Part shown: positions 1 through 64,000 of the stretch, one piece after another
How the letters are laid out: each line of letters starts with the position of its first letter
Position numbering within the stretch: the stretch's first letter is position 1
Sequence record: MW883059
DNA length: 64,000 bases
Strand: one strand, 5' to 3'
From: Escherichia phage vB_EcoM_SYGD1
Made by a program: the position numbers and the translations under genes
The notes under the pieces: model-generated
The model's database searches: none
The model's input: the letters and a program-made list of their open reading frames with translations, nothing else
What the model was told of the DNA's origin: nothing

Positions 1-452
1 GGAATTAAATTATCAAATCCATATTTGATAGATACTTTATGATCGAGTTGGTAAGCACCTTCTACACCGCACACTCCTATTTTATCAGCATTCGGCCATT
101 TTGACCAAATTTTTCTTATTTTAGCTGACTTAGTTATAGAATGAACTCTACTAGCATATAATGCAAACTCTTTTCTTTTACCAGTCCATCGAGGATGTTT
201 ATCGCCTCTTTGCCATGGTCTGCTTATTCCGGATTGAACTTCCGAATTTTTAATAGCAACTTGTTTAATGCTGCATTTTCTACACGCATGTGTGGGTGTT
301 CTATTTAAAAGCTGAATGCTTCTACTAAATTTAATACCGCACAAATCACATTTAGCGTCAACTATTTTATTACTATTCTTTGGCATTAATTCTATTGGAA
401 CAGATACTGTATCATGATATGATACTTCATATCCTAGAATTGCCGACCACAT
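1..452 (-). CDS. HNH-type homing endonuclease (partial; start at 452, runs off window start)
   Basis: Own translation of minus strand: MWSAILGYEVS...CDLCGIKF...CRKC...GAYQLDHKVSIKYGFDNLI; Cys pairs plus DH...N motif typical of HNH nucleases; lies downstream of gene 18 where T4 has gene 19. Confidence 0.5.
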   Translation of the reverse strand, partial: MWSAILGYEVSYHDTVSVPIELMPKNSNKIVDAKCDLCGIKFSRSIQLLNRTPTHACRKCSIKQVAIKNSEVQSGISRPWQRGDKHPRWTGKRKEFALYASRVHSITKSAKIRKIWSKWPNADKIGVCGVEGAYQLDHKVSIKYGFDNLI

Positions 453-517
453 TTTTGAATGATTTCTTGGTTTTATTGTAACAAACTTAGAAATAATCAC
501 TTGTTTCCTCGAGAATA

Positions 518-531
518 GGGGCCGAAGCCCC
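518..531 (-). terminator. GC-rich hairpin (ggggccgaagcccc) just downstream of gene 18 stop
   Basis: Perfect 5-bp stem with cgaa loop seen in sequence; no strong T-run, so may be an RNA stability element rather than a terminator. Confidence 0.35.
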
Positions 532-539
532 ACAATCAA

Positions 540-2519
540 TTAACCTGCAAGACCAGTTAACTCATCGAAATCTGCACCAGTAGCAGTTGCGACGAAATTA
601 AGTTGGATATAATTTATACTACGAGCCGGTTGGATGTAGAATGTTGCAACAAACTCATTTCTATCAATTACTGACGGAGTGTTATTTGTTGTATCGCAAA
701 CTACACGATATTCATAAATTCCACCGAGAGCTTTAATTCCCTGTAAGTATTGGGCAGTTTCTGTGCGGAATGATGAACGAGTAAACGCGTTGTTTAATTC
801 GAACAAACGATATTTTGAACTACGTCCGATATTCGTTTTCAACATATTAAACAGACGACGAACGTTAATACGATCAAATGGAGAAGGAACAGAAGTAGCT
901 GTTTTATCACCATACAATACGTAACCATCACCACCTGTACCAGTTACTGGGTTGATAGCTTCTTGATATAAACGGTCGCGCTGAGCTTGGCGAGTTTCAA
1001 TAGCAAGTTTAATAACGTTAAGAATCTGGCCGCGATTATAACCAGCTGGAGACATCCAAGTCTGAGAAACGTTATCGGTTCTTGCACATAAACCGGCAAT
1101 ATCAGCTGCTAATGGAACCCAGCGATTGACATCATTATATTTGTCATACTGATATTTGTAGTTACCATCAATTGCTGCGTAGGTTGAACTGATATTAAAG
1201 TTATTATCAGTGTATGAACCTGTTGCGGTTCTCCAATTGACTAAGTTATCAACAGCGCGAGTTACAGGAATTCCAACTACAGTTTCGCGCGGTGGTGAGC
1301 ACAATACTAAGCAATCCTGGCGAGCATCCCCAATTGAAACGACGTGTTTTTGGACAGTAGATGCTGTTTCTAAAGATTCGCCGGCACAAGAACCCGCAAT
1401 AAACAACTGAACGTCAACAGATTCGCGGTCAGCAAAGAAGTCCCAAGCTTCCATCAAATCTCCTGCTGTTACTTCAGCATTTGATGATAATCCACCAGAC
1501 AGAGTTAAAATTCCAGAGAATCCTTCTGGCCAATTTTGTGCAGTTGCAAAAATATATTCTGAACCGCCTTTTGCGAAAAAGTCATCAATATAGATGTTAC
1601 TGTCATAAATGTCTTTTTCACCATGCTTTGTTGAAAGAACAATACTTTGAACAATAGCATCATTACGGCGAACTATAATAGCGTATTGTGAATCAGTTTG
1701 TGGTCCATATCCAAACACTGCCTTAGCAGTAGATGCGCGTGTTCCGCCACCTGGATAAATTGGGAGTAATGCAGAAGCACCTTTTGCGTAGTCAGCTTTA
1801 GATACGATTTCAATTTCGATTTTATCGCCCAACTCGCCTGGATAAAGAGCTACTACTCCTGGAATTCCATATTTTTCGAGATTTGCTTGAAATTCAACCG
1901 CTGTCATAGCAGCTTCGGCATTTTCAATCTCAGCTAATAAAATACCGGAATCAGTAATGATTTTTCCAAGAGTTATTACTGCAGCTAAACCAGATGAAGA
2001 CGAAGAAATTTCCGCGGTCCAATTAGAACCTAACGCTGGATACTCACCGACTTCTTTCGCTTTAGCGATAATTTTTGCAGTAGGAATATTAATTTTCTTA
2101 ATTTTTCCATCAGCATCTACTTCGGTAATTTTACCTTCCGTTTCAATGTCTTCTGAAACATACTTAACTGTGATTTTATCTCCAACCGCGTAGTTACTAC
2201 CTGGGGTAGAAATAGTGTATTCAATATTACCAGCAATCGGAGATGAGTTTTTAGCGGTATCTCTATCGACAGCACGCACAACTCGCAAATCATTTCCGTA
2301 TTGTAAGAAATTCATTGCAGACATAAAATAGTCAGCAGTTTCAGCTGTAGGTTGACCAAAAGTATTAACTAAATCTACTTCATTTGTAACCTGTTTGATC
2401 TGAAAAGCAGGACCCCACTGGAATTTACCGGCCAAAGCTGCTGTACCAGTAGAGTTATTAACCACGGTGCTTTGAACCGTAGTTTCTTTGAGCTCAATGC
2501 CCGGAGATAATAAAGTCAT
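540..2519 (-). CDS. 18: Tail sheath protein gp18
   Basis: 659 aa, same length as T4 gp18; position upstream of terminase genes in T4 order; late promoter TATAAATA upstream. Confidence 0.9.
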   Translation of the reverse strand: MTLLSPGIELKETTVQSTVVNNSTGTAALAGKFQWGPAFQIKQVTNEVDLVNTFGQPTAETADYFMSAMNFLQYGNDLRVVRAVDRDTAKNSSPIAGNIEYTISTPGSNYAVGDKITVKYVSEDIETEGKITEVDADGKIKKINIPTAKIIAKAKEVGEYPALGSNWTAEISSSSSGLAAVITLGKIITDSGILLAEIENAEAAMTAVEFQANLEKYGIPGVVALYPGELGDKIEIEIVSKADYAKGASALLPIYPGGGTRASTAKAVFGYGPQTDSQYAIIVRRNDAIVQSIVLSTKHGEKDIYDSNIYIDDFFAKGGSEYIFATAQNWPEGFSGILTLSGGLSSNAEVTAGDLMEAWDFFADRESVDVQLFIAGSCAGESLETASTVQKHVVSIGDARQDCLVLCSPPRETVVGIPVTRAVDNLVNWRTATGSYTDNNFNISSTYAAIDGNYKYQYDKYNDVNRWVPLAADIAGLCARTDNVSQTWMSPAGYNRGQILNVIKLAIETRQAQRDRLYQEAINPVTGTGGDGYVLYGDKTATSVPSPFDRINVRRLFNMLKTNIGRSSKYRLFELNNAFTRSSFRTETAQYLQGIKALGGIYEYRVVCDTTNNTPSVIDRNEFVATFYIQPARSINYIQLNFVATATGADFDELTGLAG

Positions 2520-2547
2520 TTTTAATCCTCTTTAATATGCTTTAATA

Positions 2548-5688
<3,141 letters not shown>

Positions 5689-5729
5689 GATTTCTCCTAA
5701 TCTGGGCTTTAATTAGTTTATAATATTTA

Positions 5730-7431
<1,702 letters not shown>

Positions 7432-7443
7432 TTAAAATCCTTT

Positions 7444-7459
7444 GGGGCCTTGCGGCCCC
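7444..7459 (-). terminator. Hairpin (ggggccttgcggcccc) between wac and gene 13
   Basis: Perfect 6-bp GC stem seen in the 31-nt intergenic gap. Confidence 0.4.
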
Positions 7460-7462
7460 ATG

Positions 7463-8920
7463 TTATGCTGGTGATAAAAAGGTAGAAAGTAGTACCCATT
7501 CGCCGTCTTTACGAACGTAAGCTTGGCCATCTTTTGGAGCTTCAGGGATATAACCTGCTTCTTGTAGAGCTTGAACATCCCCCTGTAATGAAGATACATT
7601 ACTTTTAATACTACGCATTTCTTGATTAATAGAAGAAATGTTAGTTTCATTAGCTTTTATTGAATTAGTTAATCCGCGCTCTTCTACTGTTGAACCATTT
7701 GGATTTGTGCCGCTTACTAGTTTATTTAGTGCAACAACTTGGCCTTTAATTCCAGTAGTGTTATTACCAATTTCAACTTGTAAGTTTTGAACATCATTGT
7801 TCAGTCTATTAACTGAAGTTTCAACAGTTGAAACCCTATTTAAAAGAGACCCAGGAGGAGAAGGCTGACCTCCACTAGAATCAGTTCCAACGATTTGGTT
7901 TAGCCATGAAACGTTTGCTCGTAGTCCAGATGAAGTGTTTTCACCAACAATTCCATTTAAAAACTCAATTGATGTGGTATTATCTTTAATTTGACCTTTA
8001 ATACTAGAAGGAATATCATCTGAGCCAATTGACGTTTCAATGACAGTCAATCGTTGTTTAATACCTCCGCTTTTATTTAGTTCATCATTTAAAGCTGAAA
8101 TTTCTTGTGTATTAGTGTTAACATCTGTGATTATTGAAGTATTTCCTGGATATCCAATAGAAGTTTTGATAGATTTAATTTCGGAACTAAGATTAATCTG
8201 CGATTGATCTAAATTATGAACACGTGAATATATGCTTTCACTGAATGAAGATGGTCTTTGTCCAAGTTCTTGTCTAAGATTTCCGACTTCAATTGTCAGT
8301 GAACCTACATCAGATTCAATAAATTTTTCTTCCAAATCACTTAGACGTATTCCTTGGGAAGTTATAGCATCTGTATTATTAATGATGCGGTGCTTCATAC
8401 CCGTGCTGCTATTTCCTACAACAGGAAGACCATTAATGTCTTGCCCAGCATATTGTCCTAATTCCCTTTTAATCCATAACAAATCATTTCTAATCGTTCT
8501 ATAAACTGAATTTGCTTGCGAATTAAATGGACCAATATCAGAAAGAATATTATCAACCGTAGTATTTGTACCATTTAATATATCAGTATGTTCATTCGTG
8601 AGTGTCTTTAAATTTGATATATCATTTTTATTAACACTGATCTGTGATAGCGCTTCTATATCTCCTGATACATCTAAAATGCCTTGAATGGTTTTAATAT
8701 CTTCCTGAGATGTTTCAATGGCAGTTTTAAGAATTCCTACATTTTCGTCGAGAACCTCGACATTTTTAAACACAGAAACAGTTGGTCTATTCATTGACCC
8801 ATCGTTTCCATACTTAGTACTAGCTCCTAATATTTCTTCACCATTTTTAATCCATGAAATACGTTCCTGACCTTCGCCAGGAACGCTATCAACAAAAGGT
8901 AACTCTTTTAATTCAATCAT
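7463..8920 (-). CDS. wac: Fibritin (whisker) Wac
   Basis: 485 aa; C-terminal [27 protein letters not shown] matches the T4 fibritin foldon; coiled-coil rich. Confidence 0.95.
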
Positions 8921-8929
8921 TTGTAATCC

Positions 8930-10486
8930 TTAGTAATGAATTTTAATAATATAGTTTAATGATATATTCCATGGTCTAGTTTCATATCCGATAAGTCCTT
9001 CACGGTTTAACGTGCCAAACGAGTCACGAGCACCACCCATTTCAAATCCGTCGTTAGTAAAGAACAAATGGTTGTCCCAGTCGGCGCTTTTACCATTGCC
9101 TAAATATCCATTGCCATTAGATGCGCCAAACGGTGCATAACCTCTGTTATTTCCATTTTCCCCCCAGGCACCAGCATGTTTATGGTATGACATTTGTTGT
9201 GCCTGAACACCGCCAACATGCATTCCGTCACATCCTACACCAAGTCTATCCTTCCCGTAGCCATCTTGTCCTCGTTGATTTAAAATATGACTGCCGGTAC
9301 CAGCTCCTCTAACAAAAAGACCTCGCATATCAGGAATACCAGGATTATTCCAATCACCGCCAAATCTTGTTCCAACCACATTTCGATAGTCCGGAAATTG
9401 GTCTCCAGAAATGGTCCCACCATGACATAAAACCCAACCTGGAGGAGCGCTATCACCTGCGAACATTTGAATTGTTCCAACAGGAACACGTTCAGATGCA
9501 TATCTCTCTGTTGCAACTGGCTGGTCACCGTTTTTCCACATTCCGCCGCGCGACCAAATTCCGTTTGCTGTAAGATGGTCTAAATTTAAAGAACCATTAA
9601 TAGTTTGTCCACCACGAGTATTAATTACATCTGCGTTCCATGCTAATGCACCAGAGCTATCACCTTCAGGGGCAATACCGGCTTGCGTCGTTAATTTTAC
9701 CACCCCACGCATAGAACCAGTAGCTCCTCGACCATTTAGTGTTTCACCTGTTACTGCAACATCTCCTAAATTACTGTTAATTTCCGATTGTGTCCCTAAA
9801 CGTATAACACCCTTATATTCTTGTGTTGCAACAGAATTCATAAAGGTATACGGAGAAATTGCATATCCTTCGCGGAGAGTTCCTTGACGAATTTGTGCAA
9901 CAGTAGATAATTGAACTACTCCTCTCACCGATTCTGTTGCAGTGTCTTCTGAAGGAGCTATTTGCGAAATTAATTTTATTGCAAGTTTTTGGGTTTTTAG
10001 CGGAGTCATCGCAGTAGTATCATCAACTCCAGCCAAAGCTGCAGGTGTAGATGATATTTTAATAACCCCGTTTGATGACTCAGACGAATATCTATTTTTG
10101 AACACATCGTCAGTGTGGTATTTCAGTTTTTGTGGTGTTATTGATGAATTATTATCTGAGCCTTTTAATGTTTCTTCATTTGTTGAATAACGCGTTAAAC
10201 CATATTTAGTTTCAGTAGCATTTGGATACAATAATCTTGTTGCTAATGTAGCTGGTGTAACGATTTTAGAATTATTAGTTCCATCTAAAACCTCTTGCTC
10301 TGACGCAATCATTGCTATTCCTTTAACTTCCATAGTTGCGTCAGGAATACCATTTACGCCGATATTACTTATTTTTGATAATGCAGACTGTACTGTCGTA
10401 ACAGTGCCAGGAAAATTCGATCCAGTAGGATCGAATTTAACATATTTTGATTCATTTGATACGTGCTGATATGTATTGTTACTCAT
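8930..10486 (-). CDS. 12: Short tail fiber gp12
   Basis: 518 aa (T4 about 527); synteny between wac and 11. Confidence 0.85.
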
Positions 10487-11160
10487 GCTACTCTCTCAAA
10501 ATAATAAAATACTGTAGGTTGTGTGTGACTATCTAGCGTAACAGTTTGCGCACCTAATAATTGCCAAGTTCCATACCCAGGTTTAGAAGGAGAAATTATT
10601 TCCTGTTTGAAAGTAATTCCTTTATCAGAGTATTGTTCTAAGATATGTTCTTGGTTATCTAAATACTTAACTTGTATTTTATTTCCTATGGTAGGATGGT
10701 CTTCAAATGAATCAATTGCAATAAATTTTACAACCATTTCCTGTAGAGCTATTCTAACGGCACTAGTAAATTCAATTGAAGTCATTCCATTAGTAGCTTT
10801 AACTGGAATGCCAAACATGTTAACAATAACTGGGTCACCCGGTTTAGCTGAAGTATCAGTAACAGTTCCGTCAAATGACCAATAGTCTGTTTGCTGCACG
10901 CCAGTAGGAGATACGCCGCTTATATTAACTAATACAGCTCCAACTTGTTGCTCTGCCATATTTCTAACATCATTGATAGCAGATTCTACATTTGGGTCAT
11001 AAAAACCTTTTGCTATTTGTGAAATTGTTACAGCGCCTACTGGCTGATTATTCATAACCGAAATATCATTTTTCTTAGTTCTAAAACCAAGAAAATCTGC
11101 TAAGCGGGAAATAACTCCCGCTTTATTATTAAGTAAACTCATTATGCAATCCTTATCCAA
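10483..11160 (-). CDS. 11: Baseplate wedge gp11
   Basis: 225 aa; synteny. Confidence 0.8.
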
Positions 11161-12947
11161 CGGTATACAGTAATAGACGGTTGAATATTACTAATATTAG
11201 CAGGAGGAGTATGTGAAGAGTTTGTTGTTGCGTAATCTTCACGATATTTTGTATATATAGGACCAGTTTCATCTGGGTCATATTGGCAACCTCCAATAAT
11301 AACCGATCCATTTTCGTCTTCAATTAAAACTCTTTCGTCGGTTTTAGTTGCAGGAAGATTTGCGTTTTCAAGCGTTACTGATGTTGTTCCAACTGTTCCA
11401 CCGGCAGTATGTGAAGGATTTCCGCTAGAATCTAAATCATTGTTGTTTAAAGCAAAGTTTGGATCTGTAACATCATCATTCCATCCTACTAAAACTTGTC
11501 CTTTACCAAATAATTTCCACGAACCAAACCCCATATAAGTCACCGGATTATTTGGGTTTATAGCATTTTCATAAATTGAACCTACGGGATAAATGCTATC
11601 GAAAATAGATGATATTGAATTATACGTTCTAGTATAAGAATCAACTTTTTCAACATTTGGCCAACCGATTTTATCAAAATCTGTTAAGGCTACATCCCCA
11701 GTAACTTCAGTAGATGATCCTTTACTAACATAACGGTCATCAGTTAATTCAATAATGTCATCTTTTTCTAAAAGAGTTCCTAAATCATTATTAAACCATG
11801 TTATAACGATTATATCACCTGATTCAAATTTTCTATCAAATAAAAGACTGACAGGTTTTCCATCTTCATATTCTATAGAATAATCTGTGTTAGATTCTTT
11901 CCATTCACCACCAAGAGATATACATCCTGCTTGCGTATCTGAGTTAGCACCTTCACACAAAAACAGAGGATATCCTGCTGTTCCAGCCTGTTGTTGTAAA
12001 ATTCCATTAAAACGAACTTCAAGAGAATTAGGATTAATAGGTTCTCCAGGAATTAATCCAAATGCAGAGAATGGAATTGATTTCATTGTTGATAAATCAG
12101 TAACGTAAATACTTCCTTCTAAAGAAGTTTTTGACGTTAATTTTGAATCTAATACTTTTATTTGGCGTCTTGTATATGAACTTCTCCATTGTGATATACC
12201 ATCCATAAATGTTTCAATTTGAACAGTGTCACCAATATTACAAGGCTGTCTTAACCTAATATTAAATCCATCAAGAGGAATCAATTCTCCTTCATTTTCC
12301 CCAGGAGAGCCAAAGTCACTGTTTTCACTAAATACATCGCCGTAATATAATTCATTACCACGGTGTTTTACTCGGATGTTATTAACATTATAGCTAGTTC
12401 CGCGGAAAACATCTAAAAAGTCTGTTTGTCCTTGAACTTCGACTAAAAATTCTTTACGTGCTACATTACTAATATCTGAACTAATAATTTTGTCAATTTG
12501 TTTGTTTTTGACATATTCCCAACGTCCTGGAGCACAATAAACGAGCTCTAAATCACTAAATTGAATATTAATTTCAACTGACGATGACGACCCTTTAATT
12601 GTATCCCCAGAAGCAGCTACTAAAGTAACTGGATTAATGTTCCATGTTGCAAATACATCCCTAGCTCTAATTACTTTATTATAATCATTAACAGTTCCTT
12701 TAGGAAGTTGTAAAGTTACTCTTCCAGAAGAGGTATTAATAGCGTATGATTTTCCCCACTTAGCTTTTAATGTTTGACCGGATGAAGCATTATAAGTTTT
12801 CCAGGCACCGGCTGAATATGGAACATCTCCATCGCCAAGTTCATAATAAAGTTCATCAAAGTTTTCATTTATTTTTATACCACCTTTACGCAGGTAGTCA
12901 CCGGTACCATCATCAACAACATTACCGATATTAATATTTTGTTTCAT
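11142..12947 (-). CDS. 10: Baseplate wedge gp10
   Basis: 601 aa; synteny. Confidence 0.8.
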
Positions 12948-13813
12948 TATTGAGCCACCCCGATTTTCTGCGTAGCGATAACTTTAACTGCTGCTCTCAT
13001 ACCGACAGTTGAAGAACTTATAGTCGCCGTTACATAATTTTCTTTAATACTAAATGCAATATTAGCGATTTCGTCTTCTTCGGTTTCATTCCCAACCCGC
13101 ATGACAGCATATTCAGAAGAAATGACCGTTGAATTAACAGTATCTACAAGAATATTTATTTCTGCCGTTTTAATTTTTCTTCCATCTACCGATTGACACG
13201 TAACTAGTAATTTAGCCATATTGTATTCAGTACGATGAAATAATGGAATGTCAACTGATCCGGATGTAGAAATATTCCATGTACCTTCAGCCGGTGATTC
13301 CTTTTGGCCAAACATACTTTCAATAGAATAATTCCAAACTGACGTAGAATTATCAGATGAAATACAACGTAAAGTAACTTTACTATATGGGCTAGTTACT
13401 ACCAAATTACCTGAAACACCTTTAATTGAATCAATCGCTTGAATCGTTAAAGGATTGGTAACTGATATAGATCCATTTGAGTTAATAAATTCAACGCAAT
13501 CACCAAGTTCGCCTCTTTCAATGATAACTTTAACACCTACAGCAGAGGTATCAATATCGTGTCTAGTACCAACTTTCACCGGAGTTGCGTACTCTGTGAT
13601 AGAATGCTTTTGATAATATCCAGTAGCATGGATAATTTGGCCGTCAGCACCAGTACCATTTGCTACTGCCATTTTACGCTGATCGCCAAACGCGTTATAA
13701 ATTGCATTAAAATCACTATTAATTTTATTACCACCGTCGAATAAGATATCACCAGTAGAAGCGTTACCAATTTCGCCGGTATCAATCAATTTCTTTGGTT
13801 CTTGAATGAACAT
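12947..13813 (-). CDS. 9: Baseplate wedge / long tail fiber socket gp9
   Basis: 288 aa as T4 gp9; synteny. Confidence 0.8.
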   Translation of the reverse strand: MFIQEPKKLIDTGEIGNASTGDILFDGGNKINSDFNAIYNAFGDQRKMAVANGTGADGQIIHATGYYQKHSITEYATPVKVGTRHDIDTSAVGVKVIIERGELGDCVEFINSNGSISVTNPLTIQAIDSIKGVSGNLVVTSPYSKVTLRCISSDNSTSVWNYSIESMFGQKESPAEGTWNISTSGSVDIPLFHRTEYNMAKLLVTCQSVDGRKIKTAEINILVDTVNSTVISSEYAVMRVGNETEEDEIANIAFSIKENYVTATISSSTVGMRAAVKVIATQKIGVAQ

Positions 13814-13837
13814 AGCGGTTTCCTTATGAGTTTATAG

Positions 13838-13845
13838 TATTTATA
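13838..13845 (-). promoter_or_regulatory. Late promoter (TATAAATA) for gene 9
   Basis: Minus-strand TATAAATA about 25 nt upstream of gene 9 start, just after hairpin gggagcccatgggctccc (13854-13871). Confidence 0.55.
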
Positions 13846-13876
13846 AAGAAAAAGGGAGCCCATGGGCTCCCTTAAT

Positions 13877-14881
13877 TTAAAATGTAAACAGAATATTGAT
13901 TTCTTCTGTCTGATCCATTGCCATGATAATAGGTGGCCTATTTTCCATATAAATCATTTCGCCCGAATGCCTCATTAAATCTTCTGGATCATAATAATCC
14001 TTTTCAGCTTTAACATTTGGGTCATTTGGATGAGCTTTAGCTTCAAGAGGATTTGTGATTATTGATATTTGTCTAAATCCTTTATTTCCTGGCAATGCAG
14101 CATCAGGAAAGTAAACTGAATCTAAATATGCTTTAAAACGGATAGTATTTGCCTTAACCCGGTAAATTAATCCAAAATCATCTTGTTGCCAAGTGAGATT
14201 ATCTTCATACCCCCATCTAGTTGGATCTTCTTTTAATTCCTCAGGCCAAGGAACTACGATATATTCATTTGTGCATCTATTTATAGATACATCGGGCGGA
14301 ATCTCAAAAAGATATTCCCAAACATATCCGTCTCCAGGTTCGATTGTTCCTTCCACATCTCCTCGACCTTCAGGAGGAGTCATTGACCTAACAGAAGGAG
14401 TCCATTTTCCGCCTAATTTGAGGCATTCATCCTTATTAGTTAAAGATGCTATTGAACACATTCCGGTATCAGGAACATCTAAACAACGATATACTAACCA
14501 GCCTGCGCCTGATTCAGTAGCGTTGTAAGGAGCTGAGTTACACACTACAATATCGTTAATTCTAAATGTGTATGGATCCGGATATCTAGTATCTCCCCAA
14601 TCTCTGCGAGGAATAACAGCGTCAAGCATTGATGGAAGAACTTTTACTGTTCCCATCATATGCGTCCACATGTCAGTTACGCCTAATACAGAATCGGTTG
14701 GATAAGGTGGGGCAAAGCCCACCTCATTTTCATTTGATGACCACGGTTCTGATCTTCCAAATGTGATAAAGATAGTGTTTTTATCCGGACCACTCCCAAT
14801 TGAATTATAAAAATTCAACATTTTTTCTGTTCTAAATTTTGAAGTAACTATCGCACGATAGATAACACTTGAATCATTCAT
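13877..14881 (-). CDS. 8: Baseplate wedge gp8
   Basis: 334 aa as T4 gp8; synteny. Confidence 0.8.
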   Translation of the reverse strand: MNDSSVIYRAIVTSKFRTEKMLNFYNSIGSGPDKNTIFITFGRSEPWSSNENEVGFAPPYPTDSVLGVTDMWTHMMGTVKVLPSMLDAVIPRRDWGDTRYPDPYTFRINDIVVCNSAPYNATESGAGWLVYRCLDVPDTGMCSIASLTNKDECLKLGGKWTPSVRSMTPPEGRGDVEGTIEPGDGYVWEYLFEIPPDVSINRCTNEYIVVPWPEELKEDPTRWGYEDNLTWQQDDFGLIYRVKANTIRFKAYLDSVYFPDAALPGNKGFRQISIITNPLEAKAHPNDPNVKAEKDYYDPEDLMRHSGEMIYMENRPPIIMAMDQTEEINILFTF

Positions 14882-17800
14882 CTATTTTAACCTGTGTTGG
14901 ATTTTCAGGGTCTCTTGGATTTCCTATATTATCTTTTAGACGTTTATTAACTAAATCCCTAAACTGTGCAAATGTTGTTCCAGATGCGTCAAATAGAGGA
15001 CTCATTAACTTGCGTCGTTCAGAAGGCAATTGACCTTGAAATATTGAATTATTATTTTCAGCATTATAGTCATCAGGAAGAGGATATTCTACACCAGCCA
15101 TTGGGCCAGGTTCATAAATTGCTTCGCCTGTTACTGAGTCATGCTCAATTTCACCGGTTGGAGTTAATTTAGCTACTCTATCAGCATATTCAGTAGGCAA
15201 TCCAGAATCCCATTTATAGTTTTTGTATTTATTAATTATAGTCTCTGTATGTTTAAGAGTTAAACCAACATTAATAAACATTGTTAAAAGGGTAATTGCT
15301 ATAAATCCAAATCCTACTGGATGAACAAAACGAATAACGTCAGATTTCCAGCGGGAAGAAGGTAAATTGGATTTAATTTTCATTACATAATATGATCTAC
15401 TTCTATTAATATAGTCTATATTATTTTGAAGCAAATCCTTTCCTTTAACCCCGCGAATAATTTCGCCTTCGAAACTAGGGAGTCTTTCTGCTTTAACTTC
15501 TTGACCGGCAATTAATCTTCCCAAAAGATTATGAATAGTTACGGTCCATTGCAATTTGCCATTGGAATAGCTTCTTTCTATATAAGTAACATTACATCTT
15601 CCTGTAGCAGTATAAATCGTTTGTCCTACTAAATCTTCAGTCAAAGAATCAGATTGAACGATTATATCATATTCAGTACCAGCCCCAGATTCAATTTCAA
15701 TTTCAACTTCTTCATTATAAAGAACTTTAAAAAGAAATTTGTATGATGCTTCAATTCCTTTAGTAGAATAAAAATCATAGCTACGTGATTCAAAAAATCT
15801 TGCAACAGCATCACGTTTGTCAGCATTTAAATAAATGTTTCTTTTATATATCTCTGACCACAAATATTCCCACGCATGCTCTTCTCGCGGATATTGGTTA
15901 CGAATTAAATTTCGTAAATTATTATACTGAGTTCCATATCCATCAGAAAGATACTGAATATATGCTTCGCAGAATGCCTCAAAATTAGAATCCTGTAGCA
16001 AATAAGAATCAGGCATCATTGTGCCAATCAATGGTCTTAAATCAGGATCAGCTAATCCATGCTCTTCTTCCGGGGACCAAGGAGTTTCACGCTCTTGGTT
16101 TTGTAAAAATGCTTTTAAAAATATTCCAGTTGGCTTCCAAATTATTTCAACCGTGTCTCTCACTCGATAGTTAAAATCATAGTAAGAAATTATTTCACCA
16201 GAAGATTTATAAAAAAGCATCCCAGACGCGTATTTTTTAAATCCCGTGAATTTAACATTTGGCATTACTATCGTACAATCACCATCATCCCAATATTCAT
16301 GAACTAATCTATCTGGCGATGTTTCCGGAATATTTTCTATAACTTTAGTGTATTTTAAATCAGCATAAACTACTACAGCTCTATCAGAGTTGTTTATCCA
16401 ACAGCGTGTGTTAGATTTTTTAGACCAGTTAAAGAATGGTTCTGCATAGTATTTCATCGGCTGAGGTGTAAAAGTTTCCCAATCAGATTTTTCATCTGCT
16501 ATAAATGCCATCATATGATAATGCTTATCAGCTAGCCATTCACGAGGAAATTCATATTTAACAGCACCGATTAACTGATATTTCGCTGCAGTTTCAGGGT
16601 CATTAACAATGTTATCACTTAAAAATTTAAAATTACTCGAAGACAGAGAAACTAATTTACCATCAGTTGACATATTCGCATATCCAGGTTGAATACGTCT
16701 TCTTTCTTCTTCAGTGTTGCCAAAAACTCTTTTCCATGTTTTTTCGTCATGATTTAAAACATATATTCCTTTATCGGCAGAATCAATTATTTTTGATGTT
16801 CTAGGATTAGCATTTAATGTTTCAACTTCACCAATAATAAGAGCAAAAACTTTATCACCGACAGAATCCATTTTATAGCATACTGCTTTAGGATTTCCAG
16901 TTATAGTCATCGTATCAGGTTCAAATAGCCTTTCCGAATATGTTGGAGATAATGGGTCAGAATCTATAGGTGCATTACTCGTTTTTATGTATCTAACTTT
17001 GTCTCTGGCGACAACGTAAATGTAATCATCGGTGCAAGTAATAGCTTCTGCAATGCGGTATACATTAGCTGGCAAAGTCGCGTAAGTGGCAAAAATTTCT
17101 ACATCAAATCCTAGATGTAATTGGTCGCCAAGTTTAGCAAATGTTATATCCTGCGAACTAAATCTGACATCATCAGCTGACCATCTAACATCAGTAGATT
17201 TGCGGCCATAGAAAATCTTGTCGTATCCTAGAACGTATGTTGTGTTTGCAGATTGGTAATATACTGTCTTAGATAAAGGATATCCTACGCGGTCATTGAA
17301 GAGTTTTACAGCTTTCCAAGTTTGTCCTTTATCATTAGATACTTTAACTACAGGTTGATAACGCTCAAAAAGATATAGAATCCCTTCTGATTCCATCAAA
17401 TAAACTCGGTTAATATCCTTACATACTTGCTGAATAGAACCTTGTATTTCATGATACTCATTTTCACCAATAATAAAATTACTTATTGATGAAACATCAA
17501 CATATGATGGGCTGAATTGAAACGATTCGTTCATCAATGCAGCCATTATAGTGTCATTGTTAAAATTGACATAGTCAGAATTATTAAGAGTAAATTTTTC
17601 CTGAATGAATTTATTAGCTAATTGCATTTCAATCATGTTTTGAAATATATAAGCGTTTGTAGCAAAAGTTTCAAACTCTTCAGTATAAATCCAATCAGAC
17701 TGCTCAAAATCCTGCGCAGCTGTAGCTACTCTAATAATGTACGATGTCAATGGATTAGCGTTATCAAAAAAGAAGCTGTTATTTGCAGTATATCCTAAGT

Positions 17801-17972
17801 TAATCCATCTGTATTGATTACTCGGGAGATTTTCCCCCGAGTTTGTTTTTGTCTCAGCGATTTCTACAAAATAGTAGAAATTAGCACCAACGTCATCCCA
17901 GCGTACTTGCACCTGATTTGCGGATAACTTGGAAATTCTGAGACTAGTGACTGAAGGTGCTTTTACTGTCAT
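14874..17972 (-). CDS. 7: Baseplate wedge gp7
   Basis: 1032 aa as T4 gp7; synteny. Confidence 0.85.
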   Translation of the reverse strand: MTVKAPSVTSLRISKLSANQVQVRWDDVGANFYYFVEIAETKTNSGENLPSNQYRWINLGYTANNSFFFDNANPLTSYIIRVATAAQDFEQSDWIYTEEFETFATNAYIFQNMIEMQLANKFIQEKFTLNNSDYVNFNNDTIMAALMNESFQFSPSYVDVSSISNFIIGENEYHEIQGSIQQVCKDINRVYLMESEGILYLFERYQPVVKVSNDKGQTWKAVKLFNDRVGYPLSKTVYYQSANTTYVLGYDKIFYGRKSTDVRWSADDVRFSSQDITFAKLGDQLHLGFDVEIFATYATLPANVYRIAEAITCTDDYIYVVARDKVRYIKTSNAPIDSDPLSPTYSERLFEPDTMTITGNPKAVCYKMDSVGDKVFALIIGEVETLNANPRTSKIIDSADKGIYVLNHDEKTWKRVFGNTEEERRRIQPGYANMSTDGKLVSLSSSNFKFLSDNIVNDPETAAKYQLIGAVKYEFPREWLADKHYHMMAFIADEKSDWETFTPQPMKYYAEPFFNWSKKSNTRCWINNSDRAVVVYADLKYTKVIENIPETSPDRLVHEYWDDGDCTIVMPNVKFTGFKKYASGMLFYKSSGEIISYYDFNYRVRDTVEIIWKPTGIFLKAFLQNQERETPWSPEEEHGLADPDLRPLIGTMMPDSYLLQDSNFEAFCEAYIQYLSDGYGTQYNNLRNLIRNQYPREEHAWEYLWSEIYKRNIYLNADKRDAVARFFESRSYDFYSTKGIEASYKFLFKVLYNEEVEIEIESGAGTEYDIIVQSDSLTEDLVGQTIYTATGRCNVTYIERSYSNGKLQWTVTIHNLLGRLIAGQEVKAERLPSFEGEIIRGVKGKDLLQNNIDYINRSRSYYVMKIKSNLPSSRWKSDVIRFVHPVGFGFIAITLLTMFINVGLTLKHTETIINKYKNYKWDSGLPTEYADRVAKLTPTGEIEHDSVTGEAIYEPGPMAGVEYPLPDDYNAENNNSIFQGQLPSERRKLMSPLFDASGTTFAQFRDLVNKRLKDNIGNPRDPENPTQVKIDE

Positions 17973-19951
17973 TGTGATATAGGCTCCAAATCGATAGTTA
18001 AGTATTGTGGACGTAAATCATTTTCAAATACAATCAGTGAACCATCGCGTGTGAAAATAACATCGTCTATTGGATCAGAATATAGCTCAATAGTCTGAAC
18101 CTCAAATTTATCGGATGTTAAATTAATTTTAGCGATATTCCAATAAATCACATCAGCTGGATAATTTATTTCACCGATAACATAGTATTTGTCGCGTCCA
18201 TCAGAATTTGCTAATTTGTTAAAATCGTTGCCTGTATATGGCTGAATGTTTTCATTTTCTGTAACATCGCCAGAAGCAAATGGACCAATAATAACTTTAC
18301 CAATTCCTTTAGAATCTCGGTCTGTTGATACTATGCGAACGTCATATAATACATCTTCTTCTAAACCAGTATCAGGATTTACAACCTTTCGTCCAGAATT
18401 AAATGAAAACGTATTAGATTCCATAGAACGATCTTTTATTTGATTATTGTATTTAATACCTGCTTCAGGCGTTTTATAGAAGTTTTGTACTTCACGAACA
18501 ATTTGAATTGTCGCTGATGAGCCAATGATAGAATGATCTGCATCATCTACATATGTCAACATCTTAGATTTAGCGAAAGATGAATTAAAAATTTCTACAT
18601 CTTCGGTATAATAACGATCAATTTTATCAATTATTTGACCTTCAAGCCACTGTTCGGATTCTTGCAGCTTATTTAAAGCATATGTGACTTTTAAATTAGT
18701 CTTAATAAAAAGATAATTAGGAGAAATAATTGATGGCGTAATAGGAGCTAAATTATAGTCTTTGAGATAATTTTTAATATCTTCACGCTGTACAGTAGTT
18801 AAATACAGACCTGATTTAGGTTTAGCAGCAATAAATGCATAACCAGGTTTAGTAGAATCAGTGAAAGTCTGAACTGCTTGAATAATAGAACCAAATCTCT
18901 CTGAAACGAATGTATCATAGTCAGTCGCAGTTACGCAGCGTTGCTGGGTTTCGCGTTTAATAGTACCCAATTCGCGGATACGCTCAATATCTTCTGGATC
19001 ACCGCCGCCATCTGCCCCAACAAAATCTGGGTCATCGTTTGGATTTTCATTAATATTGATGACAGTTATATTTGTTAATGTATCTGCGTATGAAAATCCG
19101 ACTGCTCCGTTCGCGTCAGCACCATTAGTACTGATGTACTCAATAACAATCGTAGAGTTCTGAGTAGGTTTAAGACCTCCGATATAATTAGCGGTCAAAG
19201 CTCCTTCAGAAGCATTAACAGAAATTTCACCTTCACCAAAATAGAATTCAGTATTTCCATCAATAGTTTCACGCATGTAGTAAATTGTCGATGTAGAACC
19301 AGCATGAACCATTGACTTTCTTGTCCAGTTAATCCATTCTGCTCCATCAACGTATAATTTAACCTGGTTTCTATCAATATTTTTATCATAAATGATAATA
19401 GGTGTTAATTTATCATAAATGATTTCAGTTCTTACTATACGTCCCTGGGCCAATTTTAAACGCGGAAAATATTGGTTATTTTTATCACGAATAGCAATAA
19501 CGTCTTCGGTAGAAACGAAGTTATATGGATTAACAGAAGTATCTTTTGCATATGCTAAAAAGCGAGTTCCGCGAGGAATAGTAATGTAATTCCTATTCAA
19601 TGCGTCGGTGCATGTTAACATAATTTCGGTCTGCGCAGCGGATTTTGAAGTAGGTAAATATCCGTTATCTTGTGCAGCTTGAACAACTGAACTTCGTAAG
19701 TTAGCAGTACGCATAAAGCTTTCATACACAGCAGCATTACCAAACTGTTGAATGTACAATGTATTATAAGCTAAAAGGTCACACAGAACGTTTAATCTTG
19801 AGCCTTCAAAATCATAATCCAAAAATTCATTTTGGCCATTAAGCCGTTCAATGAGGTTTTGTTTTATTTCAGCAAACGTACCCCCGACGAATATCTCGGG
19901 AATAGCATTTGCTGTTCTTGTTAATTGATAATTTACAGGGGTATTTGCCAT
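17969..19951 (-). CDS. 6: Baseplate wedge gp6
   Basis: 660 aa as T4 gp6; synteny. Confidence 0.85.
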   Translation of the reverse strand: MANTPVNYQLTRTANAIPEIFVGGTFAEIKQNLIERLNGQNEFLDYDFEGSRLNVLCDLLAYNTLYIQQFGNAAVYESFMRTANLRSSVVQAAQDNGYLPTSKSAAQTEIMLTCTDALNRNYITIPRGTRFLAYAKDTSVNPYNFVSTEDVIAIRDKNNQYFPRLKLAQGRIVRTEIIYDKLTPIIIYDKNIDRNQVKLYVDGAEWINWTRKSMVHAGSTSTIYYMRETIDGNTEFYFGEGEISVNASEGALTANYIGGLKPTQNSTIVIEYISTNGADANGAVGFSYADTLTNITVININENPNDDPDFVGADGGGDPEDIERIRELGTIKRETQQRCVTATDYDTFVSERFGSIIQAVQTFTDSTKPGYAFIAAKPKSGLYLTTVQREDIKNYLKDYNLAPITPSIISPNYLFIKTNLKVTYALNKLQESEQWLEGQIIDKIDRYYTEDVEIFNSSFAKSKMLTYVDDADHSIIGSSATIQIVREVQNFYKTPEAGIKYNNQIKDRSMESNTFSFNSGRKVVNPDTGLEEDVLYDVRIVSTDRDSKGIGKVIIGPFASGDVTENENIQPYTGNDFNKLANSDGRDKYYVIGEINYPADVIYWNIAKINLTSDKFEVQTIELYSDPIDDVIFTRDGSLIVFENDLRPQYLTIDLEPISQ

Positions 19952-19959
19952 TTTAAATC

Positions 19960-20253
19960 CTATTTAATGAATACTTTAGATGATGCCTGAGCCACAGTAT
20001 CACCGCATGATATTGGATCAGCCATTTGAACAGCTTTCTTTCCAGTGACATATACCTTAGAAGTTCTGGGTTGTGTCACTCCGCCATGTGTTTCATATGG
20101 CTTTTTAATTTCTGTATGTTCTGTAATTGGATCACCTGCTACGAGAACAGCAATTCCTCCAGTGAATACTTTACTTTGTGTAGCATTCACAACTGTTGGA
20201 GGCCATGCTTCATGACCAGCAGTAACACATTTATCATAACTTAATCCTGACAT
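19960..20253 (-). CDS. 5.4: PAAR-type spike tip protein gp5.4
   Basis: 97 aa as T4 gp5.4; immediately upstream of gene 6. Confidence 0.7.
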
Positions 20254-20790
20254 CTATGACCTCTCATACACATAGCTTCTTAATTTATTAGCCCAACGAC
20301 TCCAATTTCCAACTATAGTTTTAGTATAATTTTTAACGAGAGTTTTTCTTACTGGAGCAGGAGGATCTGTCGGTTCAGTAGTATCAGAAGATGACCTAGA
20401 ATTACTGCCAGAACCTCCAGATTCACTTTGTTCTTGGTAGTCATATATTAATGTTACTTCGTAAGTGAATGTCTTCTGGAGGTTTTGAGGAGCTTTCCAT
20501 AAATACAACTGAGTATCAGAATCAGTAGGAAGTTCTTCCCATGAAGCAGCAGTTTTAAATTCATCGCCTAAACGATATTTCAACGCGTCATTTCCAAATC
20601 CAAACACAGATTCATATGTTCCGTATAAGCGATTTTCTTCTACTAAAACCCCAGGAGTTTCTTCGTAACTAGTTATATTTATAGATACTAACGTTTCACC
20701 TGTTTCTAATTGAGCGGTAAAGGTGACGTCGATAGAAGAACCTTCCATGGATTCTCCTAAATCAGCGCTCATTGGAAGTATATTAGCCAA
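20254..20790 (-). CDS. Hypothetical protein (gp5.1-position)
   Basis: 178 aa ORF between the endonuclease and 5.4; no motif recognised. Confidence 0.4.
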
Positions 20791-21649
20791 TTGTTGAATT
20801 CTCTAATGATGTAAATTTATAATCACATTTTTTCAAAGCTTTTAAAATTGCGTTATAACTTACATCCGGAAGGTCATGTTCAATTGCTTTTTCTCTAAAC
20901 CATTTGTATTTCTGCGGATGCGGTTTTCCCAAATCCTCCCAAAGTTTTTTGACTTTTTCTATACTAATCCAAGGTTCAACTGATCTTAGTTTTTTATTTC
21001 TAGCATCTAATCTCGATTTTCTTATCAAAGGATCATTCCATGATTGTTTCGTTCCTTCTATTTTTCCTGGATGATTGATTAATTTATTTCTGTATTCATC
21101 GGATTTCCATAAAGATTTAACAGTATTAGAAATACGAATTTTTAATGTTGGGTCATTTTCAAAAGCAGTTTTCATCGCATTACTCATTTTCTTTCGATAT
21201 TCTGGTGATGCGCATCTTTCTTTGTTTATTTTAGATATTTTCTCTGAAAATTCTTTAGTTGACGTTGATTTAGCTAATGCCTTCAATTGAGCTTTCCTAT
21301 ATTCAGGATTAGACCACATTCTCTTCAAATCTTCGGATGAAAAACCATCACCGCCGGATTTTATATTGGTACATAGAATGTCAGATGATTTATATTTCGA
21401 AATCCAATACCTTTCTCTTAAATTAAGAATTTCATAAGTAGAAACAAATTCAATTATTTCAAAATCTATTTTATAACCAGGTTTATTGCGTATCTTTTTA
21501 ATATAATCACCGGAACCTATATACTTGTCATTTTCTAAATCAAAATATCTAGATTCATGTTTACCAATATAAACACGTACTAATCCTTTCGGATTAGTAA
21601 CGGTTGTTTTATATATGTATCTAAATTGAACAGTGTTAGATTTTTTCAT
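20783..21649 (-). CDS. GIY-YIG homing endonuclease (seg-like)
   Basis: N-terminal FRYIYKTT...VRVYIGKHE...YIGSG GIY-YIG motif; repeated NPEYRK / SPEYRK / SDEYRN DNA-binding-type repeats; own late promoter. Confidence 0.7.
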   Translation of the reverse strand: MKKSNTVQFRYIYKTTVTNPKGLVRVYIGKHESRYFDLENDKYIGSGDYIKKIRNKPGYKIDFEIIEFVSTYEILNLRERYWISKYKSSDILCTNIKSGGDGFSSEDLKRMWSNPEYRKAQLKALAKSTSTKEFSEKISKINKERCASPEYRKKMSNAMKTAFENDPTLKIRISNTVKSLWKSDEYRNKLINHPGKIEGTKQSWNDPLIRKSRLDARNKKLRSVEPWISIEKVKKLWEDLGKPHPQKYKWFREKAIEHDLPDVSYNAILKALKKCDYKFTSLENSTIG

Positions 21650-21664
21650 AATTCACCTCTGAAT

Positions 21665-21672
21665 TATTTATA
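21665..21672 (-). promoter_or_regulatory. Late promoter (TATAAATA) for the seg-like endonuclease
   Basis: Minus-strand TATAAATA overlapping gene 5 stop codon, about 16 nt upstream of the endonuclease start. Confidence 0.5.
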
Positions 21673-23398
21673 AACCTACGTCTATACGGCTACCATCAAT
21701 TGTGTATTGACCAGATGAAATAGAACTCATAGATGCCATTTTTTCTGTCCAATCACCACCAACGTCCCAATCAACTGTCCCAGCAACTTTCCAAGAAAGA
21801 TTTCCATTTACTGTATTAGTTTGATTTCCTTCAACTAAAGTAGTAGCATCCCCTTTAACTGTAATGTCAGCATTACCTTCAACTACAATAGTAACATTAC
21901 CTTTGACTAGGATAGTTCCATTACCTTCAACCGTCTTAGTTTCATCGCCACGCACAAATATCGTATTGCTTCCATCTATTTGGTGAAGACGATTATCCAT
22001 GTTGTAATAAATTTCTGATCCACCGACGTTAGTCTTTTTATCACCGGCTACCAAAAAATTACCGTCAGCATTTGTTATATCATACAAATTATCAACAGTT
22101 TTTCTTGTTCTTCTTCCTGACGGTGATACTTCCTCATACGTTCCAGTCGGATGAACTAATCTGTATCGTTCTTGCCCAGGGGTATCATCAAATTCCTGAA
22201 TATGACCGCTTTCAGTTTCCATTGTGTGAACATACGGATATTCACCTTTATATGAAGAAACAGGTTCTTTGAATAAAATTCTCGAATCATTCGGAATAGG
22301 AGGGTCAGCCGGGTCAGAAGACTTTGCTACAGTAGCAGCCATTGCAGACAAAGACCTAGCTGGCGTTTTCACTTCAATACCGTATGATTCCAAATTGCCT
22401 GTAAGAATAATCATGGTAACACGGGATGCACGGCCTTTTGTTTGTTGATACCACAATGAATCACGACCGGCTTTATATGCTTTTTCCCAATCTCCGGCTA
22501 ACATAGCAGTTAACATTGTGTTAAATTTAGCTACACCGCCAACACCCATCTGAAATGCCATATTTTCTAATGCCATTTGACGAGAACGATTAACTGCTTT
22601 CCAAACTGGGCCAACTTTAGAATGTGATTTAATGTCACGTTGCATATCAGCTAAATCACGTTCAAATAAAGTTACCGCTTCTTCCATTGTAATAGAACCT
22701 GGATTTCCGGTAATTTCACGACCAACTTGTTTTGATAAAACTTTATTAATTTGGGCCATATCACGAACTGGCTGCTTCATGATAAGATGACCAATACCAA
22801 TTGTCGGATATCCTTCTGTATCCCAATAAACTTTTAGTCTTAATCCTTCATCACGGCGAAGCATTTCAGCCATTGACATATTTGGATTATCATCAGTTGG
22901 AATTTCTGATAATGGTCTATCATCAGGATTTATCGCAGTGTCTAGATTGCTATCTTGGATAATATTAGAAGACGAATCATATCCTACTTCTCCGCCTTGG
23001 TTTAATACGTTAGTATCATTTCCTAGACGTCTAGGATACTGCCCAGTTGGGTCAGAAAATCCTTCAAGTCTATTAGGTTTTTCGCGAACTATCCCACCAT
23101 ACGTGCCAAGGACAATTCCGTTAGTTTTCCATTTGTCTAAAAAATGACCATAAACTCTAGTTCCTTCTACTGGTCCTGTAACAGAACCTCCAATTCCAGA
23201 CATTGCTGCAGAAGTTATAGGTTGAATAACTGACATCCATGGCAATTTATCGGTTGGAATACCCATTACATCGCCTTGCGCTCTTTGGGGCGGATGCAGA
23301 CCAACCACACGAACACGAACGCGACCTAATTTTAATGGGTCCATTCTATCTTCAACAACACCAACAAACCAGTTGAGGTTATTACTTATCATTTCCAT
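21668..23398 (-). CDS. 5: Baseplate hub / tail lysozyme gp5
   Basis: 576 aa (T4 575); internal lysozyme motif EGLRLKVYWDTEGYPTIGIGHLI parallels the e lysozyme in this window. Confidence 0.9.
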   Translation of the reverse strand: MEMISNNLNWFVGVVEDRMDPLKLGRVRVRVVGLHPPQRAQGDVMGIPTDKLPWMSVIQPITSAAMSGIGGSVTGPVEGTRVYGHFLDKWKTNGIVLGTYGGIVREKPNRLEGFSDPTGQYPRRLGNDTNVLNQGGEVGYDSSSNIIQDSNLDTAINPDDRPLSEIPTDDNPNMSMAEMLRRDEGLRLKVYWDTEGYPTIGIGHLIMKQPVRDMAQINKVLSKQVGREITGNPGSITMEEAVTLFERDLADMQRDIKSHSKVGPVWKAVNRSRQMALENMAFQMGVGGVAKFNTMLTAMLAGDWEKAYKAGRDSLWYQQTKGRASRVTMIILTGNLESYGIEVKTPARSLSAMAATVAKSSDPADPPIPNDSRILFKEPVSSYKGEYPYVHTMETESGHIQEFDDTPGQERYRLVHPTGTYEEVSPSGRRTRKTVDNLYDITNADGNFLVAGDKKTNVGGSEIYYNMDNRLHQIDGSNTIFVRGDETKTVEGNGTILVKGNVTIVVEGNADITVKGDATTLVEGNQTNTVNGNLSWKVAGTVDWDVGGDWTEKMASMSSISSGQYTIDGSRIDVGL

Positions 23399-23972
23399 AA
23401 GATTTCTCCATTATACGTATAAGGTCGTTCATAAATGAATTGATGTCTGATTTTGCTATTATTTTTATTTGACGAAGTTTTTCATTTTCAAGAACAGCAG
23501 CTTCATACGTATCAACAGCAGCAAGTGCTCCTTCATATTGAGGATATTTTCTAGCTTTATCGCCTTTGTCATACCAAACATATGGATTATCATCGTATGA
23601 TATTAAATTATAAAATTTTTCACCATTCTCATTCACATGATATACTATTTGATCTCCACCTACGTTTTTGTATTTTTGTATAGATGCTTGATAAGCAGCT
23701 TCTTGCGAAGTAATCCATCCATAATACGGATCATAATTATCATTACACATCAATAAAACCCAATACAACTGCGGATTTCCATATATAGCATTTGCTAACT
23801 CTTCTGGACGTGGTGAACCTTTAATATAATAAGTACGTAAGCGGTATCCCGCAAGAGCGCGTTTAAAATAGTCTTTATAGTTTCTAAAAATATCTGTCAT
23901 AGGAATAGTCGGCGCGTTTTTATTCACCGTTTTGGCCGCATATTCAATCGGATCAAAAAATGTAAAGAGCAT
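23382..23972 (-). CDS. 53: Baseplate wedge gp53
   Basis: 196 aa as T4 gp53; synteny. Confidence 0.75.
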   Translation of the reverse strand: MLFTFFDPIEYAAKTVNKNAPTIPMTDIFRNYKDYFKRALAGYRLRTYYIKGSPRPEELANAIYGNPQLYWVLLMCNDNYDPYYGWITSQEAAYQASIQKYKNVGGDQIVYHVNENGEKFYNLISYDDNPYVWYDKGDKARKYPQYEGALAAVDTYEAAVLENEKLRQIKIIAKSDINSFMNDLIRIMEKSYGNDK

Positions 23973-23985
23973 GGGCCCTCCTGTT

Positions 23986-23993
23986 TATAAATA
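23986..23993 (+). promoter_or_regulatory. Late promoter (TATAAATA) for genes 4-2-3
   Basis: TATAAATA about 27 nt upstream of gene 4 ATG. Confidence 0.55.
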
Positions 23994-24000
23994 TATTATC

Positions 24001-24008
24001 TATTTATA
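24001..24008 (-). promoter_or_regulatory. Late promoter (TATAAATA) for gene 53, divergent from the gene 4 promoter
   Basis: Plus-strand tatttata = minus TATAAATA about 30 nt upstream of gene 53 start. Confidence 0.5.
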
Positions 24009-24019
24009 AGGAGAATCCA

Positions 24020-24472
24020 ATGTCATATTCTGGAAAATGGGTTCCTAAAAATATATCAAAGTATAGAGGTGACCCTAAAAAAATTACGTATAGATCAAAT
24101 TGGGAAAAATTCTTTTTTGAATGGTTAGATAAAAATCCAGAAATTATTGCATGGGGTAGTGAAACAGCAGTAATTCCTTATTTTTGTAATGCAGAAGGGA
24201 AAAAACGTAGATACTTCATGGATATTTGGATGAAAGATTCTTCTGGACAAGAATTTTTTATTGAAATAAAGCCTAAAAAAGAAACACAACCACCAGTTAA
24301 ACCAGCACATCTAACAACTGCAGCGAAGAAAAGATTTATGAATGAAATTTATACATATTCCGTTAATACTGATAAATGGAAAGCAGCTCAAGCTTTAGCT
24401 GAAAAGCGCGGAATAAAATTTAGAATTTTAACAGAAGATGGATTACGAGCTCTTGGCTTTAAGGGGGCATAA
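24020..24472 (+). CDS. 4: Head completion protein gp4
   Basis: 150 aa as T4 gp4; synteny 4-2-3-1-57A-57B. Confidence 0.75.
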
Positions 24473-25296
24473 TGGCTATTTTTCAAATAATTAATGAAAG
24501 CACTCCCCAAGTTCCAAAGGTTAAGCAATCATTAAACGAAAAGAAATGGATTCAGATAGGTCTTGAATACAAAAAGGCCAAAGCAAAAGGAATGACAGGA
24601 AAGCAATTTGCTGAAGAAAGAGGAATCAAATACTCTACGTTTACTTCGGCAATGTCAAAATATGCTTCAGGAATTAAAACAGCCGAAAAGATTCAAAAGC
24701 TTGAATCAAAACCAATGAATAAACTCAATAAGCAAGAAAGACAACTGCTTATGATAAATTCATTCAGGCAAACATTACGTGATAAAATTCGTAATGAAGG
24801 TGCAGCAATTAATAATAAAACCAGAAAGTGGTTTGCTGAAACTATTAAGCAAGTAAAAGGACATAAAGTTGTTCGCCCGCAGCCGGGACGAATATATGCT
24901 TTTGCTTATGATGCTAAACACAAGGAAACTCTTCCTTATTGGGATAAATTTCCTTTGATAATTTATCTTGGTTTAGGTAAACACAATTTAATGTACGGAT
25001 TGAACTTGCACTATATTCCACCTAAAGCTCGTCAACAGTTTCTAGAAGAGCTTTTAAAGCAATATTCAAATACACCTACTATTACTAGTAAAACGAAATT
25101 AAAAATTGATTGGAGTCAAGTGAAAGGATTTAGGGGTGCAGACCAAATGATTAAGGCATATATACCTGGTAATATTATGGGTAGCCTAGTTGAAATCGCC
25201 CCGAAAGACTGGGCGAACGTTGTGTTAATGCCACTTCAGCAGTTCGTTTCAAAAGGAAAACGTTTCTCTGCAAACAAAGTCTGGTCAAATATCTAA
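24472..25296 (+). CDS. 2: DNA end protector protein gp2
   Basis: 274 aa as T4 gp2; synteny. Confidence 0.75.
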
Positions 25297-25402
25297 TTCT
25301 ATTATCTTCCATTCTTTTCTATTGTTTGTTCTAATTGGAATTGAATGGAAGGGACTTAGACCCATTATACCACCAACATTTATAAAGCATTATGAGGAAT
25401 AT

Positions 25403-25933
25403 ATGTCACAAGCTCTGCAACAAATTTTTAACCAAGCAAATACAACTAACTTTGTAGTATCAATACCGCATAGTAATACTACATCTGCTTTTACTTTAAA
25501 TGCTCAGTCAGTTCCTATTCCAGGAATTAGAATACCTGTTACTGATACCGTGACTGGGCCGTTTGGACTAGGCCGAGCACAGCGTCCAGGAGTTACATTT
25601 GAGTACGATCCACTCATCGTGAGATTTATAGTTGATGAAGAGCTTAAGTCGTGGATAGGAATGTATGAATGGATGCTAGGAACTAGTAACTATCTTACAG
25701 GCGAAAATACTGCCCAAAAAACAGGTCCTGAATACATTACGCTTTACATTTTAGATAATAGTAAAACTGAAATCGTGATGTCAATAAATTTTTATAAGCC
25801 TTGGGTTTCTGACCTATCTGAAGTAGAATTTAGCTACACTGAAGATTCAGACCCAGCTTTAGTATGTACAGCAACGATTCCTTATACGTATTTTCAAGTA
25901 GAAAAAGATGGCAAAATTATAGCAGAAGTTTAA
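25403..25933 (+). CDS. 3: Tail completion protein gp3
   Basis: ORF 25322-25933; start at internal Met (MSQALQQ) gives 176 aa as T4 gp3. Confidence 0.7.
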   Translation: MSQALQQIFNQANTTNFVVSIPHSNTTSAFTLNAQSVPIPGIRIPVTDTVTGPFGLGRAQRPGVTFEYDPLIVRFIVDEELKSWIGMYEWMLGTSNYLTGENTAQKTGPEYITLYILDNSKTEIVMSINFYKPWVSDLSEVEFSYTEDSDPALVCTATIPYTYFQVEKDGKIIAEV

Positions 25934-25982
25934 TGCTTCAGTTTCATGTGTTATAATCTTAACTAAATTTGAGGAGAAACAT

Positions 25983-26707
25983 ATGAAACTAATCTTTTTA
26001 AGTGGTGTAAAGCGCAGTGGAAAAGATACTACTGCGGATTTTATCATGAATAATTATTCTGCAGTTAAATATCAACTTGCTGGTCCTATTAAAGATGCAT
26101 TAGCTTATGCGTGGGGCGTGTTTGCTGCAAACACTGACTATCCTTGCTTAACTCGCAAAGAGTTTGAAGGAATTGACTATGATCGTGAGACTAATTTAAA
26201 TCTGACTAAATCAGAAGTAATCACGATTATGGAACAAGCATTTTGTTATCTTAACGGTAAAAGCCCAATTAGGGGTGTGTGTGTTTTTGAGGACGAAGGA
26301 CAAGAATCAGTTGATTCCGTAGCATGTAACAAGATTATTGACGTTATAAATAATATTGAAGATCAATGGTCAGTCCGTCGTCTGATGCAAGCCCTAGGTA
26401 CGGATTTGATTGTTAATAACTTCGACCGCATGTATTGGGTAAAATTATTTGCTTTAGATTATCTTGATAAATTTAACTCAGGTTATGATTATTATATCGT
26501 TCCTGATACTCGTCAAGATCATGAAATGGATGCGGCTAGGGCGATGGGTGCTACAGTAATTTATGTAGTTCGTCCTGGTCAAAAATCCAATGATACTCAT
26601 ATTACAGAAGCTGGATTGCCAATTCGTGATGGCGATTTAGTAATTACAAACGATGGTTCTCTTGAAGAACTTTTTTCTAAAATTAAAAATACACTAAAGG
26701 TACTATA

Positions 26708-26708
<1 letters not shown>
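25983..26708 (+). CDS. 1: Deoxynucleoside monophosphate kinase gp1
   Basis: 241 aa; P-loop GVKRSGKDT near N-terminus. Confidence 0.9.
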
Positions 26709-27393
<685 letters not shown>

Positions 27394-27405
27394 TTTCACA
27401 AAGTT

Positions 27406-27435
27406 GTTTACACGGGGTTTTAGTTGTGATACTAT
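27406..27435 (+). promoter_or_regulatory. T4-type early promoter (GTTTAC -35, extended -10 TGnTACTAT)
   Basis: gtttac, 18-nt spacer, tgatactat; upstream of first internal-protein gene. Confidence 0.6.
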
Positions 27436-27471
27436 TACCCTATCAAAACAAATGAGTGATTGGAGAATAAA

Positions 27472-27744
27472 ATGAAAACATTTAAAGAATTTATCAATGA
27501 AGCTACTTTTAACGAAAAAGTAAAAATTAGCAAAGCTGTCAAGACTTTGATTGCTGACATCAATTACCTATATGATATTGATTTAACTGACTATGTAACA
27601 GTTGGTAACAAACGTAACTATTTCGTGTTTGACATCTCTGAACTTGACCAGAATCAAATTAACAACATTGAGCGTTTTGCTAATGATAGGGGTCTTCGAC
27701 ACGAGCCTGGTGGCTATAAAAAATACGCAATTTATTTAAAATGA
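27472..27744 (+). CDS. Internal protein with capsid targeting sequence (IPI-like)
   Basis: N-terminus MKTFKEFINEA resembles T4 internal-protein targeting sequence MKTYQEFIAEA with prohead protease site after INE. Confidence 0.65.
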   Translation: MKTFKEFINEATFNEKVKISKAVKTLIADINYLYDIDLTDYVTVGNKRNYFVFDISELDQNQINNIERFANDRGLRHEPGGYKKYAIYLK

Positions 27745-27774
27745 GTTTACTTTTAGATAGGGTAGTGATACTAT
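27745..27774 (+). promoter_or_regulatory. T4-type early promoter
   Basis: gtttac ... tgatactat. Confidence 0.6.
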
Positions 27775-27804
27775 TATCTCATCAAAATTAATTAGGAAAA
27801 TAAA

Positions 27805-28116
27805 ATGAAAACATTTAAAGAATTTATCAATGAAGCGGCTGCTGCACCAAAGACATTCGTTATTAATACTCAAGCGAGTCTTGATGATGAGTACGCGGAG
27901 GCAATTCTGAAGTCACTTGCTAAGAACGGCGTTGAAGTAATTGCTTCGGACTTTAAGAAAGGGGCTTCCGAGATGTTTATTTCTATAACTAAAGGATCTA
28001 AAGCTAAGATTAAATCATCATTCGGAGTTGCTCGTACCGATCAAATCGACAATCATGACTTTAAACAAACTGGTGCTAAACGGCAGAATACGATTGCATC
28101 ACGCGGAATAAAATAG
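27805..28116 (+). CDS. Internal protein with capsid targeting sequence
   Basis: N-terminus MKTFKEFINEA identical to the preceding ORF for 11 aa, body unrelated. Confidence 0.65.
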   Translation: MKTFKEFINEAAAAPKTFVINTQASLDDEYAEAILKSLAKNGVEVIASDFKKGASEMFISITKGSKAKIKSSFGVARTDQIDNHDFKQTGAKRQNTIASRGIK

Positions 28117-28127
28117 TTTATAAAACC

Positions 28128-28157
28128 GTTTACTTTTAGATGGGGTAGTGATACTAT
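28128..28157 (+). promoter_or_regulatory. T4-type early promoter
   Basis: gtttac ... tgatactat. Confidence 0.6.
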
Positions 28158-28185
28158 TACCCTATCAACTACTGAGGAGAATAAA

Positions 28186-28371
28186 ATGAAACGTTGTGAA
28201 TTAATTCGAAATGTTGCTATTGCAATTTCTGCTTCCGCTTTTAGTTTTTCAATGTTTGTTGGATTTATATGCGGATTATTAACTACAGCAGAAAATGTGT
28301 TTTCACTTGTAGTAGCATTTTTAATTGGTTTAATCGCTATCGTTATGGATAAAATTTCTAAAGGTGAATAG
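28186..28371 (+). CDS. Small membrane protein, hypothetical
   Basis: 61 aa with two hydrophobic stretches. Confidence 0.35.
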   Translation: MKRCELIRNVAIAISASAFSFSMFVGFICGLLTTAENVFSLVVAFLIGLIAIVMDKISKGE

Positions 28372-28753
28372 AATGTACAAAGTGTATGCGGATTATCAGG
28401 CTAATCCATCTGAAAAGCCAGGTTGTCAAATTGGATGGGCTCATGATACTTTGCTTGAAGCAGTAGATGCTGCTCAAAAATTGGGGTATAAATATGTAGA
28501 GATTGTTCAACCGTCAGGAAAAGTTATTACTCTTGAAGAGTTCAATAACATTAAACCAAACTTTTTACTTTTTGCAGGTGATAATTATTATCCTCGTGGT
28601 GGATATGCTGATTTAATCGCGAAAGCCGCTACTGAAGATGAACTTCGTGACATTATCAAAGAAAATGAAAACAAACCAGATTATGGTTCTAATCGCTTTG
28701 ATTGGTGGCAAATCGTAAATGCCAATACGCATACTATTGTTGATGAAGGCTGA
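28364..28753 (+). CDS. Hypothetical protein
   Basis: 129 aa ORF; no motif recognised. Confidence 0.4.
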   Translation: MNRMYKVYADYQANPSEKPGCQIGWAHDTLLEAVDAAQKLGYKYVEIVQPSGKVITLEEFNNIKPNFLLFAGDNYYPRGGYADLIAKAATEDELRDIIKENENKPDYGSNRFDWWQIVNANTHTIVDEG

Positions 28754-28755
28754 TA

Positions 28756-29046
28756 ATGATTCTTTATGCGAAAGTATCATCCATTGAAAATGGATATAAA
28801 TATGATCAAGACGCGGCTAAAGCCTTGATTGACGATTATGGCATTTTAACATGTTTTGAAGTTGAAAAGGTTTACATTGACCGTTCATCTTCTCAAGTTA
28901 AATTAGTGAAGGAAGACCGTAAATTTAATACAGTAAATTTTGATTTCTTTATTGAAACAGAAAAAGGTCCTCTTGAATATGATATTTTCAAGAATCCTTT
29001 GGGTCTTGAATGTATTAAATATACTTACATTAATGCAGCGTGGTGA
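28756..29046 (+). CDS. Hypothetical protein
   Basis: 96 aa ORF. Confidence 0.35.
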   Translation: MILYAKVSSIENGYKYDQDAAKALIDDYGILTCFEVEKVYIDRSSSQVKLVKEDRKFNTVNFDFFIETEKGPLEYDIFKNPLGLECIKYTYINAAW

Positions 29047-29564
29047 AAATGAATATTTGTTTAGGTACTACAATTCCGCAGGGCTACGTAATTGATGTCA
29101 CTACCTGGGAAAATGATGGTGACAACTATAAAACCAAAACATTGTTTGGCGTAGAAGAGCATGAAATCTTACAATTCCAATATCTTTTAAAGAAGTTTAA
29201 AAGCAGACATTCTAGTACTAAAGCTGAACGTTATTGTGGTAATGGCTTGTTCAGCGAGCAATCGCTTTTTATTTATGAATACTTGGTTGAAGGACTGTTC
29301 TCAGAACAACTTTATCCAGAATTCATTAAAAAGGTCTTTGACATAGAAATTGACCTTGGTAATAAATCTGAAGAAGATGAAGAACGTGTATTTGACTTAT
29401 TCTTTGTGAATGGTAATAAAGTGCTTGAAGGACTTATTAATATTTTAGGTAATGCTTCTGAGTATTATGATTATGATTTTTTGCGTGTAGTTGAGAGTGT
29501 TAAATACTCTTATATAGAAGAAGAAATTGTTTTGCCGACCGTTAAAATGTTTAATTTGCTTTAA
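29040..29564 (+). CDS. Hypothetical protein
   Basis: 174 aa ORF. Confidence 0.4.
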   Translation: MVKMNICLGTTIPQGYVIDVTTWENDGDNYKTKTLFGVEEHEILQFQYLLKKFKSRHSSTKAERYCGNGLFSEQSLFIYEYLVEGLFSEQLYPEFIKKVFDIEIDLGNKSEEDEERVFDLFFVNGNKVLEGLINILGNASEYYDYDFLRVVESVKYSYIEEEIVLPTVKMFNLL

Positions 29565-29650
29565 GAATTATTTGTTATTATTAACTCATATCGCACTGAT
29601 TAATACCCTCTATCATCAAGGGTTCTTGTTTGAGAGCCTTTGTTAATAAT

Positions 29651-29723
29651 TGGGAATTAGCCAAGTTGGTAAGGCATAGCACTTTGACTGCTAGATGCAA
29701 AGGTTCGAGTCCTTTATTCCCAG
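29651..29723 (+). tRNA. tRNA-Gln (UUG)
   Basis: Manual fold: acceptor tgggaat/attccca, anticodon loop cttTGac, T-arm ggttcgagtcc. Confidence 0.8.
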
Positions 29724-29724
29724 C

Positions 29725-29811
29725 GCGAGAATGGTCAAATTGGTAAAGGCACAGCACTTAAAATGCTGCGGAATGATTTCCTTGTGGGTTCGAGTCCCAC
29801 TTCTCGTACCA
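29725..29811 (+). tRNA. tRNA-Leu (UAA)
   Basis: Manual fold: long variable arm, anticodon loop ctTAAaa, T-arm ggttcgagtcc, encoded CCA. Confidence 0.8.
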
Positions 29812-29817
29812 AAGTTT

Positions 29818-29889
<72 letters not shown>

Positions 29890-29901
29890 AAATTTAATTT
29901 A

Positions 29902-29975
29902 CTCCGTGTAGCTCAGTTTGGTAGAGCGTCTGCTTTGGGAGCAGAATGTCACAGGTTCAAATCCTGCCGCGGAGA
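29902..29975 (+). tRNA. tRNA-Pro (UGG)
   Basis: Manual fold: anticodon loop ttTGGga, T-arm ggttcaaatcc. Confidence 0.8.
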
Positions 29976-29977
29976 CT

Positions 29978-30064
29978 GGAGGCGTGGCAGAGTGGTTTAA
30001 TGCACCGGTCTTGAAAACCGGCAGTCGCTCCGGTGACTCATAGGTTCAAATCCTATCGCCTCCG
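29978..30064 (+). tRNA. tRNA-Ser (UGA)
   Basis: Manual fold: long variable arm, anticodon loop ctTGAaa, acceptor ggaggcg/cgcctcc. Confidence 0.8.
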
Positions 30065-30071
30065 TAATTTC

Positions 30072-30144
30072 GCTGATTTAGCTCAGTAGGTAGAGCACCT
30101 CACTTGTAATGAGGATGTCGGCGGTTCGATTCCGTCAATCAGCA
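30072..30144 (+). tRNA. tRNA-Thr (UGU)
   Basis: Manual fold: anticodon loop ctTGTaa, acceptor gctgatt/aatcagc. Confidence 0.8.
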
Positions 30145-30150
30145 TATCAA

Positions 30151-30222
30151 GGCCCTGTAGCTGGAAGGTTCAAGCAAGCGACTCATAATCGCCAGATGGT
30201 GGTTCAATTCCACCCAGGGCCA
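30151..30222 (+). tRNA. tRNA-Ile (CAU, lysidine type) or Met
   Basis: Manual fold: acceptor ggccctg/cagggcc, anticodon loop ctCATaa; T4 carries a CAU tRNA read as Ile. Confidence 0.7.
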
Positions 30223-30263
30223 TATTTTGGGAACATAAATACTCTTAGAAATAGGAGATATTT

Positions 30264-30929
30264 ATGTTCCATTACACTTATAAAATAACAAATAAAATTA
30301 ATAATAAAATCTATATAGGCGCTCATTCTACCGAAAATTTAGATGATGGATATATGGGTTCTGGTAAATTATTAAAAAGAGCCCAAGACAAGTATGGTAT
30401 AGAAAATTTCTCTAAAGAAATATTAGAGTTCTTTGACGATAAAACCTCTATGTTTGAGTCAGAAAAGAATATTGTGACTGAAGAGTTTTTAAAGCGCCCT
30501 GATGTTTATAATTTGAAATTAGGTGGTGAAGGTGGTTGGGACCATTTAAACACTAAAGAATATTTGGATAAAAAGAAAGAAGCTTCCTTAAAAGGGGCTG
30601 CTGCTTTTAAAACCAGATTTGAGAACGACCCAGACCTTAAAGAAAAATATCGTAAAATGGGTTCAGAAAGGTTTAAACAGCTTTGGGATAATCCTAAGTA
30701 TAGAGAGAAATTTTTAAATATTAAATCTTTATTGGGTAAGACCCATACTCCTGAAACTATTAATAAAATGAAAGAATCTCACGCCAGAAATAAACACCAA
30801 CAGGGCGAAAAGAATTCCCAATTTGGTATGATGTGGATTCATTCATTAGATGAAAAAGTTTCTAAACGTATTAAGAAAACTGACCCAATTCCAGAAGGAT
30901 GGTTTAAAGGTCGAAAAATGAAATTTTAA
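30264..30929 (+). CDS. segB: GIY-YIG homing endonuclease inside the tRNA cluster (SegB-like)
   Basis: 221 aa; N-terminal YTYKITNKINNKIYIGAHS...YMGSG; sits between tRNA-Ile and tRNA-Arg as segB does in T4. Confidence 0.75.
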   Translation: MFHYTYKITNKINNKIYIGAHSTENLDDGYMGSGKLLKRAQDKYGIENFSKEILEFFDDKTSMFESEKNIVTEEFLKRPDVYNLKLGGEGGWDHLNTKEYLDKKKEASLKGAAAFKTRFENDPDLKEKYRKMGSERFKQLWDNPKYREKFLNIKSLLGKTHTPETINKMKESHARNKHQQGEKNSQFGMMWIHSLDEKVSKRIKKTDPIPEGWFKGRKMKF

Positions 30930-30932
30930 TTA

Positions 30933-31009
<77 letters not shown>

Positions 31010-31330
31010 GACAAGAAACCGGGTCGCTACCGGTAAGTCGTCGGACTGATGTTCCCTGGGTAAGGAATTGCGTTAATAAATCTTTATGATTTGTTGATGC
31101 CCTCTTACACCACAGCAGAAACGGCGCACCGAATTATCGATTCGAGGAAATATCTTTGCCGTAAGCCGAGTAGCGTTTTTGACGGAACGTTCGGATATGG
31201 TCGAGATATGGCCTTTTAAAAATATTAAGTAGCGTCAACTGCTTAATAACCGGGTTCGAATCCCGGCGTTTCGTACAAACACTTGCCTTAGCAGGTGGAA
31301 CCCCGACAAGGTTGCCGCAAGGCTTTAGCC
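31010..31330 (+). ncRNA. Putative small stable RNAs (T4 species 1/2, rnaC/rnaD-like)
   Basis: Non-coding stretch after tRNA-Arg; tRNA-like T-arm ccgggttcgaatcccgg at 31249-31265; ends at rho-independent terminator; boundaries uncertain. Confidence 0.35.
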
Positions 31331-31355
31331 CCGACCGAAAGGTTGGGGCTTTTTG
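31327..31355 (+). terminator. Rho-independent terminator
   Basis: agccccgaccgaaaggttggggc followed by ttttt; near-identical copy at 31870-31898. Confidence 0.7.
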
Positions 31356-31356
31356 G

Positions 31357-31364
31357 TATAAATA
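31357..31364 (+). promoter_or_regulatory. Late promoter (TATAAATA)
   Basis: TATAAATA about 40 nt upstream of ORF 31404. Confidence 0.5.
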
Positions 31365-31403
31365 TAGTAGTATATTAAATCACGAATTAAAACAGGAAAT
31401 AAG

Positions 31404-31862
31404 ATGAAATCATATGCTCAATTTTTAAATGAAGCATCCGCTTCAGATGTTCGCGCTGTAGCAACTGCTGCTATTAAAGCTGGTAAATATTCTTATAAAG
31501 ATGCTTCTGACGAATCTCGGTACAAGTTCTACGACGATATGAGAGCTGAAGGCTTTGTGGGTAACTATGTTACCACCGCCTGGAAAAGCCTGGTTGCTAC
31601 TGGTGCGGCTTTCGAAAAACCTTCTGGTAAACCTGCTCCTAAGGCTGACCCTAAAGCAGCACAAGAAAAAAATATTGCTAAAGGAATTATTTCTAGGTAT
31701 GAAGCAATTCTTAAAGAACTTTTGGTAATTAAGACCGAAGGCCAGAAACTTGCGCGAGCTCATAGTTTCAAAGATAACCCACATGCTCATGACCTAGAGT
31801 ATGTTGAAGATCTCCAAAAAATCATCAAAGACCGCATTTGGTCTGCTAAACAAATTAAATAA
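31404..31862 (+). CDS. Internal protein-like, with capsid targeting sequence
   Basis: N-terminus MKSYAQFLNEA matches targeting-sequence pattern; 152 aa. Confidence 0.55.
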   Translation: MKSYAQFLNEASASDVRAVATAAIKAGKYSYKDASDESRYKFYDDMRAEGFVGNYVTTAWKSLVATGAAFEKPSGKPAPKADPKAAQEKNIAKGIISRYEAILKELLVIKTEGQKLARAHSFKDNPHAHDLEYVEDLQKIIKDRIWSAKQIK

Positions 31863-31869
31863 CATTCTT

Positions 31870-31898
31870 AGCCCCAGCCGAAAGGTTGGGGCTTTTGG
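31870..31898 (+). terminator. Rho-independent terminator (repeat of 31327 element)
   Basis: agccccagccgaaaggttggggc + tttt. Confidence 0.65.
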
Positions 31899-32030
31899 TA
31901 TCTAGGCCTTTCTGGACCTCTCTAGGCATCATTTAGTTTATACCCTTTATAATATATTATCCTATCCTTTAATTGCCCATCCCTGCCCTAGAATTCCCTA
32001 AAACTTTTTAAAAATTTTTTTCACAAAACG

Positions 32031-32060
32031 GTTTACATCCCCGTTCTTCCATGGTACTAT
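32031..32060 (+). promoter_or_regulatory. T4-type early promoter
   Basis: gtttac ... tggtactat. Confidence 0.6.
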
Positions 32061-32104
32061 ACAACTATCAACTACTGATACAGAAAAACAACTTGGAGAA
32101 TGAA

Positions 32105-32368
32105 ATGGATAATTACGGCGAACTGTTCAACTTCTTTATGAAATGCGTTTCAGAAGATTTCGGTCGTACAGTGAATGATATTAAAGTTATCGGTCCTGAT
32201 CATCCGATGTTTGAAACTTACGCAGTAATGGGTAATGAAGATGGTCAGTGGTATACTGTAAAGGTTGTGATTAACATGTTCACTGCTGAAGGTTATGTTA
32301 AACTGTCTTCTAAAGTTTACCATGATAATGATGAAATTGCAGAAGAATATTTCAATAATATGAAATAA
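32105..32368 (+). CDS. Hypothetical protein
   Basis: ORF 32051-32368 begins inside the promoter; ATG at 32105 with SD-like ggagaa upstream is the likely start. Confidence 0.4.
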   Translation: MDNYGELFNFFMKCVSEDFGRTVNDIKVIGPDHPMFETYAVMGNEDGQWYTVKVVINMFTAEGYVKLSSKVYHDNDEIAEEYFNNMK

Positions 32369-32656
32369 ATGTGTACAAACGCCAAGGACGGTGTTATTAT
32401 AGATTTATCAAAACAATCACAGAAGCGGAGAAATAAATGACTACTTTAACTATTTGGTTTGACGAAAATGAAGAAACATACTGTGTGAACATTGATGAAA
32501 GTCCAATGCCTGACTTTGAATCTTCAGATAAGAAGTCGGTTATATCTTGGGCTGAAGGTTATAAAGCAGCAAAAGGCGACGTTAAAATAGTTTATAAACT
32601 CTTTGGAGTATAATACTCCCACGGATTTTAAATCTTAATCAACCTAAGGAAATACT

Positions 32657-33250
32657 ATGAACACACTGAAGAAAATTGTTGAGTTTATTCGCACTAAACT
32701 TGGTTCTGCTATGGCTAAAAATCTATCTGTTGAAGAACAGTATACTGCTGCAGCAGCAAAACTACTTGATAAAATTAAAGATCTAAAAACTGCTTCTGTT
32801 AAATCTATTAATGAAGAAAAACGTATTCGTGAACTTATTGTCGAAAAGAATCGACAAGCTGAATCAAAAGAGCGTGAAATTCGCAAACTTCTTTCCGAAG
32901 GTCAAGATGTAACAATGCACGCTAAACTCGGTTTGCTATATCGTCGAACAGCTGAGCAGTTGACTACTAAAGCTGATGGTTATGCTGAAATGCGAATTGA
33001 AATCGCCAAGAAAGTAGTTGAGTTAGATGATGCTCGCCAAGAACTTGCAGTTAAATTGGAATATATCCGTGAAACTCGTGCGGCAAATGCCCTTGGAATT
33101 AGTACTGCCGATGATGTAGTTGAAATTGCAGCACTGACTAAGGTTGATATTGAAGATACCCTTGCTCGAGTTGAAACTTTTAACGGCAATATTTCTGGGG
33201 TTGAAACTACCTCTGCCGATGTCCAGGAATATATTAATTCTCTGAAATAA
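32657..33250 (+). CDS. Hypothetical coiled-coil protein
   Basis: 197 aa, helical heptad-rich; followed by hairpin ggggcttcggcccc. Confidence 0.45.
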
Positions 33251-33291
33251 TGATAAGGGGCTTCGGCCCCTATTACTTGGAGTAAATAGGA

Positions 33292-33900
33292 ATGAAAATG
33301 CAAAGTGATTTCAATTCAATGTTTGAAGAGTTCCAAAGACAGGTTGATGTTCCAGACCAATTACTAAATGCTCTTAAACGTATGGCAGAAGGACGTAATT
33401 ACTATTGGGGGTCTTCATATGAAACTGATGAAAGTCTTTCTGGAAGATTTTCTAGAGGTAAAAAGTCTTTAATACGTCCTGGAATACTCATTAAAAGTAT
33501 TGAATCAATTCATTCATTGACGTGTGATTTTGATGTTGAATTTACTGATTTCATTTCTCCTGAATGGACGGTTTGTTATTTAAATGACGATTATGATTAT
33601 CTTGGCGTTTATAGTTTAAGTGACGCATGGTTTAAACGTAATTTACAAAAGTCAAATTTGTTCTATATTGATACTACGGTAAAATTTCAGGGAAAGAAAT
33701 ATTTCTTTACTCTTATAGTTGATTCTGAAACAAAGCATGAAAATAAACGTATTCTTAGTAAAAAGAATATCTTAACTATTGTTGATGATCTTTTTGATAA
33801 ATTCGTGGAAAATCCTAATTTTGAAAGCGATTTATTATTAGAAAAATTTGTTAAGGAATGTAGAGAATATGTCAAAGCCATCACTATACCTTCCAAGTAA
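33292..33900 (+). CDS. Hypothetical protein
   Basis: 202 aa ORF. Confidence 0.45.
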   Translation: MKMQSDFNSMFEEFQRQVDVPDQLLNALKRMAEGRNYYWGSSYETDESLSGRFSRGKKSLIRPGILIKSIESIHSLTCDFDVEFTDFISPEWTVCYLNDDYDYLGVYSLSDAWFKRNLQKSNLFYIDTTVKFQGKKYFFTLIVDSETKHENKRILSKKNILTIVDDLFDKFVENPNFESDLLLEKFVKECREYVKAITIPSK

Positions 33901-34264
33901 ACCTGTGAAGTATGAACCAAAGCGTCAGCTAATTTCTACTGATGTATTAATAGGTCCTGTTATACTCATATCATTTGTAATTCTATTGATTATTGGAGGT
34001 GTTTTAGATGTTATGACTGATATTGATTCTGGCGAAATACTTGTGTTAATGCTAATTCTTCCATTAATAGTTCCACTTTTATTAGTACCTGTAAATTGGG
34101 TAGGATACTGGTATCAAGGAAGACATTATCGTAAACGCGTACGCGAATGGAAAGCTCAGTGTAAAAAGATTAAAAAGGAACACCAGCTTAAACTTGATAT
34201 GCATGAATTTGACGAAATTATGAAATTTGTTAAGGAATCACGATGCAAAAGCCAAACTAAATAA
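33869..34264 (+). CDS. Hypothetical membrane protein
   Basis: Two predicted transmembrane helices; start at internal Met MSKPSLYL. Confidence 0.4.
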   Translation: MSKPSLYLPSKPVKYEPKRQLISTDVLIGPVILISFVILLIIGGVLDVMTDIDSGEILVLMLILPLIVPLLLVPVNWVGYWYQGRHYRKRVREWKAQCKKIKKEHQLKLDMHEFDEIMKFVKESRCKSQTK

Positions 34265-34604
34265 AGTCAAATATTCGCTTCCTGAGTCATTTTTAATTTT
34301 TGCTGTGGCGTTGGCTGCAGCTCTTGCGGGTAGTCTTTTTGGATTGTTAATTGACTGTCTTATTTTAAACATCGACGGCACAGTAAATATAATAGAAGTT
34401 TGGAGTGAACTTCGCTATACTAAAATTATTTCATTATTTTCATTCTTTTGTATCATTCTATATTTTCATTATGATAATTTTAAAATAAATTGGCAAAGAA
34501 AAAAGGATTACAAAATACAATTAAAAGAATATAATAGCTACATGTCTTATATTGAAAATGAATCAATGAAAGAGTTTGTGATTGATTGCAGGAAATTAAA
34601 ATGA
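34227..34604 (+). CDS. Hypothetical membrane protein
   Basis: 125 aa with hydrophobic segments. Confidence 0.35.
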   Translation: MLRNHDAKAKLNKVKYSLPESFLIFAVALAAALAGSLFGLLIDCLILNIDGTVNIIEVWSELRYTKIISLFSFFCIILYFHYDNFKINWQRKKDYKIQLKEYNSYMSYIENESMKEFVIDCRKLK

Positions 34605-35041
34605 AAACATTATCAGCTGGTATTATCTTTATGACAGAAGATAAAGATTTATTTATGGGACGAGTTACTGGTTCTCGTAAGCCTGGAATGATGGCACATC
34701 GCTGGGATATTCCAAAGGGGCGTGTAGAAAATTCTGATTTAAGCGCATTAGATGCAGCACGAAGAGAATGCTTAGAAGAGACCGGTTTTAGCAATTATAA
34801 TCCAGACCTTCTAGAAGACCTAGGTGTATTTAAATATTCTAGTAATAAAGACTTACAGTTATTTTATTATACGATTCCAGTAGAGCATGAGATGTTTAGA
34901 AATTGCCACTGCGAGTCTTATTTTGAAAATAAAGATGGCGTTATGATTCCAGAGATGGATGCTTTTGCTCTTATTCCTCGTACTCAGTGGCAATATGTGA
35001 TGGGTCCTTCACTTTACCGAATAATGAACAGCCTCTTTTAA
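34586..35041 (+). CDS. nudE: Nudix hydrolase NudE
   Basis: 151 aa; Nudix box GRVENSDLSALDAARRECLEETGF; directly upstream of e as in T4. Confidence 0.8.
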   Translation: MQEIKMKTLSAGIIFMTEDKDLFMGRVTGSRKPGMMAHRWDIPKGRVENSDLSALDAARRECLEETGFSNYNPDLLEDLGVFKYSSNKDLQLFYYTIPVEHEMFRNCHCESYFENKDGVMIPEMDAFALIPRTQWQYVMGPSLYRIMNSLF

Positions 35042-35572
<531 letters not shown>

Positions 35573-35575
35573 AGT

Positions 35576-35607
35576 TGTTTACTTTCTCCAAGTAACTGTG
35601 ATAGTAT
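35576..35607 (+). promoter_or_regulatory. T4-type early promoter
   Basis: gtttac ... tgtgatagtat. Confidence 0.55.
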
Positions 35608-35632
35608 ATTCACAGTTACTTGGAGGGATAAA

Positions 35633-36049
35633 ATGACTCGTATTAATTTGACTTTAGTATCTGAACTTGCTGATCAACATTTAATCGCAGAATACCGTGA
35701 ACTGCCGCGTGTTTTTGGTATAGTTCGTAAACATGTTGCAAATGGTAAGCGGGTTAAAGATTTTAAAATATCTTCCGAGTTTATTTTAGGTTCTGGTCAT
35801 GTCACGTTCTTTTACGATAAGTTAGAATTTTTGCGAAAGCGTCAATCAGACATTATAACGGAATGCTTAAAACGCGGATTCAGTATAAAAGATACTGAAG
35901 TTCCTGACATCAGTGATATTCCAGTAGAATGGAAAAATGATTATAATCCATGCAAATCAGCTATTAGGTTGAGTCAACAACGACTCGATGAAAAAATTTT
36001 AATGAAGCCACACTGGTACAAGTATTACGGCAAAAATATTTACATTTAA
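35633..36049 (+). CDS. denV: Endonuclease V (pyrimidine dimer DNA glycosylase)
   Basis: 138 aa; N-terminal [17 protein letters not shown] as in T4 DenV. Confidence 0.9.
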
Positions 36050-36194
36050 ATAACATGGGAATAACCTGGACCTCATGATTCTATGAGGGATTCCCGCCAA
36101 CCTGTAATAAGGTCGAGCCCAAGTGCGGTAATGGGTAAATACAGAAATGGACAATTCATGCGCCACGGAATGGCCCAAATTTAGAGATAACAAA

Positions 36195-36734
36195 ATGAGA
36201 ACATTTTTAACTGGTCCTTATCTATCCCTGATGAATGCTTTTACACACCATTCTGATGCTAGAGTAGAAGAAATTTGTAAAAACGAATATATCCTGCCAT
36301 TTGAAGACTTACTTAAGCAGTATTGCACACTTCGACTAGATGGTGGACGTCAATCCGGTAAATCAATTGCAGTAACTAATTTTGCCGCTAATTGGTTGTA
36401 TGACGGTGGAACAGTTATTGTTCTTTCTAATACTTCAGCTTATGCTAAAATTTCTGCAGATAACATCAAAAAGGAATTTTCGCGTTATTCTAATGATGAT
36501 ATACGTTTTCGTTTATTTACTGATTCTGTGCGTAGTTTTATTGGTAATAAAGGAAGCAAGTTCAGAGGTTTATCTCTTTCGCGAATTTTATATATAATTG
36601 ATGAGCCTGTCAAATCTCCTGATATGGATAAGATTTATGATGCTCATATTGACACTGTACAGTACTGCTGCAATAGTAAATGTTGCATTGGTGGTATTAC
36701 TCGTCCTCAATTTTTTGTGATTGGAATGCAATGA
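36195..36734 (+). CDS. Hypothetical P-loop protein
   Basis: Walker A-like GGRQSGKS and Walker B-like LYIIDEP; ORF 36147-36734, start at Met 36195 assumed. Confidence 0.4.
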   Translation: MRTFLTGPYLSLMNAFTHHSDARVEEICKNEYILPFEDLLKQYCTLRLDGGRQSGKSIAVTNFAANWLYDGGTVIVLSNTSAYAKISADNIKKEFSRYSNDDIRFRLFTDSVRSFIGNKGSKFRGLSLSRILYIIDEPVKSPDMDKIYDAHIDTVQYCCNSKCCIGGITRPQFFVIGMQ

Positions 36735-37060
36735 TGACAGACACGCAACTTTTCGAATATCTTTATTTTTCGCCAAAAACTATTAAAAATAAATTGGTGA
36801 ATCATTTTGAAATTTTGGCAAATAACAACGTCTTGAGCGAATTTTATCCTAAGCAATACAAATTACAAAAAGGCGTATTCAAAGGATGCAGAGTTTTGTG
36901 CACTGCTCCTAATGCAAGATTAATGAATAAAATTCCATATTTTACCATGGAATTTATTGATGGGCCTTTTAAAGGACTAATTACCCAAAGTTTAATGGCA
37001 TATGATTCTGAGCCATTTTTAATTAAAGAGCAATCTTGGATAAATTTATTTTCTAATTGA
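36731..37060 (+). CDS. Hypothetical protein
   Basis: ATGA overlap with preceding ORF; ORF 36680-37060. Confidence 0.35.
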
Positions 37061-37068
37061 GAGGTTAT

Positions 37069-37431
37069 ATGAAAGCATATCAAATTCTTGAAGGCACGCA
37101 TAAAGGTACTATTTATTTTGAAGACGGTATTCAAGCACGAATTATTGTCTCTAAAACCTTTAAAGAGGACTCTTTTGTAGACCCAGAAATTTTCTATGGT
37201 TTGCATGCCCGTGAAATTGAAATTGAAACACAACCTACAGTTAAAATTGAAGGTGGTCAACACCTGAACGTTAACGTTCTGCGTCGTGAAACTCTGGAAG
37301 ATGCAGTTAAGCATCCGGAAAAATATCCGCAGCTGACCATCCGTGTATCCGGTTATGCAGTTCGCTTTAACTCTCTGACTCCGGAACAGCAGCGCGACGT
37401 TATCGCTCGTACCTTTACCGAGAGTCTGTAA
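37069..37431 (+). CDS. Autonomous glycyl radical cofactor (GrcA/YfiD-like)
   Basis: C-terminal roughly 60 aa ([62 protein letters not shown]) match E. coli GrcA from memory, including glycyl radical motif RVSGYAV; host-like codon usage in this part. Confidence 0.8.
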
Positions 37432-37652
37432 TGGCAAAGATAATTATTGAAGGTTCTAAAGATGTGCTAAATGCTTTCGCCGAGTGGTTTAGTAATTCAG
37501 GCGAACAGCAATTTAATGAAGCGTGGAACATGGGTGATATTAGTGGAATTTATCCTACGACAGAAATTTCTGTTCAGGGATATGGCATTCATGAACCTAT
37601 TCGTTTAGTTGAATATGATTTATGTACTGGTGAGGAAGTAGAATATGATTGA
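37431..37652 (+). CDS. Hypothetical protein
   Basis: 73 aa ORF. Confidence 0.35.
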   Translation: MAKIIIEGSKDVLNAFAEWFSNSGEQQFNEAWNMGDISGIYPTTEISVQGYGIHEPIRLVEYDLCTGEEVEYD

Positions 37653-37911
37653 AGATATTAAGGGTTATAAGCCGCACACTGAAGAGAAAATCGGTAAAGT
37701 GAATGCTATCAAAGACGCTGAAGTTCGTTTAGGACTTATCTTTGATGCTTTATATGATGAATTCTGGGAAGCACTAGATAATTGTGAAGATTGTGAATTC
37801 GCGAAGAATTATGCCGAAAGCCTCGATCAGTTAACTATTGCTAAAACGAAACTCAAAGAAGCCAGTATGTGGGCTTGTCGTGCAGTGTTCCAACCAGAGG
37901 AAAAATACTAA
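37645..37911 (+). CDS. Hypothetical protein
   Basis: 88 aa ORF. Confidence 0.35.
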
Positions 37912-38189
37912 TGGCTCAATTAAGCGCAGGGTTTGGTTATGAGTATTATACTGCCCCTCGTCGTGTATCTGTTGCTCCTAAGAAAATTCAAAGTCTTGAT
38001 GACTTCCAGGAAGTAGTCCGTAACGCTTTCCAGGATTATGCACGTTATCTTAAAGAAGATTCGCAGGACTGTCTCGAAGAAGATGAAATTGCTTACTATA
38101 CGCAGCGTCTTGAACAGCTCAAAAATCTACATGAGGTTCGTGCAGAAGTTTCAAAGTCTATGAATAAATTGATTAGATTTAAAGAATAA
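37911..38189 (+). CDS. Hypothetical protein
   Basis: ORF 37869-38189; start at MAQLSAGF (TAATG overlap) assumed. Confidence 0.35.
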
Positions 38190-38190
38190 C

Positions 38191-38220
38191 TGTTTACTTT
38201 TCCTCTTGACTGTGGTATAA
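38191..38220 (+). promoter_or_regulatory. T4-type early promoter
   Basis: gtttac, 18 nt, TGgTATAAT. Confidence 0.65.
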
Positions 38221-38248
38221 TTTTTCTATCAGTTAAGAGGAGAACAAC

Positions 38249-38710
38249 ATGACTATCAATACAGAAGTTTTTATCCGTCGAAATAAGCTTCGTCGTCACT
38301 TTGAGTCAGAGTTTCGTCAAATTAACAATGAGATTCGTGAGGCATCAAAAGCAGCAGGGGTCTCATCGTTTCATCTAAAATATTCTCAGCATCTCCTTGA
38401 TCGTGCAATTCAACGGGAGATTGATGAGACATATGTTTTTGAATTATTCCACAAAATAAAAGACCATGTTTTAGAAGTTAATGAATTCCTGAGTATGCCT
38501 CCGCGTCCTGACATTGACGAGGATTTTATTGATGGGGTTGAATACCGTCCTGGACGTTTAGAAATCACAGATGGAAATCTTTGGCTTGGATTTACAGTTT
38601 GTAAACCTAATGAGAAGTTCAAAGACCCGTCACTTCAATGTAGGATGGCAATTATTAACAGTCGTCGTTTACCAGGAAAGGCTTCTAAAGCAGTAATTAA
38701 AACTCAATGA
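38249..38710 (+). CDS. regB: Endoribonuclease RegB
   Basis: 153 aa as T4 RegB; position between denV and tk; strong early promoter. Confidence 0.6.
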   Translation: MTINTEVFIRRNKLRRHFESEFRQINNEIREASKAAGVSSFHLKYSQHLLDRAIQREIDETYVFELFHKIKDHVLEVNEFLSMPPRPDIDEDFIDGVEYRPGRLEITDGNLWLGFTVCKPNEKFKDPSLQCRMAIINSRRLPGKASKAVIKTQ

Positions 38711-38717
38711 GGTAAGC

Positions 38718-39263
38718 ATGAGAAAAGCACTACTCGCTGGTCTATTGGCCATTTCAATGATGGCACATAGCTCCGAGCATACTTTCAGTAATGTCCAACT
38801 CGATAACATGCGTTACGCGTATCAATTCGGGGAACAATTTTCTAAGGATGGAAAATATAAAACACACAAAAATATCCATAAGAGCGGATTAGGTCATATA
38901 ATGGCTGCTATTTTATGGCAAGAAAGCTCTGCCGGAGTTAATTTAAAATCTAAACCAAAGCATCATGCCTACGGAATGTTCCAAAACTATTTGCCAACTA
39001 TGCGAGCAAGAGTTAAGGAACTTGGTTATAATATGACTGATGCTGAAATAAAAAGAATGTTGAATAAACGGTCCAATTCAGCTTCCTGGGCGTACATTGA
39101 ACTTTCTTATTGGTTAAATATACATAAGGGCGATATAAGAAAGGCGATATCCTCTTATAATTCGGGATGGAATGTTAAAGCAGGTTCTAAATATGCTTCT
39201 GAAGTCCTAGAAAAGGCTAACTACCTTAAAAATAATAAACTTTTGGAAATAGTAAATGACTAA
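38718..39263 (+). CDS. Periplasmic lytic transglycosylase-like protein
   Basis: N-terminal signal peptide; SLT-like motifs WQESSAG (catalytic Glu-Ser), YGMFQ, AISSYNSG. Confidence 0.5.
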   Translation: MRKALLAGLLAISMMAHSSEHTFSNVQLDNMRYAYQFGEQFSKDGKYKTHKNIHKSGLGHIMAAILWQESSAGVNLKSKPKHHAYGMFQNYLPTMRARVKELGYNMTDAEIKRMLNKRSNSASWAYIELSYWLNIHKGDIRKAISSYNSGWNVKAGSKYASEVLEKANYLKNNKLLEIVND

Positions 39264-39597
39264 AATTTTGGTTTTATGTATAGGATTAATTTCATTTTCT
39301 GCGTTAGCAAATACATCATATACTGAAATTAGAGAGTATGTAAACCGTACTGCCGCGGATTATTGCGGGAAAAATAAAGCATGCCAAGCTGAATTTGCGC
39401 AGAAATTAATATATGCATATAAAGACGGAGAAAGAGATAAATCAAGCAGATACAAGAACGATACTTTATTAAAACGATATGCTAAAAAGTGGAATACCTT
39501 AGAATGTTCAGTTGCGGAGGAGAAAGATAAAGCCGCTTGTCATTCAATGGTTGACCGTTTAGTAGATTCTTATAATCGAGGATTGAGTACTAAATGA
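39256..39597 (+). CDS. Small secreted Cys-containing protein, hypothetical
   Basis: Signal peptide MTKILVLCIGLISFSALA; four Cys; overlaps neighbours at both ends. Confidence 0.4.
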   Translation: MTKILVLCIGLISFSALANTSYTEIREYVNRTAADYCGKNKACQAEFAQKLIYAYKDGERDKSSRYKNDTLLKRYAKKWNTLECSVAEEKDKAACHSMVDRLVDSYNRGLSTK

Positions 39598-40061
39598 TTG
39601 TAAAATATATCAAGGGCGATATTGTCGCCCTTTTCACTGAAGGTAAAAATATTGCGCATGGATGCAATTGTTTTCATACGATGAAAGCTGGAGTCGCAGG
39701 TCAATTAACCAAAGCTTTCCCTAAAATTTTGGAAGCTGATAAATTACAGACTGAATGGGGTGATGTAACTAAACTCGGTTCTTACTCAGTCTATGAAAAA
39801 TACTTTAGGACTCATAAAGCGTATTGCTTCAACCTTTATACTCAATTTCAACCAGGGCCAAATTTTGAATATTCCGCTTTAATGAATTGTATGTTAGAAT
39901 TAAATGAGTTTGGTGAAAATAAACTGATTAAACCTACAATCTATATGCCTAGGATTGGTGCAGGCATAGGTAAAGGGAACTGGGATATTATTGAGGGGAT
40001 TTTAGATACATATTCCTCTAAATTAGAAATTGTGATTGTTGATTGGGAACCATTATTATGA
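39594..40061 (+). CDS. Macro-domain protein (putative ADP-ribose binding / hydrolase)
   Basis: Motif layout GDI...NIAHGCNCFHTMKAGVAGQ ... PRIGAGIGKGNWD resembles macro domain Gly-rich phosphate loops; 155 aa. Confidence 0.5.
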   Translation: MIVKYIKGDIVALFTEGKNIAHGCNCFHTMKAGVAGQLTKAFPKILEADKLQTEWGDVTKLGSYSVYEKYFRTHKAYCFNLYTQFQPGPNFEYSALMNCMLELNEFGENKLIKPTIYMPRIGAGIGKGNWDIIEGILDTYSSKLEIVIVDWEPLL

Positions 40062-40270
40062 ATATACATTATCCACATCCATATGACCCAAAGAATAAGG
40101 CAGTAATTATTCGTCAATGGGAACGCATTTGCCGTACTAAATGTCCAATTAATAGTCCACATGATGTAGATAAAGACTACATTGGAACATTCGTTGAATA
40201 TACCTTTATTGATAAGAAAGGTCGTAAACAGCATGTAGAAGAATACTGCTTAAAGGTTACATGGTTATGA
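40058..40270 (+). CDS. Hypothetical protein
   Basis: ORF 40043-40270; ATG at 40058 assumed. Confidence 0.3.
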   Translation: MNIHYPHPYDPKNKAVIIRQWERICRTKCPINSPHDVDKDYIGTFVEYTFIDKKGRKQHVEEYCLKVTWL

Positions 40271-40473
40271 GCCAAACTAGTATTCTTAAAAATGCCCATT
40301 GTGAAAAGTGTAAATGGCCAGTTGTTTTTGCTTTATGCAACGATGAAATGGCTTGTGATTTCGATTATTGGTGCTATTGTTCTAATAAAGGATGCATCAA
40401 TCATAAAGGTGAAGGATTTTATTCGGGATTTTATCCTTATCCAGATTTCGTTAAAGAAGGTAAACCGAAATGA
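40261..40473 (+). CDS. Hypothetical Cys-rich small protein
   Basis: 70 aa with nine Cys (CEKCKW..., C..C..C). Confidence 0.35.
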   Translation: MVMSQTSILKNAHCEKCKWPVVFALCNDEMACDFDYWCYCSNKGCINHKGEGFYSGFYPYPDFVKEGKPK

Positions 40474-40643
40474 ATAGTTCTGAGTTACAATATGAAGTGT
40501 CACGTGAACTTGATAATTTAATTGAACTCGCTGCTAATAAAGGTTTTGCCATTGGAATTGGCCAAAAAGATACTGATCATTTAACTATGGAAATATTTAA
40601 GCAAAAGCGAATTATTTTAAAACTTCTGGAAATTAATATATGA
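40470..40643 (+). CDS. Small helical protein (possible member of the paralog family)
   Basis: 57 aa, ATGA-coupled to neighbours; not in ORF track (under 60 aa). Confidence 0.3.
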   Translation: MNSSELQYEVSRELDNLIELAANKGFAIGIGQKDTDHLTMEIFKQKRIILKLLEINI

Positions 40644-40825
40644 GCCTAAGCAAAGAACAAAAAGACAGACTCTTTTCTCTTATCCACGAAGTTATGGATA
40701 AAAATAGTGAATTGGAAAAAGTTTGTAATGAATGCGGTCCTTTTAGCGCAAACGAGTACGAAGAACTTTCTAAAGAATTCGATAATAAAGAACAAGAACT
40801 CATTGATTATATAAATTCCTTATGA
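40640..40825 (+). CDS. Small helical protein, paralog family member
   Basis: 61 aa; shares M-x-x-x-EQ...L..L pattern with five other ORFs. Confidence 0.4.
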   Translation: MSLSKEQKDRLFSLIHEVMDKNSELEKVCNECGPFSANEYEELSKEFDNKEQELIDYINSL

Positions 40826-41010
40826 TTACTCGCGAACAAAAGAACGAAATATTATTTTTAGTTGGTGAAATTATTAGTTTAGAAAAGGATTTGTCTTTTG
40901 AAATATCTTCTGAATATGGAGATGCCGAAACATATTACGAATTAGTAAAATCTATCGATAAAGCTGAAAATGATTTAAAAACATATTTAGAAAATTTAAC
41001 TAAGGATTAA
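40822..41010 (+). CDS. Small helical protein, paralog family member
   Basis: 62 aa; family pattern. Confidence 0.4.
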   Translation: MITREQKNEILFLVGEIISLEKDLSFEISSEYGDAETYYELVKSIDKAENDLKTYLENLTKD

Positions 41011-41011
41011 A

Positions 41012-41593
41012 ATGGCGAGTTTAATTTTTACTTATGCAGCAATGAATGCTGGAAAATCTGCTTCTCTTTTGACTGCTGCACATAATTATAAAGAACGTGG
41101 AATGAGTGTATTAGTTCTTAAGCCTGCTATTGATACTCGCGATTCTGTCTGCGAAGTCGTTTCTCGCATTGGAATTAAGCAGGAAGCAAATATTATTACA
41201 GATGATATGGATATTTTCGAGTTCTATAAATGGGCTGAAGCACAAAAAGATATTCATTGCGTATTTGTAGATGAAGCCCAGTTTTTAAAAACTGAACAGG
41301 TGCATCAATTGAGCCGAATTGTTGATACATATAATGTTCCTGTTATGGCTTATGGATTAAGGACTGATTTCGCTGGAAAATTGTTTGAAGGTTCTAAAGA
41401 ACTTTTGGCGATTGCAGATAAACTTATTGAACTAAAGGCAGTTTGTCATTGTAGTAAAAAAGCTATTATGACAGCTCGATTAATGGAAGATGGAACACCC
41501 GTTAAAGAAGGTAATCAAATCTGTATTGGTGATGAAATTTATGTTTCTTTGTGTAGAAAACATTGGAATGAATTAACTAAAAAGCTTGGTTAG
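41012..41593 (+). CDS. tk: Thymidine kinase
   Basis: 193 aa; P-loop AAMNAGKSASLL; C-terminal Cys cluster. Confidence 0.9.
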   Translation: MASLIFTYAAMNAGKSASLLTAAHNYKERGMSVLVLKPAIDTRDSVCEVVSRIGIKQEANIITDDMDIFEFYKWAEAQKDIHCVFVDEAQFLKTEQVHQLSRIVDTYNVPVMAYGLRTDFAGKLFEGSKELLAIADKLIELKAVCHCSKKAIMTARLMEDGTPVKEGNQICIGDEIYVSLCRKHWNELTKKLG

Positions 41594-41635
41594 TGCAAAA
41601 GTTATAAATAGGTTTATCTAACTAAAGGGGTATAT

Positions 41636-41848
41636 ATGCTACAATTAACTGAAAAGCAACTTCGCAATCTTACCGTTCTTCAATTAGATGAAATTCGTAG
41701 GGAAGTTGGAAATATCATTTCAGCTTTGCGTCGAGAAGTATCACTCAACCAATCTCCGGCAGACTATACTAGATTGCGAAATTTTGAAAAATACCTTGAT
41801 AAAGTTAAGGCCGTGCATCGGCATAAAGTAAATACAGGGCAAAAATGA
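41636..41848 (+). CDS. Hypothetical protein (rI.1 position)
   Basis: 70 aa; position between tk and rI. Confidence 0.35.
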
Positions 41849-41860
41849 TAGGAGGCCTTT

Positions 41861-42154
41861 ATGGCCTTAAAAGCAACGGCACTATTTGCCATGCTAGGAT
41901 TGTCATTTGTTTTATCTCCATCGATTGAAGCGAATGTCGATCCTCATTTTGATAAATTTATGGAATCTGGTATTAGGCACGTTTATATGCTTTTTGAAAA
42001 TAAAAGCGTAGAATCGTCTGAACAATTCTATAGTTTTATGAGAACGACCTATAAAAATGACCCGTGCTCTTCTGATTTTGAATGTATAGAACGAGGCGCG
42101 GAGATGGCACAATCATACGCTAGAATTATGAACATTAAATTGGAGACTGAATGA
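41861..42154 (+). CDS. rI: Lysis inhibition regulator RI (antiholin)
   Basis: 97 aa as T4 RI; N-terminal signal-anchor hydrophobic segment; adjacent to tk. Confidence 0.6.
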   Translation: MALKATALFAMLGLSFVLSPSIEANVDPHFDKFMESGIRHVYMLFENKSVESSEQFYSFMRTTYKNDPCSSDFECIERGAEMAQSYARIMNIKLETE

Positions 42155-42537
42155 AATTCAGCGACTTTTCACAAAGTGGAAAACCTTCAAAGGCAGATGA
42201 ATACTTAGGTTTATTAATGGCTGCACAAGCTTATTTTCATTCTGCACATTTTGAAACTAAAAGTTATGCTAGACACAAAGCATACGATTTTATTTTCTCC
42301 GAGTTGCCAGATTTGATTGATAAATTTGGTGAGCAATATTTGGGGTATTCTGGTAGAAAATACACACCTTCAATTCCAGATGCTAGTAAACTTCCTACCG
42401 ACACAATTAAAATGATTGATCGCATACTAGACCAATCTAACAGCATTTATAAAGAAATGCCTCCAGCCATTCAAAGCACGATAGATGATATTACTGGGAT
42501 GTTTTACCAGAGTAAATATCTTCTTTCCCTCGAATAA
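42151..42537 (+). CDS. Hypothetical protein (rI.-1 position)
   Basis: 128 aa; followed by terminator 42542-42565. Confidence 0.4.
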
Positions 42538-42574
42538 CATTAGTCTCCTTCGGGAGACTTTTTTCATTTTACTG

Positions 42575-42604
42575 GTTTACTTTCCATTTGAGCTGTGATA
42601 CTAT
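42575..42604 (+). promoter_or_regulatory. T4-type early promoter
   Basis: gtttac ... tgtgatactat. Confidence 0.55.
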
Positions 42605-42633
42605 ACAACCATCGGATAAAGAGGAGAACATCA

Positions 42634-42809
42634 TGAAAATTGAAGCACTTAATCGATATGTCATCATTAATGGTGATTTTTTCGTCGACATGGATGAAGT
42701 CACTAGTGAAGAACTTGTAGAACTTCTTAAGGAACATTATGATATGTGTGATGAAGTTGCAACTCACATGGCGTGTGCAATATTCTCTCTTTCATATGTG
42801 GTGGAATAA
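42634..42809 (+). CDS. Hypothetical small protein
   Basis: ORF 42588-42809; ATG 42634 with SD aagaggag upstream. Confidence 0.4.
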
Positions 42810-43012
42810 TGATTAGTATCGAACAAGCGGATAAAATTAAGGAATTAGTAGCTTTAATTCGTAAAGCAGACGAGGAACTTAGTGACTTTGCTTGGTTTTC
42901 GTCAGGCATTGCAAATAAAGGTATTGAAGAATTTGAAGCTAAAGTTGATAATGCTGTAGAAGCTTTAGATATGTTTCTTGATGAAATTATCGATCATAAT
43001 ACGAGAGTTTAA
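42809..43012 (+). CDS. Small helical protein, paralog family member
   Basis: [16 protein letters not shown]...; TAATG overlap with previous ORF. Confidence 0.4.
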   Translation: MISIEQADKIKELVALIRKADEELSDFAWFSSGIANKGIEEFEAKVDNAVEALDMFLDEIIDHNTRV

Positions 43013-43014
43013 GT

Positions 43015-43209
43015 ATGCTGACACACGAACAGTTTGAAAAAATCATTAAATTAGTACGTGATGTTGAAATAGATTCATATCAATTAGCAGTTGAGCATTG
43101 TGAAGGATATTCATACGACGGTATAGAAGCAGCTAAAAGAGATTTGGATAAATCCAAAGCTAAGTTAGTTCAATATCTTGAAATGATTAGGTGGAATAAT
43201 GAAAACTGA
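43015..43209 (+). CDS. Small helical protein, paralog family member
   Basis: MLTHEQFEKIIKLV... Confidence 0.4.
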   Translation: MLTHEQFEKIIKLVRDVEIDSYQLAVEHCEGYSYDGIEAAKRDLDKSKAKLVQYLEMIRWNNEN

Positions 43210-43372
43210 AAAGCAGATGTTTTTAATGAAGCTAATTGAAGAATACGCTAATGCAGTTTCTGACTATGAGTATTCTTCTCGTGAAAGAGGTACAGCTTTC
43301 GCAAAGGAAGAAATGAAAATTATGGTTGATGCTCACACAAAGCTTCAGAATTTTATTGAAAACGTCATTTAA
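43199..43372 (+). CDS. Small helical protein, paralog family member
   Basis: MKTEKQMFLMKLIEEY...; 57 aa, not in ORF track. Confidence 0.35.
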   Translation: MKTEKQMFLMKLIEEYANAVSDYEYSSRERGTAFAKEEMKIMVDAHTKLQNFIENVI

Positions 43373-43374
43373 CA

Positions 43375-43404
43375 GTTTACAAGTTGGCAAGGTTATGGTA
43401 TAGT
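43375..43404 (+). promoter_or_regulatory. T4-type early promoter
   Basis: gtttac ... tggtatagt. Confidence 0.5.
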
Positions 43405-43536
43405 AATCTTGTCAACTGTCAAGGAGAAGAGAATGAAAATTTTGTTTGTTGTGTATGTGATGATTCAATATAATTACCCAATGTTTACTTATAATCTGGT
43501 GAACAACATTATTGATATTATTCAAAGGAGCATGTA

Positions 43537-43722
43537 ATGACAAGTGAGCAGGCTTTTAAATTAAGAGAATTAATTGAGATGTATAGTAAAGCTGTTCATA
43601 CATCAACAGTTATTGATGAATCAGCTTTCTCCGGATATGCTAACAAGATTAAATACAAAACTCTTATGGAAGAAGCTAAAGTAAATCTTGATTCTTATAT
43701 TGAAACTTTAATTGGTGAATAA
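43537..43722 (+). CDS. Small helical protein, paralog family member
   Basis: MTSEQAFKLRELIEMY... Confidence 0.4.
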   Translation: MTSEQAFKLRELIEMYSKAVHTSTVIDESAFSGYANKIKYKTLMEEAKVNLDSYIETLIGE

Positions 43723-43723
43723 C

Positions 43724-43990
43724 ATGGGCTTTCCTAAATTAGAAGTAGGCGATTTAGTCTTAACAAAATTGTGGAATGATGCTCAATCAGTAGAAATCTG
43801 TCAATATCGTGGAGCAACAGGTAATTTGATGTACACGATTTATAACCCAGAAATTTTGTTAGAGTGTCATTTGGAACGCTTTATAAAAGACACTGATAGT
43901 ATGCCTTATAGTGTATCGATTGTGCGTAAATCTGACACAAAGGAATACTCTAAAATTTTAGAAAAAATTCATGCCAATAAAAAGGATTAA
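43724..43990 (+). CDS. Hypothetical protein
   Basis: ORF 43712-43990; start at MGFPKLEV assumed. Confidence 0.35.
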   Translation: MGFPKLEVGDLVLTKLWNDAQSVEICQYRGATGNLMYTIYNPEILLECHLERFIKDTDSMPYSVSIVRKSDTKEYSKILEKIHANKKD

Positions 43991-43991
43991 T

Positions 43992-44522
43992 ATGAAACGA
44001 TTAGTATTAGAAGTTAGTTCACTTTTTGGTGAATTGGCTATAGAAAAAGTAAATAATATGTATCGTTTGACGCAAGAAGACGATATGCTATATTTTACGC
44101 CTAGCGAAATTATTCATTTAACCCAAATTGAAAAACCTTACACTGATAAAATTGTAAGCATTAATGATGAGCATAAAATTCATTTTTATTCTTTATGCCC
44201 AGGATTTAATATTGAAAGCGAGTCAATATGCTTATCAATTAATAATTGGGATAATTTTATAACTAAAATTAAATATTTTTATTATTCTAACGAAAGAAAA
44301 CATGGTTTAAAATGGTTTAAAAATTGCAATGCTATTATTACTAACGCTTGTAATCAAAATTATGAAACTGTTTTAAATGTATCAAAGTGTTACGAAGAAG
44401 GAGATGTCTTAACTATTCGTCAATCGGTAAATGATGTTAATGTTGTTGTATTAAACAAAGAAGAAGCTGTTTTATTAAAGACTTATCTTGATTCTGTCAT
44501 TCCAACTATGATTTCAAAGTGA
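43992..44522 (+). CDS. Hypothetical protein (paralog of 44529-45050)
   Basis: ORF 43971-44522; C-terminal EEAVLLKTYLDSVIPTMISK resembles SEAEAMIKYLTTVTPSMKG of next ORF. Confidence 0.4.
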   Translation: MKRLVLEVSSLFGELAIEKVNNMYRLTQEDDMLYFTPSEIIHLTQIEKPYTDKIVSINDEHKIHFYSLCPGFNIESESICLSINNWDNFITKIKYFYYSNERKHGLKWFKNCNAIITNACNQNYETVLNVSKCYEEGDVLTIRQSVNDVNVVVLNKEEAVLLKTYLDSVIPTMISK

Positions 44523-44528
44523 GGAAAT

Positions 44529-45050
44529 ATGTTTATTTCGAGTGAAAGTGGTTTAATTCGTGTTGAATTTAAAAATGACATCTTCCTTATTCAAGGAGAT
44601 GATATTATTAAAATGAGTTATGACGAAATCAAGAAAATTTGCCATGCTCTTGAAAGTCATGGAAAAGTGAACGCTGTTATTGATATTGGCGATTTATGGG
44701 TGACACTTTATGAAGTATCCGAAGGATTTAACATTGAAGATGAAAATAACATCTTAGCTATTGATAAAAGAAGTGATTTGTTTGATGTATTAAAAGTTTA
44801 TGAACATTCAAACGGTGGAAGAAAAGCTGTATTGATTTATCAAAAACCGCATTCATGCGGAACTGCTTCAATCATTTCAAATATTGAAGATGAAACTGAT
44901 ACTTATATGTGTGTTTTAAAAGCTGGTGGTGACCGTCATCCGGATTTTATTTCTATTCGTCAAAACAATGGAGAAATTTCATTATCAAAATCAGAAGCTG
45001 AAGCTATGATTAAGTATTTAACAACTGTTACACCTTCAATGAAAGGATAA
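44529..45050 (+). CDS. Hypothetical protein (paralog of 43992-44522)
   Basis: 173 aa; shared C-terminal motif. Confidence 0.4.
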   Translation: MFISSESGLIRVEFKNDIFLIQGDDIIKMSYDEIKKICHALESHGKVNAVIDIGDLWVTLYEVSEGFNIEDENNILAIDKRSDLFDVLKVYEHSNGGRKAVLIYQKPHSCGTASIISNIEDETDTYMCVLKAGGDRHPDFISIRQNNGEISLSKSEAEAMIKYLTTVTPSMKG

Positions 45051-45052
45051 TT

Positions 45053-45514
45053 ATGATTATTAATGAAAGCTCTTGGCACTATAAATTATTCAAAATGTTT
45101 AATGATGAATGGAAACGACCTAAGACACTGTGCGCGTATTTTTGGTCTATTGTTATTCCTACATTTTTCGTTTCTTTTTTCGGATGTACTATACTCGCAG
45201 GTCTAACTATCATCTGCGCAGAAATCATGCAGAAATGGCTTATTTTTGGTAGTTTATGGACTCTTATTCCATCAGCATTTATACTTGCCATTTTGCTTGT
45301 TTTACTTATTATTGGTTCATTTGTTATTCCTGCACAACTGCATGAAAAATATAAAGATTATAAATGGAAAAAGGATTATACTTTACATGTAGAAAATATT
45401 GATAGGGCGTATAAAGGTTTACCTCCTATTAAACCCAAGAAATCTATTATCGTCGAATTTTTAAAAGCTCGTAAAGCTAAAGTATGTCCTGTTATTGAAT
45501 ATAAGGCTGAATGA
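45053..45514 (+). CDS. Hypothetical membrane protein
   Basis: 153 aa with about three transmembrane helices; ATGA-coupled to downstream nucleotidyltransferase. Confidence 0.45.
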   Translation: MIINESSWHYKLFKMFNDEWKRPKTLCAYFWSIVIPTFFVSFFGCTILAGLTIICAEIMQKWLIFGSLWTLIPSAFILAILLVLLIIGSFVIPAQLHEKYKDYKWKKDYTLHVENIDRAYKGLPPIKPKKSIIVEFLKARKAKVCPVIEYKAE

Positions 45515-46524
45515 TGAAAACAGTAATGAAAAGCTATTTTGGTAGTCATCTTTATGGAACTTCTACCCCAGAATCTGATGTAGATTTTAAAGAAATTTTT
45601 GTTCCTCCTGCTCGTGATATTCTTATCGGAAACGTCAAAGAGCACATGAGTAAAAACACCAACAACACATCATCTAAAAACACTAAAGATGATATTGACC
45701 ACGAATTGTATAGTCTTAAGTATTTCTTTAAATTAGCAGCAGATGGTGAAACCGTAGCATTGGATATGCTTCACACTCCACCTGAACTAGTGGTTAAATC
45801 TGATTTGCCTGATGTGTGGAAGTTTATTCAAGACAACCGTTCTCGTTTTTATACGACTAACATGAAATCCTATTTAGGATATGTCCGTAAGCAAGCTTCT
45901 AAATACGGTGTCAAGGGTTCTCGTTTGGCTGCATTACGTGATGTATTGAAAGTAGTTAATCAAATCCCTGAGCAATGGGTTGATTACCAAGAAGACGGTT
46001 CCATTAAGCAGCGTCGTACTAAAGTTGAAGATATTAAGCATCGTCTTCCAAAAAACGAATTCTGTGAATGGGTGTTCCATGATCATGAGAAAACAGGCCC
46101 ACAAACGTTCTATACTGTATTGGGTCGTAAATATCAGACAACGCTTTCTCTTATTGAGCTTAAGCAGTCACTGAACAAATTAAATGCTGAATATGGTGAA
46201 CGCGCTCGTAAGGCCGAAGCCAATGAAGGCATCGACTGGAAAGCTCTGAGCCATGCTTGTCGTGGTGGACTTCAACTATTGGAAATTTACAAAACTGGTG
46301 ACTTGGTTTATCCACTTCAAGACGCTCCATTTATTCTCGACGTGAAGTTGGGTAAACATCCATTTAAAACAGTTCAAGAGTTTTTGGAAGATGTGGTCGA
46401 TCAAGTAGAAGCAGCATCTACTGAAGCTTCTAAGAACGGTATGCAGCAAAAAGTAGACATGAGTTTCTGGGATGACTTCCTTGAGAAGGTGTATCTCGAA
46501 AACCATCGAAGTTATTATAAATGA
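45511..46524 (+). CDS. Pol-beta superfamily nucleotidyltransferase-like protein
   Basis: N-terminal GSHLYGTSTPESDVDF fits the G[GS]x9-13 D-x-D nucleotidyltransferase signature; 337 aa. Confidence 0.5.
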   Translation: MMKTVMKSYFGSHLYGTSTPESDVDFKEIFVPPARDILIGNVKEHMSKNTNNTSSKNTKDDIDHELYSLKYFFKLAADGETVALDMLHTPPELVVKSDLPDVWKFIQDNRSRFYTTNMKSYLGYVRKQASKYGVKGSRLAALRDVLKVVNQIPEQWVDYQEDGSIKQRRTKVEDIKHRLPKNEFCEWVFHDHEKTGPQTFYTVLGRKYQTTLSLIELKQSLNKLNAEYGERARKAEANEGIDWKALSHACRGGLQLLEIYKTGDLVYPLQDAPFILDVKLGKHPFKTVQEFLEDVVDQVEAASTEASKNGMQQKVDMSFWDDFLEKVYLENHRSYYK

Positions 46525-46526
46525 TA

Positions 46527-46551
46527 GGGAGCCTTCGGGCTCCTTTTTTTT
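46527..46551 (+). terminator. Rho-independent terminator (part of stem-loop plus early promoter cassette)
   Basis: ggagccttcgggctcc + tttttttt. Confidence 0.7.
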
Positions 46552-46575
46552 ATTTCAAAAATTTTTCACAAAGTT

Positions 46576-46605
46576 GTTTACTTCTATCATAAAGCATATT
46601 ATAAT
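46576..46605 (+). promoter_or_regulatory. T4-type early promoter
   Basis: tttcacaaagttGTTTAC, 18 nt, TATAAT. Confidence 0.65.
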
Positions 46606-46637
46606 ATATTTGTAGTTAATTAATCGTTCTTTAAAAA

Positions 46638-47138
46638 ATGAAGAGAAACACAATGCATATTTTAATGAAATGCCTTGGCAACAAAATTAATGATTTTAAT
46701 CATAAGCGTGTTAATGATTACATTAAAGACACACTTGAGATTAAAGACGTACTTTTTAGAGGACTTACAATAGAGGAAGTACTATCTCATAAGTTTGAAG
46801 TTAATAGGAGAATCAAATTTAAAAGAATAACTTCCTTTAGTAGTGAATCTCATATAGCTGAAACATTTGCAGCAGAACGCTATATGACTAATGTTTTAAT
46901 AGTGTTAAAAAATGCAAACGTTTTTGACTATTCAACTGCTATGATTGAAATTTTAGAAAATTTAATCGCAATTGAAGAATCTGGCCAGATTGATGATGAT
47001 AAGCTTAATAAGCTTTATGATAATCTTTCTATGGTGGATTATGAAAGAGAGTTTTTATTGCCAATTAATTCGGAGTTAACAGTTAAAAACATATATTTTG
47101 ATAGCAAAAAGAGCATGCATATAATAGAAATGGAATAA
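46638..47138 (+). CDS. Putative mono-ADP-ribosyltransferase (R-S-E type), small
   Basis: VLFRGL (aromatic-Arg motif), TSFSSES (S-x-S), YEREFLLP (E-x-E followed by LLP) in the order expected for C3/Alt/Mod-type enzymes. Confidence 0.4.
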   Translation: MKRNTMHILMKCLGNKINDFNHKRVNDYIKDTLEIKDVLFRGLTIEEVLSHKFEVNRRIKFKRITSFSSESHIAETFAAERYMTNVLIVLKNANVFDYSTAMIEILENLIAIEESGQIDDDKLNKLYDNLSMVDYEREFLLPINSELTVKNIYFDSKKSMHIIEME

Positions 47139-47147
47139 AAGCATAAA

Positions 47148-47171
47148 GGGGCCCTAGAGGTCCCCTTTTTT
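47148..47171 (+). terminator. Rho-independent terminator (part of stem-loop plus early promoter cassette)
   Basis: ggggccctagaggtcccc + tttttt. Confidence 0.65.
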
Positions 47172-47195
47172 ATTTCAAAAATTTTTCACAAAGTG

Positions 47196-47225
47196 GTTTA
47201 CAAGCATAAAGCTTTATGGTACTAT
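47196..47225 (+). promoter_or_regulatory. T4-type early promoter
   Basis: tttcacaaagtgGTTTAC ... tggtactat. Confidence 0.6.
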
Positions 47226-47407
47226 ACAACTATCAAAACAAACACTTAAACGGAAAACAAAATGAAAATTACACCAATTGAAGTAAAAAAGTTGATTGAT
47301 ACAGAAGAAATTTCAGAGTGTTTTGAAAGTTTCTTAGAAGACGCAACTGAAGATAACGCGGTTTATCTCGCCCAGAAAATTATCGAAACTTATTTGGAGA
47401 AGAATCA

Positions 47408-47671
47408 ATGACAGTTTACGTAGATGTTTTAATGAATCATGGATGGAAACTTCGCGGTCATCCAACTAAAAATTGTCATATGTTCACTGATGGAGATATT
47501 GAAGAGCTTCATAAAATGGCAGAAGCAATAGGAATGAAACGTTCTTGGTTTCAAGATAAACGCATTAAACATTATGACTTACACGCGCGCCGCCGCCAAA
47601 AAGCTGTAGAACTTGGAGCTGTAGAAGTATCTCGTCGCGAAGCAGTAAAAATTTGGCAAACATTAAAATAA
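47408..47671 (+). CDS. Small conserved-domain protein, hypothetical
   Basis: 87 aa, basic, His/Cys-containing (HGWKLRGHPTKNCHMF). Confidence 0.4.
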   Translation: MTVYVDVLMNHGWKLRGHPTKNCHMFTDGDIEELHKMAEAIGMKRSWFQDKRIKHYDLHARRRQKAVELGAVEVSRREAVKIWQTLK

Positions 47672-47674
47672 ATT

Positions 47675-47704
47675 GTTTACAGTAGGGTAGTAGTGTGATA
47701 CTAT
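47675..47704 (+). promoter_or_regulatory. T4-type early promoter
   Basis: gtttac ... tgtgatactat. Confidence 0.6.
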
Positions 47705-47740
47705 TACCCTATCAAAACAAATGTGAAATTGGAGAATAAA

Positions 47741-48709
47741 ATGAAAACTGTAACTATCAATAAGGGTATCTACTTCGGTAAAGAAATCTCTGGAACTTTT
47801 GAGCTCTTAGGCGAATGGTTCCCAGATAATGCTCCGGTAGATGCACAAGGAGATGGTAAAGTTTTTGTTGAAATTGACGGTAAGCGTCGCGGTGTTTGGG
47901 TTTACAAATCAGACATTTCATATGATGGTGTAAAAGTTGAAGAAGTTAAAGAATCGTATGAAGATATGAAAACCCGCATTAATAAAAGATTTAATGTTAT
48001 GGGAATGATGACGAATGGTATTATTAACGGAAATATTCGTTCATTGATTATCTCTGGCGCAGCAGGTATTGGTAAAACGTATTCTTTAGATAAAGCTTTA
48101 AATAAAGCAAATGATATTGGATACATTGAATATAAAAGCATTAATGGTAAAATCTCTGGTATTGGTCTTTATGAACAGCTTTGGAATAATCGTGAAGAGA
48201 ATTCTGTCCTTTTGATTGATGATGTGGATGTTTTCTCTGATATGGACATTCTTAATCTTCTAAAAGCCGCTCTGGACACCGGAGAGACCCGTAAAGTCTG
48301 CTGGAGCACTGCATCTTCTTACTTAGAAGAAAAAGGCATTGAGCGTGAGTTTGAATTTAAAGGAACGATTGTTTTTATCACAAACGTTGACATTGACCGC
48401 GAATTAGACCGTGGTACTAAACTTGCTCCACATTTACAAGCATTAGTGTCCCGCTCAGTTTATTTGGATTTGGGTGTTCACACTAATGAAGAAATTATGG
48501 TCAGGGTTGAAGATGTTATTCTTTCAACCGACATGATGCAAAAGCGCGGTCTTTCTGATGAAGAAACTTATAAAGCATTATCATGGATGAAAGTCAATGT
48601 TAATCGTTTACGCAATGTTTCACTGCGTACTGCACTTTATCTTGCTGACTTTATTATGACCGACAAAAATCATTGGGAAGAAATTGCTGAAACGGTATTA
48701 TTAAAATGA
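47741..48709 (+). CDS. P-loop (AAA-like) ATPase
   Basis: Walker A GAAGIGKTYS, Walker B LLIDDVD; ORF 47723-48709, start at MKTVTINKG assumed. Confidence 0.55.
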   Translation: MKTVTINKGIYFGKEISGTFELLGEWFPDNAPVDAQGDGKVFVEIDGKRRGVWVYKSDISYDGVKVEEVKESYEDMKTRINKRFNVMGMMTNGIINGNIRSLIISGAAGIGKTYSLDKALNKANDIGYIEYKSINGKISGIGLYEQLWNNREENSVLLIDDVDVFSDMDILNLLKAALDTGETRKVCWSTASSYLEEKGIEREFEFKGTIVFITNVDIDRELDRGTKLAPHLQALVSRSVYLDLGVHTNEEIMVRVEDVILSTDMMQKRGLSDEETYKALSWMKVNVNRLRNVSLRTALYLADFIMTDKNHWEEIAETVLLK

Positions 48710-49425
48710 AAAAATATTTTACTATCTATAAAACTGAAATATTAAATTTAAAGACAGGTATTAAGAAATACTATTATGGTCGACATATAACTAATAACAT
48801 CAATGATTCGTATGTTGGTAGTGGAAATTATATAGAACGTGTAAAAGTGTCAAATGACCACATATTATCAAAAACGGTTTTAGAAGTTTTTGATAATTAT
48901 GATAAAATGGTACAAGCTGAAATATTATATATCATGGCAGGTAAATTGAAATATGGAAAAAACTGTGTTAACCTGTCATACGGGGGTGAAGGAGGAAAGG
49001 TTGCAGATGAAACTAGGATAAAATGCAAAAAGCATTCTATAAATTTATGGAAAAATCCTAATCATATACAGCATATGAAGAAAAAGATGAAAGAGGTTAC
49101 ATCCACGCCGGAAGCTAAATTAAACACTTCAATAAAAACTTCGCAACGATATAAGGACCCAGTTTTTGTTAGAAAAGTTAGTAATATTATTAAAAAGAAA
49201 CTAAGCAATCCTGTAGTAAAAGAAAAGCATATTAATGGAATTAAAGCTGCAAAGCGTTCTCATTTAACTATATGGCAGTATGAAGATGAATTATTCGAGC
49301 TTTGGAAAGAAACTAAATATGGATGGAGAAAATTTACAAAGGAAGCTATAAAACACGGATATCCAAATGAACCGTATCGTAGTATGGTATCAACTTTTCA
49401 GAAAAGACATTTAGAAGAATCCTAA
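48706..49425 (+). CDS. GIY-YIG homing endonuclease (seg-like)
   Basis: YFTIYKTEILNLKTGIKKYYYGRH...YVGSG; C-terminal basic repeats. Confidence 0.65.
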   Translation: MKKYFTIYKTEILNLKTGIKKYYYGRHITNNINDSYVGSGNYIERVKVSNDHILSKTVLEVFDNYDKMVQAEILYIMAGKLKYGKNCVNLSYGGEGGKVADETRIKCKKHSINLWKNPNHIQHMKKKMKEVTSTPEAKLNTSIKTSQRYKDPVFVRKVSNIIKKKLSNPVVKEKHINGIKAAKRSHLTIWQYEDELFELWKETKYGWRKFTKEAIKHGYPNEPYRSMVSTFQKRHLEES

Positions 49426-49508
49426 GACAAAAAAGGCAGTTCAGAAATAGATTATATGGACTGCCATTAAAAAGATGACTAGAATTAAACTTGTAAATGG
49501 AGGTAATG

Positions 49509-49811
49509 ATGTTATACTCAAAGGCTCGTGAAATTTACGAAACTAAAATTAAAGAAGCAGTACTTCAATTCGCAACAACGATGCGATGGACAAATGATTG
49601 GGAGTATTCAAAAAATCATAAGAAGCCCCTGGTGACAAGAAAGGCTCATATGTTAGTGTTAATAGACCGTGAGCAGATTAAAGCCCGAGAAGCCCTCCAG
49701 AATCATAAAAAGGCTGCCTTTGAATGGTTTATGGATAACACTGCTCCTGAGACTAAGAAAGCAGTGAGCGCTTGGTTCAGTGGAAAAAATTGTGAAAGAA
49801 GTTTCTTTTAG
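49509..49811 (+). CDS. Hypothetical protein
   Basis: ORF 49497-49811. Confidence 0.35.
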   Translation: MLYSKAREIYETKIKEAVLQFATTMRWTNDWEYSKNHKKPLVTRKAHMLVLIDREQIKAREALQNHKKAAFEWFMDNTAPETKKAVSAWFSGKNCERSFF

Positions 49812-49813
49812 TG

Positions 49814-49844
49814 GTTTACAAGACTGTTCCTCTGTGGTACTATA
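49814..49844 (+). promoter_or_regulatory. T4-type early promoter
   Basis: gtttac ... tggtactat. Confidence 0.6.
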
Positions 49845-49871
49845 CAACTATCAACTACGGAGGAACAGAAA

Positions 49872-50399
49872 ATGAACGCTAAAGATATTTTCAACCTGGT
49901 AAATTACAATGATGGTAAATTTAAATCTGAAGCACAAAGCAAGTTCTTTAATGACATCTCAATCGGAGGTGAAATCACTGTTGATGGAGGACAAATTTAC
50001 AAATCGCGTTGGAATTGGATCGTTATTATTGATGAGATCGGTATTGTAGAAATTTACAAGAATACGAATAAAAATCGTACATTACATTGGTCTCGTGATA
50101 CTAACGAACAGTACAAAAAGGATAAAGCATCTAAATTATCTCGTGTAACTCAAGAAGATATTGAGTTCATCAAGAAAGATATTTTAATGTATGATAACTT
50201 AATTGCTGAAGAGCAAGCTGTTATTGATAAATTTGACGAGATTAAAGCTTCTCGTGAAATTCCTGATTTTATGAAAGAATCAGTAAATGAACGATACACT
50301 CTCATTTCAGAGCGTATTGAAACTTACAAAAAGCAAAGAGCTGAACGCCAAAATACTCTTCGGAAGTTTGAAGAACGGTTAAAGACGGTACTCGCATAA
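49872..50399 (+). CDS. Hypothetical protein
   Basis: 175 aa. Confidence 0.4.
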   Translation: MNAKDIFNLVNYNDGKFKSEAQSKFFNDISIGGEITVDGGQIYKSRWNWIVIIDEIGIVEIYKNTNKNRTLHWSRDTNEQYKKDKASKLSRVTQEDIEFIKKDILMYDNLIAEEQAVIDKFDEIKASREIPDFMKESVNERYTLISERIETYKKQRAERQNTLRKFEERLKTVLA

Positions 50400-50454
50400 C
50401 TGCTTTATACCAAGGATGGTATAATGGTTCTAAGCCCTTTTAATTGAGATTATT

Positions 50455-50862
50455 ATGAAACAGTTGATAATTAAAAGATTGAATTTATTGATATGTTGTT
50501 TATGTATAGTAATTGCATATGGTTATTATGCTATTAATGATTATATGCATTATAAAGATTATGATGTTACTGTAGTTAATACCCTTACAGGAACTCAAGG
50601 AAAGGGGTCTAGTTTATCGTTTATTGCTGTATATGAACTAAATGACGGTTATAGATTTAGTGAATATATTTCCCCGGAGATGTATTCTTCAATAGAAAAA
50701 GGTGATAATATTACTGTAAGTTTACGTCCTTTCGACGTAAAACAGACACTGTTTGATAATATTGTTTGGTTCTTTGGAATGGTATTAGTTCAATCTGTGT
50801 GTGGTGCTTATATAGTCTGTTCCATCTTATTCTGTATATTTAGTAAAATTGAAATTGAGTGA
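50455..50862 (+). CDS. Hypothetical membrane protein
   Basis: 135 aa; hydrophobic N- and C-terminal segments. Confidence 0.4.
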   Translation: MKQLIIKRLNLLICCLCIVIAYGYYAINDYMHYKDYDVTVVNTLTGTQGKGSSLSFIAVYELNDGYRFSEYISPEMYSSIEKGDNITVSLRPFDVKQTLFDNIVWFFGMVLVQSVCGAYIVCSILFCIFSKIEIE

Positions 50863-50869
50863 GGAAAAT

Positions 50870-51760
50870 ATGTCAGTAGTAATTAATAATGTCAATGCAG
50901 TAATTAAATCTTTAGTTAATAAAAAAATGATGAATGAATGGACTGTATTTCGTCGTGGAGAGCCAGATAAATTTTTTCATAGATTTAACCCAACTTTGGA
51001 TTTGAATGTTATCGACAGAGATGTTCATGCTGAAATTTTAGATAAGTTTAAAGTTGATATTGGATTTGGATTAGAAAAACATTTGCAGCGAACAACCGGG
51101 TCTGGAATGAGTTTATCTAATCGCATTATGAAAGCCCTTAATAAAATTGGAGCGTTGTCTCGTATTAATGCAAGTGAAATTCTTCGTAATTACAATAAAG
51201 GATATGACCTTTATGGTCGACTGATGCCAAAATTATCATTCGATCAAATGATTGCGGATTTGTGGGAAAATCAACGCCGATTATTAGCATTGGGCGCTCG
51301 ATTAGCTAAAGGTCTAGATAAACAAATGATTTTTAAGACCAATAATACAGAAGACCTTAAATGCTTTAAATTTAGTATTCGTGGAGATGATTATTACATC
51401 AGAGCTCACTCTACAGATTATGTTAATATGGGGCATCATCTCTGTTTAGCTTTTGAAGTTTTAAAAGAAGCTGGAACATTAGAATATACGTCTGGTGCTA
51501 AATGCCCGATTGGTTCAAATTGCATTTTGATTTATCGCCCGAATGAATCCAGTTCAACTACATTGCCTACAAAACCTGTACCAGTTCGTAGTAACGAAAA
51601 ACATTCTGAACAAATTGATTATTTTAATAAGCAGATTGAAGAGCTGAATATTTCTATTCAACAGTATGATGATGAAATTTTCAGACTATCTGGATTGAGT
51701 AGTAAAGCTAAATCTGAGCGTGAAAAGTTAATTAAAATCGTTGATTTACTTAAATCTTAA
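50870..51760 (+). CDS. Hypothetical protein with C-terminal coiled coil
   Basis: ORF 50849-51760; ATG 50870 after SD gaggaaaa. Confidence 0.45.
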   Translation: MSVVINNVNAVIKSLVNKKMMNEWTVFRRGEPDKFFHRFNPTLDLNVIDRDVHAEILDKFKVDIGFGLEKHLQRTTGSGMSLSNRIMKALNKIGALSRINASEILRNYNKGYDLYGRLMPKLSFDQMIADLWENQRRLLALGARLAKGLDKQMIFKTNNTEDLKCFKFSIRGDDYYIRAHSTDYVNMGHHLCLAFEVLKEAGTLEYTSGAKCPIGSNCILIYRPNESSSTTLPTKPVPVRSNEKHSEQIDYFNKQIEELNISIQQYDDEIFRLSGLSSKAKSEREKLIKIVDLLKS

Positions 51761-51768
51761 GGAATACC

Positions 51769-52698
51769 ATGAAAACTCGTAAACAATATATTGATTATTT
51801 TGACAGTCTTATTACTAAACACCGTAATTATCAAATCGGGCACAGAGCAGTAATCAATAATATTCTTCGTGATTTCCTTCAATATGTTGGCCAGGAAAAT
51901 CATATCTGTAAAGATACACAGAACGCTTATTCTCATTCGTTAGGCAATTTGCTTCAATGGTTTAAACGTTCTCGTCTGTTATCTTCTACTGTAGCTAGTG
52001 ATAACATTAAAAACTTTATGAAGCCGAGCTTCATTAAATCTGCGACATCTATAACCGATTTGGTTGAATTTACTATTGTTAACGATGTTAAAAAGACCCA
52101 TTTGGCTGATTGGTTATCTACCATTCCTGAAACTAAATTTGCTGATAAATTTGCTTATCAATTCAATGACCAAGTGAATATGCTTTTTAAGCATGCTCGT
52201 AAACTATTTACCGCGGGCGATGACCGTACAAATACAGTTCATGTTAAGGATTGGGTTATTGCTGATGAAGTAACACACAAGCCGGGTGGTTCATCAGTAT
52301 TAATTAATATCCAGGTTCCTTATTACTACTCACGTAATCTCGGCACCATGACAGCTAGAGAAATTAATAAGCATAACAAAACTATTCGTTCGTTGTCTTA
52401 TAAACTCTGCACGATGGTGGAGATGATGGACGTAGTGGAAATGTATGATGAAACCGAAGATAATAGTTCAATGTTATACAGTTCACGTATTCTAATTAAA
52501 CTGAAGAACCCTAATACATATAAGCCAGCTGTAAAAGAACCTAAAGCAGAAAAGGTTGATAACCTGAACGAAGAACGTGAATATCTCAATGCTCGTTTGA
52601 TTGAAGTTGAAGCCCAGATTGCCGAACACACCAAATTGTTAAAAGCTCTTAATGCAAAAGCAAATGGTTTACGTAATGCTATTGAGGTATTGAAATGA
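51769..52698 (+). CDS. Hypothetical protein with C-terminal coiled coil
   Basis: 309 aa; same domain layout as preceding ORF. Confidence 0.45.
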
Positions 52699-53243
52699 AA
52701 AAGCGTCTATTAGAAGATATTGCAGCTTCAAGTAATTCCAGTCTAATTAAAATCATTATGGCTGGTGAAGAAGACGATTTAGAAATGCGTGGAAAGATTC
52801 ATGGTTGTGACGATTTAGATTTTAAACCTCCAGCGTGGGATGCCATTATGGTTATGGTTGAACGTCGCGAAAGGGCTTCTAAGATTGTTCCGAACTGCCC
52901 AAAATGTGGTACTGAACAGGTCCAATTGATTAACTGGCGTAAACCAGAGCTTGAATATAAATGTCGTCATTGCAAACACCGATTTGAGAGAGAGAAGAAA
53001 ATGGCCAAGCGTAAAGAATATATGGAGATTGCTGAAAAAGCAGTCCGTGAATTAGCAATAGCTTATTATAATGAACATGGTAAATTTCCTGATAGATACA
53101 GCGTGCTTAAATCTGCTTTAACTCGTTCATATAAAAATATGCTATCAGAAGTAAGTGATATTATATACAAACATAAAGAACAAACGGGCCAAAGTCTTGA
53201 TTATGACGAGACTTTTAAACAAGTACTAGGAATTAAGGAATAA
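52695..53243 (+). CDS. Hypothetical zinc-ribbon protein
   Basis: CPKCGTEQ...CRHCKH four-Cys ribbon. Confidence 0.4.
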
Positions 53244-53244
53244 T

Positions 53245-53508
53245 ATGTTTAAAGTATATGGTTATGATAGCAGCATCCATAAATGTGTGTATTGCGATAA
53301 TGCAAAACGTCTTTTGACTGTAAAGAAACAGCCGTTTGAATTTATCAACATTATGCCGGAAAAAGGTGTTTTTGATGATGAGAAAATCGCTGAGCTTCTG
53401 ACTAAACTAGGTCGTGATACTCAAATTGGTTTGACGATGCCACAAGTATTTGCTCCCGATGGAAGTCATATTGGTGGATTTGATCAATTGCGGGAATACT
53501 TTAAATGA
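53245..53508 (+). CDS. nrdC: Glutaredoxin (T4 thioredoxin) NrdC
   Basis: 87 aa; CVYC active site; matches T4 NrdC from memory. Confidence 0.85.
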   Translation: MFKVYGYDSSIHKCVYCDNAKRLLTVKKQPFEFINIMPEKGVFDDEKIAELLTKLGRDTQIGLTMPQVFAPDGSHIGGFDQLREYFK

Positions 53509-53720
53509 TGCTCGAAGGAACTGATTATATCCATGACTATCGCGGAAGCGCGGTATATGTAGGTGATGAGGTTGCAGTTTATTATGGGTATGGAACTTTG
53601 ATGACAGCAAAGGTTATTCAAATTAAAAATGGCCGCGCTAAACTCGAAGTTTATTATTCTAACGGCGAAAAGTCTATTTCTAAATGGAAATATGGCGATT
53701 GTATGGTCAAACTGGGGTAA
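53505..53720 (+). CDS. Hypothetical protein
   Basis: 71 aa. Confidence 0.35.
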   Translation: MMLEGTDYIHDYRGSAVYVGDEVAVYYGYGTLMTAKVIQIKNGRAKLEVYYSNGEKSISKWKYGDCMVKLG

Positions 53721-53722
53721 AT

Positions 53723-53893
53723 ATGATTTACGATATTAGTGTATCAAGAACTCCGTCAATGGTTACTATTCCAGCCGAAGAATTAGATCGTCTTCAGAAA
53801 ATTGAAGAGCTTCTTTGGGAAATTGAATCTGATTTGCCATCAGGACTAGAATCCTGGATTGATTATGAAGAACTTAATAAATTGCGAAATTAA
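53723..53893 (+). CDS. Hypothetical protein
   Basis: ORF 53684-53893; start at MIYDISV assumed. Confidence 0.3.
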   Translation: MIYDISVSRTPSMVTIPAEELDRLQKIEELLWEIESDLPSGLESWIDYEELNKLRN

Positions 53894-53903
53894 TTGGTGA
53901 CAA

Positions 53904-54224
53904 ATGACTATTGAAAATAAATTTGATGTTGATGCAGTTCTGAGTGAAATCATCGAAGACCATGATGCATTTTCAGAAAACTATGATTTCGATTTTTCCG
54001 ATTATCTTAAACCTATCGAAATAGAAGATTGGGTACAAGACGGTAAATGCCAATATCGCCAGTGTGTTTATTTTAGTCCAAAACATAACGTTCATGTGTC
54101 TGTAAATGAATCTCGCTCAGGTTCTTACCATTCTGACTGGTATTATGCAGTTCCGACTGTTGAACTAGTCGAGCCCCGTGAACGTGTAGTAACTCAGACA
54201 ATACGAGAATGGATTACGCTATAA
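53904..54224 (+). CDS. Hypothetical protein
   Basis: 106 aa. Confidence 0.35.
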   Translation: MTIENKFDVDAVLSEIIEDHDAFSENYDFDFSDYLKPIEIEDWVQDGKCQYRQCVYFSPKHNVHVSVNESRSGSYHSDWYYAVPTVELVEPRERVVTQTIREWITL

Positions 54225-54347
54225 AACCTTGGTGGGCGGCTAGATGGGAAACAGTAGAGCCAGAGCCGGAAGAACCGGTTTACACTGATGAAGAAACAGT
54301 ATATAATGAACCTACAATAAATGACATAATTGATATGGAGATGGGAC

Positions 54348-54833
54348 ATGATTACAGTAGATAAGTGGTTTAGAATTAATCGTGCTGATAAAGGGCTGTG
54401 TAATTACTGGCCGGAACTTAGTGCAGGTACTGTCTTTAAAGTTCGTGAACTTGCAAAAAAATGTGAAGATGATATAGAACCTGATACTGGAATTATTGAA
54501 ATTGAACTTTCTGACGGAAAGGTTATTAACATCTATGATAAGCCAATTACGTATTGGTGCTTATGGAATACTGAATCCGTTGAAAATGGCGAAATTGAAG
54601 AAGTTGTAGAGAGAACTAGTCAAGATGTTCAAATACCTAAAGCCGATTTTCAAGGTGAACGTATTTCATACGCATTAGCTAAATTAGCTGCACAAGAAAA
54701 TAACGATGGCTATGAAGGTAACCTGATGCAAGCTGCGGCAGAATATATTGAATGGCTTGAAACCCAAATTTCTTTTTCTGACCAAAAGATTCGGCAATAT
54801 AAGCGATTGAATCAAATGTTTTACAATACTTGA
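54348..54833 (+). CDS. Hypothetical protein (possibly Pin-like protease inhibitor by position)
   Basis: About 161 aa from Met 54348; located where T4 has pin next to gene 49; no motif support. Confidence 0.3.
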   Translation: MITVDKWFRINRADKGLCNYWPELSAGTVFKVRELAKKCEDDIEPDTGIIEIELSDGKVINIYDKPITYWCLWNTESVENGEIEEVVERTSQDVQIPKADFQGERISYALAKLAAQENNDGYEGNLMQAAAEYIEWLETQISFSDQKIRQYKRLNQMFYNT

Positions 54834-54875
54834 AAATAATAAATACCCTTATCTATTTAAGGTAAGGGTTTTATT

Positions 54876-55349
54876 ATGTTATTGACTGGCAAATTATACA
54901 AAGAAGAAAAACAGAAATTTTATGACGCACAAAACGGTAAATGCTTAATTTGCCAACGAGAACTAAATCCTGATGTTCAAGCTAATCACCTTGACCATGA
55001 CCATGAATTAAATGGACCAAAAGCAGGAAAGGTGCGTGGATTGCTCTGTAATCTCTGCAATGCAGCGGAAGGTCAAATGAAACACAAATTTAATCGTTCT
55101 GGCTTAAAAGGACAAGGCGTTGATTATCTTGAATGGTTAGAAAATTTACTTACTTATTTAAAATCCGATTACACCCAAAATAATATTCACCCTAACTTCG
55201 TTGGAGATAAATCAAAGGAATTTTCTCGTTTAGGAAAAGAGGAAATGATGGCTGAGATGCTTCAAAGAGGATTTGAATATAATGAATCTGACACTAAAAC
55301 ACAATTAATAGCTTCATTTAAGAAGCAGCTTAGAAAGAGTTTAAAATGA
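54876..55349 (+). CDS. 49: Endonuclease VII (Holliday junction resolvase)
   Basis: 157 aa; Cys pairs and HLDHDHELNG catalytic region. Confidence 0.85.
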   Translation: MLLTGKLYKEEKQKFYDAQNGKCLICQRELNPDVQANHLDHDHELNGPKAGKVRGLLCNLCNAAEGQMKHKFNRSGLKGQGVDYLEWLENLLTYLKSDYTQNNIHPNFVGDKSKEFSRLGKEEMMAEMLQRGFEYNESDTKTQLIASFKKQLRKSLK

Positions 55350-55864
55350 CAATTGAAAAAGAAATTGAAGGATTGATTCATAAAACTAATAAAGACCTTT
55401 TAAACGAGAATGCTAATAAAGATTCTCGTGTTTTTCCAACTCAACGGGACCTTATGGCTGGTATTGTGTCTAAACACATTGCCAAAAATATGGTCCCGTC
55501 TTTTATTATGAAAGCGCATGAAAGCGGAATTATTCATTTCCATGATATTGATTATTCCCCTGCTCTTCCATTTACTAATTGCTGTTTAGTAGATTTAAAA
55601 GGAATGCTTGAGAACGGGTTTAAGCTTGGTAATGCACAGATTGAAACCCCTAAATCAATTGGCGTTGCTACTGCAATTATGGCACAAATTACTGCACAGG
55701 TTGCTTCCCATCAATATGGCGGAACGACTTTTGCGAATGTAGATAAAGTACTTTCTCCTTATGTTAAACGCACCTATGCGAAACATATTGAGGACGCGGA
55801 AAAATGGCAAATCGCAGATGCATTGAATTATGCCCAATCTAAAACAGAAAAAGATGTCTATGAC
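55346..55864 (+). CDS. nrdD: Anaerobic ribonucleotide reductase NrdD, exon 1 (3' boundary approximate)
   Basis: Reading frame closes at 55891 inside the intron; exon end estimated, not determined. Confidence 0.6.
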
Positions 55865-56897
55865 GCGTTCCAGGCGTATGAGTTAATTTAATTCAGGCTC
55901 ATGTAAAACCGGTCTAAACGGGGAACCTCTCTAGTAGACAATCCCGTGCTAAATGTTCTTTTGAACTAAATGCCTAACGACTAACCGTGATGAATGTAGC
56001 GGTGTAGAATAGAAGCTAATGCTATTCGAAACGGCCGGCATCGAAAGATGAAGATATAGTCTAATCTGCATGGCGACATGCAGCAGTCATCTTGTATAAA
56101 TAAGATTATCTTATGAATACGAGGTGAAACAATGAAATGGATAAAAAGACGTTGTACTAAAATAAAAGATAAAGACGCATTTACATACTTAGTTAAGTTT
56201 TCTAATGGTGACATTTATATCGGTTATAAAAAATTTAGAACAATTAAAAACAAGCCCACAAACTGGAAAACTTACACAACGTCATCTAAGTATATAAATG
56301 AACGCTTAAAAACTGATACACCTACTAAATGGATAATTTTAAAAACATTTGATAGTTATAAAGATGCATTAAAACATGAAGAAGAGGTCATACGTAAATA
56401 TTTTTATAGCAAAAAATGTTTAAATAAATCCATAGGCGGTAAAAAGTTTTATAAGCATCCGGATACTGAAGAACATATTCAAAAATTAAGAGATGCTCAT
56501 AAGGGTAAAGTGTTATCCGAATCTCATAAAAACAATATAAAATCTTCTGTAGCTGAATATTATGCTAAAAACGGAAGATCTAAGGAACATGTGCAAAATA
56601 ATATCAATAGTCGAAAAAGTAAAAAACAAGTATCGATAAAGCTTAAAAATAAAACTTTTAGAAGTTTTAAAAAAGCAGCGGAATATTTAAATTGCACTGA
56701 AAGTGAAGTCGAAACTCATCCTCTTGTTTTGAGTATTAAGACTACTATTCATAAAGTTCCTGAATATGTGGTTGTTGACGGTATTAAGTATACGTCTTAT
56801 ATAGAAGCAGCTAAAGCGCTAAATTTTCATCCTAGCACTATAAAAGAACGTTGCATATCTATGGACTATCCAAATTTTGTTGTTTCATATAAACGGG
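55865..56897 (+). mobile_element. Group I self-splicing intron in nrdD carrying a homing endonuclease ORF (boundaries approximate)
   Basis: nrdD frame is interrupted by about 1 kb holding a free-standing GIY-YIG ORF, then resumes; T4 nrdD has a group I intron of similar size. Confidence 0.6.
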
Positions 56898-56902
56898 CAT
56901 GA
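56132..56902 (+). CDS. Intron-encoded GIY-YIG homing endonuclease (I-TevII-like)
   Basis: 256 aa; FTYLVKFSNGDIYIGYKK GIY-YIG motif; inside nrdD intron. Confidence 0.7.
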   Translation: MKWIKRRCTKIKDKDAFTYLVKFSNGDIYIGYKKFRTIKNKPTNWKTYTTSSKYINERLKTDTPTKWIILKTFDSYKDALKHEEEVIRKYFYSKKCLNKSIGGKKFYKHPDTEEHIQKLRDAHKGKVLSESHKNNIKSSVAEYYAKNGRSKEHVQNNINSRKSKKQVSIKLKNKTFRSFKKAAEYLNCTESEVETHPLVLSIKTTIHKVPEYVVVDGIKYTSYIEAAKALNFHPSTIKERCISMDYPNFVVSYKRA

Positions 56903-58208
56903 ATTTGCGACTCATGCTGAATATAATGATGAAGTAAATACACTTTTCAGCTCTAATGGACAAACGCCTTTTGTAACAATTACATTTGGTACGGGAACTG
57001 ACTGGACTGAACGAATGATTCAGAAAGCAATTCTGAAAAATCGTATTAAAGGTCTTGGTCGTGACGGGATAACTCCTATTTTCCCTAAACTTGTTATGTT
57101 CGTTGAAGAAGGTGTTAATCTTTATAAAGACGATCCGAACTATGATATTAAGCAGCTTGCTCTAGAGTGTGCAAGTAAAAGAATGTATCCTGACATCATT
57201 TCGGCTAAGAACAATAAAGCTATTACCGGTTCATCTATTCCTGTTTCTCCAATGGGTTGTCGTAGTTTCTTGAGTGTATGGAAAGATTCGACTGGTAATG
57301 AAATTCTTGATGGACGTAATAATCTTGGTGTTGTAACACTGAATCTTCCTCGTATTGCGTTAGATTCTTATATTGGAACACAGTTCAATGAACAGAAATT
57401 TGCCGAATTGTTCAATGAACGAATGGATTTATGTTTTGAAGCTTTGATGTGTAGAATCAGTTCCTTAAAAGGAGTTAAAGCGACTGTTGCTCCTATTCTT
57501 TATCAAGAAGGTGCATTCGGGGTTCGTCTTAAACCTGATGACGATATAATTGAGTTATTTAAAAACGGTAGAAGTTCAGTGTCCTTAGGATACATTGGTA
57601 TTCACGAATTGAATATTCTTGTCGGTCGTGATATTGGACAAGAAATTTTAACTAAAATGAATGCTCATCTTAAGCAGTGGACTGAAAGAACCGGTTTTGC
57701 TTTTAGCTTGTATTCTACTCCTGCGGAAAACCTGTGCTATCGCTTCTGTAAACTTGATACCGAAAAATATGGAAGTGTAAAGGATGTTACTGATAAAGGC
57801 TGGTACACTAATAGTTTCCATGTTTCAGTAGAAGAAAATATTACTCCGTTTGAAAAGATTTCTCGCGAAGCCCCATATCATTTCATTGCGACAGGTGGTC
57901 ACATTTCTTATGTTGAACTTCCTGATATGAAAAATAACCTAAAAGGTCTTGAGGCTGTATGGGATTATGCTGCACAACATTTAGATTATTTTGGTGTTAA
58001 TATGCCAGTAGATAAATGTTTTACGTGTGGAAGTACCCATGAAATGACTCCAACTGAAAACGGATTTGTTTGTTCTATTTGTGGAGAAACTGATCCTAAA
58101 AAGATGAACACAATAAGAAGAACATGCGGATATCTTGGAACTCCTAGCGTTGTTCCATGGAATTTAGGTAAAATGAAAGAAATGGTAAAACGAGTAAAAC
58201 ATGCATAG
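56898..58208 (+). CDS. nrdD: Anaerobic ribonucleotide reductase NrdD, exon 2 (5' boundary approximate)
   Basis: Zn ribbon CFTCGSTHEMTPTENGFVCSICGE and glycyl radical motif RRTCGYLG near C-terminus. Confidence 0.8.
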   Translation, partial: HEFATHAEYNDEVNTLFSSNGQTPFVTITFGTGTDWTERMIQKAILKNRIKGLGRDGITPIFPKLVMFVEEGVNLYKDDPNYDIKQLALECASKRMYPDIISAKNNKAITGSSIPVSPMGCRSFLSVWKDSTGNEILDGRNNLGVVTLNLPRIALDSYIGTQFNEQKFAELFNERMDLCFEALMCRISSLKGVKATVAPILYQEGAFGVRLKPDDDIIELFKNGRSSVSLGYIGIHELNILVGRDIGQEILTKMNAHLKQWTERTGFAFSLYSTPAENLCYRFCKLDTEKYGSVKDVTDKGWYTNSFHVSVEENITPFEKISREAPYHFIATGGHISYVELPDMKNNLKGLEAVWDYAAQHLDYFGVNMPVDKCFTCGSTHEMTPTENGFVCSICGETDPKKMNTIRRTCGYLGTPSVVPWNLGKMKEMVKRVKHA

Positions 58209-59031
58209 GTATTATATAATTTATAAAATAACAAATATAATTAATTCAAAGGAATATATCGGTGCGCATAGCACCGATAACATAAATGACGGTTATATGG
58301 GGTCAGGAACATTGATTCGTGCCGCTTTATTAAAATATGGTAGAAAAAATTTTAATAAAGAAATTTTACATGTTTTTGATAATGAAAAACAAATGTATGA
58401 TAAAGAAGCTGAACTTGTAACCGAAGAGTATTGTCTAAAAGAAAATACATATAATATTAAACCTGGTGGAAAAGGTGGAACTGCCTATGAACAGACACTT
58501 GAACATCGCCGCAAAAATAGTTTAGCAAATAAAGGTAAAAAGAGAACAGAAGAAACTAAAATAGCTATTTCACGTGCTTTAAAGAAATATAAACGTACGC
58601 CAGAGCATCAAGCAAATTTAAATAAAGCCGTAAGCATAGCTATGAAGCGAAAAGATGTTAGAAGTAAATTAGCTGGAGAGCGGTCTGAGAAAGATAAATT
58701 ATCTATATCAAACGGTGTTAAAAAATATTACAATTCTTTGAGTGAAGAAGAACGCGAACTTCATCGCAAGCGAATTATTGAAGGTAAAAAGAATTCTCCC
58801 ATGTCATTGGAATCTAGACAAAAGCTTTCAAAAGCTTTAAAAGGACTTCAAGTTGGTTCAAAAAATCCAATGTATGGAAAAATTTCTCCAACTAGCAAAA
58901 CCGTTTCAGTTGACGGTATTAAATATGATTCAATTAAAAAGTGCTCAAATGCCATAAAAGTTTCTAGACATCTTATACTAAAACGCTGTAATTCTACTGA
59001 TGAAGCTTGGAAAAATTGGATATTATTATGA
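58201..59031 (+). CDS. GIY-YIG homing endonuclease (seg-like) between nrdD and nrdG
   Basis: YYIIYKITNIINSKEYIGAHS...YMGSG; resembles the segB-like ORF at 30264. Confidence 0.7.
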   Translation: MHRYYIIYKITNIINSKEYIGAHSTDNINDGYMGSGTLIRAALLKYGRKNFNKEILHVFDNEKQMYDKEAELVTEEYCLKENTYNIKPGGKGGTAYEQTLEHRRKNSLANKGKKRTEETKIAISRALKKYKRTPEHQANLNKAVSIAMKRKDVRSKLAGERSEKDKLSISNGVKKYYNSLSEEERELHRKRIIEGKKNSPMSLESRQKLSKALKGLQVGSKNPMYGKISPTSKTVSVDGIKYDSIKKCSNAIKVSRHLILKRCNSTDEAWKNWILL

Positions 59032-59498
59032 ATTATGACAGAATATACCCGTGCTGCTTTGTTAATGGTCCTGGATGCAGGACAGTTCTTTTCGTTACAG
59101 GTTGTTTGCATAAATGCGAAGGGTGTTATAATAAATCAACATGGAATGCTAGAAATGGCGTTCCATTCACTGGTGAAACACTAGAACAATTAATTGAATG
59201 TTTGAATAATGATTATATAGAAGGATTAACTATAACTGGAGGAGACCCTCTTTATCCTGATAACCGAGATGATGTTCATTGCATTGTTCAAACGGTAAAA
59301 AATCTTTATCCAAATAAAAGCATTTGGTTGTGGACAGGGTACAAGTTTGAAGATATTAAACAACTAGAAATGCTTAAATATGTTGATGTTATTATTGATG
59401 GGAAGTATGAGAAAAATCTTCCGACCAAAAAGCTGTGGCGGGGTTCAGATAATCAGCGACTTTGGTCAAATACCGATGGGGTGTGGAAACATGATTAA
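59028..59498 (+). CDS. nrdG: Anaerobic RNR activating enzyme NrdG (radical SAM)
   Basis: CLHKCEGC radical-SAM cluster motif; 156 aa from MNYDRIY. Confidence 0.8.
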   Translation: MNYDRIYPCCFVNGPGCRTVLFVTGCLHKCEGCYNKSTWNARNGVPFTGETLEQLIECLNNDYIEGLTITGGDPLYPDNRDDVHCIVQTVKNLYPNKSIWLWTGYKFEDIKQLEMLKYVDVIIDGKYEKNLPTKKLWRGSDNQRLWSNTDGVWKHD

Positions 59499-59612
59499 AC
59501 TGAATTATATTATTGATACTATAAATGATATGATTTTTCATTTTGGTCCAGAATTTTATTCGCAGTATAGTTTAGTACTTATCAATGCTTGGTTAATCAA
59601 TTAAGGGTAAAT

Positions 59613-59828
59613 ATGTATAAATTTCGTAAAGGTTTAGCTGATTTTCTTACAACTGTAACGTTCTTTTTGTTTATGGCAGTTGGTGCTATTTTTCTTATTC
59701 CTTTTATTGCTATATTTTTCGTGATTAGCTTAATTTCTCCAGAAAAAGGACTGTCTTCTAGCGAGTTCAATGAACGCCTGGATAAAATTACTAACAAACT
59801 GAATTCTGTTCTTGACAAAAAGGCTTAA
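59613..59828 (+). CDS. Small membrane protein, hypothetical
   Basis: ORF 59589-59828; start at MYKFRKG assumed. Confidence 0.35.
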   Translation: MYKFRKGLADFLTTVTFFLFMAVGAIFLIPFIAIFFVISLISPEKGLSSSEFNERLDKITNKLNSVLDKKA

Positions 59829-59830
59829 TT

Positions 59831-60142
59831 ATGATTAGTTTTGAGCGGTATGTGGTAGAGAGTTGGAAGGGTTTTGATATGTTCGGTAATGACTATTATT
59901 TCTATGAATGTAGTCTAAATCCTAGTTTTTGGGCTGGACGAGAACGAGAACTCGAAGAAATTAATAACCGTGCTGAATTGTTAGGTGAATTACCTACGGT
60001 TTATTTTACCTTTGATGCATCTGGATTTGTTATCCAGGTTTATTTTCCTGAAGAAAATTCTGGCGATGATTCTGTTAACCCGCCATACTGGGCTTATCAA
60101 GGAATTATTTCTCGTGGAACAAAACTCGAACTTAAAGAATAA
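59831..60142 (+). CDS. Hypothetical protein
   Basis: 103 aa. Confidence 0.4.
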   Translation: MISFERYVVESWKGFDMFGNDYYFYECSLNPSFWAGRERELEEINNRAELLGELPTVYFTFDASGFVIQVYFPEENSGDDSVNPPYWAYQGIISRGTKLELKE

Positions 60143-60143
60143 G

Positions 60144-60437
60144 ATTGAAGTCTATGGAATTCCAGATGAAGTAGGTCGTTGTCCTGGATGTCAATCAGTT
60201 ACAAAACTTCTAAAGGAGCTCAATGCTCCTTTTACTTTCTATAAAGTTCTTACAAATAATGGTAAGATTGAGTATGATCGTCCACTGATTGTATCTCTTG
60301 CTAAACGCGCTGGATTCACATCTCTTAACATTCGTTATCCAGTCATTTTCATCAATGATTCTAGACAAAAGAACATTAAACACTTCAAAGAAACTCTCAT
60401 TTCACTTGGATATGATAGAGATATCATAGAAGACTAA
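60144..60437 (+). CDS. Glutaredoxin/thioredoxin-fold protein (NrdH-like); start codon uncertain
   Basis: KIEVYGIPDEVGRCPGCQSVTKLLKEL has the beta-strand, CxxC, helix layout of glutaredoxins; no in-frame ATG near the fold start (ATT at 60144). Confidence 0.45.
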   Translation: MEVYGIPDEVGRCPGCQSVTKLLKELNAPFTFYKVLTNNGKIEYDRPLIVSLAKRAGFTSLNIRYPVIFINDSRQKNIKHFKETLISLGYDRDIIED

Positions 60438-60439
60438 GA

Positions 60440-60465
60440 CAGGCCCTCTGGGCCTTTCTTTCTCG
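60440..60465 (+). terminator. Rho-independent terminator
   Basis: aggccctctgggcct followed by T-rich run. Confidence 0.6.
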
Positions 60466-60534
60466 CATTCTGTATATTACCATTCTAAGCTATCGTTCCC
60501 TTCTTATCGTTCACTAAAATAATTTCACAAAGTT

Positions 60535-60564
60535 GTTTACAAGAAGTTCAAACTGTGGTATTAT
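60535..60564 (+). promoter_or_regulatory. T4-type early promoter
   Basis: tttcacaaagttGTTTAC ... tggtattat. Confidence 0.55.
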
Positions 60565-60763
60565 TAACATATGAATTGCCTTTGAGGATTTGATATGGTT
60601 GATAAAGAGATTAAAAAGGATCAGTATTATCGTGTTAACGGACATATTGTTATTGTTACAGCAGTAGATGATCTAGATGTTCATTATACTGTACTTAAAT
60701 GGAATAAACAGATGATTTGTGATCGTGCTGTATTTAGTTCAGTTGCTAAGGAAATTAAACTCC

Positions 60764-61057
60764 ATGGGTAAAACGTATCGTCGTAAAGACTTGAAAGTTC
60801 GTGATTATGACTATTTCGGAAAGCGTAAAGCTCCTGATGGTGTAAGTCATAAAGATATGGTTGAAAACATTTTTCGCTCTGATAAATGGCGTAGAATGAA
60901 AGGTATTGATTCAGAAGTTAAAGATGAGTTAAATCGTCAATTACGCGGTGAAGTAAGAAAGTTGAAAAAATCAGTTTACATTGACGATGATTTTGATTAT
61001 AATACTTCTCAACGAGTTGCTAAACGTAAATCAAACGAGTGTTATCGTTACAGCTGA
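60764..61057 (+). CDS. Hypothetical basic protein
   Basis: ORF 60719-61057; start at MGKTYRRK assumed. Confidence 0.35.
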   Translation: MGKTYRRKDLKVRDYDYFGKRKAPDGVSHKDMVENIFRSDKWRRMKGIDSEVKDELNRQLRGEVRKLKKSVYIDDDFDYNTSQRVAKRKSNECYRYS

Positions 61058-61196
61058 GGAAAATATGAATATCAAACGAATGCTTTTTAAGCAGGGGTTA
61101 TACACTTTAAATGTTACTCCAAAAGGCGATACAACTAAGTGGTCAGTAAATGACTGGATTAAATTTATTGATGAAAATGGTAATTGGGAAATTTAA

Positions 61197-61397
61197 ATGA
61201 ATCCTGAATCTAAATTATCACAACGAATTGCCGAATCTCGTCGTCAGTTCTTTGAAAATATGATAGCCCAAGGTATTGATGATGAAGTTTTTCTAAACTG
61301 GTTTTGGAATCACAAATATTCAAGTTGCTCAGGAGCAATATTAATATCAGCCGCAATGATGTACGAAGGCTGGAAGGGTGCCAAAAAGTTTAGCTAA
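61197..61397 (+). CDS. Hypothetical protein
   Basis: 66 aa; followed by terminator gggcttcggccc + ttttt (61398-61414). Confidence 0.35.
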   Translation: MNPESKLSQRIAESRRQFFENMIAQGIDDEVFLNWFWNHKYSSCSGAILISAAMMYEGWKGAKKFS

Positions 61398-61449
61398 GGG
61401 CTTCGGCCCTTTTTGGATAATAAAATTTTAACGTAATTGAGGATAATGT

Positions 61450-61776
61450 ATGACTATTCAAATTAAAAACGTCATTAATTCTTACGCATATGATAAAGTA
61501 TTTTCTTTGCTAGAAAAAGGCGATATTGTAACTCCTCAAATTTTGGATAAATGGGAAAAAGAGCTTCATCAGATGATGAAACAGAATGATCAGAAGATTG
61601 GACGAAATACTATCCGTGAATTGTTGGTTCAATATATCTTGTCAGAATTTGATGTTAAAGCTTTTGGCGTAGAATCTAAAGCTTATCAAAAGCATGAAAT
61701 TTCTGATAAAACTATTCGTCATATGAAAAATCAACGCAAGAAAAAATTTGCTGACTTGAAAATTGCTAAGGTATGA
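61450..61776 (+). CDS. Hypothetical protein
   Basis: 108 aa. Confidence 0.4.
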   Translation: MTIQIKNVINSYAYDKVFSLLEKGDIVTPQILDKWEKELHQMMKQNDQKIGRNTIRELLVQYILSEFDVKAFGVESKAYQKHEISDKTIRHMKNQRKKKFADLKIAKV

Positions 61777-61994
61777 ATATGAATGAAGCTCTTATTAACG
61801 ATTTGCGTCTTGCCGGATATGAAGTAAATACAAATGGCATTGGTTTAACTCAAATTGAAGGAAACGGATTCATCCTTGAGTATGAATTTAGCCAATGGTG
61901 GTTATATGCTAACTATGGCGAATTAATTGAATATGTCGATCAATTTGATTCACTAGATGCAGCTCTTGAAGCGGCTAAGTTGATGAATGTATGA
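61773..61994 (+). CDS. Hypothetical protein
   Basis: 73 aa. Confidence 0.35.
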   Translation: MNMNEALINDLRLAGYEVNTNGIGLTQIEGNGFILEYEFSQWWLYANYGELIEYVDQFDSLDAALEAAKLMNV

Positions 61995-62260
61995 AATTTA
62001 TTAATATTTCTATTACTATTGAAAATTATGGCATTTTCTATGTTGACAAATACATGAAAATTTCATTTTTCCCAAATAAGACTGGTGTTGGATATTGGGA
62101 AAGCCATGTTTCTGAATTAAATGAAAGTGAATATGTTAGTACACATGAAAAGTTTTTAGACTTTTTATATCATGCTGATTTAACTAGTCATTACATAGAT
62201 ATTCATGAATTTAAAAAGATGATGGAAAAAGTGTTCCAAGCATACTGTTTACTTAGATAA
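61991..62260 (+). CDS. Hypothetical protein
   Basis: 89 aa. Confidence 0.35.
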   Translation: MKFINISITIENYGIFYVDKYMKISFFPNKTGVGYWESHVSELNESEYVSTHEKFLDFLYHADLTSHYIDIHEFKKMMEKVFQAYCLLR

Positions 62261-62338
62261 CTGATATCCTCTATGCTTTAAGATAGATCTTCAAATATTA
62301 TGATATAATAGATCTATGAATTGAGCTAAGAGGTGAAA

Positions 62339-62896
62339 ATGTCAGAAACTAAGCCTAAATATAATTACGTAAACAATAAAGAGCTTTTACAAGCTATTAT
62401 TGATTGGAAAACAGAATTAGCAAATAATAAAGACCCAAATAAAGTAGTTCGTCAGAATGATACTATCGGATTAGCCATTATGCTTATTGCAGAAGGCTTA
62501 TCTAAACGTTTCAACTTTTCAGGATACACCCAATCATGGAAACAAGAAATGATTGCAGATGGTATAGAAGCTTCTATTAAGGGGCTTCATAATTTTGATG
62601 AAACGAAATATAAAAACCCACATGCATATATAACTCAAGCTTGTTTTAATGCATTCGTCCAACGTATTAAAAAAGAACGTAAGGAAGTTGCAAAGAAATA
62701 TAGTTACTTCGTTCACAATGTCTATGACAGTCGTGACGACGATATGGTTGCGTTAGTAGATGAAACTTTTATTCAAGACATCTACGATAAAATGACGCAT
62801 TACGAAGAATCAACCTATAGAACACCGGGGGCTGAAAAGAAAAGTGTTGTAGACGATTCTCCTAGTTTGGATTTTTTATATGAGGCTAACGATTAA
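62339..62896 (+). CDS. 55: Late transcription sigma factor gp55
   Basis: 185 aa from [17 protein letters not shown]; matches T4 gp55 from memory. Confidence 0.85.
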
Positions 62897-63098
62897 CCTC
62901 TCCGGATTCTTGGAAGAAATACCTGAAGTTGAAGCTATTCCCTATTTACTTAAAATGTATCTCAGGGAAGTTTTAGCTCTTGACATTGATATTGATCCAG
63001 AAAATCCGTATGATACCGCTTTTAAATCTAATGGTGTAGAATTAAACTATCGGTATCATTTAACAGATGATGATTTTTATTTTATATTAGAGAAATAA
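62880..63098 (+). CDS. Hypothetical protein
   Basis: 72 aa. Confidence 0.35.
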
Positions 63099-63099
63099 T

Positions 63100-63417
63100 A
63101 TGACTGATAAACCCGAAATTAATGATGAAGTGGAAAAGCTTATTTCTTCTATTGAAGAAAAGAACCGTCTTGAAGCAGAAAGAAAAGCAAATAAGTTATT
63201 GTCTAAAAATAAACGCGAACTGAACCGTCTTTATAAGCACGCTCAGATTGCAGCTGAAAACAATAATTTTGCTCAATACGAATATGCTATCAAGAAAAGT
63301 CGGGATATTCTAAAACAGCCATATAACGATGAACTCATCAGTATTCTTTGGAAGACTACTAGATCGCAGATTGAGGATATGATTGATGCTTACACACGTA
63401 AAATTCAAGCGTCTTAA
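63100..63417 (+). CDS. Hypothetical protein
   Basis: 105 aa. Confidence 0.4.
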   Translation: MTDKPEINDEVEKLISSIEEKNRLEAERKANKLLSKNKRELNRLYKHAQIAAENNNFAQYEYAIKKSRDILKQPYNDELISILWKTTRSQIEDMIDAYTRKIQAS

Positions 63418-63589
63418 AATTAATGCAGGATTTACTGAATCTTTGAACGGTCATCTTTGTGTGAAAATTTCTGAAAAAGAATACCATGATAGTTCAATTA
63501 AAGAAGTTAATCCTCCTATTGTAAGAGCAGACCCTAATATGAAAGTGTGGGTTGATTCCTATCAAGTCAAAAAATGGTGGCAACTGTGA
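63383..63589 (+). CDS. Hypothetical protein
   Basis: 68 aa. Confidence 0.3.
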   Translation: MMLTHVKFKRLKINAGFTESLNGHLCVKISEKEYHDSSIKEVNPPIVRADPNMKVWVDSYQVKKWWQL

Positions 63590-63832
63590 AAGATGAACAC
63601 CCAGACTTCTGAAATAGATTATAATAAAATTCGTTCCTCTAAAGTAGAAATGATGAGACGCTTTAAAGAGGCTCACGATAAAGCTAAAGCAGAAGGAACT
63701 ATAACATATAAGCGCATAAAATTTAGAAGCTCTAATGAGCCTCTGTATGGCGTATTATGCGGATAGGAGCTTCGGCTCCTATATTGCTTTATAAATTTTT
63801 GGTAAAATAAACCAAAACAATGAGGATATTAA

Positions 63833-64000
63833 ATGAAAGTATGCATTTTTATGGCTCGAGGTCTTGAAGGTTGCGGTGTAACTAAATTTTCTCTTGAGCA
63901 GCGTGATTGGTTTATTAAAAATGGTCATGAAGTAACTTTGGTTTATGCTAAAGATAAATCATTTACCCGTAATTGCGCGCATGATTATAAATCATTTTCA
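63833..64000 (+). CDS. a-gt: DNA alpha-glucosyltransferase (partial, runs off window end)
   Basis: N-terminus MKVCIFMARGLEGCGVTKFSLEQRDWFIKNGHEVTLVYAKDKSF matches T4 alpha-glucosyltransferase from memory. Confidence 0.7.
   Translation, partial: MKVCIFMARGLEGCGVTKFSLEQRDWFIKNGHEVTLVYAKDKSFTRNCAHDYKSFS

Follow-up and report, generated by a model that had tools for sequence, protein, structure and literature searches.

Among described systems, T4 segC lies closest in position to the locus analysed here, being a free-standing Seg-type GIY-YIG gene that is one gene distant and belongs to the same late operon of baseplate genes. Its product is listed as active and the gene is classed as promoter-less; seven free-standing homing endonuclease genes of T4 are promoter-less and ride on upstream transcripts, and precedents are known both for homing endonuclease genes driven by late promoters and for 5' internal terminators within such ORFs, in mobE and segF (PMC2988022). 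The closest named relatives by sequence are the SegE-like endonucleases (PF19835; the 'segE' annotation of RB68 and RB32), which are encoded at another locus, nrdC.9/nrdC.10. Further counterparts are I-TevI, the td intron endonuclease of T4, and two insertions that disrupt or split their host genes, Aeh1 mobE in nrdA and T4 mobA in the 39/60 topoisomerase.

The window analysed in this work, a stretch of 64,000 nt from Escherichia phage vB_EcoM_SYGD1, belongs to a T6-like phage, and the insert described below is also present in the classic phage T6. Within the last codons of gene 5, an essential tail-spike gene, the window very likely carries a 901-nt mobile cassette with a free-standing homing endonuclease gene of the Seg type (GIY-YIG). 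The encoded protein shares with T4 SegC the N-terminal pattern Y-x-Y...Y(I/V)G-x-H...Y-x-GSG...KYG, but the similarity is 37% over 49 residues only, so the two are not orthologs, and the protein is twice as long as SegC and has a long helical C-terminal domain. Unlike segC, which sits at the 5.1/5.3 junction, the insert lies inside the end of gene 5 and has its own late-promoter motif. An extended β-hairpin between the GIY and YIG motifs and W-x-N-P-x-(Y/H) helical repeats after the nuclease domain are common to this protein and the SegE-like endonucleases, whereas the genes of the latter have neither TATAAATA nor a significant intragenic hairpin, and the identity is too low for a shared target specificity.

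The GIY-YIG catalytic fold and residues, a two-domain architecture and a late promoter (here putative) that directly precedes the ORF inside a more extensive transcription unit are shared with I-TevI. In contrast to I-TevI, the gene is free-standing rather than intron-encoded, and its product is without a zinc finger or a detectable I-TevI DNA-binding domain. The presumed homing site persists with its left half beside the promoter motif, which recalls the I-TevI operator; autorepression would be pure speculation. As with Aeh1 mobE and T4 mobA, the coding sequence of an essential gene has been invaded and not spacer DNA proper, although gene 5 is not split and full-length gp5, with one additional Leu, is encoded by a single ORF.

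Junctions of the insert and the rebuilt end of gene 5

The insert takes the place of 13 nt (ATCGAGGATTGAC) in gene 5 of the uninterrupted allele, with the left junction after ...CAATTGATGG and the right junction before ATTGGCTAA (Table 1). Insert-free Elenatom matches the flanks with 100% identity, for 122 nt to the left of the insert and 944 nt to its right. The last seven gp5 codons are replaced by codons from the insert, followed by an added Leu codon and a new stop, and thus gp5 stays intact. Its C-terminus reads (G)SRIDVGL* with the insert as opposed to (G)SRIDIG* in empty alleles, making the protein one residue longer than T4 gp5. Within the insert-borne tail, 10 of the 21 nt are recoded, mostly synonymously, and the Leu codon is found in no insert-free gp5. 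A search for the donor genus of the recoded tail gave no match to the gene 5 ends of Merlin, KP1, PS49 and RB69. TATAAATA is composed of this extra Leu codon (tTA), the stop that now ends gene 5 (TAA) and the ATA that follows.

Table 1. Features of the gene 53 to gene 5.4 region, in window coordinates
Feature	Position	Strand	Basis or remark
TATAAATA upstream of gene 53 (P53), presumed late promoter of the insert-containing operon	24001..24008	-	motif
Gene 5 (gp5 baseplate hub/tail lysozyme), 576 aa	21668..23398	-	stop TAA at 21670-21668
Insert-specific DNA, 901 nt	20792..21692	-	comparison with uninterrupted allele
Insert-borne gene 5 3' end, TAGCCGTATAGACGTAGGTTTATAA	21668..21692	-	encodes (G)SRIDVGL*
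TATAAATA, T4 late-promoter (-10) consensus	21665..21672	-	exact match; reads tTA-TAA-ATA over gene 5 stop
Predicted AU-rich hairpin ATAATTCA-GAGG-TGAATTAT	21648..21667	-	Shine-Dalgarno (SD) is the 4-nt loop
SD sequence GAGG	21656..21659	-	6 nt 5' of endonuclease ATG
Seg-like GIY-YIG homing endonuclease ORF (probable), 288 aa	20783..21649	-	ATG at 21649, stop TAA 20785-20783
GIY-YIG nuclease domain, residues ~8-100	21350..21628	-	motif and I-TevI alignments
Perfect 9-bp stem-loop TACTAATCC-GAAA-GGATTAGTA	21578..21599	-	inside ORF, between GIY and YIG codons
C-terminal helical region, residues ~105-288, presumed DNA-binding domain	20786..21337	-	repeats
ATTGGCTAA, original gene 5 end (last codons and stop), displaced	20783..20791	-	junction comparison
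Gene 5.1, 178 aa from TTG 20790-20788 (probable start)	20254..20790	-	cross-genus N-terminus comparison
Gene 5.4 (PAAR spike tip)	19960..20253	-	directly 3' of 5.1

At its other edge, the endonuclease ORF runs in the same frame into the displaced end of gene 5 (ATT GGC TAA), which supplies its last two codons and stop. The ATTGGCTAA segment also contains the TTG start of gene 5.1, and the 8-nt overlap of 5.1 with the endonuclease ORF is the same as that with gene 5 in uninterrupted genomes. Neither segC nor 5.3 is present between 5.1 and 5.4 at this locus, and the gene 5.4 protein is identical with or without the insert in the genomes compared. The last ~30 nt of the endonuclease ORF were also considered as a decayed duplicate of the gene 5 end. 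This was rejected, as beyond the shared ATTGGCTAA between 761 and 4939 of 5000 shuffles scored as well in local alignment.

An earlier note on this DNA had described an endonuclease ORF inserted 3' of gene 5 and overlapping the next ORF by 8 nt. All of its coordinates proved correct; the ORF very likely encodes a Seg-like GIY-YIG endonuclease, and the overlap is real and conserved, with the probable start of the next ORF at the TTG. That the insert lies inside the coding end of gene 5, and builds the promoter motif from its added codon and new stop, had been overlooked.

Late-promoter motif, hairpins and the start of gene 5.1

The number of TATAAATA matches in the window (15, with 11.4 +/- 3.6 expected) is not above chance, and the significance of the copy at the gene 5 stop comes instead from its position and its invariance in five diverged copies of the insert. 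Across these copies, which are 69-98% identical, the motif, the SD and the ATG are all invariant, with 15 nt between motif and ATG in the window and 16 nt in T6-type copies. About three independent lineages are represented, and part of the conservation could reflect coding or stop constraint. A 'predicted late promoter' is annotated independently at the same site in the GenBank record of fPS-2. The motif that the earlier note had reported over the gene 5 stop is thus borne out in the sequence, and it is conserved. Late transcription would also fit the ORF's orientation, the P53 motif at 24008-24001 and the lack of a canonical terminator, and we infer, as the note had proposed, that the insert is integrated into it.

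The motif might alternatively be incidental, a by-product of an AT-rich junction and the TTA-TAA codons, with the endonuclease expressed solely by read-through from P53 via its own SD. The chance-level count, the fact that five of the eight nucleotides belong to the Leu and stop codons, and the seven promoter-less T4 genes noted above would all suit this. However, the Leu codon is an addition seen only with the insert, and all 8 nt are kept where TTA and TAA have synonymous alternatives, while neighbouring codons vary and the lineages differ at 5 of the 21 preceding nt. Together with the conserved spacing to SD and ATG, and with the nearest paralog, in which the TAA of the upstream gene is likewise embedded, in GATAAATA, just before the ATG, this makes an incidental origin unlikely.

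Two hairpins were predicted near the start of the ORF. The first, the intragenic stem (-15.4 kcal/mol with extension, z=-5.2), was flagged by a terminator scan, and its stability exceeds that of nulls obtained by synonymous resampling (P=0.007, 0.046 and 0.037). All three of its wobble-wobble pairs change compensatorily in the F2/ZQ3 lineage (3 of 3 variable pairs), and 97.8% of cells are paired. A non-homologous hairpin occupies the same place in the nearest paralog, from Klebsiella phage K5 (P<0.001). Such a hairpin is not a general property of Seg genes, as RB68 segE, T4 segC and two metagenomic genes gave P=0.08-0.93, and an Rfam search of 20200-22000 returned nothing relevant. Lying ~50 nt inside the ORF and closed by a 4-nt loop, the stable stem resembles the terminators of mobE and segF (PMC2988022), but no poly(U) tract was found after it: the window has a weak U-tract (CGUGUUUAUAUU), and F2/ZQ3 (CGAAUAUAUAUA) and the K5 paralog (AAAACACAG) have none, so that a terminator role is doubtful and the stem may not terminate.

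The second hairpin, at 21648..21667, would pair the A and U of the AUG and is predicted in four of five variants; it could form only on read-through transcripts. No compensatory changes were found in it, and variants break its pairs. An RBS-sequestering hairpin of the kind seen in I-TevI or segB is weak here and unsupported by comparison, and is kept as an idea only.

A more elaborate joint reading, which we regard as doubtful, would make the cassette a self-contained 'gene-tail replacement' module with an undescribed, non-terminator regulatory stem-loop between the GIY and YIG codons. The 5' edge would then be a portable stop set within a late promoter, so that the module could insert near the 3' end of a late gene, within its coding sequence, end that gene cleanly and transcribe itself. 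At the 3' edge, the displaced stop would serve a second time and so maintain translational coupling to the gene that follows. The stem-loop would be maintained by its wobble-wobble covariation, and would recur with unrelated sequence in the nearest paralog. Were this so, an extra C-terminal Leu would be borne by each chain at the gp5 spike tip, the docking place of the gp5.4 PAAR protein.

The coupling of gene 5.1 to the endonuclease ORF depends on where gene 5.1 begins. In the annotations of T4, T6 and fPS-2, gene 5.1 has 495 nt and begins with ATG 20748, which would leave a 34-nt spacer and neither overlap nor coupling with the endonuclease ORF. A strong SD (GGAG, 5-nt spacing), conserved in RB69, precedes this ATG, it is the start in RefSeq T4, and TTG is rare as a start codon. 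Nevertheless, a tblastn search with the 178-aa protein aligned from residue 1 in every Straboviridae genus sampled. In Merlin, KP1, AB1I1M-1, PS49 and RB69 gene 5.1 opens with an ATG where the homologous codon here is TTG, at 0-7 nt from the stop of gene 5. The position of ATG 20748 is not a Met codon in Merlin, KP1 or PS49, which read QEG or IEG there. The N-terminus MA(N/Q/D/S)ILP is kept in all genera, also through synonymous changes, and one variant of this insert has ATG in place of TTG. A start at ATG 20748 is therefore quite unlikely, and the idea that the TTG is an artefact of the ORF caller was overturned by this cross-genus comparison. The TTG is probably the true N-terminus, with the T4 RefSeq start 14 codons short.

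The encoded protein and its distribution among T-even phages

Homology of the ORF to GIY-YIG endonucleases is established at profile level only. A family profile matched the I-TevI catalytic domain (1LN0) with E=1.7e-6, and hhalign gave 96% probability and E=1.2e-9 against I-TevI, placing E79 on E75 and N95 on N90; PHROG 314 was also matched (1e-25). Among named relatives the closest is encoded by RB68 and annotated SegE (28% identity, 186 aa aligned, E=4e-16). The motifs are YIY (11-13), YIG (27-29), YIGSG (43-47), E79 and N95. YIY, YIG, E79 and N95 were found to be invariant in a 13-sequence family alignment, and by both HMMER and hhalign YIY and YIG align to GIY and YVG of I-TevI, and E79 and N95 to its E75 and N90. 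The three-stranded β-sheet/α-helix arrangement of the GIY-YIG fold was recovered. R27 of I-TevI, the conserved motif B Arg, falls in an alignment gap, and R34 aligns to I-TevI R30 and is not conserved in relatives; T4 SegC has the same Arg-less stretch. At curated thresholds the query ORF itself gave no match to Pfam GIY-YIG (PF01541/PF19835), while among the 13 family members seven match PF19835 and four PF01541 (E<0.01). The C-terminal half is helical; it contains four repeats that resemble W-x-x-(P)-E-Y-R-x-K and ends in a pair of helices. It has no NUMOD Pfam match, although three relatives match NUMOD3 and two I-TevI_DNA-bd. In the literature searched, no published cleavage, homing or transcript data on this gene were found.

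The ORF occurs in 32 records and is absent from 485 with an uninterrupted gene 5/5.1 junction, T4 and T2 included, a junction that is identical in ~460 phages. These counts bear out the insertion, and the ORF is not a conserved non-nuclease gene of relatives, the finding by which the earlier note could have been refuted. Among Tequatrovirus records ~6% are carriers, and among Mosigvirus records 2% (3 of the 153 that are Mosigvirus-type); in the others the site is precisely empty. Some phages (T4_ev151, SP21535) carry both the insert and a segC-like gene. Searches for further variants gave one identical copy in IMG/VR, only relatives of no more than 36% identity in JGI metagenomes, and just three lineages of the endonuclease among 5.8 billion proteins. 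The K5 paralog is not at gene 5, and so offers no evidence of an ancient association with that gene.

At the junctions of the Mosigvirus-type carriers T4-type ACAATTGATGG and ATTGGCTAATATACTTCC are found, whereas Mosigvirus empty alleles have ACTGTTGACGG and ATTGGGTAATATATGGCACAAATACTTCC. T4-type nucleotides thus lie on both sides of the insert in ZQ3 and F2, and F2 has an extra T4-like patch of ~60 nt. These flank markers point to lateral transfer, and indicate that the insert moved between Tequatrovirus-type and Mosigvirus-type genomes with a few T4-type flanking nucleotides, providing indirect evidence of lateral spread with co-conversion of flanking markers. Comparison of the window with F2 over codons 1-144 gave 63 synonymous and 31 non-synonymous changed codons, and this dominance of synonymous changes shows that the protein is under purifying selection.

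That the protein is instead a domesticated or catalytically dead GIY-YIG derivative, kept for a host-phage function such as binding to DNA or a regulatory role close to oriE or the baseplate operon, would accommodate the missed Pfam GIY-YIG match, the lack of a residue aligned with I-TevI Arg27, the strong purifying selection and the tight wiring of the cassette into gene 5 and 5.1 expression, but is very unlikely given the sporadic occurrence with precise empty sites, the kept catalytic Tyr, Glu and Asn positions, the Arg-less pattern of SegC, which is listed as active, and the cross-genus transfer with donor flank markers that homing predicts.

Proposed homing and its consequences

As a mobile homing endonuclease gene, the cassette would be transcribed late in infection by gp55-RNA polymerase starting at ~21659, giving a short-leader mRNA, and read-through from P53 would cover it too. 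During mixed infections the protein would cleave genomes that lack the insert, at the gene 5/5.1 junction or close to it; with Seg enzymes the cut often falls hundreds of bp away from the gene that encodes them. Double-strand-break repair would then copy the cassette into the cut genome, and the recoded tail together with the interruption would protect carrier genomes against self-cleavage. Some 50 nt inside the ORF, the conserved stem-loop would probably damp expression, as do the weak terminators within mobE and segF, this being the least certain step.

The locus is a case of ordinary T-even phage biology and leaves the current understanding of homing endonucleases unchanged. The gene represents one more Seg-type endonuclease, uncharacterised and carried by T6 as well, and its site is new; with it, the interval between genes 5 and 6 becomes a hotspot with two sites occupied by homing endonuclease genes. 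For the T4 reference, a gene 5.1 start annotated too late is suggested. The insert shows how the coding end of an essential structural gene can be invaded harmlessly, with the tail rebuilt, the stop made into a promoter motif and the downstream start kept. When T6 is crossed with T2 or T4, a zone of marker exclusion would be predicted in the region of gene 5 and oriE.

The cassette within the end of gene 5

The region belongs to a T-even (Tequatrovirus) phage and is 98-99% identical to ACG-C40, PYPS2T, fPS-2 and T6. The coordinates in the earlier note were all correct on re-reading of the sequence, including those of the TATAAATA motif that it had placed over the gene 5 stop, shortly before the endonuclease start.

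Features of the gene 53 to gene 6 region (window coordinates)
Feature	Position	Strand	Remark
gene 53	23972-23382	minus	
gene 5	23398-21668	minus	576 aa
TATAAATA	21672-21665	minus	tTA-TAA-ATA spanning the gene 5 stop (21670-21668)
GAGG (SD)	21659-21656	minus	
ATG of 288-aa ORF	21649	minus	15 nt after the TATAAATA motif
288-aa ORF	21649-20783	minus	
TAA of 288-aa ORF	20785-20783	minus	
gene 5.1	20790-20254	minus	
TTG opening the gene 5.1 frame	20790-20788	minus	
gene 5.4	20253-19960	minus	PAAR
gene 6	19951-17969	minus	

That the endonuclease ORF is an insertion, as had been proposed, is borne out by its patchy distribution, with the ORF and its shared flanks present in 32 phage records and the junction uninterrupted in 485, nearly all at ≥99% identity and including T4 and T2. 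The uninterrupted allele reads ...CAATTGATGG / ATCGAGGATTGAC / ATTGGCTAATATACTTCC and the occupied allele ...CAATTGATGG / TAGCCGTATAGACGTAGGTTTATAAATAATTCAGAGGTGAATTATG...TTCAACA / ATTGGCTAATATACTTCC. Insert-specific DNA (window 21692-20792) thus contributes 901 nt in place of 13 nt, and the cassette therefore lies inside the coding end of gene 5 and not in a spacer. It brings its own gene 5 end, in which GGA TCG AGG ATT GAC ATT GGC TAA becomes GGT AGC CGT ATA GAC GTA GGT TTA TAA, converting the gp5 tail from GSRIDIG* to GSRIDVGL* with 10 of 21 nt changed, mostly synonymously. The extra Leu codon together with the new stop creates TATAAATA. At its other end, the endonuclease ORF enters the displaced ATT GGC TAA in the original frame of gene 5 and terminates at the old gene 5 stop, so that the stop/start overlap with gene 5.1 is kept. 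Outside the cassette, the flanks match those of insert-free Elenatom exactly over 122 nt to the left and 944 nt to the right; if the target is nearby, it must be the recoded or interrupted segment of 13 nt that makes the carrier immune.

Every carrier has a gp5 that ends in ...DVGL, lengthened by one Leu at the C-terminus and with Val in place of Ile (window 21668-21673, minus). The altered end sits at the tip of the beta-helix, where the PAAR protein gp5.4 binds, docking on the gp5 C-terminus (PMC12407873). gp5.4 itself is identical in carriers and non-carriers.

A Seg-like endonuclease and its spread

The 288-aa protein itself gave no GIY-YIG match in Pfam; it matched PHROG 314 'homing endonuclease' at 1e-25. 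In a search of 5.8 billion proteins the close matches fell into just three lineages (99%, 86% and 78% identity), and more distant relatives of ~35% identity have the canonical motifs GYIYK...VYIGKH...YLGSG...E...YNIA.GG. The family profile matched the I-TevI catalytic domain (E=1.7e-6), and hhalign against I-TevI (96% probability, E=1.2e-9) aligned E79 to E75 and N95 to N90, with no residue of the 288-aa protein opposite Arg27. T4 SegC, listed as active in the Edgell/Belfort review (PMC2988022), shares both this gap and the motif pattern. Of the named relatives, the one annotated as SegE in RB68 is nearest (28% identity, E=4e-16). Sequence homology places the ORF in the GIY-YIG homing endonuclease family. 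The C-terminal 180 residues are predicted to be helical, with four W-x-x-P-E-Y-R-x-K-like repeats, and NUMOD3 motifs occur in this region of relatives.

Between the window and the lineage of F2, a Mosigvirus-type carrier, codons 1-144 hold 63 codons with synonymous and 31 with non-synonymous change, a pattern of purifying selection. Codons 145-288 have ~93% nucleotide identity between these two copies, and over the 3' half neither is closer than the other to the third lineage, a pattern that points to recent exchange of this presumed DNA-binding half by recombination. Across the compared records (window 20783-21215, minus, against L006 and L011), the 3' half is 90-97% identical between Tequatrovirus and Mosigvirus copies and the 5' half with the flanks only 65-75%.

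Among Mosigvirus-type phages the cassette is confined to ZQ3 and F2 (3/153 records), whose flanking genes are Mosigvirus-like (~65-75% identity to the window). T4-type nucleotides nevertheless directly adjoin the insert: the left junction is ACAATTGATGG in these carriers against ACTGTTGACGG in Mosigvirus empties, and the right junction ATTGGCTAATATACTTCC against ATTGGGTAATATATGGCACAAATACTTCC. F2 alone has a further T4-like patch of ~60 nt upstream. Given these donor markers in Mosigvirus-like surroundings, the arrangement looks like lateral movement of the cassette between genera with short co-conversion tracts.

T4 is without the 288-aa gene and carries segC and 5.3 between genes 5.1 and 5.4; the window has the 5/5.1 insert and no second insert in the gene 5-6 interval. 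Both sites are filled in T4_ev151 and SP21535, in which the segC-like gene encodes 196 aa, and the interval is therefore a two-site hotspot. The two independent insertion sites fall within window 19960-21692, and within 4722-6073 of L005 and 3500-4910 of L008 and L009, three of the compared records.

The putative late promoter and the start of gene 5.1

In the AT-rich window the TATAAATA octamer is not above chance (15 observed against 11.4 +/- 3.6 expected), and the credibility of the promoter comes from its context. In a comparison of five copies (69-98% identity), the motif before the endonuclease never varies, and 5 of the 21 nt just upstream do. It relies on the added codon, which no uninterrupted gp5 has, and its spacing to the SD/ATG is fixed at 15-16 nt. 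In the fPS-2 record it is independently annotated as a predicted late promoter, one of only two before the terminator after gene 8, the other being P53, the presumed late promoter before gene 53. In Klebsiella phage vB_Kpn_AM_K5, whose copy, the nearest paralog (28% identity), occupies a different locus, the TAA of the upstream gene lies within GATAAATA, 8 nt before the ATG. TATAAATA would act as a late promoter of the endonuclease gene, a known pattern for I-TevI, I-TevII, I-TevIII and segB, which are late-promoter-driven and nested in longer units (PMC2988022). The K5 arrangement hints that this endonuclease lineage may have, as a portable trait, a 5' edge with the stop inside the promoter.

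The K5 sequence is a near-consensus late-promoter motif (record L026, about 2482-2494). At window 23985-24009, a perfect 9-bp inverted repeat, TTATAAATA...TATTTATAA, is made up of two divergent TATAAATA motifs, one for gene 53 (minus, 24008-24001), the other for the gene 4 homolog (plus, 23986-23993). A sigma-70-like TTGAAT-18-TATAAT (10/12 matches; window 20794-20823, plus) lies antisense to the 3' end of the endonuclease ORF and points into it, towards oriE in gene 5; such matches overall were not above chance (12 found, 16.9 expected).

The earlier note also had the endonuclease 3' end overlapping the next ORF by 8 nt, which depends on the TTG start of gene 5.1. T4, T6 and fPS-2 are annotated with a 495-nt gene (164 aa) from an internal ATG at 20748 with a good GGAG ahead, and the TTG was at first taken for an artefact, a view overturned by comparison across Straboviridae. 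With the 178-aa form as tblastn query, the alignment starts at residue 1 for virtually all of 1240 Straboviridae records, at identities as low as 26%, and the N-terminus MA(N/Q/D/S)ILP is conserved across the family. At the position homologous to the TTG, Merlin, KP1, AB1I1M-1, PS49 and RB69 have their annotated ATG, with the gene 5 stop 0-7 nt away, and Merlin, KP1 and PS49 lack a Met at the position of the T4 start. One diverged cassette copy has ATG for TTG, and its codons for I, L and P carry three synonymous changes. The true start is therefore most probably the TTG, the T4 reference gene probably lacks its first 14 codons, and the 8-nt overlap stands; uninterrupted genomes have the same overlap between genes 5 and 5.1 (aTTGgcTAA). 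The N-terminal stretch concerned is window 20748-20790 (minus) and T4 NC_000866 79680-79721. Gene 5.1 itself contains a second exact TATAAATA in sense orientation (window 20676-20683, minus), which T4-type genomes without the insert share; late transcription of genes 5.4 and 6-8 could start afresh from it.

RNA structures and proposed mode of action

An AU-rich hairpin, ATAATTCA-GAGG-TGAATTAT (21667-21648), is predicted at the ribosome binding site, with the SD in the tetraloop and the A and U of AUG paired. As with I-TevI, it could form on read-through transcripts only. Among five copies there were no compensatory changes and the substitutions seen break pairs, so this hairpin is not counted as supported.

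Within the ORF, between the GIY and YIG codons, lies a perfect 9-bp stem-loop, TACTAATCC-GAAA-GGATTAGTA (21599-21578, minus), flagged by a terminator scan and far stabler than shuffles (z=-5.2). Three wobble positions pair with three others, and in the F2/ZQ3 lineage all six are changed with pairing kept (T-A to A-T, T-A to C-G and T-A to C-G), a covariation that rests on about three independent lineages, with no more found in IMG/VR or JGI metagenomes. In each of the three, the region is unusually stable by comparison with nulls in which synonymous codons were resampled (P=0.007, 0.046 and 0.037). The K5 paralog has a non-homologous but equally strong 10-bp hairpin at the same place (L026 about 2535-2560, P<0.001); none comparable was seen in RB68 segE, T4 segC or two metagenomic Seg genes. 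The obvious analogy is with mobE and segF, which have weak intrinsic terminators in their 5' ends (PMC2988022); the U-tract, however, is poor in the window and absent in F2/ZQ3 and K5.

In the proposed mechanism, the endonuclease gene would be transcribed late from TATAAATA in the cassette itself and also by read-through from P53, and the internal stem-loop would damp its expression. The enzyme would cut co-infecting phages in the region of the uninterrupted gene 5/5.1 junction, which is highly conserved, repair would copy the cassette into the cut genome, and the recoded or interrupted site would confer self-immunity.

Several GenBank records already label the gene 'seg-like' or 'homing endonuclease', and a literature search found no paper describing it. 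Within the T-even Seg family the endonuclease is uncharacterised, occupies a new site and is not an ortholog of SegA-G. Its features do not make a new kind of system; the worthwhile details are the way in which the cassette replaces the gene tail, the putative promoter formed from a new stop codon, and an intragenic hairpin with covariation.

Follow-up and report, generated by a model that had tools for sequence, protein, structure and literature searches.

The 64,000-nucleotide stretch of Escherichia phage vB_EcoM_SYGD1 DNA that we analyzed (sequence record MW883059; here called the window) belongs to a Tequatrovirus and carries two tandem plus-strand open reading frames (ORFs) of 90 and 103 amino acids. 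As the original prediction had pointed out, these adjacent ORFs share an identical N terminus, and MKTFKEFINEA is found in both translations (Table 1). The interval singled out at that time, 27406 to 28116, opens with the -35 box of the first promoter and closes with the second gene's stop codon. In the program-made ORF list, the first frame opens at a TTG codon at position 27460, with an ATG further in at 27472. We regard the ATG as the real start of ip9 because a GGAG Shine-Dalgarno sequence lies at 27462 to 27465 and every orthologue begins with MKT. The ipI locus is bordered on the left by the preceding gene, 57B/Acb1, in a conserved arrangement. Values of pN/pS ranged from 0.13 to 0.29 for Ip9 and from 0.0 to 0.36 for Ip7, with synonymous divergence saturated; purifying selection acts on both protein bodies, and these are real genes. 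The predicted mature products are an 80-aa protein of 9.4 kDa with a computed pI of 8.2 (Ip9) and a 93-aa protein of 9.9 kDa with a computed pI of 9.65 (Ip7).

Table 1. Features of the ip9-ip7 locus and of the third tagged gene, in window coordinates (arrows mark predicted gp21 cleavage sites)
Feature	Position	Strand	Basis or remark
Gene 57B/Acb1 (anti-CBASS phosphodiesterase)	26938..27393	+	Pfam Acb1, E 2.6e-60; same place as T4 57B
ip9 early promoter	27407..27435	+	Consensus match; -35 TTTACA, 17-nt spacer, TG-extended -10 TACTAT
ip9, internal head protein Ip9 precursor, 90 aa	27472..27744	+	phrog_7673 "internal head protein," E 1.6e-53
ip9 tag, codons 1-10	27472-27501	+	Predicted gp21 cleavage I-N-E↓A after 27501
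ip7 early promoter	27746..27774	+	Consensus match; begins one base past the ip9 stop codon
ip7, internal head protein Ip7 precursor, 103 aa	27805..28116	+	phrog_2667 "internal head protein," E 8e-42
ip7 tag, codons 1-10	27805-27834	+	Predicted cleavage I-N-E↓A
Third copy of early promoter, for trna.4-like gene	28129..28157	+	Consensus match; right border of the locus
trna.4-like gene	28186-28371	+	phrog_1692; right side of the locus
Intrinsic terminator, end of rnaC-like RNA	31325..31353	+	Left copy of the 29-nt direct repeat around the third gene
TATAAATA, T4 late-promoter box (presumed)	31357..31364	+	Ends 39 nt 5' of the third gene's ATG
Third tagged ORF, 152 aa, MKSYAQFLNE↓A	31404..31862	+	phrog_2280; predicted, unannotated internal protein
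29-nt terminator repeat, right copy	31868..31896	+	Brackets the third tagged gene

By homology, the two genes can be identified as the already named T4-type internal head proteins Ip9 and Ip7, and the earlier observation is correct but ordinary. Ip9 is 88% identical over its full length to the RB15 protein "Ip9" (UniProt Q38376), which likewise has 90 aa and comes from the same locus and PHROG family, and the ip9 label is present in the annotations of VR20, VR25, and IME08. The mature body of Ip7 is 100% identical to that of RB32 Ip7 (DQ904452), and the overall identity of Ip7 is 91% to the AS6 "Ip7 protein" and 88 to 91% to the WG01 and AS6 proteins. The RB15 Ip9 tag (MKTYQEFISEA) differs from the window Ip9 tag at three positions. 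Whereas the Ip7 proteins of RB32, WG01, AS6, and MX01 have AAPK or TAPK after the cleavage site, window Ip7 has AAAAPK, with one extra alanine. The 134-aa trna.3-like proteins that appeared in the 90% cluster of Ip7 were treated as a clustering artifact. The names Ip9 and Ip7 date from the 1990s, and the two proteins, being named, catalogued, and already screened, bring no conceptual novelty. We found no virion-proteomic or injection reports on Ip9, Ip7, or vB_EcoM_SYGD1 in the literature searched, and a Yersinia phage paper contained no proteome.

Comparison with the ip loci of other T-even phages, which had been proposed as a check, placed the pair between 57B and trna.4, the position of ipI in T4 and of ipV/ipVI in PST, and returned the named orthologues Ip9 and Ip7. 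The order 57B - ip - ip - trna.4 - trna.3 - trna.2 - tRNAs is common to T4, HMD-9, and PST, and HMD-9 is the closest relative, with 98.5% identity over the locus. In some other phages, ip7 differs in its setting, standing alone, standing before ip9, or overlapping the 57B stop codon without a promoter of its own. The gp21 proteins of HMD-9 and T4 share 99% identity, and gp22, gp67, and gp68 are also annotated in HMD-9. Based on this relative, the SYGD1 genome probably encodes gp21 and the scaffold genes as well, at sites outside the 64-kb window.

Each of the two genes had been credited with an early promoter of its own, and T4-type consensus matches were indeed found at 27407 and 27746. The T4/PST early-promoter consensus TTTACW-N17-TAYWAT, taken from PMC4122927, has 13 matches in the window, all on the plus strand, versus 0.43 expected. 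This consensus replaced a generic sigma-70 scan, which found 21 sites versus 18.3 expected and thus did not discriminate. The distance from the 57B stop codon to the first TTTACA box is 13 nt, and a single base separates the ip9 stop codon from the next TTTACT box. The promoter copy at the right border is 90% identical to the ip7 promoter over 41 nt. Based on the consensus matches, ip9 and ip7 would each be transcribed from their own T4-type early promoter. Because neither gene has a T4 late-promoter box directly 5' of it, we infer that Ip9 and Ip7 are supplied for head assembly by read-through, with upstream late transcripts probably also extending through both genes late in infection.

This layout resembles the promoter-early stem-loop (PeSL) cassettes of T4-like phages (Arbiol 2010; Comeau 2014), in which a near-identical early promoter and Shine-Dalgarno sequence bracket small accessory genes. 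The promoter, Shine-Dalgarno, and start codon feature of PeSL cassettes is present at 27407, 27746, and 28129, and the cassettes of the hyperplastic region were linked to the ip locus by their authors themselves (PMC4122927). Two features set the locus apart from PeSL cassettes: the stem-loop terminator that precedes the promoter is absent here, with no terminator found between 27393 and 28186 in a terminator scan, and the conserved recombination substrate reaches into the coding tag.

The shared N terminus had been likened to the T4 capsid targeting sequence (CTS). For IPIII, the CTS has been mapped, with residues 4 and 7 important for targeting and residues 8 and 10 for processing; its first 10 residues suffice to direct foreign proteins into T4 heads, and the processing motif of the prohead protease gp21 is L/I-X-E (PMC9026906). 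All of the mapped residues (an aromatic residue at position 4, F7, I/L8, and E10) are kept in the window tag, which departs from that of IPIII only at position 4 (where it has the F of T4 IPI) and at positions 5 and 9. The likeness appears to reach as far as the protease site, with I-N-E↓A in Ip9 and Ip7 and L-N-E↓A in the third ORF fitting the gp21 motif followed by a small residue. The 71 distinct tagged proteins collected from 40 loci have the consensus M-K-[TS]-[YF]-x-[EQD]-F-[ILMV]-x-E-[AST], in which M1, K2, F7, and E10 are invariant and with which both MKTFKEFINE and the MKSYAQFLNE of the third ORF agree. Within the 64 kb, a relaxed tag pattern matched three ORFs and no others, versus 0.03 expected from 200 shuffles; the third match is the ORF at 31404, whose MKSYAQFLNEA start had also been noticed previously. 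All three encoded proteins are exact matches to proteins of vB_EcoM_SYGD1. In AlphaFold models, the tag lies in a short helix, and the linker that follows (residues 8 to 15 in Ip9 and 8 to 12 in Ip7) is of low confidence, so the gp21 cut site would be exposed.

The DNA shared by ip9 and ip7 comprises 42 nt, covering the ribosome-binding site and codons 1 to 11, with one mismatch. Beyond it, the bodies are unrelated, as had been claimed: in BLASTP searches of the sequences after residue 11 against each other and against T4 IPI, IPII, and IPIII, all E values exceeded 0.07 (six-sequence database). Scans of the three tagged proteins with Pfam, NCBIfam, and PADLOC gave no matches, and when Ip9 and Ip7 were compared as profiles with PDB sequences, the matches did not rise above chance level. 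Foldseek searches were made with two AlphaFold models, for Ip9 and Ip7 (mean pLDDT of 75.7 and 73.3). Against the PDB, the Ip9 model had no significant match (best E of 0.04), and the Ip7 model had only generic ACT/ferredoxin-like matches (E of about 3e-3 and TM of about 0.5); neither outcome was taken as a clue to function. Against viral models, the Ip7 model retrieved Ip7 entries only (MX01, E of 4e-17; OLB35 chimera, partial), with no Ip9 and no other Ip.

Overall, 80 tagged ORFs fell into 24 body families. The leaders of neighboring genes are 100% identical in the window, in HMD-9, in 236Ecol005PP, and in the T4 ipII/ipIII pair. The same gene order, Ip9-Ip7, is found in L027, but there the leaders are only 77% identical. 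Leader identity averaged 0.81 for neighbors versus 0.77 for random pairs (p of about 0.004); within-genome homogenization of leaders is thus real but weak as a general rule, and exact identity is lineage specific. Given that the ip9 tag in the window is identical in DNA to the ip7 tag, a recent leader exchange is indicated. The occurrence of the same tag and ribosome-binding site on unrelated bodies very probably reflects recombination in the conserved leader, which is thought to be the route of cassette shuffling.

Recombination of this kind could in principle explain the shared N terminus by itself, as a mere by-product of promoter-leader cassettes attached to ordinary early proteins that stay unpackaged in the cytoplasm. 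Both genes have an early promoter and no late box of their own, tag-less homologues of Ip9 exist (see below), and plasmid-expressed IPIII without its tag acts from the cytoplasm (PMC9391042), all of which would fit. However, M1, K2, F7, and E10 are invariant in the 71 proteins even though the leader DNA varies by 20 to 40%, which argues for selection on the peptide, beyond DNA homology. Together with the capacity of ten IPIII residues to load foreign proteins into heads (PMC9026906) and the restriction of differences from the IPIII tag to three positions, this makes an unpackaged role highly improbable.

We favor instead, with a probability of about 80%, the reading that ip9 and ip7 belong to the polymorphic set of internal-head-protein genes at the ipI locus, with packaging, cleavage, and injection predicted from sequence. 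By comparison with the mapped IPIII tag, MKTFKEFINE would act as the capsid targeting sequence and bind the precursor to the prohead scaffolding core, and gp21 would then cut after Glu10 in I-N-E↓A. The basic mature proteins Ip9* (about 9.4 kDa) and Ip7* (9.9 kDa) would stay in the head with the DNA and, by analogy with T4 IPI to IPIII, would be ejected with it into the cell. Once there, each would most likely bind and block one host nuclease directed against modified phage DNA as it enters, in the manner of T4 Ip1, Ip2, and Ip3, each of which blocks a different GmrSD type IV nuclease (PMC12373910). The suggestion that T4-type internal proteins are injected antidefense effectors agrees with the current published view (PMC3012670; PMC12373910). 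Internal proteins reach the cytoplasm first among phage proteins and decide the survival of incoming DNA against first-response nucleases. They matter for host range and for the choice of therapeutic T4-like phages, and vB_EcoM_SYGD1 has been used in a mastitis cocktail.

Another known counterpart is T4 IPI, which occupies the same 57B-trna.4 locus, shares the first seven residues (MKTFKEF), and is similar to the window pair in size and charge. Its propeptide is removed by gp21 after L/I-X-E, a motif also present in the window pair, but has 19 residues rather than the 10 of the tag here, and the IPI body is unrelated in sequence. The mature form, IPI*, is an inhibitor of the GmrS/GmrD type IV nuclease. 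T4 IPII and IPIII, which inhibit GmrSD-ECOR21 and GmrSD-ECOR17, have a 10-residue tag in the same register as the window pair (MKTYQEFIAE↓A), and the ipII/ipIII genes likewise carry a DNA-identical leader on unrelated bodies; however, they lie at a different locus (e-denV), and their bodies are unrelated to those of Ip9 and Ip7. The proven GmrSD inhibitors (IPI*, Ip2, and Ip3) fall into separate PHROG families, and IPI* was absent from the top 50 fold-search matches of the Ip9 and Ip7 models among solved structures. Similarity to the proven inhibitors does not define the functional class because those inhibitors are mutually unrelated.

Tag-less versions of the Ip9 body are found in Guernseyvirinae and Seuratvirus phages, and a Kuttervirus protein of about 960 aa ends, at its C terminus, in an Ip9-like domain. 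Phages of these three groups are not known to have glucosyl-hmC DNA, and the target of Ip9 therefore need not be a glucosyl-hmC-specific enzyme. The Ip9 body may be a small domain found across unrelated phages and not an invention of the T4 lineage. Taken with the third tagged gene described below, its distribution suggests that T4-like phages turned an existing cytoplasmic counter-defense module into a preloaded, injected one by means of the 10-residue tag and that hosts of phages with differing DNA chemistries share the target of Ip9. Tag-less bodies in other phage families also widen the range of hosts in which this target can be sought.

These homologues bear on the possibility that Ip9 and Ip7 are injected but act on something other than a GmrSD enzyme, such as another first-response defense or a host take-over function. 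In the published GmrSD screen, representatives of 15 groups were synthesized and five new systems were active against T-even phages; ip4 to ip10 gave no reproducible interaction with the active systems, and a signal for ip7 with CLS_011 appeared but was not reproduced (PMC12373910). A target outside GmrSD would be consistent with this negative screen, with the presence of Ip9-like domains in phages lacking glucosyl-hmC, and with the neighboring 57B gene, whose anti-CBASS product Acb1 implies that the locus is not confined to one type of defense. On the other hand, only eight active GmrSD systems were screened from a very diverse family, and the internal proteins with known targets all act on GmrSD enzymes. 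In addition, GmrSD relatives such as BrxU act on several types of modified DNA (PMC13390438), so a tag-less Ip9 domain in other phages with modified DNA would still be compatible with a type IV target. We consider a non-GmrSD target unlikely on balance, while giving it more weight than a mainly structural role.

A structural role would make Ip9 and Ip7 packaged proteins that mainly neutralize charge on condensed DNA, contribute to its structure, or help in head assembly, with no specific inhibition of a defense. The predicted mature forms are basic, Ip7 has a basic C-terminal tail (residues 84 to 103) whose sequence hardly varies despite predicted disorder, T4 internal proteins bind DNA at low salt, IPIII mutants have head-assembly defects (PMC9026906), and the published screen yielded no target (PMC12373910). 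A generic polycation, however, would not need at least 24 unrelated folds, each conserved in its own right and exchanged among close relatives, and specific nuclease targets are known for all three T4 internal proteins (PMC12373910). Moreover, the Ip9 body is kept in phages without the tag, where it cannot be a head component. We therefore regard a mainly structural function as improbable and retain the reading of Ip9 and Ip7 as injected inhibitors.

The third tagged gene lies between rnaC and e.8, a site that is not labeled as an ip locus in any record examined. The predicted mature form of its product has 142 aa, a mass of 15.7 kDa, and a pI of 9.4. Its family, phrog_2280, includes 511 phage records and was annotated as "hypothetical" in 40 of 40 sampled; no named relative of the ORF was found. 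The analysis thus draws attention to a tagged family that is common, lacks annotation, and occupies a third site. Upstream of the gene is the box TATAAATA, which, from established T4 knowledge, we take to be a late promoter; exact copies are present upstream in 9 of 11 orthologous loci. In T4, there is a single copy of the 29-nt repeat and no gene at the site, and the 543 bp from 31354 to 31896 therefore behave as a cassette.

Divergent bodies are exchanged at this third locus behind a DNA-identical leader. The idea that its three body types are mutually unrelated was rejected, given that all three fall within phrog_2280. Replacement of the ipII/ipIII locus by the third locus was also rejected, as contigs such as IMGVR_UViG_2974497520 have tagged genes at all three sites. 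Because of the conserved late promoter, the flanking duplication of the 29-nt terminator, and the divergent bodies behind an identical leader, phrog_2280 may mark the interval between rnaC and e.8 as a third polymorphic locus for internal proteins. Combined with the proposal that the Ip9 body is a preexisting, widespread module made injectable by the tag, this forms a joint picture that we put forward tentatively, the odds being somewhat against both parts holding. The e-denV (ipII/ipIII) locus is empty in the window. The set of tagged proteins in SYGD1 is unusually small, with three members.

Two adjacent open reading frames (ORFs) begin with the same 11 residues, MKTFKEFINEA, and a third, at 31404, begins MKSYAQFLNEA, as the original prediction had read from the sequence. 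Searching the 64 kb with a relaxed pattern for this N-terminus gave these three ORFs and no others, compared with 0.03 hits in shuffled sequence, so the observation is correct at the coordinates given and not due to chance. The bodies of the first two were also rightly called unrelated: beyond residue 11, BLASTP found no relationship between them or between either one and T4 IPI, IPII, or IPIII. Sequence relationships identify the first ORF as Ip9 (E 1.6e-53 to PHROG 7673, "internal head protein"; 88% identity with an RB15 protein deposited as Ip9, with relatives annotated ip9 in VR20, VR25, and IME08) and the second as Ip7 (E 8e-42 to PHROG 2667, also "internal head protein"; 91% identity with the "Ip7 protein" of phage AS6, and a mature body 100% identical to RB32 Ip7). 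Both genes are thus already known. In the 90%-identity clustering, the cluster holding Ip7 (P0017, P0019) has as its representative a 134-amino-acid (aa) trna.3-like protein, apparently a clustering artifact.

Among phage records, 186 contain the Ip9 body and 283 the Ip7 body. The locus matches 819 T4-like records, with 98.5% identity to Escherichia phage HMD-9, and its whole arrangement is present in ∼44. In vB_EcoM_SYGD1 the three tagged proteins (SYGD1_189, SYGD1_190, and SYGD1_196) are annotated as hypothetical. The genes run dNMP kinase, 57A, 57B, ip9, ip7, trna.4, trna.3, trna.2, and a tRNA cluster with segB, followed by e.8 through e and denV. T4 has the same order read on the opposite strand, with ipI at the exact site of ip9 and ip7. 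The neighboring 57B is still annotated "RNA ligase" in many records. Both bodies have pN/pS values of 0.1 to 0.36 at near-saturated synonymous sites, and this purifying selection indicates that ip9 and ip7 are real, functional genes.

Features of the internal protein region and its surroundings
Feature	Coordinates	Strand	Description
57B	26938-27393		directly upstream of ip genes; anti-CBASS enzyme Acb1, Pfam E 2.6e-60
ip9	27472-27744	+	90 aa
ip7	27805-28116	+	103 aa
phrog_2290 ORF	29040-29564		174 aa, unknown function; between trna.2 and tRNA-Gln
tRNA cluster	29651-31009		eight tRNA genes
segB-like gene	30264-30929		GIY-YIG homing endonuclease; splits tRNA cluster
terminator, first copy	31325-31353		29 nt; flanks third tagged gene
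TATAAATA box	31357-31364		end 39 nt upstream of ATG of third tagged gene
third tagged gene	31404-31862		152 aa
terminator, second copy	31868-31896		29 nt; flanks third tagged gene
e	35078-35572
denV	35633-36049

The shared N-terminus was proposed to be the T4 capsid targeting sequence, and it completely matches the experimentally mapped signal, consistent with that role. In IPIII, the first 10 residues suffice for proteins to be loaded into the core of the prohead. Targeting depends mainly on residues 4 and 7 and processing on residues 8 and 10; an Asp at position 10 prevents processing, and the prohead protease gp21 cleaves after Glu within the motif L/I-X-E (PMC9026906). The Ip9 and Ip7 tags carry F4 (the residue of T4 IPI itself), F7, I8, and E10, and the third tag carries Y4, F7, L8, and E10, each followed by Ala. 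Across 36 related loci around 57B, taken from viral contigs, we cataloged 80 tagged ORFs in 24 body families. The 71 distinct tagged proteins have the consensus M-K-[TS]-[YF]-x-[EQD]-F-[ILMV]-x-E-[AST], with M1, K2, F7, and E10 invariant although the leader DNA (ribosome-binding stretch and tag codons) differs by 20 to 40% from gene to gene, a pattern pointing to selection at the peptide level. The gene for gp21 in this phage lies outside the 64 kb; HMD-9 gp21 shares 99% identity with that of T4. We infer that Ip9 and Ip7 are packaged, cleaved, and injected, with predicted mature forms of 80 aa, 9.4 kDa, and pI 8.2 (Ip9*) and 93 aa, 9.9 kDa, and pI 9.65 (Ip7*).

The 42-nt leaders of ip9 and ip7 (Shine-Dalgarno sequence plus codons 1 to 11) differ by a single base. 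Apart from this base, leaders are identical between neighbors in the window, as they are in HMD-9, in 236Ecol005PP, and between T4 ipII and ipIII. Ip9 orthologues in other phages mostly start MKTYQEFI[SAT]E and many Ip7 orthologues start MKTFKEFINE; in L027, a related locus with the same pair, the leaders are only 77% identical. The most economical reading is that ip9 acquired its neighbor's leader by recent exchange, which would fit a model of recombination within the leader, credited to Repoila 1994 (PMC4122927). Over all loci, leader identity averaged 0.81 between neighbors versus 0.77 for random pairs (permutation P of ∼0.004, with nonindependent pairs), a modest within-genome homogenization.

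Each gene was also predicted to have its own early promoter, and matches to the early-promoter consensus of the T4/PST pair, TTTACW-N17-TAYWAT (PMC4122927), precede both. The window holds 13 such matches, every one of them on the + strand, compared with an expected 0.43; ip9, ip7, and the trna.4-like gene are each preceded by one, and the copies at the latter two are 90% identical over 41 nt. A generic sigma-70 scan of the window was uninformative. In many relatives the ATG of the first tagged gene overlaps the 57B stop (ATGA), with no promoter of its own (position 6453 in loci L005, L010, L014, L017, L020, L021, L023, L025, L026, L028-L031, and L036), so the separate early promoter is a lineage feature and not general to the locus. 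No late-promoter box proper to ip9 or ip7 was found, the closest upstream + strand TATAAATA being at 26345 within gene 1, so late supply for head assembly would come from read-through. A terminator scan from 57B to trna.4 found none.

The T4 head contains ∼1000 internal protein molecules, and IPI* blocks the GmrS/GmrD nuclease, which cuts glucosyl-hmC DNA. In 2025, two other GmrSD variants were reported to be blocked by Ip2 and Ip3 with strict specificity, Ip4 to Ip10 of relatives had no reproducible match among further GmrSD systems, and an apparent interaction of ip7 with CLS_011 failed to reproduce (PMC12373910). IPIII lacking its tag is active from the cytoplasm (PMC9391042). The original view of these proteins as candidate injected antidefense effectors is supported and is textbook: Ip9, Ip7, and the class to which they belong are all known, their candidate status is the one already given by the field, and by analogy both may act against restriction.

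AlphaFold models from shallow alignments were of moderate quality. Ip9 (mean pLDDT, 75.7) is predicted to be a small alpha/beta protein in which helices 21-34 and 60-72 are each followed by two strands, and Ip7 (mean pLDDT, 73.3) to have a beta-alpha-beta-beta-alpha-beta core at residues 16 to 81; in both, the tag forms a short helix, and the linker after it, around the cleavage site, is modeled with low confidence. The basic C-terminal tail of Ip7 (residues 84 to 103, HDFKQTGAKRQNTIASRGIK) is predicted to be disordered (pLDDT <50) yet is nearly invariant across orthologues at 67 to 95% overall identity, which suggests a binding motif. Fold searches with the Ip9 model gave no significant match, and those with the Ip7 model gave only generic ACT/ferredoxin-like ones; against a viral library, the Ip7 model matched Ip7 entries only (an MX01 protein strongly, an OLB35 chimera partially). 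Pfam, NCBIfam, PADLOC, and PDB-sequence profile searches were empty, and the predicted folds offer no clue to the target. The chimera (P0061, the 77-aa "ip7 protein" of Escherichia phage OLB35) is an in-frame fusion of central Ip7 with the last 32 residues of Ip9, lacks the tag, and resembles the product of a deletion joining tandem ip7 and ip9 genes.

Using tblastn and exhaustive HMMER searches, we found Ip9-like bodies beyond the T4-like phages: an untagged 72-aa ORF in Guernseyvirinae phage CR01 (L094:2507-2722; 49% identity), an untagged 74-aa ORF in Seuratvirus KS_A3 (L095:2492-2713; 47% identity), and the C-terminal 60 to 70 residues of a protein of 964 aa in Kuttervirus allotria (L097:7794-10688; phrog_7673, E 2.9e-8), the rest of this protein belonging to phrog_3867, of unknown function. 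Several further untagged representatives occur beside tagged ones. The gene for the 964-aa protein adjoins that for a putative structural protein. The Ip9 body is thus a portable domain to which the T4 lineage appears to have added the tag, and its target is not necessarily one specific for glucosyl-hmC DNA. These homologues are a modest lead.

In the window, e is followed directly by denV, whereas T4 and 22/22 related loci have one to four tagged genes between them; with the ipII/ipIII site empty, the window holds only three tagged proteins of this phage. The third lies between rnaC and e.8 in a 543-bp segment bounded by the two terminator copies; T4 and PST have a single copy and no gene there. 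The upstream TATAAATA box is kept in 9/11 orthologous loci. The family spans 511 phage records, and none of 40 rows sampled across the ranking bears a functional name (hypothetical, unannotated, or, in fPS-65 only, "Phage protein"). In some phages the family is represented by two genes in tandem, or by a 205-aa variant whose leader is identical at the DNA level. All variants belong to phrog_2280, which has no assigned function, whereas T4 internal proteins fall in other PHROGs, annotated as internal virion proteins. Two ip loci are described in the literature, and the literature searched, to which Repoila 1994 and Comeau 2007 did not belong, held no description of this third site, which we regard as a modest lead.

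The nearby phrog_2290 ORF is absent from this position in T4, HMD-9, 236Ecol005PP, and PST. The T4 tRNA cluster is likewise interrupted by segB, whereas that of HMD-9 lacks segB and has ten tRNAs (Tyr and Asn extra). ARAGORN calls a tRNA-Met (CAT) at the position of T4's annotated tRNA-Ile.

Follow-up and report, generated by a model that had tools for sequence, protein, structure and literature searches.

A host-identical segment inside vs.6, the grcA-like gene of T-even phages

The vs.6 locus and its product

The DNA analysed here, referred to as the window, is a stretch of 64,000 nucleotides of Escherichia phage vB_EcoM_SYGD1 (sequence record MW883059). It contains an open reading frame that is the ortholog of T4 vs.6 (Table 1). 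The two genes are 97.8% identical in nucleotide sequence and share 118 of 120 residues, the T4 protein differing by T54P and R73H, and the T2 copy is 98.6% identical at the DNA level. A Shine-Dalgarno sequence, GAGG, is found at 37061-37064, ahead of the ATG. As in T4, the gene is located between vs.7 and vs.5 and has denV, vs.8, vs.4 and regB as its other neighbors, and the gene order of the region (e lysozyme, denV, vs.8, vs.7, the vs.6 ortholog, vs.5, vs.4, vs.3, regB) is collinear with that of the T-even phages. Across 2.5 kb, the vs.6 region is 96-98% identical to many Tequatrovirus genomes. A promoter and terminator scan around the gene gave a number of sites no higher than that in shuffled sequence, and the Rfam search of the window returned only a tRNA cluster (eight genes on the + strand, 29651-31006).

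Table 1. Features of the vs.6 locus in the window
Feature	Position	Strand	Details and basis
GrcA-like gene, T4 vs.6 ortholog	37069..37431	+	120 aa; ORF list, T4 comparison, Pfam and PDB matches
Phage-type N-terminal half	37069..37246	+	residues 1-59 and first base of codon 60; GC 0.33, GC3 0.20
Host-identical tract, glycyl-radical domain coding	37247..37418	+	172 nt, 100% identical to E. coli grcA; gapless comparison
Predicted glycyl radical site Gly95, GGT codon	37351..37353	+	RVSGYAV; motif alignment to 6owr and 1h16
Phage-type 3' end	37419..37431	+	third base of ACC, then GAG AGT CTG TAA; three synonymous sites off host
vs.5 homolog	37431..37652	+	start codon overlaps vs.6 stop (TAATG, 37429-37433); ORF list, T4/T2 annotation

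Some differences from T4 are present further upstream. Here, only 60 nt separate the e lysozyme gene (35078-35572) from denV (35633-36049). In T4, the internal-protein gene ipII is directly upstream of denV, and we take the T4 map to have both ipII and ipIII between e and denV. Both appear to be absent from this position in the window phage. The vs.8 region (36050-36734) also differs: its ORF starts at 36147 and encodes 195 amino acids, whereas the T4 ORF starts right after denV and encodes 219. The stretch ahead of the vs.8 ORF, at about 36060-36180, is relatively GC-rich (GC up to 0.49) and AT-skewed, and vs.8 is annotated as fragments in the T2 record. The vs.8 gene may thus be disrupted or remodelled in the window phage.

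The product of the vs.6 ortholog belongs to the GrcA family. It matches the Pfam Gly_radical domain (PF01228) with 67.2 bits against a cut-off of 22.2 and the structure of E. coli YfiD (PDB 6owr) with an E-value of 4.6e-42, the phmmer alignment to that structure covering residues 22-120 of the phage protein. The motif RVSGYAV occupies residues 92-98, and its Gly95 is equivalent to G102 of GrcA and G734 of pyruvate formate-lyase (PFL). The protein has the size of a stand-alone GrcA (about 120-130 residues ending in a glycyl radical domain with RVSGYAV) and, like other members of the family, has a homologous N-terminal half beyond the PFL-like domain. The NCBIfam spare_glycyl profile TIGR04365 aligns with residues 20-120 at positions 25-126. 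Its score of 154.6 bits is below the 170-bit equivalog cut-off because the N-terminal half has diverged. A comparison of profiles built from the N-terminal halves alone (seven T4-like phage sequences versus nine bacterial GrcA sequences, hhalign) aligns phage residues 18-60 with GrcA residues 24-67 at a probability of 95.4%, an E-value of 2e-8 and 33% identity. Judged by these profiles, the N-terminal halves of the phage protein and of GrcA are homologous but have diverged, and the gene as a whole is a grcA homolog and not a fusion with an unrelated ORF. The preliminary description of this DNA had called the N-terminal half phage-like. This is correct for its composition, but the half has a GrcA ancestry.

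T4 has only one ORF of the GrcA-like type. Its size is right for the T4 protein Y06I of about 14 kDa, which we take to be the product of vs.6, partly on the basis of its UniProt name. The gene and its biochemical role are, hence, already known from T4. Nolan et al. (2006) reported the Gly_radical domain match of vs.6 and counted the gene among those T4 ORFs that are conserved in T4-like genomes (PMC1524935). According to Wagner et al. (2001), as cited in PMC8683613, both Y06I and E. coli YfiD/GrcA are activated by the PFL-activating enzyme (PFL-AE) and restore activity to PFL that has been cleaved by oxygen, in agreement with the earlier suggestion that a T4 ORF of this type is a spare part for damaged PFL. 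The first 60 residues of YfiD are disordered and contribute to binding and activation, and residues 61-127 form the structured domain that substitutes for PFL residues 693-759 (PMC8683613). The phage protein shares this organization with E. coli GrcA (PDB 6OWR), a disordered N-terminal half joined to a glycyl-radical domain that mimics PFL 693-759. However, its N-terminal half is only about 33% identical and seven residues shorter, and its gene is part of an early-gene cluster and is translationally coupled to vs.5.

The biochemical proof of the spare-part role was obtained with the T4 protein, and with high confidence, by orthology to it, the 98%-identical protein described here would likewise be a spare glycyl-radical domain that is activated by the host PFL-AE and rescues oxygen-cleaved host PFL. 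After infection, host PFL cleaved by oxygen at Gly734 would bind the 14-kDa phage protein, the host PFL-AE would place the radical on Gly95, and the complex would recover pyruvate formate-lyase activity. The fermentative supply of acetyl-CoA and ATP would thereby be sustained during host gene shut-off.

A host-identical tract within one reading frame

The preliminary description proposed that about 60 C-terminal residues are those of E. coli GrcA, RVSGYAV included. This is indeed the case: residues 61-120 are identical to GrcA residues 68-127. At the nucleotide level, 37247-37431 matches grcA in all 5,426 complete E. coli genomes with an identity of 95-99% (98.4% for the best alleles, blastn). 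The mismatches all lie past the host-identical tract, at 37419, 37422 and 37425 only, and are synonymous; the terminal CTGTAA is again identical. The identity was earlier thought to extend over about 37255-37431. The accompanying switch in GC content and codon usage is real, but the proposed start was 8 nt too far in the 3' direction and the last four sense codons are of the phage type.

The exact match over 172 nt exceeds what the conservation of the protein can explain. We compared synonymous sites within an identical peptide of 56 residues by the Nei-Gojobori method. None of the 42 synonymous sites of the tract differs from E. coli grcA (dS = 0). The grcA genes of Citrobacter and Trabulsiella, which encode the same peptide, differ from the tract at 13 of the 42 sites (dS 0.40), and phage Margaery, again with the same peptide, at 24 of them (dS 1.1). 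With a proportion of synonymous differences of 0.31, the probability of finding none in 42 is about 2e-7. The lack of any synonymous change in the tract also suggests that the recombination was recent.

The match is unique within the window. When the whole 64 kb was compared to the 5,426 E. coli genomes with megablast, the tract was the sole consistent match. Segments 1-25000 and 50001-64000 gave zero matches in the E. coli collection, and the top match of segment 25001-50000 in every genome was the tract. Among the weaker blastn matches of the phage gene in E. coli genomes, at least one is to pflB (80%).

The composition of the gene is not uniform. The GC content is 0.500 in the tract versus 0.333 in the N-terminal half, and GC3 is 0.429 versus 0.200. 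The GC3 of the tract is the same as that of E. coli at the same codons (0.43), and the N-terminal half of E. coli grcA itself has a GC3 of 0.42. In nearby phage genes, GC3 is 0.23-0.33. Only 0.3% of all 168-nt windows across the 64 kb attain the GC content of the tract. Elsewhere in the window, GC is as high only at the tRNA cluster and in patches at about 9000-9800 and 30900-31900. The Leu, Arg and Pro codons of the tract are exclusively CTG (five), CGT (four), CGC (two) and CCG (three), whereas the N-terminal half has a single CGT and is devoid of CTG, CGC and CCG.

The MaxChi procedure places the 5' breakpoint at nucleotides 178-186 of the gene (37246-37254) with a MaxChi value of 47.9, which was reached in 0 out of 2000 permutations. 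T4 has the same 5' junction and the same host-identical tract. The junction corresponds to GrcA codons 67/68 and is located slightly inside the boundary of the structured domain.

At the other end of the tract, the final four sense codons are ACC GAG AGT CTG in the phage versus ACT GAA AGC CTG in the host. The phage-type codon states are also found in Mosigvirus and in phages Roth23 and Margaery, which lack the host tract. The host DNA thus forms a patch inside the gene: one ORF contains a segment of host identity with phage-type sequence on both sides, delimited by a supported breakpoint and a compositional switch. The codons at the 3' boundary vary between phages, T4 having ACT GAA AGT TTG (so that its host state extends two codons further in the 3' direction), locus L133 ACT GAG AGT CTG and locus L142 ACT GAG AGC TTG. 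The 3' end of vs.6 also harbors a Shine-Dalgarno-like element, GAGAG, six bases 5' of the overlapping vs.5 start, and in the record of phage 55 the ribosome-binding site of the downstream gene is annotated at the GAG codon. The homology between the phage and the host chromosome stops at the vs.6 stop codon and vs.5 start. This end of homology together with the vs.5 Shine-Dalgarno element would restrict the length of a conversion tract.

As the N-terminal halves are homologous, the event has to be described as a homologous replacement within an existing phage grcA and not as a capture that made a fusion. Of the chimera by recent host capture that was originally proposed, the mosaic structure, the host origin of the 3' half and the recent date hold true, but no new fusion gene was created.

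Distribution of the tract among phages

The mosaic is not private to the window phage. The T4 and T2 references and over 600 independent phage records contain it as an in-frame mosaic with identical junctions, and the host tract is found in T2, in T4 and in hundreds of genomes of the genera Tequatrovirus and Mosigvirus. Between these two genera, 10.5 of 37.7 synonymous sites differ in the N-terminal half (28%, dS 0.35) versus only 1-4 of 42 in the tract, and the tract in either genus is 0-1 synonymous substitutions away from the E. coli allele of today. Such unequal divergence supports the notion that the tract was homogenised after the two lineages had split.

Phage 55 has four private differences in the tract (AAT, CCA, TTG, CGT), all of which are GC-to-AT changes. 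We considered whether they had come from another E. coli donor allele. None of the 5,426 genomes carries them, and they are mutations on the phage side, as would be expected for amelioration after transfer.

Klebsiella phages of the genus Jiaodavirus carry a Klebsiella version of the tract. The N-terminal half of their homolog is 73% identical to that of the window, the 3' half has a GC content of 0.56, and the C-terminal domain has the variant LLDAVEHPEKY. The E. coli and Klebsiella tracts differ in just two residues (LEDAVKH versus LLDAVEH). A scan of genome contigs gave no Salmonella or Klebsiella grcA, and the Klebsiella gene was taken from metagenome contigs. A 41-nt string from the Jiaodavirus 3' half occurs exactly in 28 metagenome contigs, 24 of which are bacterial. 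These bacterial contigs are up to 620 kb long; 23 have a GC content of 0.53-0.58 and one, 1.1 kb long, of 0.47. The GrcA that they encode is identical to GRCA_KLEP7 of Klebsiella by exact look-up.

In an uncultured Jiaoda-like phage contig (L096, GC 0.40), the identity to this Klebsiella grcA is 100% for about 156 nt, from GAA GGC (E61, the GAA of EGGQHL) through ATC, after which the codons are of the phage type. Within the phage collection, 106 records match the Klebsiella tract at 95-99% identity, all from the same GAA codon onward, compared to 86-88% for the E. coli phages. The synonymous divergence between the window and Jiaodavirus tracts (dS 0.57-0.62) is close to that between E. coli and Klebsiella themselves (0.565), and the MaxChi breakpoint in Jiaodavirus is the same as in the window. 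The extent of the host state varies among Jiaodavirus genomes (Nispero, 15882). Phage AM_K5 (174 kb), a candidate for a second Klebsiella lineage, was rejected as it turned out to be a Jiaodavirus as well.

The presence of a Klebsiella-type tract in Klebsiella phages means that replacement of phage DNA by host DNA took place at least twice and tracks the host. We have good confidence in at least two independent events. The sequences thus point to a repeated, host-specific process, which in Jiaodavirus would have occurred independently with Klebsiella grcA as the donor.

We surveyed 92 IMG/VR loci and several isolates against a grcA panel of 82 species, from which many hosts are absent. Host-identical tracts were found solely in the Tequatrovirus/Mosigvirus type, with exact runs of 71-173 nt to E. 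coli (at least 125 nt in all but one contig), and in the Jiaodavirus type, with an exact run of 140 nt to Klebsiella. In T5-like, Kc304-like, Slopekvirus/Margaery-like, jumbo and other lineages, there was no host-identical tract, the identity to any grcA of the panel being 72-84% and the exact runs not exceeding 32 nt. Within the limits of a panel that lacks many hosts, host-tract replacement is apparently not general among the phage lineages that have the gene. The related phages Roth23 and Margaery show the appearance of vertical descent free of conversion, as judged by a dS of 1.03 in the tract that is similar to that in the N-terminal half (1.00).

Several other records deserve a comment. 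The vs.6 genes of Tequatroviruses isolated on Salmonella, Yersinia pseudotuberculosis and Hafnia (H46, H48 and H56) are 97-98% identical to that of the window, which implies an E. coli-type tract. This suggests either slow overwriting or that these phages usually replicate in E. coli or Shigella. Conversion of Morganella phage MP1 by Morganella grcA was rejected: the identity is 77.6% and there is no host-identical tract. In the IMG/VR copy of MP1 (L166), the C-terminal domain is PflB-like and not GrcA-like (VMNREMLLEAMEDPTKY ... TKEQQ), and the donor, if there was one, may have been pflB. An Enterobacter-type tract was not found in the phage collection with one Enterobacter grcA allele as the query. 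Both matches of at least 99% were confined to short terminal stretches, and megablast gave no match for the central 120 nt. Several further IMG/VR 'viral' contigs (L204-L212 and L128) have a bacterial GC content and contain either the 3' end of a bacterial pflB or a complete grcA of the Yersinia type. Rather than phage genes, these sequences probably represent host DNA, from mis-binned contigs or from contigs that flank a prophage.

Origin of the mosaic

The most probable explanation of these findings is that vs.6 encodes a phage GrcA spare part and is an old phage grcA, the domain segment of which has been replaced by the grcA of the infected host, repeatedly and in a host-specific manner. 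We have good confidence in the host origin of the tract and moderate confidence that the replacement is an ongoing, recurrent process. The ancestral gene would have been an old, AT-ameliorated grcA homolog, in which gene conversion or recombination between homologous sequences exchanged 37247-37418 for the corresponding segment of grcA on the chromosome of the infected bacterium. On the 5' side, the tract would be limited by the end of phage-host homology near the domain boundary, and on the 3' side it would end a few codons before the stop, where the homology ends and the vs.5 Shine-Dalgarno element is located. Between replacements, the tract would drift via GC-to-AT mutations. We infer that recombination, rather than another route, made the patch, and selection for compatibility with the host PFL and PFL-AE may help to fix it. 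The transfer would have been directed from host to phage, as the codon usage of the tract is continuous with that of the 5' half of the host gene and each phage group matches its own host genus.

A stronger version of this explanation is that the vs.6 tract is continually overwritten by the grcA of the current host, identity being favored for recognition by PFL-AE and for the fit to PFL. We regard this as possible, but somewhat doubtful. The E. coli-type tract in the Yersinia, Hafnia and Salmonella isolates shows that any overwriting is not fast relative to the isolation history, and two or three ancient-to-recent events combined with phage-phage exchange could fit the E. coli phage picture too. 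If continual overwriting does take place, the tract would be a running molecular record of the recent host species, and a gene of a virulent, host-DNA-degrading phage would be in concerted evolution with a chromosomal gene of its host.

The number of events could be as small as two, one capture per host type, if the captured segments then spread by phage-phage recombination among co-infecting T-even phages, with no continuing exchange with the host. T-even phages recombine freely, and such a spread is compatible with the shared 5' junction and the near-identical tract of all Tequatrovirus and Mosigvirus copies as well as with the retention of the E. coli version in the Yersinia, Hafnia and Salmonella isolates. 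However, the tract is only 0-1 synonymous differences away from E. coli in phages whose N-terminal halves differ at 28% of synonymous sites, several combinations of host and phage states exist at the 3' boundary codons, and the host-state extent varies in Jiaodavirus. Variable endpoints and low tract divergence are more easily accounted for by repeated events, and we consider the two-event history to be unlikely, although it deserves to be kept in mind.

A single ancient capture of the whole gene free of any recombination, with the 3' half held identical by protein, codon or mRNA constraint, is very improbable. The glycyl-radical domain is, indeed, extremely conserved as a protein in all bacteria and phages sampled, but the genes that encode the identical 56-residue peptide differ from the tract at 31% (bacteria) to 58% (Margaery) of synonymous sites. 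Nor does constraint explain why Klebsiella phages match Klebsiella rather than E. coli or why the breakpoint and the compositional switch are abrupt. A transfer in the opposite direction, from the phage to the 3' half of bacterial grcA, has a precedent in the two-way exchange of cyanophage psbA (PMC1484495), and yet it is even harder to sustain. The GC3 of the tract (0.43) resembles that of the host N-terminal half (0.42) and is unlike that of phage genes (0.20-0.33), the similarity of grcA genes to the tract follows bacterial relatedness within the panel used (Escherichia sp. 98.9%, Citrobacter 92.9%, Klebsiella about 87%), and grcA is found at the ung-grcA locus in all 5,426 E. coli genomes. 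Finally, the merging of host reads into a phage contig, for which nothing but the unusual composition speaks, can be dismissed, as the in-frame mosaic recurs in T4, T2 and the several hundred other records and has phage sequence on both flanks within the same ORF.

The closest described evolutionary analog of replacement by host grcA is the mosaicism of cyanophage psbA and psbD (Zeidner 2005; Sullivan 2006, PMC1484495), which display a patchy G+C content, intragenic breakpoints with statistical support, and segments that group with host sequences. In both systems, a host-derived metabolic gene of T4-like phages has undergone intragenic recombination between host and phage. Unlike in psbA/psbD, the vs.6 patch is a single domain-sized block that is 100% identical to the current host species, it resides in strictly virulent enterobacterial T-even phages, and the same junction has been reused with two host genera. 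Furthermore, psbA is exchanged both ways, whereas in vs.6 the exchange is observed only from host to phage.

The noteworthy part is, hence, the evolutionary pattern. A search for earlier descriptions of the nucleotide-level identity or of host tracking returned only biochemical papers and the 2006 domain annotation of vs.6 (PMC1524935). No account of host-tracking, domain-limited replacement in enterobacterial T-even phages was found in the searchable literature, and the identity between T4 and E. coli may be mentioned in the 2003 T4 genome review. According to the T4 literature, T-even phages degrade host DNA. The usual description of these virulent phages is that they have almost no sequence in common with the host, and it is unexpected that they keep one block identical to it base for base. 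The locus offers a clean and experimentally accessible case of host-to-phage gene conversion, in which junctions, donors and drift can be read, and the tract may indicate the host species in which a T-even phage has recently replicated. The pattern also leads to the hypothesis that the structured domain must match the host and the disordered N-terminal half is free to diverge.

One minor observation concerns the two related phages without host-identical DNA. Klebsiella phage Roth23 (L087) has LLDAVEH, as does Klebsiella, and Citrobacter phage Margaery (L088) has LEDAVKH, as do Citrobacter and E. coli, so that the positions at which these two phages differ are precisely those that are host-specific in the domain. 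Near the host-specific codons, Roth23 has GCG GTT, which it shares with Klebsiella-like hosts. This residue pattern could result from selection for host matching or from an ancient conversion of a short patch.

Follow-up and report, generated by a model that had tools for sequence, protein, structure and literature searches.

Here, we found that a 64,000-nucleotide stretch of DNA from Escherichia phage vB_EcoM_SYGD1 (record MW883059; hereafter the window) encodes at positions 39594-40061 (+) a single-domain macrodomain protein, the product of the Tequatrovirus gene tk.4, also called adfM. We consider it probable, at roughly 0.8, that this gene is an early-transcribed ADP-ribosyl-glycohydrolase that clears DarT2 marks from phage DNA with an active site of the SCO6735/BT1257 type. 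In hosts with a DarTG2 toxin-antitoxin system, the toxin DarT2 ADP-ribosylates thymidines in single-stranded phage DNA and blocks replication. Tk.4 would bind the ADP-ribose in a cleft formed by loop 1 (His22-Gly23-Cys24-Asn25 … Gly33) and loop 2 (Gly122-Ala-Gly124) and hydrolyse the thymine-ribose bond, which would release free ADP-ribose and restore normal DNA. Within the cleft, Asn25 would hold Gln84, and since this invariant glutamine replaces the catalytic lysine of DarG and TARG1, catalysis is more likely to be mediated by water and the backbone than by a lysine intermediate.

The evidence for a role in counter-defence comes from T4. A bioRxiv preprint of November 2025 reported that tk.4 was the single significant match in a T4 transposon library on a DarTG2-expressing host and that a clean tk.4 knockout sensitised T4 to DarTG2, upon which the gene was renamed adfM, for 'anti-DarT factor Macrodomain' (10.1101/2025.11.20.689424). 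In the same work the gene was dispensable on ordinary hosts, and its only reported phenotype is defence-specific; these genetics come from one laboratory and from special conditions (M9 glucose medium, 30 °C), and the authors say of ADP-ribose removal from DNA by the T4 protein only that it 'seems likely' (10.1101/2025.11.20.689424). In the literature searched, we found no biochemical assay of T4 Tk.4. The requirement for tk.4 on a DarTG2 host, shown in that preprint for another allele in another phage, would apply to the window gene by analogy, and it is likewise by analogy that Tk.4 itself is expected to hydrolyse thymidine-linked ADP-ribose. Both the macrodomain annotation of tk.4 and its anti-DarTG2 role are already on record, and the window adds no new biology on these two points.

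An earlier note on this DNA had suggested that the protein could erase ADP-ribosylation, be it to counter ADP-ribosylating defences of the host or to regulate modifications made by the phage, in a phage that also carries an ART-like ORF. The genetics of the 98%-identical T4 orthologue on the DarTG2 host support the former. We found no support for the latter, and the ART-like companion could not be confirmed: Pfam scans of a subset of 20 window ORFs of 135-337 aa detected no ART, the domains found being GIY-YIG, y05I-like, RlaP, AAA, Nudix, lysozyme and DenV.

Locus, gene order and expression context

The reading frame runs from ATG to TGA at exactly 39594-40061, stop codon included, with 155 codons, and lies between regB (38249-38710) and tk (41012-41593), both as the earlier note had described. 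A 3.4-kb stretch around it shows 98% identity with Tequatrovirus genomes including vB_EcoM_G8, JK38 and wV7, in many of which the CDS is already labelled 'macro domain protein'. At the same position, the T4 reference carries tk.4 (NP_049723), named in RefSeq 'phosphatase; Tk.4; contains A1pp phosphatase motif', and the two proteins are of equal length and identical at 152/155 residues (98%). The PHROGs assignment is phrog_335 'phosphatase' (7.8e-65). The gene order regB-vs.1-vs-tk.4-tk.3, followed by further small ORFs and then tk, is that of T4 and JK38, with tk.4 flanked by vs and tk.3 as in T4 and with the window in the reverse complement of the standard T4 map. The ORF is therefore tk.4 (adfM), the same gene in a sister Tequatrovirus.

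Several neighbours deserve a mention in their own right. Between regB and vs, the 181-aa vs.1 (38718-39263, +) gave a weak PHROGs match to a 'lytic tail protein' over residues 60-154 (E=7.8e-5), has an N-terminus, MRKALLAGLLAISMMAHS, that resembles a signal peptide by eye, and is mislabelled 'endoribonuclease RegB' in several GenBank records. Just upstream of tk, tk.2 and tk.1 (40640-40825 and 40822-41010, +; 61 and 62 aa) both fall into phrog_653 (E=1.3e-24 and 2.4e-22) and are thus tandem paralogues of unknown function. Farther downstream, two adjacent paralogous ORFs (43971-44522 and 44529-45050, +) each combine PF24449 with PF24448, the two y05I-like domains of putative transcription factors (E down to 1.6e-40), and the next ORF but one (45511-46524) carries an RlaP domain (PF10127, 'RNA repair pathway DNA polymerase beta family'). 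On the other side, 4.5 kb upstream of tk.4 and in its orientation, lies a Nudix hydrolase ORF (34586-35041, +; Pfam NUDIX, E=1.1e-13). It occupies the position of T4 nudE/e.1, and the JK38 annotation there reads 'nudix hydrolase'. ADP-ribose is among the substrates hydrolysed by T4 NudE; that the Nudix product could dispose of the ADP-ribose freed by Tk.4 is pure speculation.

The region's highest-scoring sigma-70-like promoter match (TTTACT-17 nt-TATAAT, preceded by TG, 10/12 consensus matches) lies just upstream of regB at 38193-38221 (+) and is the sole plus-strand site with that score in 37000-42600, likely the early promoter of the regB-to-tk gene string including tk.4. regB and the genes after it are closely packed in head-to-tail order, and tk.4 shares an ATGA overlap with its neighbour at either end: the vs stop and the tk.4 start at 39594-39597 (+), seen in the sequence and the ORF ends, and the tk.4 stop and the tk.3 start at 40058-40061 (+), where the next CDS in JK38 starts at the equivalent base. 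The first of these overlaps suggests translational coupling of vs and tk.4. Because of the promoter before regB, the head-to-tail arrangement and the overlaps, early co-transcription of tk.4 together with translational coupling is plausible, and early expression would suit an enzyme that keeps replicating DNA free of adducts.

The start of the gene contains a further element, a hairpin at 39612-39632 (+), 18 nt after the start codon and within codons 7-13, with a perfect 8-bp stem (AAGGGCGA-TATTG-TCGCCCTT, then TTCAC). No base of it differs in T4, DalCa, JK45 (84% protein identity) or JLBYU22 (57%). Within codons 1-10, residues that are identical keep identical codons in 10/10 and 7/7 cases, as against only about half elsewhere in the gene. 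LQ5 keeps the hairpin with one loop change and ECD7 keeps the stem (GGGCGAT/ATCGCCC) with an altered loop; CkP1 and two Klebsiella phages, whose amino acids differ here, do not retain the hairpin. In the DalCa record, it is labelled a rho-independent terminator. The RNA fold of 86 nt around the tk.4 start was no more stable than that of shuffled sequences (z = -0.25), so that the significance of the hairpin rests on the conservation at synonymous sites. Possible roles are attenuation between vs and tk.4 or stabilisation of the RNA, or the hairpin could mark a recombination junction; the protein-level explanation does not need it.

Macro fold and conserved active site

Is the product of this gene a macrodomain? 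The earlier note had read it as one from two glycine-rich segments, which correspond to residues 19-37 and 119-131, and had named the predicted fold as a check beforehand; the check bears the claim out. An AlphaFold2 model on an alignment of 71 relatives reached a pLDDT of 96.0 and a pTM of 0.91 and has the three-layer alpha/beta/alpha macro fold, and a Foldseek search of the PDB returned macrodomains as its top matches, with TARG1, Poa1p, BT1257 and DarG ranked first. Pfam PF01661 (Macro) scored 25 bits against a curated gathering cut-off of 22 (E=1.9e-5), matching residues 22-132 to model positions 2-113 of 118. Already a single-sequence search of the PDB sequences matched BT1257 (4e-8), yeast Poa1p, human TARG1/OARD1 and the DarG macrodomains. 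With a profile built from the alignment of the 71 relatives, the E-values were 2e-19 for BT1257, 1.3e-15 for SCO6735, 2.4e-15 for TARG1, 1.6e-14 for Poa1p and 3.6e-13 and 5.9e-12 for DarG, and coronavirus Mac1 followed with a weaker 1e-3. The ligand loops of the fold are present, with Asn25, Gly33, Gly122 and Gly124 invariant or nearly so in the family and the first glycine of loop 1 replaced here by Lys31. The nearest neighbours in structure and sequence belong to the ALC1/TARG1-like class and not to MacroD, PARG or macroH2A. Tk.4 is thus a single-domain macrodomain of the ALC1/TARG1-like class.

The conserved residues cluster in three places. Loop 1, the catalytic loop, covers residues 19-37 (NIAHGCNCFHTMKAGVAGQ; 39648-39704, +) and contains His22, the invariant Gly23, Asn25 (39666-39668), Gly33 and Ala35 in addition to the allele-specific Lys31 (39684-39686). 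The motif Tyr82-Thr83-Gln84 (39837-39845, +) is invariant in 71/71 family members. Loop 2, the diphosphate-binding loop, covers residues 119-131 (PRIGAGIGKGNWD; 39948-39986, +) with the invariant Pro119, Ile121 and Gly124. Altogether, the alignment (n=71) is invariant at G23, N25, G33, A35, Y82, T83, Q84, P119, I121 and G124.

Key for the assignment of the active site is Gln84 (codon 39843-39845). It aligns with the catalytic lysine of TARG1 (K84) and DarG (K80, a numbering that we checked by counting along the T. aquaticus chain) and with Gln85 of SCO6735, and it is glutamine in 71/71 members of the phage family and in 80/80 cellular relatives (the best 80 of at least 382). Asn25 aligns with N22 of DarG, N23 of PhiKZ gp104 and N27 of SCO6735, all of which are reported to be mutation-sensitive (PMC9411070, PMC13309987), and Gly124 aligns with Gly128 of SCO6735, while Gly126 occupies the position of TARG1 Asp125. 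Of the SCO6735 mutants, neither Q85A nor Q85E has activity, N27S retains almost none, G128E is impaired or inactive, and H24Y loses activity through misfolding (PMC9411070). Indeed, H22, N25, Q84 and G124 of Tk.4 are identical to these four sensitive positions (His24, Asn27, Gln85 and Gly128). SCO6735 is active on DNA, where it cleaves thymidine-linked ADP-ribose, and it rescues cells from DarT. The mechanism proposed for it is lysine-independent: a water held by the backbone of Val25 initiates catalysis, and Gln85 keeps the distal ribose in position (PMC9411070).

Two features of Tk.4 depart from this template. The position of SCO6735 Val25 (or Ile), proposed to place the catalytic water, is taken by the invariant Gly23; because the proposed role of Val25 is exerted via the backbone, this exchange may or may not alter the mechanism. 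Moreover, the loop after Gln84 is six residues shorter than the mobile loop with which SCO6735 is proposed to bind DNA, and it has no equivalents of Lys89 and Lys94 of that loop. Since Gln84 and the sensitive residues match SCO6735 and the loop is short, Tk.4 is best described as an enzyme of the Gln type (SCO6735/BT1257-like) whose loop is short and resembles that of TARG1 and DarG, and not as a DarG-type enzyme. As the catalytic lysine of DarG and TARG1 is absent, catalysis by Tk.4 is less readily predicted from DarG, and the analogy with DarG alone would not predict any activity. Its place in the Gln-type branch, and not in the Lys-type branch of DarG, affects both the choice of mutants and how far data on DarG can be extrapolated.

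The window protein differs from T4 Tk.4 by three substitutions (window to T4: T15A, K31G and A32S), two of which fall into the catalytic loop, where codons 31-32 (39684-39689) read Lys31-Ala32 as against Gly31-Ser32 in T4. Position 31 is the first glycine of the loop-1 GxG motif and is glycine in 63/71 phage-family members and in 72/80 cellular relatives (again the best 80 of at least 382). Lys31 is found in the representative of a 122-member cluster (P0001), in P0003 and in the distant lineages P0048 and P0099, and both alleles are common among Tequatroviruses. We considered whether Lys31 marks a degenerate allele, which is unlikely because the residue recurs in this way while every other key residue is intact; we expect the Lys31 allele to be active. 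The Gly31/Lys31 polymorphism of the catalytic loop could possibly tune the choice of substrate. A separate case is a metagenomic sequence of 95 aa (P0007; three member sequences in its cluster), whose match to the window protein covers its first 88 residues and gives way to a short, divergent tail (…QPGQILNISL); it looks like a frameshifted copy of tk.4.

Distribution and alternative functions

Using tblastn, we found tk.4 homologues in 2,727/50,697 phage records, from phages of Escherichia, Klebsiella, Salmonella, Pseudomonas, Vibrio, Acinetobacter and other hosts. Two metagenome bins labelled bacterial (P0071 and P0099), which we had tested for a DarT context, were rejected as cellular loci, as genes of T4-like phages were found on their contigs (Rnl1, a Dda-like helicase, Pnk, a spanin and a dCMP deaminase). 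Scanning bacteria and archaea with one genome for each species, we obtained at least 382 cellular relatives. The best 80 of these all share H22, G23, N25, Q84 and G124 and are nearly all standalone ORFs of about 150 aa. Within 4 kb of these 80 loci, a single-sequence phmmer search with P. aeruginosa DarT2 as the query (E<=10), whose sensitivity is limited for divergent DarT, detected no DarT2-like ORF, and a Pfam scan of the 10 immediate neighbours on five chromosomes found unrelated housekeeping genes and no DarT. In one of these, that of Flagellimonas marina (locus L034), the macro gene (3995-4489) lies about 330 nt upstream of a thymidine kinase ORF (4818-5483; Pfam TK, 2.1e-49), which echoes the closeness of tk.4 and tk in T4; the neighbours on the other four chromosomes are unrelated, and the pairing may be a coincidence.

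Because the cellular relatives are standalone, have no DarT2 detected nearby and sit among unrelated neighbours, the cellular lineage does not look like a captured DarTG2 antitoxin and rather resembles the standalone 'guardian' role proposed for SCO6735. We tentatively speculate, at clearly less than even odds, that the Tk.4 type is a separate and ancient Gln-type standalone lineage of thousands of phages and hundreds of chromosomes, with a lysine-independent SCO6735-like mechanism and maybe a wider set of substrates, and not a captured DarG. If so, the T4 'AdfM' and the 'AdfM' of phage PhiKZ would be convergent solutions.

The T4 genetics are compatible with hydrolysis but also with stoichiometric inhibition, in which Tk.4 would bind DarT2 or the DNA that it modifies and would neutralise the toxin mainly in this way. 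Such inhibition has precedents: the dead SCO6735 mutant Q85A remains an inhibitor of DarT in vitro, and a stronger one than dead DarG or TARG1 (PMC9411070), and AdfA and AdfB, factors of T4-like and Vibrio phages, are described as direct DarT inhibitors. However, Tk.4 with its 155 aa has no counterpart of the C-terminal DarT-binding domain of DarG, the invariance of Asn25, Gln84 and Gly124 in phage and cellular relatives points to a conserved catalytic pocket instead of a toxin-specific interface, and no DarT was detected near the cellular relatives, so that we regard inhibition by binding as improbable. Even less probable is a role in metabolism, with free ADP-ribose derivatives as the substrates of an ADP-ribose-1''-phosphate phosphatase or an O-acetyl-ADP-ribose deacetylase, as implied by the RefSeq name 'phosphatase', by PHROG 335 and by JGI names. 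These names stem from domain matches (the domain name A1pp) and not from assays, the sole reported tk.4 phenotype is specific to defence in a gene that ordinary hosts do not require, and the structurally close Poa1p has a serine at the aligned position of the invariant Gln84. Moreover, we know of no T4 pathway that yields ADP-ribose-1''-phosphate, because no 2'-phosphate is left when Pnk and Rnl1 repair RNA.

Could Tk.4 instead erase or tune the marks that the phage sets itself? Alt, ModA and ModB modify arginine, and to our knowledge the Arg-ADP-ribose linkage is not cleaved by ALC1/TARG1-like macrodomains, although MavL of Legionella is an arginine-specific macrodomain. T4-like phages carry these three ARTs (PMC9503650), for which early co-expression with tk.4 is plausible; but tk.4 is not adjacent to their genes, no ART was found among the 20 window ORFs scanned or near the standalone cellular relatives, and no phenotype of tk.4 on ordinary hosts has been reported. 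Both the arginine chemistry and the genomic context therefore make the erasure of the phage's own marks on host proteins or RNA very unlikely. More weight, while still on the unlikely side, goes to a range broader than the products of DarT2, which would include uracil-ADP-ribose on RNA and Glu/Asp-linked ADP-ribose on proteins and would let Tk.4 counter other defences or toxins. What SCO6735 cleaves includes thymidine-ADP-ribose on DNA, uracil-ADP-ribose on RNA and the PARP1-type ADP-ribosylation of proteins (PMC9411070, PMC13036486), and the standalone cellular relatives, near which no DarT was detected, suggest that such enzymes act as general guardians. However, CmdTAC is reported to defend robustly against T-even phages despite their tk.4 (PMC11618068), so that adenine-linked RNA ADP-ribosylation, at least, is not countered. 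A broad range would add to the clearance of DarT2 marks from phage DNA, our preferred explanation, and does not replace it.

Comparison with known macrodomains

The best matches to Tk.4 in sequence and structure are SCO6735 of Streptomyces coelicolor (PDB 5E3B) and BT1257 of Bacteroides (PDB 2FG1/2AFC). Like Tk.4, both have a glutamine in place of the catalytic lysine, conserve the mutation-sensitive Asn, His and Gly and are encoded by standalone genes unpaired with DarT. They differ from it in that the identity is just 20-29%, that their lysine-bearing mobile loop is six residues longer and that Val25 stands where Tk.4 has Gly23; in addition, Tk.4 is viral and would serve counter-defence, whereas SCO6735 would serve the protection of the host genome. 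Human TARG1/OARD1 (PDB 4J5R/4J5S), the top Foldseek match and a member of the same class, also reverses DarT-type thymidine ADP-ribosylation (PMC8501950), yet its catalytic dyad Lys84/Asp125 corresponds to Gln84/Gly126 in Tk.4.

DarG (PDB 5M31, 5M3E, 5M3I and 7OMU) is more distant. It has Lys80 at the position of Gln84, and its C-terminal DarT-binding domain and the adjacent darT gene both have no counterpart in Tk.4. In the single-sequence search of the PDB, the window protein matched DarG at E-values of 0.014-0.076, and the PADLOC DarG model matched at 1.7e-7 over the macro part only (positions 2-145 of 329). We therefore rejected an assignment as a DarG antitoxin, which would call for the catalytic lysine, the C-terminal domain and a toxin gene next door.

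The closest parallel in function is gp104 of PhiKZ, likewise a phage-encoded single macrodomain that protects against DarTG2 (PMC13309987). It removes ADP-ribose from DarT2-modified DNA in vitro, with reduced activity in N23A (Cell Reports 2026, PMC13309987). In contrast to Tk.4, gp104 is closely homologous to DarG, with E=9e-25 for the M. tuberculosis protein, and conserves the lysine in an 'FPTK' motif; between the window protein and gp104, only 23 residues aligned (E=0.017). The two proteins thus belong to different macrodomain subfamilies, from which we infer that the T4-type and the PhiKZ-type AdfM were acquired independently. The name AdfM was given independently by two groups, for PhiKZ gp104 (PMC13309987) and for T4 Tk.4 (10.1101/2025.11.20.689424), and according to the Cell Reports paper there was no earlier report of a macrodomain Adf (PMC13309987); the shared name hides two macrodomain lineages. 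Together with AdfN, a NADAR protein acting on guanine, Tk.4/AdfM for thymine would mean that T-even phages stack specific erasers of DNA ADP-ribosylation.

What the first reader, a model, noticed from the sequence alone, without database searches (positions are those of the whole stretch)
40470..43722. Family of at least six small helical paralogs flanking tk and rI
ORFs at 40640, 40822, 42809, 43015, 43199 and 43537 (about 57-67 aa each) share a pattern: M, two or three residues, EQ, then L..L, and a C-terminal YLE/YIE..L motif. The ORF at 40470 is ATGA-coupled to them but fits the pattern less well. Tandem diversified duplicates of a small helical protein are typical of anti-defence or host-takeover factors under diversifying selection.
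Basis: seen in the sequence. Interest (0 to 1): 0.5.

Follow-up and report, generated by a model that had tools for sequence, protein, structure and literature searches.

The report
Known T4 small-protein family DUF7438
The six small ORFs are real but very divergent copies of one small two-helix protein family of T4-like phages, already listed in Pfam as DUF7438 (T4 genes tk.2, tk.1, mobD.4, mobD.3, mobD.2a plus one extra); they are made early, are dispensable in the laboratory, and have no known function.

Summary
All six ORFs (40640, 40822, 42809, 43015, 43199, 43537) score above the gathering threshold of Pfam PF24219 (DUF7438). In leave-one-out HMM tests, each left-out member ranks first among 488 window ORFs plus 1000 shuffles. 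The 40470 ORF is not a member (hhalign probability 0.3%).

The window is a T6/RB14-like Tequatrovirus. The genes are tk.2, tk.1, mobD.4, mobD.3, mobD.2a and an RB14/T6-type extra ORF.

AlphaFold2 predicts acidic alpha-helical hairpins of about 60 aa. Fold searches give only generic hairpin matches.

The family is narrow: 29 clusters among 1.84 billion representatives, all in T4-like phages. Copy number ranges from 0 to 6 around tk. One copy usually sits directly upstream of tk, and the paralog types predate the genera.

Single gene cassettes are gained, lost and swapped, but orthologs evolve under purifying selection (dN/dS 0.07-0.63, never above 1).

T4 proteomics detects four members early or in mid-infection. 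Transposon data call all the T4 copies non-essential.

The best guess is that they are conditionally useful early binding proteins with paralog-specific targets. An anti-defence role is possible but untested.

Novelty: already known as a family of unknown function.

The parts
40640..40825 (+). tk.2 ortholog, DUF7438 member (61 aa, pI 4.4, net charge -8). Its ATG overlaps the stop of the 40470 ORF (ATGA).
   Evidence: Pfam PF24219 67.4 bits; phrog_653; RB14/T6/T4 annotation as tk.2; leave-one-out HMM 20.7 bits, top hit.
40822..41010 (+). tk.1 ortholog, DUF7438 member (62 aa, pI 4.3, net charge -8). ATGA-coupled to tk.2; its stop lies 1 nt before the tk start.
   Evidence: Pfam 55.6 bits; phrog_653; leave-one-out HMM 32.4 bits; closest paralog of tk.2 (phmmer E 9e-5).
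42809..43012 (+). mobD.4 ortholog, long-loop allele (67 aa, pI 4.3, net charge -9). Its start overlaps the mobD.5 stop (TAATG).
   Evidence: Pfam 60.5 bits; phrog_653; leave-one-out HMM 20.7 bits. T4 carries a 60-aa short-loop allele.
43015..43209 (+). mobD.3 ortholog, DUF7438 member (64 aa, pI 5.0).
   Evidence: Pfam 63.3 bits; phrog_653; AlphaFold2 pLDDT 82, helices 4-16, 21-28 and 34-63.
43199..43372 (+). mobD.2a ortholog, DUF7438 member (57 aa, pI 5.3). Overlaps the end of mobD.3 by 11 nt.
   Evidence: Pfam 60.3 bits; phrog_2758; leave-one-out HMM 15.1 bits, top hit. Split by a frameshift in the T4 reference.
43537..43722 (+). RB14ncORF101c / T6 'RB14ncORF103c'-type ORF, DUF7438 member (61 aa, pI 5.1). 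Absent from T4. Its start overlaps the mobD.2 stop (TAATG).
   Evidence: Pfam 54.5 bits; phrog_4859; AlphaFold2 pLDDT 88, hairpin with helices 3-25 and 31-60. Present in 8 of 14 Tequatrovirus loci; megablast matches break at its borders.
40470..40643 (+). RB32ORF110c-type ORF. A translationally coupled neighbour, NOT a family member.
   Evidence: No DUF7438 hit; phrog_3452; not among family HMM hits at E<10; hhalign probability 0.3%.
42542..42567 (+). Terminator-like hairpin plus T-run after rI.-1. It separates the tk/rI transcription unit from the mobD.5-mobD.2a unit.
   Evidence: Terminator scan: 7-bp stem, 4 GC pairs, TTTTTCATTT tail.
42575..42603 (+). Probable early promoter of the mobD.5-mobD.4-mobD.3-mobD.2a unit (GTTTAC ... 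GATACT). The position is inferred.
   Evidence: Read from the sequence. A mobD.5 promoter is seen by primer extension in T4 (PMC1702504). Not listed by the consensus scan.
43376..43404 (+). Promoter-like site (TTTACA-17-TATAGT with upstream TG) ahead of mobD.2 and the 43537 ORF.
   Evidence: Promoter scan, 10 of 12 matches. Consensus match only; promoter-like sites are no more frequent in this region than in shuffles.

Best explanation
The six ORFs are divergent paralogs of one phage-specific family, Pfam DUF7438. They correspond to T4 genes tk.2, tk.1, mobD.4, mobD.3 and mobD.2a, plus a sixth ORF found in T6 and RB14 but not in T4.

Each encodes an acidic, soluble protein of about 60 aa that folds as an antiparallel alpha-helical hairpin. 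They are transcribed with early genes and packed with overlapping start and stop codons. In T4, four members are detected as proteins early or in mid-infection.

They are accessory genes: dispensable on laboratory E. coli, and gained, lost and swapped as single-gene cassettes among T4-like phages.

The mechanism below is inferred, not shown. The conserved ends of the two helices (N-terminal TxEQ...L..L[IV] and C-terminal L..[YF][LI]E.[LI]) come together at the open end of the hairpin. They probably form a common scaffold, likely a dimerisation or docking surface. The central turn region varies in sequence and length and probably gives each paralog its own partner. On this view the proteins act stoichiometrically, by binding host (or possibly phage) macromolecules early in infection, and they matter only in particular hosts or conditions.

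Confidence that this is the DUF7438 family is about 0.97. Confidence in the binder mechanism is about 0.4.
For: Family identity:
- Pfam hits above cut-off.
- Leave-one-out HMM tests.
- Orthology to annotated tk.2, tk.1, mobD.4, mobD.3 and mobD.2a in RB14, T4 and T6.

Fold: two AlphaFold2 models, pLDDT 82 and 88, both helical hairpins.

Acidity: pI 4.3-5.3, net charge -2 to -9.

Expression: T4 MobD.3 and MobD.4 are classed early RNA/early protein; Tk.1 and Tk.2 early RNA/middle protein (PMC9697503 supplement). The T4 mobD.5 promoter is documented. Overlapping starts and stops are read from the sequence.

Dispensability:
- The T4 nrdC.11-mobD.3 deletion is viable (PMC9825161).
- All T4 members are 'Non-essential' by transposon mapping (bioRxiv 10.1101/2025.11.20.689424 supplement).

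Accessory behaviour:
- 0-6 copies within 4-8 kb either side of tk in about 55 T4-like loci.
- tk.2+tk.1 are replaced by a single alternative allele in 7 of 14 Tequatrovirus loci.
- That allele is 85.5% nt identical to a Gaprivervirus allele, while the adjacent tk is 68.7% identical.
- Megablast matches break at gene borders.

Protein-level constraint:
- dN/dS 0.07-0.20 for four paralogs.
- The helices (0.09 and 0.14) are more constrained than the middle segment (0.21).
- Within-ortholog variable sites look more frequent in the central segment for mobD.4 and tk.1, by inspection only.
- In-register natural tk.2/tk.1 chimeras exist.

Context: the neighbour tk.4 is a reported anti-DarTG2 factor.
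Against: - No experiment or homology gives a partner or activity. Foldseek against PDB and BFVD found nothing significant (best E 3.6 and 0.43).
- Oligomeric state could not be modelled.
- The conserved TxEQ could be merely a helix N-capping box, which would be structural rather than a docking site.
- Single-gene transposon insertions show no fitness cost, and the text of the T4 screen names other genes as its hits. Redundancy could explain this, but so could a marginal function.
- The dN/dS estimates pool non-independent pairs and rest on few substitutions for tk.1 and the 43537 ORF.
Confidence: 0.4

Rival explanations
1. The family is an anti-defence array. Each paralog inhibits a different bacterial immune protein or sensor, and redundancy or host specificity hides the phenotype on E. 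coli K-12.
For: - Small, acidic, early, dispensable, variable in copy number and exchanged between genera.
- The locus lies 0.4 kb downstream of tk.4/AdfM, a reported anti-DarTG2 factor.
- From my own knowledge, Acb2/Vs.4 lies a few kb upstream in T4. It appears in PDB as 'Vs.4 from T4 phage in complex with cGAMP'.
Against: - No similarity to any characterised anti-defence protein (Acb2 Foldseek E about 8).
- Orthologs are under purifying rather than positive selection.
- In its text, the T4 transposon screen against RexAB, RnlAB, CBASS, DarTG1 and DarTG2 reported other genes as hits.
- One copy is positionally conserved directly upstream of tk across several genera. That looks more like a stable function than an arms-race gene.
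Confidence: 0.2
2. The proteins serve a phage-internal function tied to their conserved neighbours. They could be small adaptor or regulatory subunits for thymidine kinase or the nucleotide-precursor complex, or for the rI/rI.1/rI.-1 lysis-inhibition module.
For: - In most genera that carry the family, a member lies within about 170-230 nt upstream of the tk start, and is the adjacent ORF in the annotated genomes checked. This holds where only one copy exists (Klebsiella phage Roth66) and in Mosigvirus and Gelderlandvirus.
- In the window, tk.1 ends 1 nt before the tk start.
- The other copies sit just downstream of rI.-1.
Against: - Many T4-like phages with tk and rI have no family member nearby: RB49, leE, PS2 and more than 10 IMG/VR loci.
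- Members are individually dispensable.
- Synteny in T4-like early regions is generally conserved whatever the function.
- No co-variation with tk was seen.
Confidence: 0.12
3. The ORFs have little or no protein function. They would be filler ORFs kept for translational coupling and operon spacing, or drifting remnants of old duplications.
For: - No phenotype of single insertions.
- Frequent loss.
- Frameshifted mobD.2a in the T4 reference sequence.
- Tight ATGA/TAATG coupling to neighbours.
Against: - Amino-acid sequences are conserved with dN/dS far below 1 for four paralogs.
- Paralog types are retained across genera whose Tk is only 70-81% identical.
- Four members are detected as proteins in T4.
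- The fold is predicted confidently.
Confidence: 0.06
4. The similarity is a chance resemblance among AT-rich small helical ORFs.
For: Pairwise identities are only 16-33%, and several pairwise phmmer E-values exceed 1.
Against: - The curated Pfam model hits all six at E<=1.5e-14.
- Leave-one-out tests rank each member first of 1488 sequences.
- No other window ORF scores, including the equally small helical 40470 ORF.
Confidence: 0.01

Closest known systems
Pfam PF24219 (DUF7438); PHROGs phrog_653, phrog_2758 and phrog_4859; T4 genes tk.1, tk.2, mobD.4, mobD.3, mobD.2a
   Same: The window ORFs are members. They give full-length matches above the curated cut-off, and they are orthologs (about 85-100% aa identity) of annotated genes in T6, RB14 and T4 at the same map positions.
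   Different: There is no difference in kind. This phage carries six copies, as T6 and RB14 do. The T4 reference has four intact copies plus a frameshifted mobD.2a and lacks the 43537-type ORF. PHROGs splits the family into three groups; Pfam unites them.
Small early 'monkey-wrench' proteins of lytic phages, such as T4 AsiA and T7 Gp2 (named from my own knowledge, not tested here)
   Same: Small size, early expression and dispensability in some hosts. They are presumed to act by stoichiometric binding rather than catalysis.
   Different: No sequence or specific fold similarity was found, and no target is known. This is an analogy of class, not membership.
Generic antiparallel helical hairpins that pair into four-helix bundles (ROP; WXG100/ESAT-6-CFP-10; type III secretion EscE/EscO)
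T4/T6 PseT.1 (Pfam PF26888)
   Same: Same N-terminal M-x-T-x-E-Q...L-I and C-terminal L..Y-I-x-S-L motifs, similar length (72-76 aa), early-region small ORF. Family HMM E 0.0016; hhalign E 4.7e-4 over the full length.
   Different: hhalign probability is only 33%. It is a separate Pfam family with no DUF7438 hit. It has a longer, strongly conserved middle segment and lies elsewhere in the genome (T6 134.4 kb), outside this window.

Membership tests
Pfam PF24219 DUF7438 | Whole-protein score at or above the curated gathering cut-off (25 bits) | tested here: met
   The six ORFs score 67.4, 55.6, 60.5, 63.3, 60.3 and 54.5 bits. The 40470 ORF, rI.1, mobD.5 and the 40261 ORF give no hit.
Pfam PF24219 DUF7438 | A single domain of about 57 positions that spans essentially the whole 55-67 aa protein | tested here: met
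   Matches cover profile positions 1-57 (1-56 for mobD.2a) and protein residues 1-3 to 55-61.
Pfam PF24219 DUF7438 | Relatedness shown independently of the curated model (a profile built without the tested sequence) | tested here: met
   In leave-one-out HMM tests, each left-out member is the top hit of 488 ORFs plus 1000 shuffles.
Pfam PF24219 DUF7438 | Common fold among members | tested here: met
   AlphaFold2 models of mobD.3 (pLDDT 82) and the 43537 ORF (pLDDT 88) are both helical hairpins with a long C-terminal helix. These are predictions, not solved structures.
'Helicase loader' (annotation of phrog_4859 and of some RefSeq records for the 43537-type ORF) | Similarity to a helicase-loading protein such as T4 gp59 (about 220 aa in T6) | tested here: not met
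   The protein is 61 aa. The only Pfam hit at E<0.1 is DUF7438, and NCBIfam gives none at E<0.07. The real gp59 is a separate 663-nt gene elsewhere in T6. The name appears to be an annotation artefact.
'Molybdopterin-guanine dinucleotide biosynthesis protein MobD' (RefSeq name for mobD.4-type proteins) | Similarity to molybdenum-cofactor biosynthesis proteins | tested here: not met
   No Pfam or NCBIfam match other than DUF7438. In T4, 'mobD' names a homing endonuclease gene and mobD.4 is merely its numbered neighbour. This is name confusion.
WXG100 / ESAT-6-like | Helical hairpin of about 100 aa with a W-x-G motif in the turn, significant structural or sequence similarity, and a type VII secretion context | tested here: not met
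   Foldseek E is 3.6-9.8 with probability at most 0.25. None of the six has W-x-G (sequences). The context is a phage early operon.
Known anti-defence proteins (e.g. Acb2/Vs.4) or defence-system components | Sequence or structural similarity to a characterised member | tested here: not met
   Acb2 and Vs.4 structures match only at Foldseek E 8.0-8.5. PADLOC gave no hit at E<=1.
Anti-defence or host-takeover factor (functional class) | Loss of the gene sensitises the phage to a defence system or host, or the protein binds or inhibits a host factor | not testable with these tools
   Indirect data only. Single insertions in the T4 copies are non-essential. The screen's text names other genes as its hits with RexAB, RnlAB, CBASS, DarTG1 and DarTG2.
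Genes under diversifying (positive) selection | dN/dS above 1 gene-wide or in a defined segment among orthologs | tested here: not met
   Nei-Gojobori estimates on 14 Tequatrovirus loci give 0.07-0.63 per gene and 0.21 for the variable middle segment. Site-specific models were not run.

The most novel reading that the evidence does not exclude
The family could be a redundant set of hairpin 'decoys' or inhibitors. They would share one docking surface at the conserved open end of the hairpin, and each would present a different central turn to a different host target (immune sensors or housekeeping hubs). Only removal of all copies, possibly including the distant PseT.1, would then reveal a host-range or anti-defence phenotype. 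Exchange of single cassettes between phage genera would be the way T4-like phages retune that repertoire.
Probability: 0.15. Interest if true: 0.6.

Novelty: already known. Interest (0 to 1): 0.27.

Why it matters
T4 is the best-studied lytic phage, yet roughly half of its genes, mostly small early ORFs like these, still have no function. This work shows that five named T4 ORFs and a sixth T6/RB14 ORF form one fold family with a conserved scaffold and a variable centre. The family has ancient paralog types, and single cassettes are exchanged between phage genera. That gives a rational design for experiments: delete the whole family rather than single genes, and swap the central segments. If the proteins prove to be host-targeting binders, they would add a compact new inhibitor scaffold. 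If not, the family is simply one more catalogued DUF. The analysis also flags two misleading names now spreading through databases, 'MobD molybdopterin...' and 'helicase loader'.

Tried and rejected
- A profile search of PDB sequences gave only weak TPR or coiled-coil noise, E>=0.03.
- NCBIfam and PADLOC gave no hits.
- Literature searches found no functional study. I searched for 'DUF7438', the gene names and UniProt accessions. The 2003 T4 genome review is not held.
- The 40470 ORF as a seventh member was rejected.
- The exhaustive HMMER search gave no bacterial or distant homologs. One hit was a 936-aa protein matched in 14 short stretches of the N-terminal motif (P0116), which I discounted without inspecting it.
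- The idea of obligatory tandem heterodimer pairs, as in ESAT-6/CFP-10, was rejected. Copy numbers of 1, 2, 3, 4, 5 and 6 occur, and adjacency is not consistent.
- Gene-wide positive selection is not supported.
- A regular expression of the motif hits only the six ORFs. It was fitted to them, so it shows specificity, not significance.


Full report
**What the window is.** Megablast of 40200-44000 finds 575 phage records. The best is phage T6 at 97.3% identity over 100% of the query, and all of the close matches listed are T-even phages of the genus Tequatrovirus. The + strand of the window is the direction of early transcription.

Using the RB14, T4 and T6 annotations, the region reads as follows:
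- tk.4 (39594)
- tk.3 (40043)
- an RB32ORF111c-type zinc-binding ORF (40261; Pfam PF23895)
- an RB32ORF110c-type ORF (40470)
- tk.2 (40640) and tk.1 (40822)
- tk (41012), rI.1 (41636), rI (41861), rI.-1 (42151)
- a terminator-like hairpin (42542)
- mobD.5 (42633), mobD.4 (42809), mobD.3 (43015), mobD.2a (43199), mobD.2 (43409)
- an RB14ncORF101c-type ORF (43537), then further small ORFs

**Checking the observation.** The six ORFs exist with the stated sizes. Pairwise they are only 16-33% identical, and several pairwise phmmer E-values exceed 1. The question of chance is therefore fair. Three independent results answer it.
- The curated Pfam model PF24219 (DUF7438) matches all six over their whole length at 54.5-67.4 bits, against a cut-off of 25.
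- An HMM built from any five members ranks the sixth first among all 488 window ORFs of at least 30 aa plus 1000 shuffles of that sequence. The left-out members score 15.1-32.4 bits and each beats every one of its own shuffles.
- No other ORF of the 64 kb window scores with the six-member HMM or with a broader 25-sequence HMM.

It has no Pfam hit to the family and belongs to its own PHROG family. The family HMM gives it no score. Profile-profile comparison gives a probability of 0.3%.

The motif is approximately as described. The 'EQ' is EK in the 43199 ORF. Only three of the six have a literal YLE or YIE near the C-terminus.

**Anatomy.** AlphaFold2 was run with a 49-sequence family alignment.
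- mobD.3: helices 4-16, 21-28 and 34-63, pLDDT 82.
- The 43537 ORF: a plain hairpin with helices 3-25 and 31-60, pLDDT 88.

All six proteins are acidic, with pI 4.3-5.3 and net charge -2 to -9.

Family-wide conservation is confined to two stretches:
- the N-terminal part of helix 1: [IL]-[TS]-x-E-Q-x3-[IL]-x2-L-[IV]
- the C-terminal part of the last helix: D-x-A-x3-L-x2-[YF]-[LI]-E-x-[IL]

By the geometry of an antiparallel hairpin, these two stretches meet at its open end. The central segment around the turn varies in sequence and length between paralogs. By eye, more of the within-ortholog variable positions fall there for mobD.4 and tk.1; this was not quantified.

**Expression.** The genes are packed with overlapping start and stop codons. 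ATGA occurs at 40470, 40640 and 40822, TAATG at 42809 and 43537, and there is an 11-nt overlap at 43199.

A terminator-like hairpin follows rI.-1. A T4-early-type promoter sequence precedes mobD.5, and the T4 mobD.5 promoter has been seen by primer extension (PMC1702504). A second promoter-like site (TTTACA-17-TATAGT) precedes mobD.2 and the 43537 ORF.

In T4 time-resolved omics, MobD.3 and MobD.4 are classed early RNA/early protein. Tk.1 and Tk.2 are classed early RNA/middle protein. So four members are detected as proteins (PMC9697503 supplement).

**Distribution.** The word-indexed search of 5.8 billion proteins returned 109 clusters. Nearly all are close variants of one of the six window paralogs, from T4-like phages or contaminated enterobacterial assemblies. 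The exhaustive HMMER search of 1.84 billion representatives found only 29 clusters at E<=0.001. Apart from fragments and one 936-aa repetitive hit, the full-length ones are 57-67 aa. The family is narrow.

I scanned the regions 4-8 kb either side of tk in about 55 T4-like loci and found these copy numbers:
- 6 in the window, RB14 and T6
- 4 intact plus a frameshifted mobD.2a in the T4 reference
- 2-3 in Mosigvirus
- 2 in the Gaprivervirus and 2-3 in the Gelderlandvirus loci; 1-3 in unassigned IMG/VR loci whose Tk is about 70% identical
- 1 in some Klebsiella and Yersinia phages
- 0 in Krischvirus RB49, Pseudotevenvirus leE, Muldoonvirus PS2 and many others

In most genera that have the family, one member lies within about 170-230 nt upstream of the tk start.

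Paralog types are shared across genera at syntenic positions:
- the tk.2 type upstream of tk in Mosigvirus and Gaprivervirus
- the tk.1 type upstream of tk in Gelderlandvirus
- the mobD.3 type about 1.95 kb downstream of tk in several genera
- the mobD.2a type in Mosigvirus

The duplications therefore predate the genera.

The rest of the T6 genome has no further clear member. The only candidate is PseT.1 (Pfam PF26888), with family HMM E 0.0016 and hhalign probability 33%, E 4.7e-4.

**Plasticity and selection.** In 7 of 14 Tequatrovirus loci, the tk.2+tk.1 pair is replaced by a single alternative tk.2-like allele. That allele is 85.5% nt identical to the allele of Gaprivervirus TH55, while the adjacent tk genes are only 68.7% identical. 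This implies cassette exchange between genera.

The 43537 ORF is present in 8 of the 14 loci. Megablast matches of hundreds of genomes break at window positions 40639, 41012, 43538 and 43726, which are gene borders. Natural in-register tk.2(N)/tk.1(C) chimeras exist: P0004 from phage UFV-AREG1, and P0085.

Within orthologous groups, however, selection is purifying. Nei-Gojobori dN/dS values are:

| Gene or segment | dN/dS |
|---|---|
| mobD.3 | 0.07 |
| mobD.2a | 0.08 |
| tk.2 | 0.09 |
| mobD.4 | 0.20 |
| 43537 ORF (few substitutions) | 0.41 |
| tk.1 (few substitutions) | 0.63 |
| tk (control) | 0.02 |
| rI.-1 (control) | 0.02 |
| rI (control) | 0.09 |
| family, helix 1 | 0.09 |
| family, middle segment | 0.21 |
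| family, helix 2 | 0.14 |

Nothing exceeds 1. These are pooled pairwise estimates and carry the usual non-independence.

**Function.** No paper in the searchable library treats these genes functionally. The T4 nrdC.11-mobD.3 block can be deleted (PMC9825161). The HIDEN-SEQ preprint lists tk.1, tk.2, mobD.2a, mobD.3 and mobD.4 as non-essential. The text of its screens with RexAB, RnlAB, CBASS, DarTG1, DarTG2 and minimal medium reports other genes as hits. One of them is the neighbour tk.4, named AdfM, an anti-DarTG2 macrodomain.

Structure searches give no specific relative. NCBIfam and PADLOC give nothing.

**Most likely mechanism.** What is shown:
- one family and a predicted hairpin fold
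- early expression and dispensability
- cassette-like turnover
- protein-level constraint

What is inferred: the proteins act by binding rather than catalysis. The conserved open end of the hairpin would serve as a common scaffold or docking (possibly dimerisation) surface. The variable turn region would be the paralog-specific surface. The benefit would depend on the host or condition. I put about 0.4 on this.

Rivals are weighed in the report sections:
- a specifically anti-defence role, about 0.2
- a role tied to Tk or lysis inhibition, about 0.12
- near-neutral filler ORFs, about 0.06
- chance similarity, which is refuted

**Comparison with known families, and novelty.** These ORFs are members of Pfam DUF7438 and of three PHROG families. 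They are orthologs of long-annotated T4, T6 and RB14 genes, so the finding rediscovers a catalogued family of unknown function.

Two names attached to members in databases fail the tests made here. They are 'molybdopterin-guanine dinucleotide biosynthesis protein MobD' and 'helicase loader'.

The resemblance to ROP, WXG100 or EscO hairpins is generic.

**Verdict.** Interest is modest. The useful output is a defined family with a clear whole-family knock-out experiment.

Noticed in passing
window 39594-40061 (+): This is tk.4, a macrodomain protein 0.4 kb upstream of the 40470 ORF and about 0.6 kb upstream of the first family member. A 2025 preprint (10.1101/2025.11.20.689424) reports that the T4 ortholog is AdfM, needed to overcome the DarTG2 defence system.
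   Followed up: partly
window 42809-43012 and 43537-43722; RefSeq records: Database names look wrong. mobD.4- and mobD.5-type proteins are called 'molybdopterin-guanine dinucleotide biosynthesis protein MobD'. The 43537-type ORF (phrog_4859) is called 'helicase loader'. Neither name has Pfam or NCBIfam support. The first appears to come from confusion with the gene name mobD, which in T4 denotes a homing endonuclease.
   Followed up: yes
L006 (T4 NC_000866) 9994-10166, minus strand; compare window 43199-43372: In the T4 reference sequence, mobD.2a is split by a frameshift into 38-aa and 33-aa pieces. It is intact (174 nt) in the window, in most of the other Tequatrovirus loci examined (at least 11 of 13), and in the T4 stock annotated in the HIDEN-SEQ preprint. 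This is either a strain difference or an old sequencing error.
   Followed up: partly
proteins P0004 (Escherichia phage UFV-AREG1) and P0085; compare window 40640-41010: These are natural chimeras with the N-terminal half of tk.2 fused in register to the C-terminal half of tk.1. They are presumably deletions by recombination between the adjacent paralogs.
   Followed up: partly
L059 (T6 MH550421.1) 876-1106, minus strand; outside the window: PseT.1 (76 aa, Pfam PF26888) shares the family's N- and C-terminal motifs. The family HMM gives E 0.0016 and hhalign gives probability 33%, E 4.7e-4. It is a possible distant relative, but this is unproven.
   Followed up: partly
window 43971-44522 and 44529-45050 (+): This is a second, unrelated tandem paralog pair just downstream: mobD.1-like proteins of 183 and 173 aa, 24% identical, BLASTP E 2e-11.
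   Followed up: partly
L011 2876-3061, L013 3806-3991, L053 680-865; compare L003 7806-7991: Half of the Tequatrovirus loci have one alternative tk.2-like allele in place of tk.2+tk.1. It is 85.5% nt identical to the Gaprivervirus TH55 allele, although the adjacent tk genes are only 68.7% identical. This implies exchange of a single-gene cassette between genera.
   Followed up: yes
window 40261-40473 (+), overlapping tk.3 (40043-40270) by 10 nt: A 70-aa cysteine-rich ORF matches Pfam PF23895 'Phage zinc binding domain' (E 2.6e-29). It is absent from the T4 reference and present in the other Tequatrovirus loci examined. It is highly constrained (dN/dS 0.02).
   Followed up: partly
window 29651-31009 (+): This is the T-even tRNA gene cluster, with eight tRNAs. 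ARAGORN labels the CAU-anticodon tRNA as Met. From my own knowledge, it is the T4 tRNA-Ile. An ordinary feature.
   Followed up: no
window 42542-42559, both strands: The GC-rich hairpin after rI.-1 scores as terminator-like on both strands. Only the + strand copy is followed by a clean T-run.
   Followed up: no
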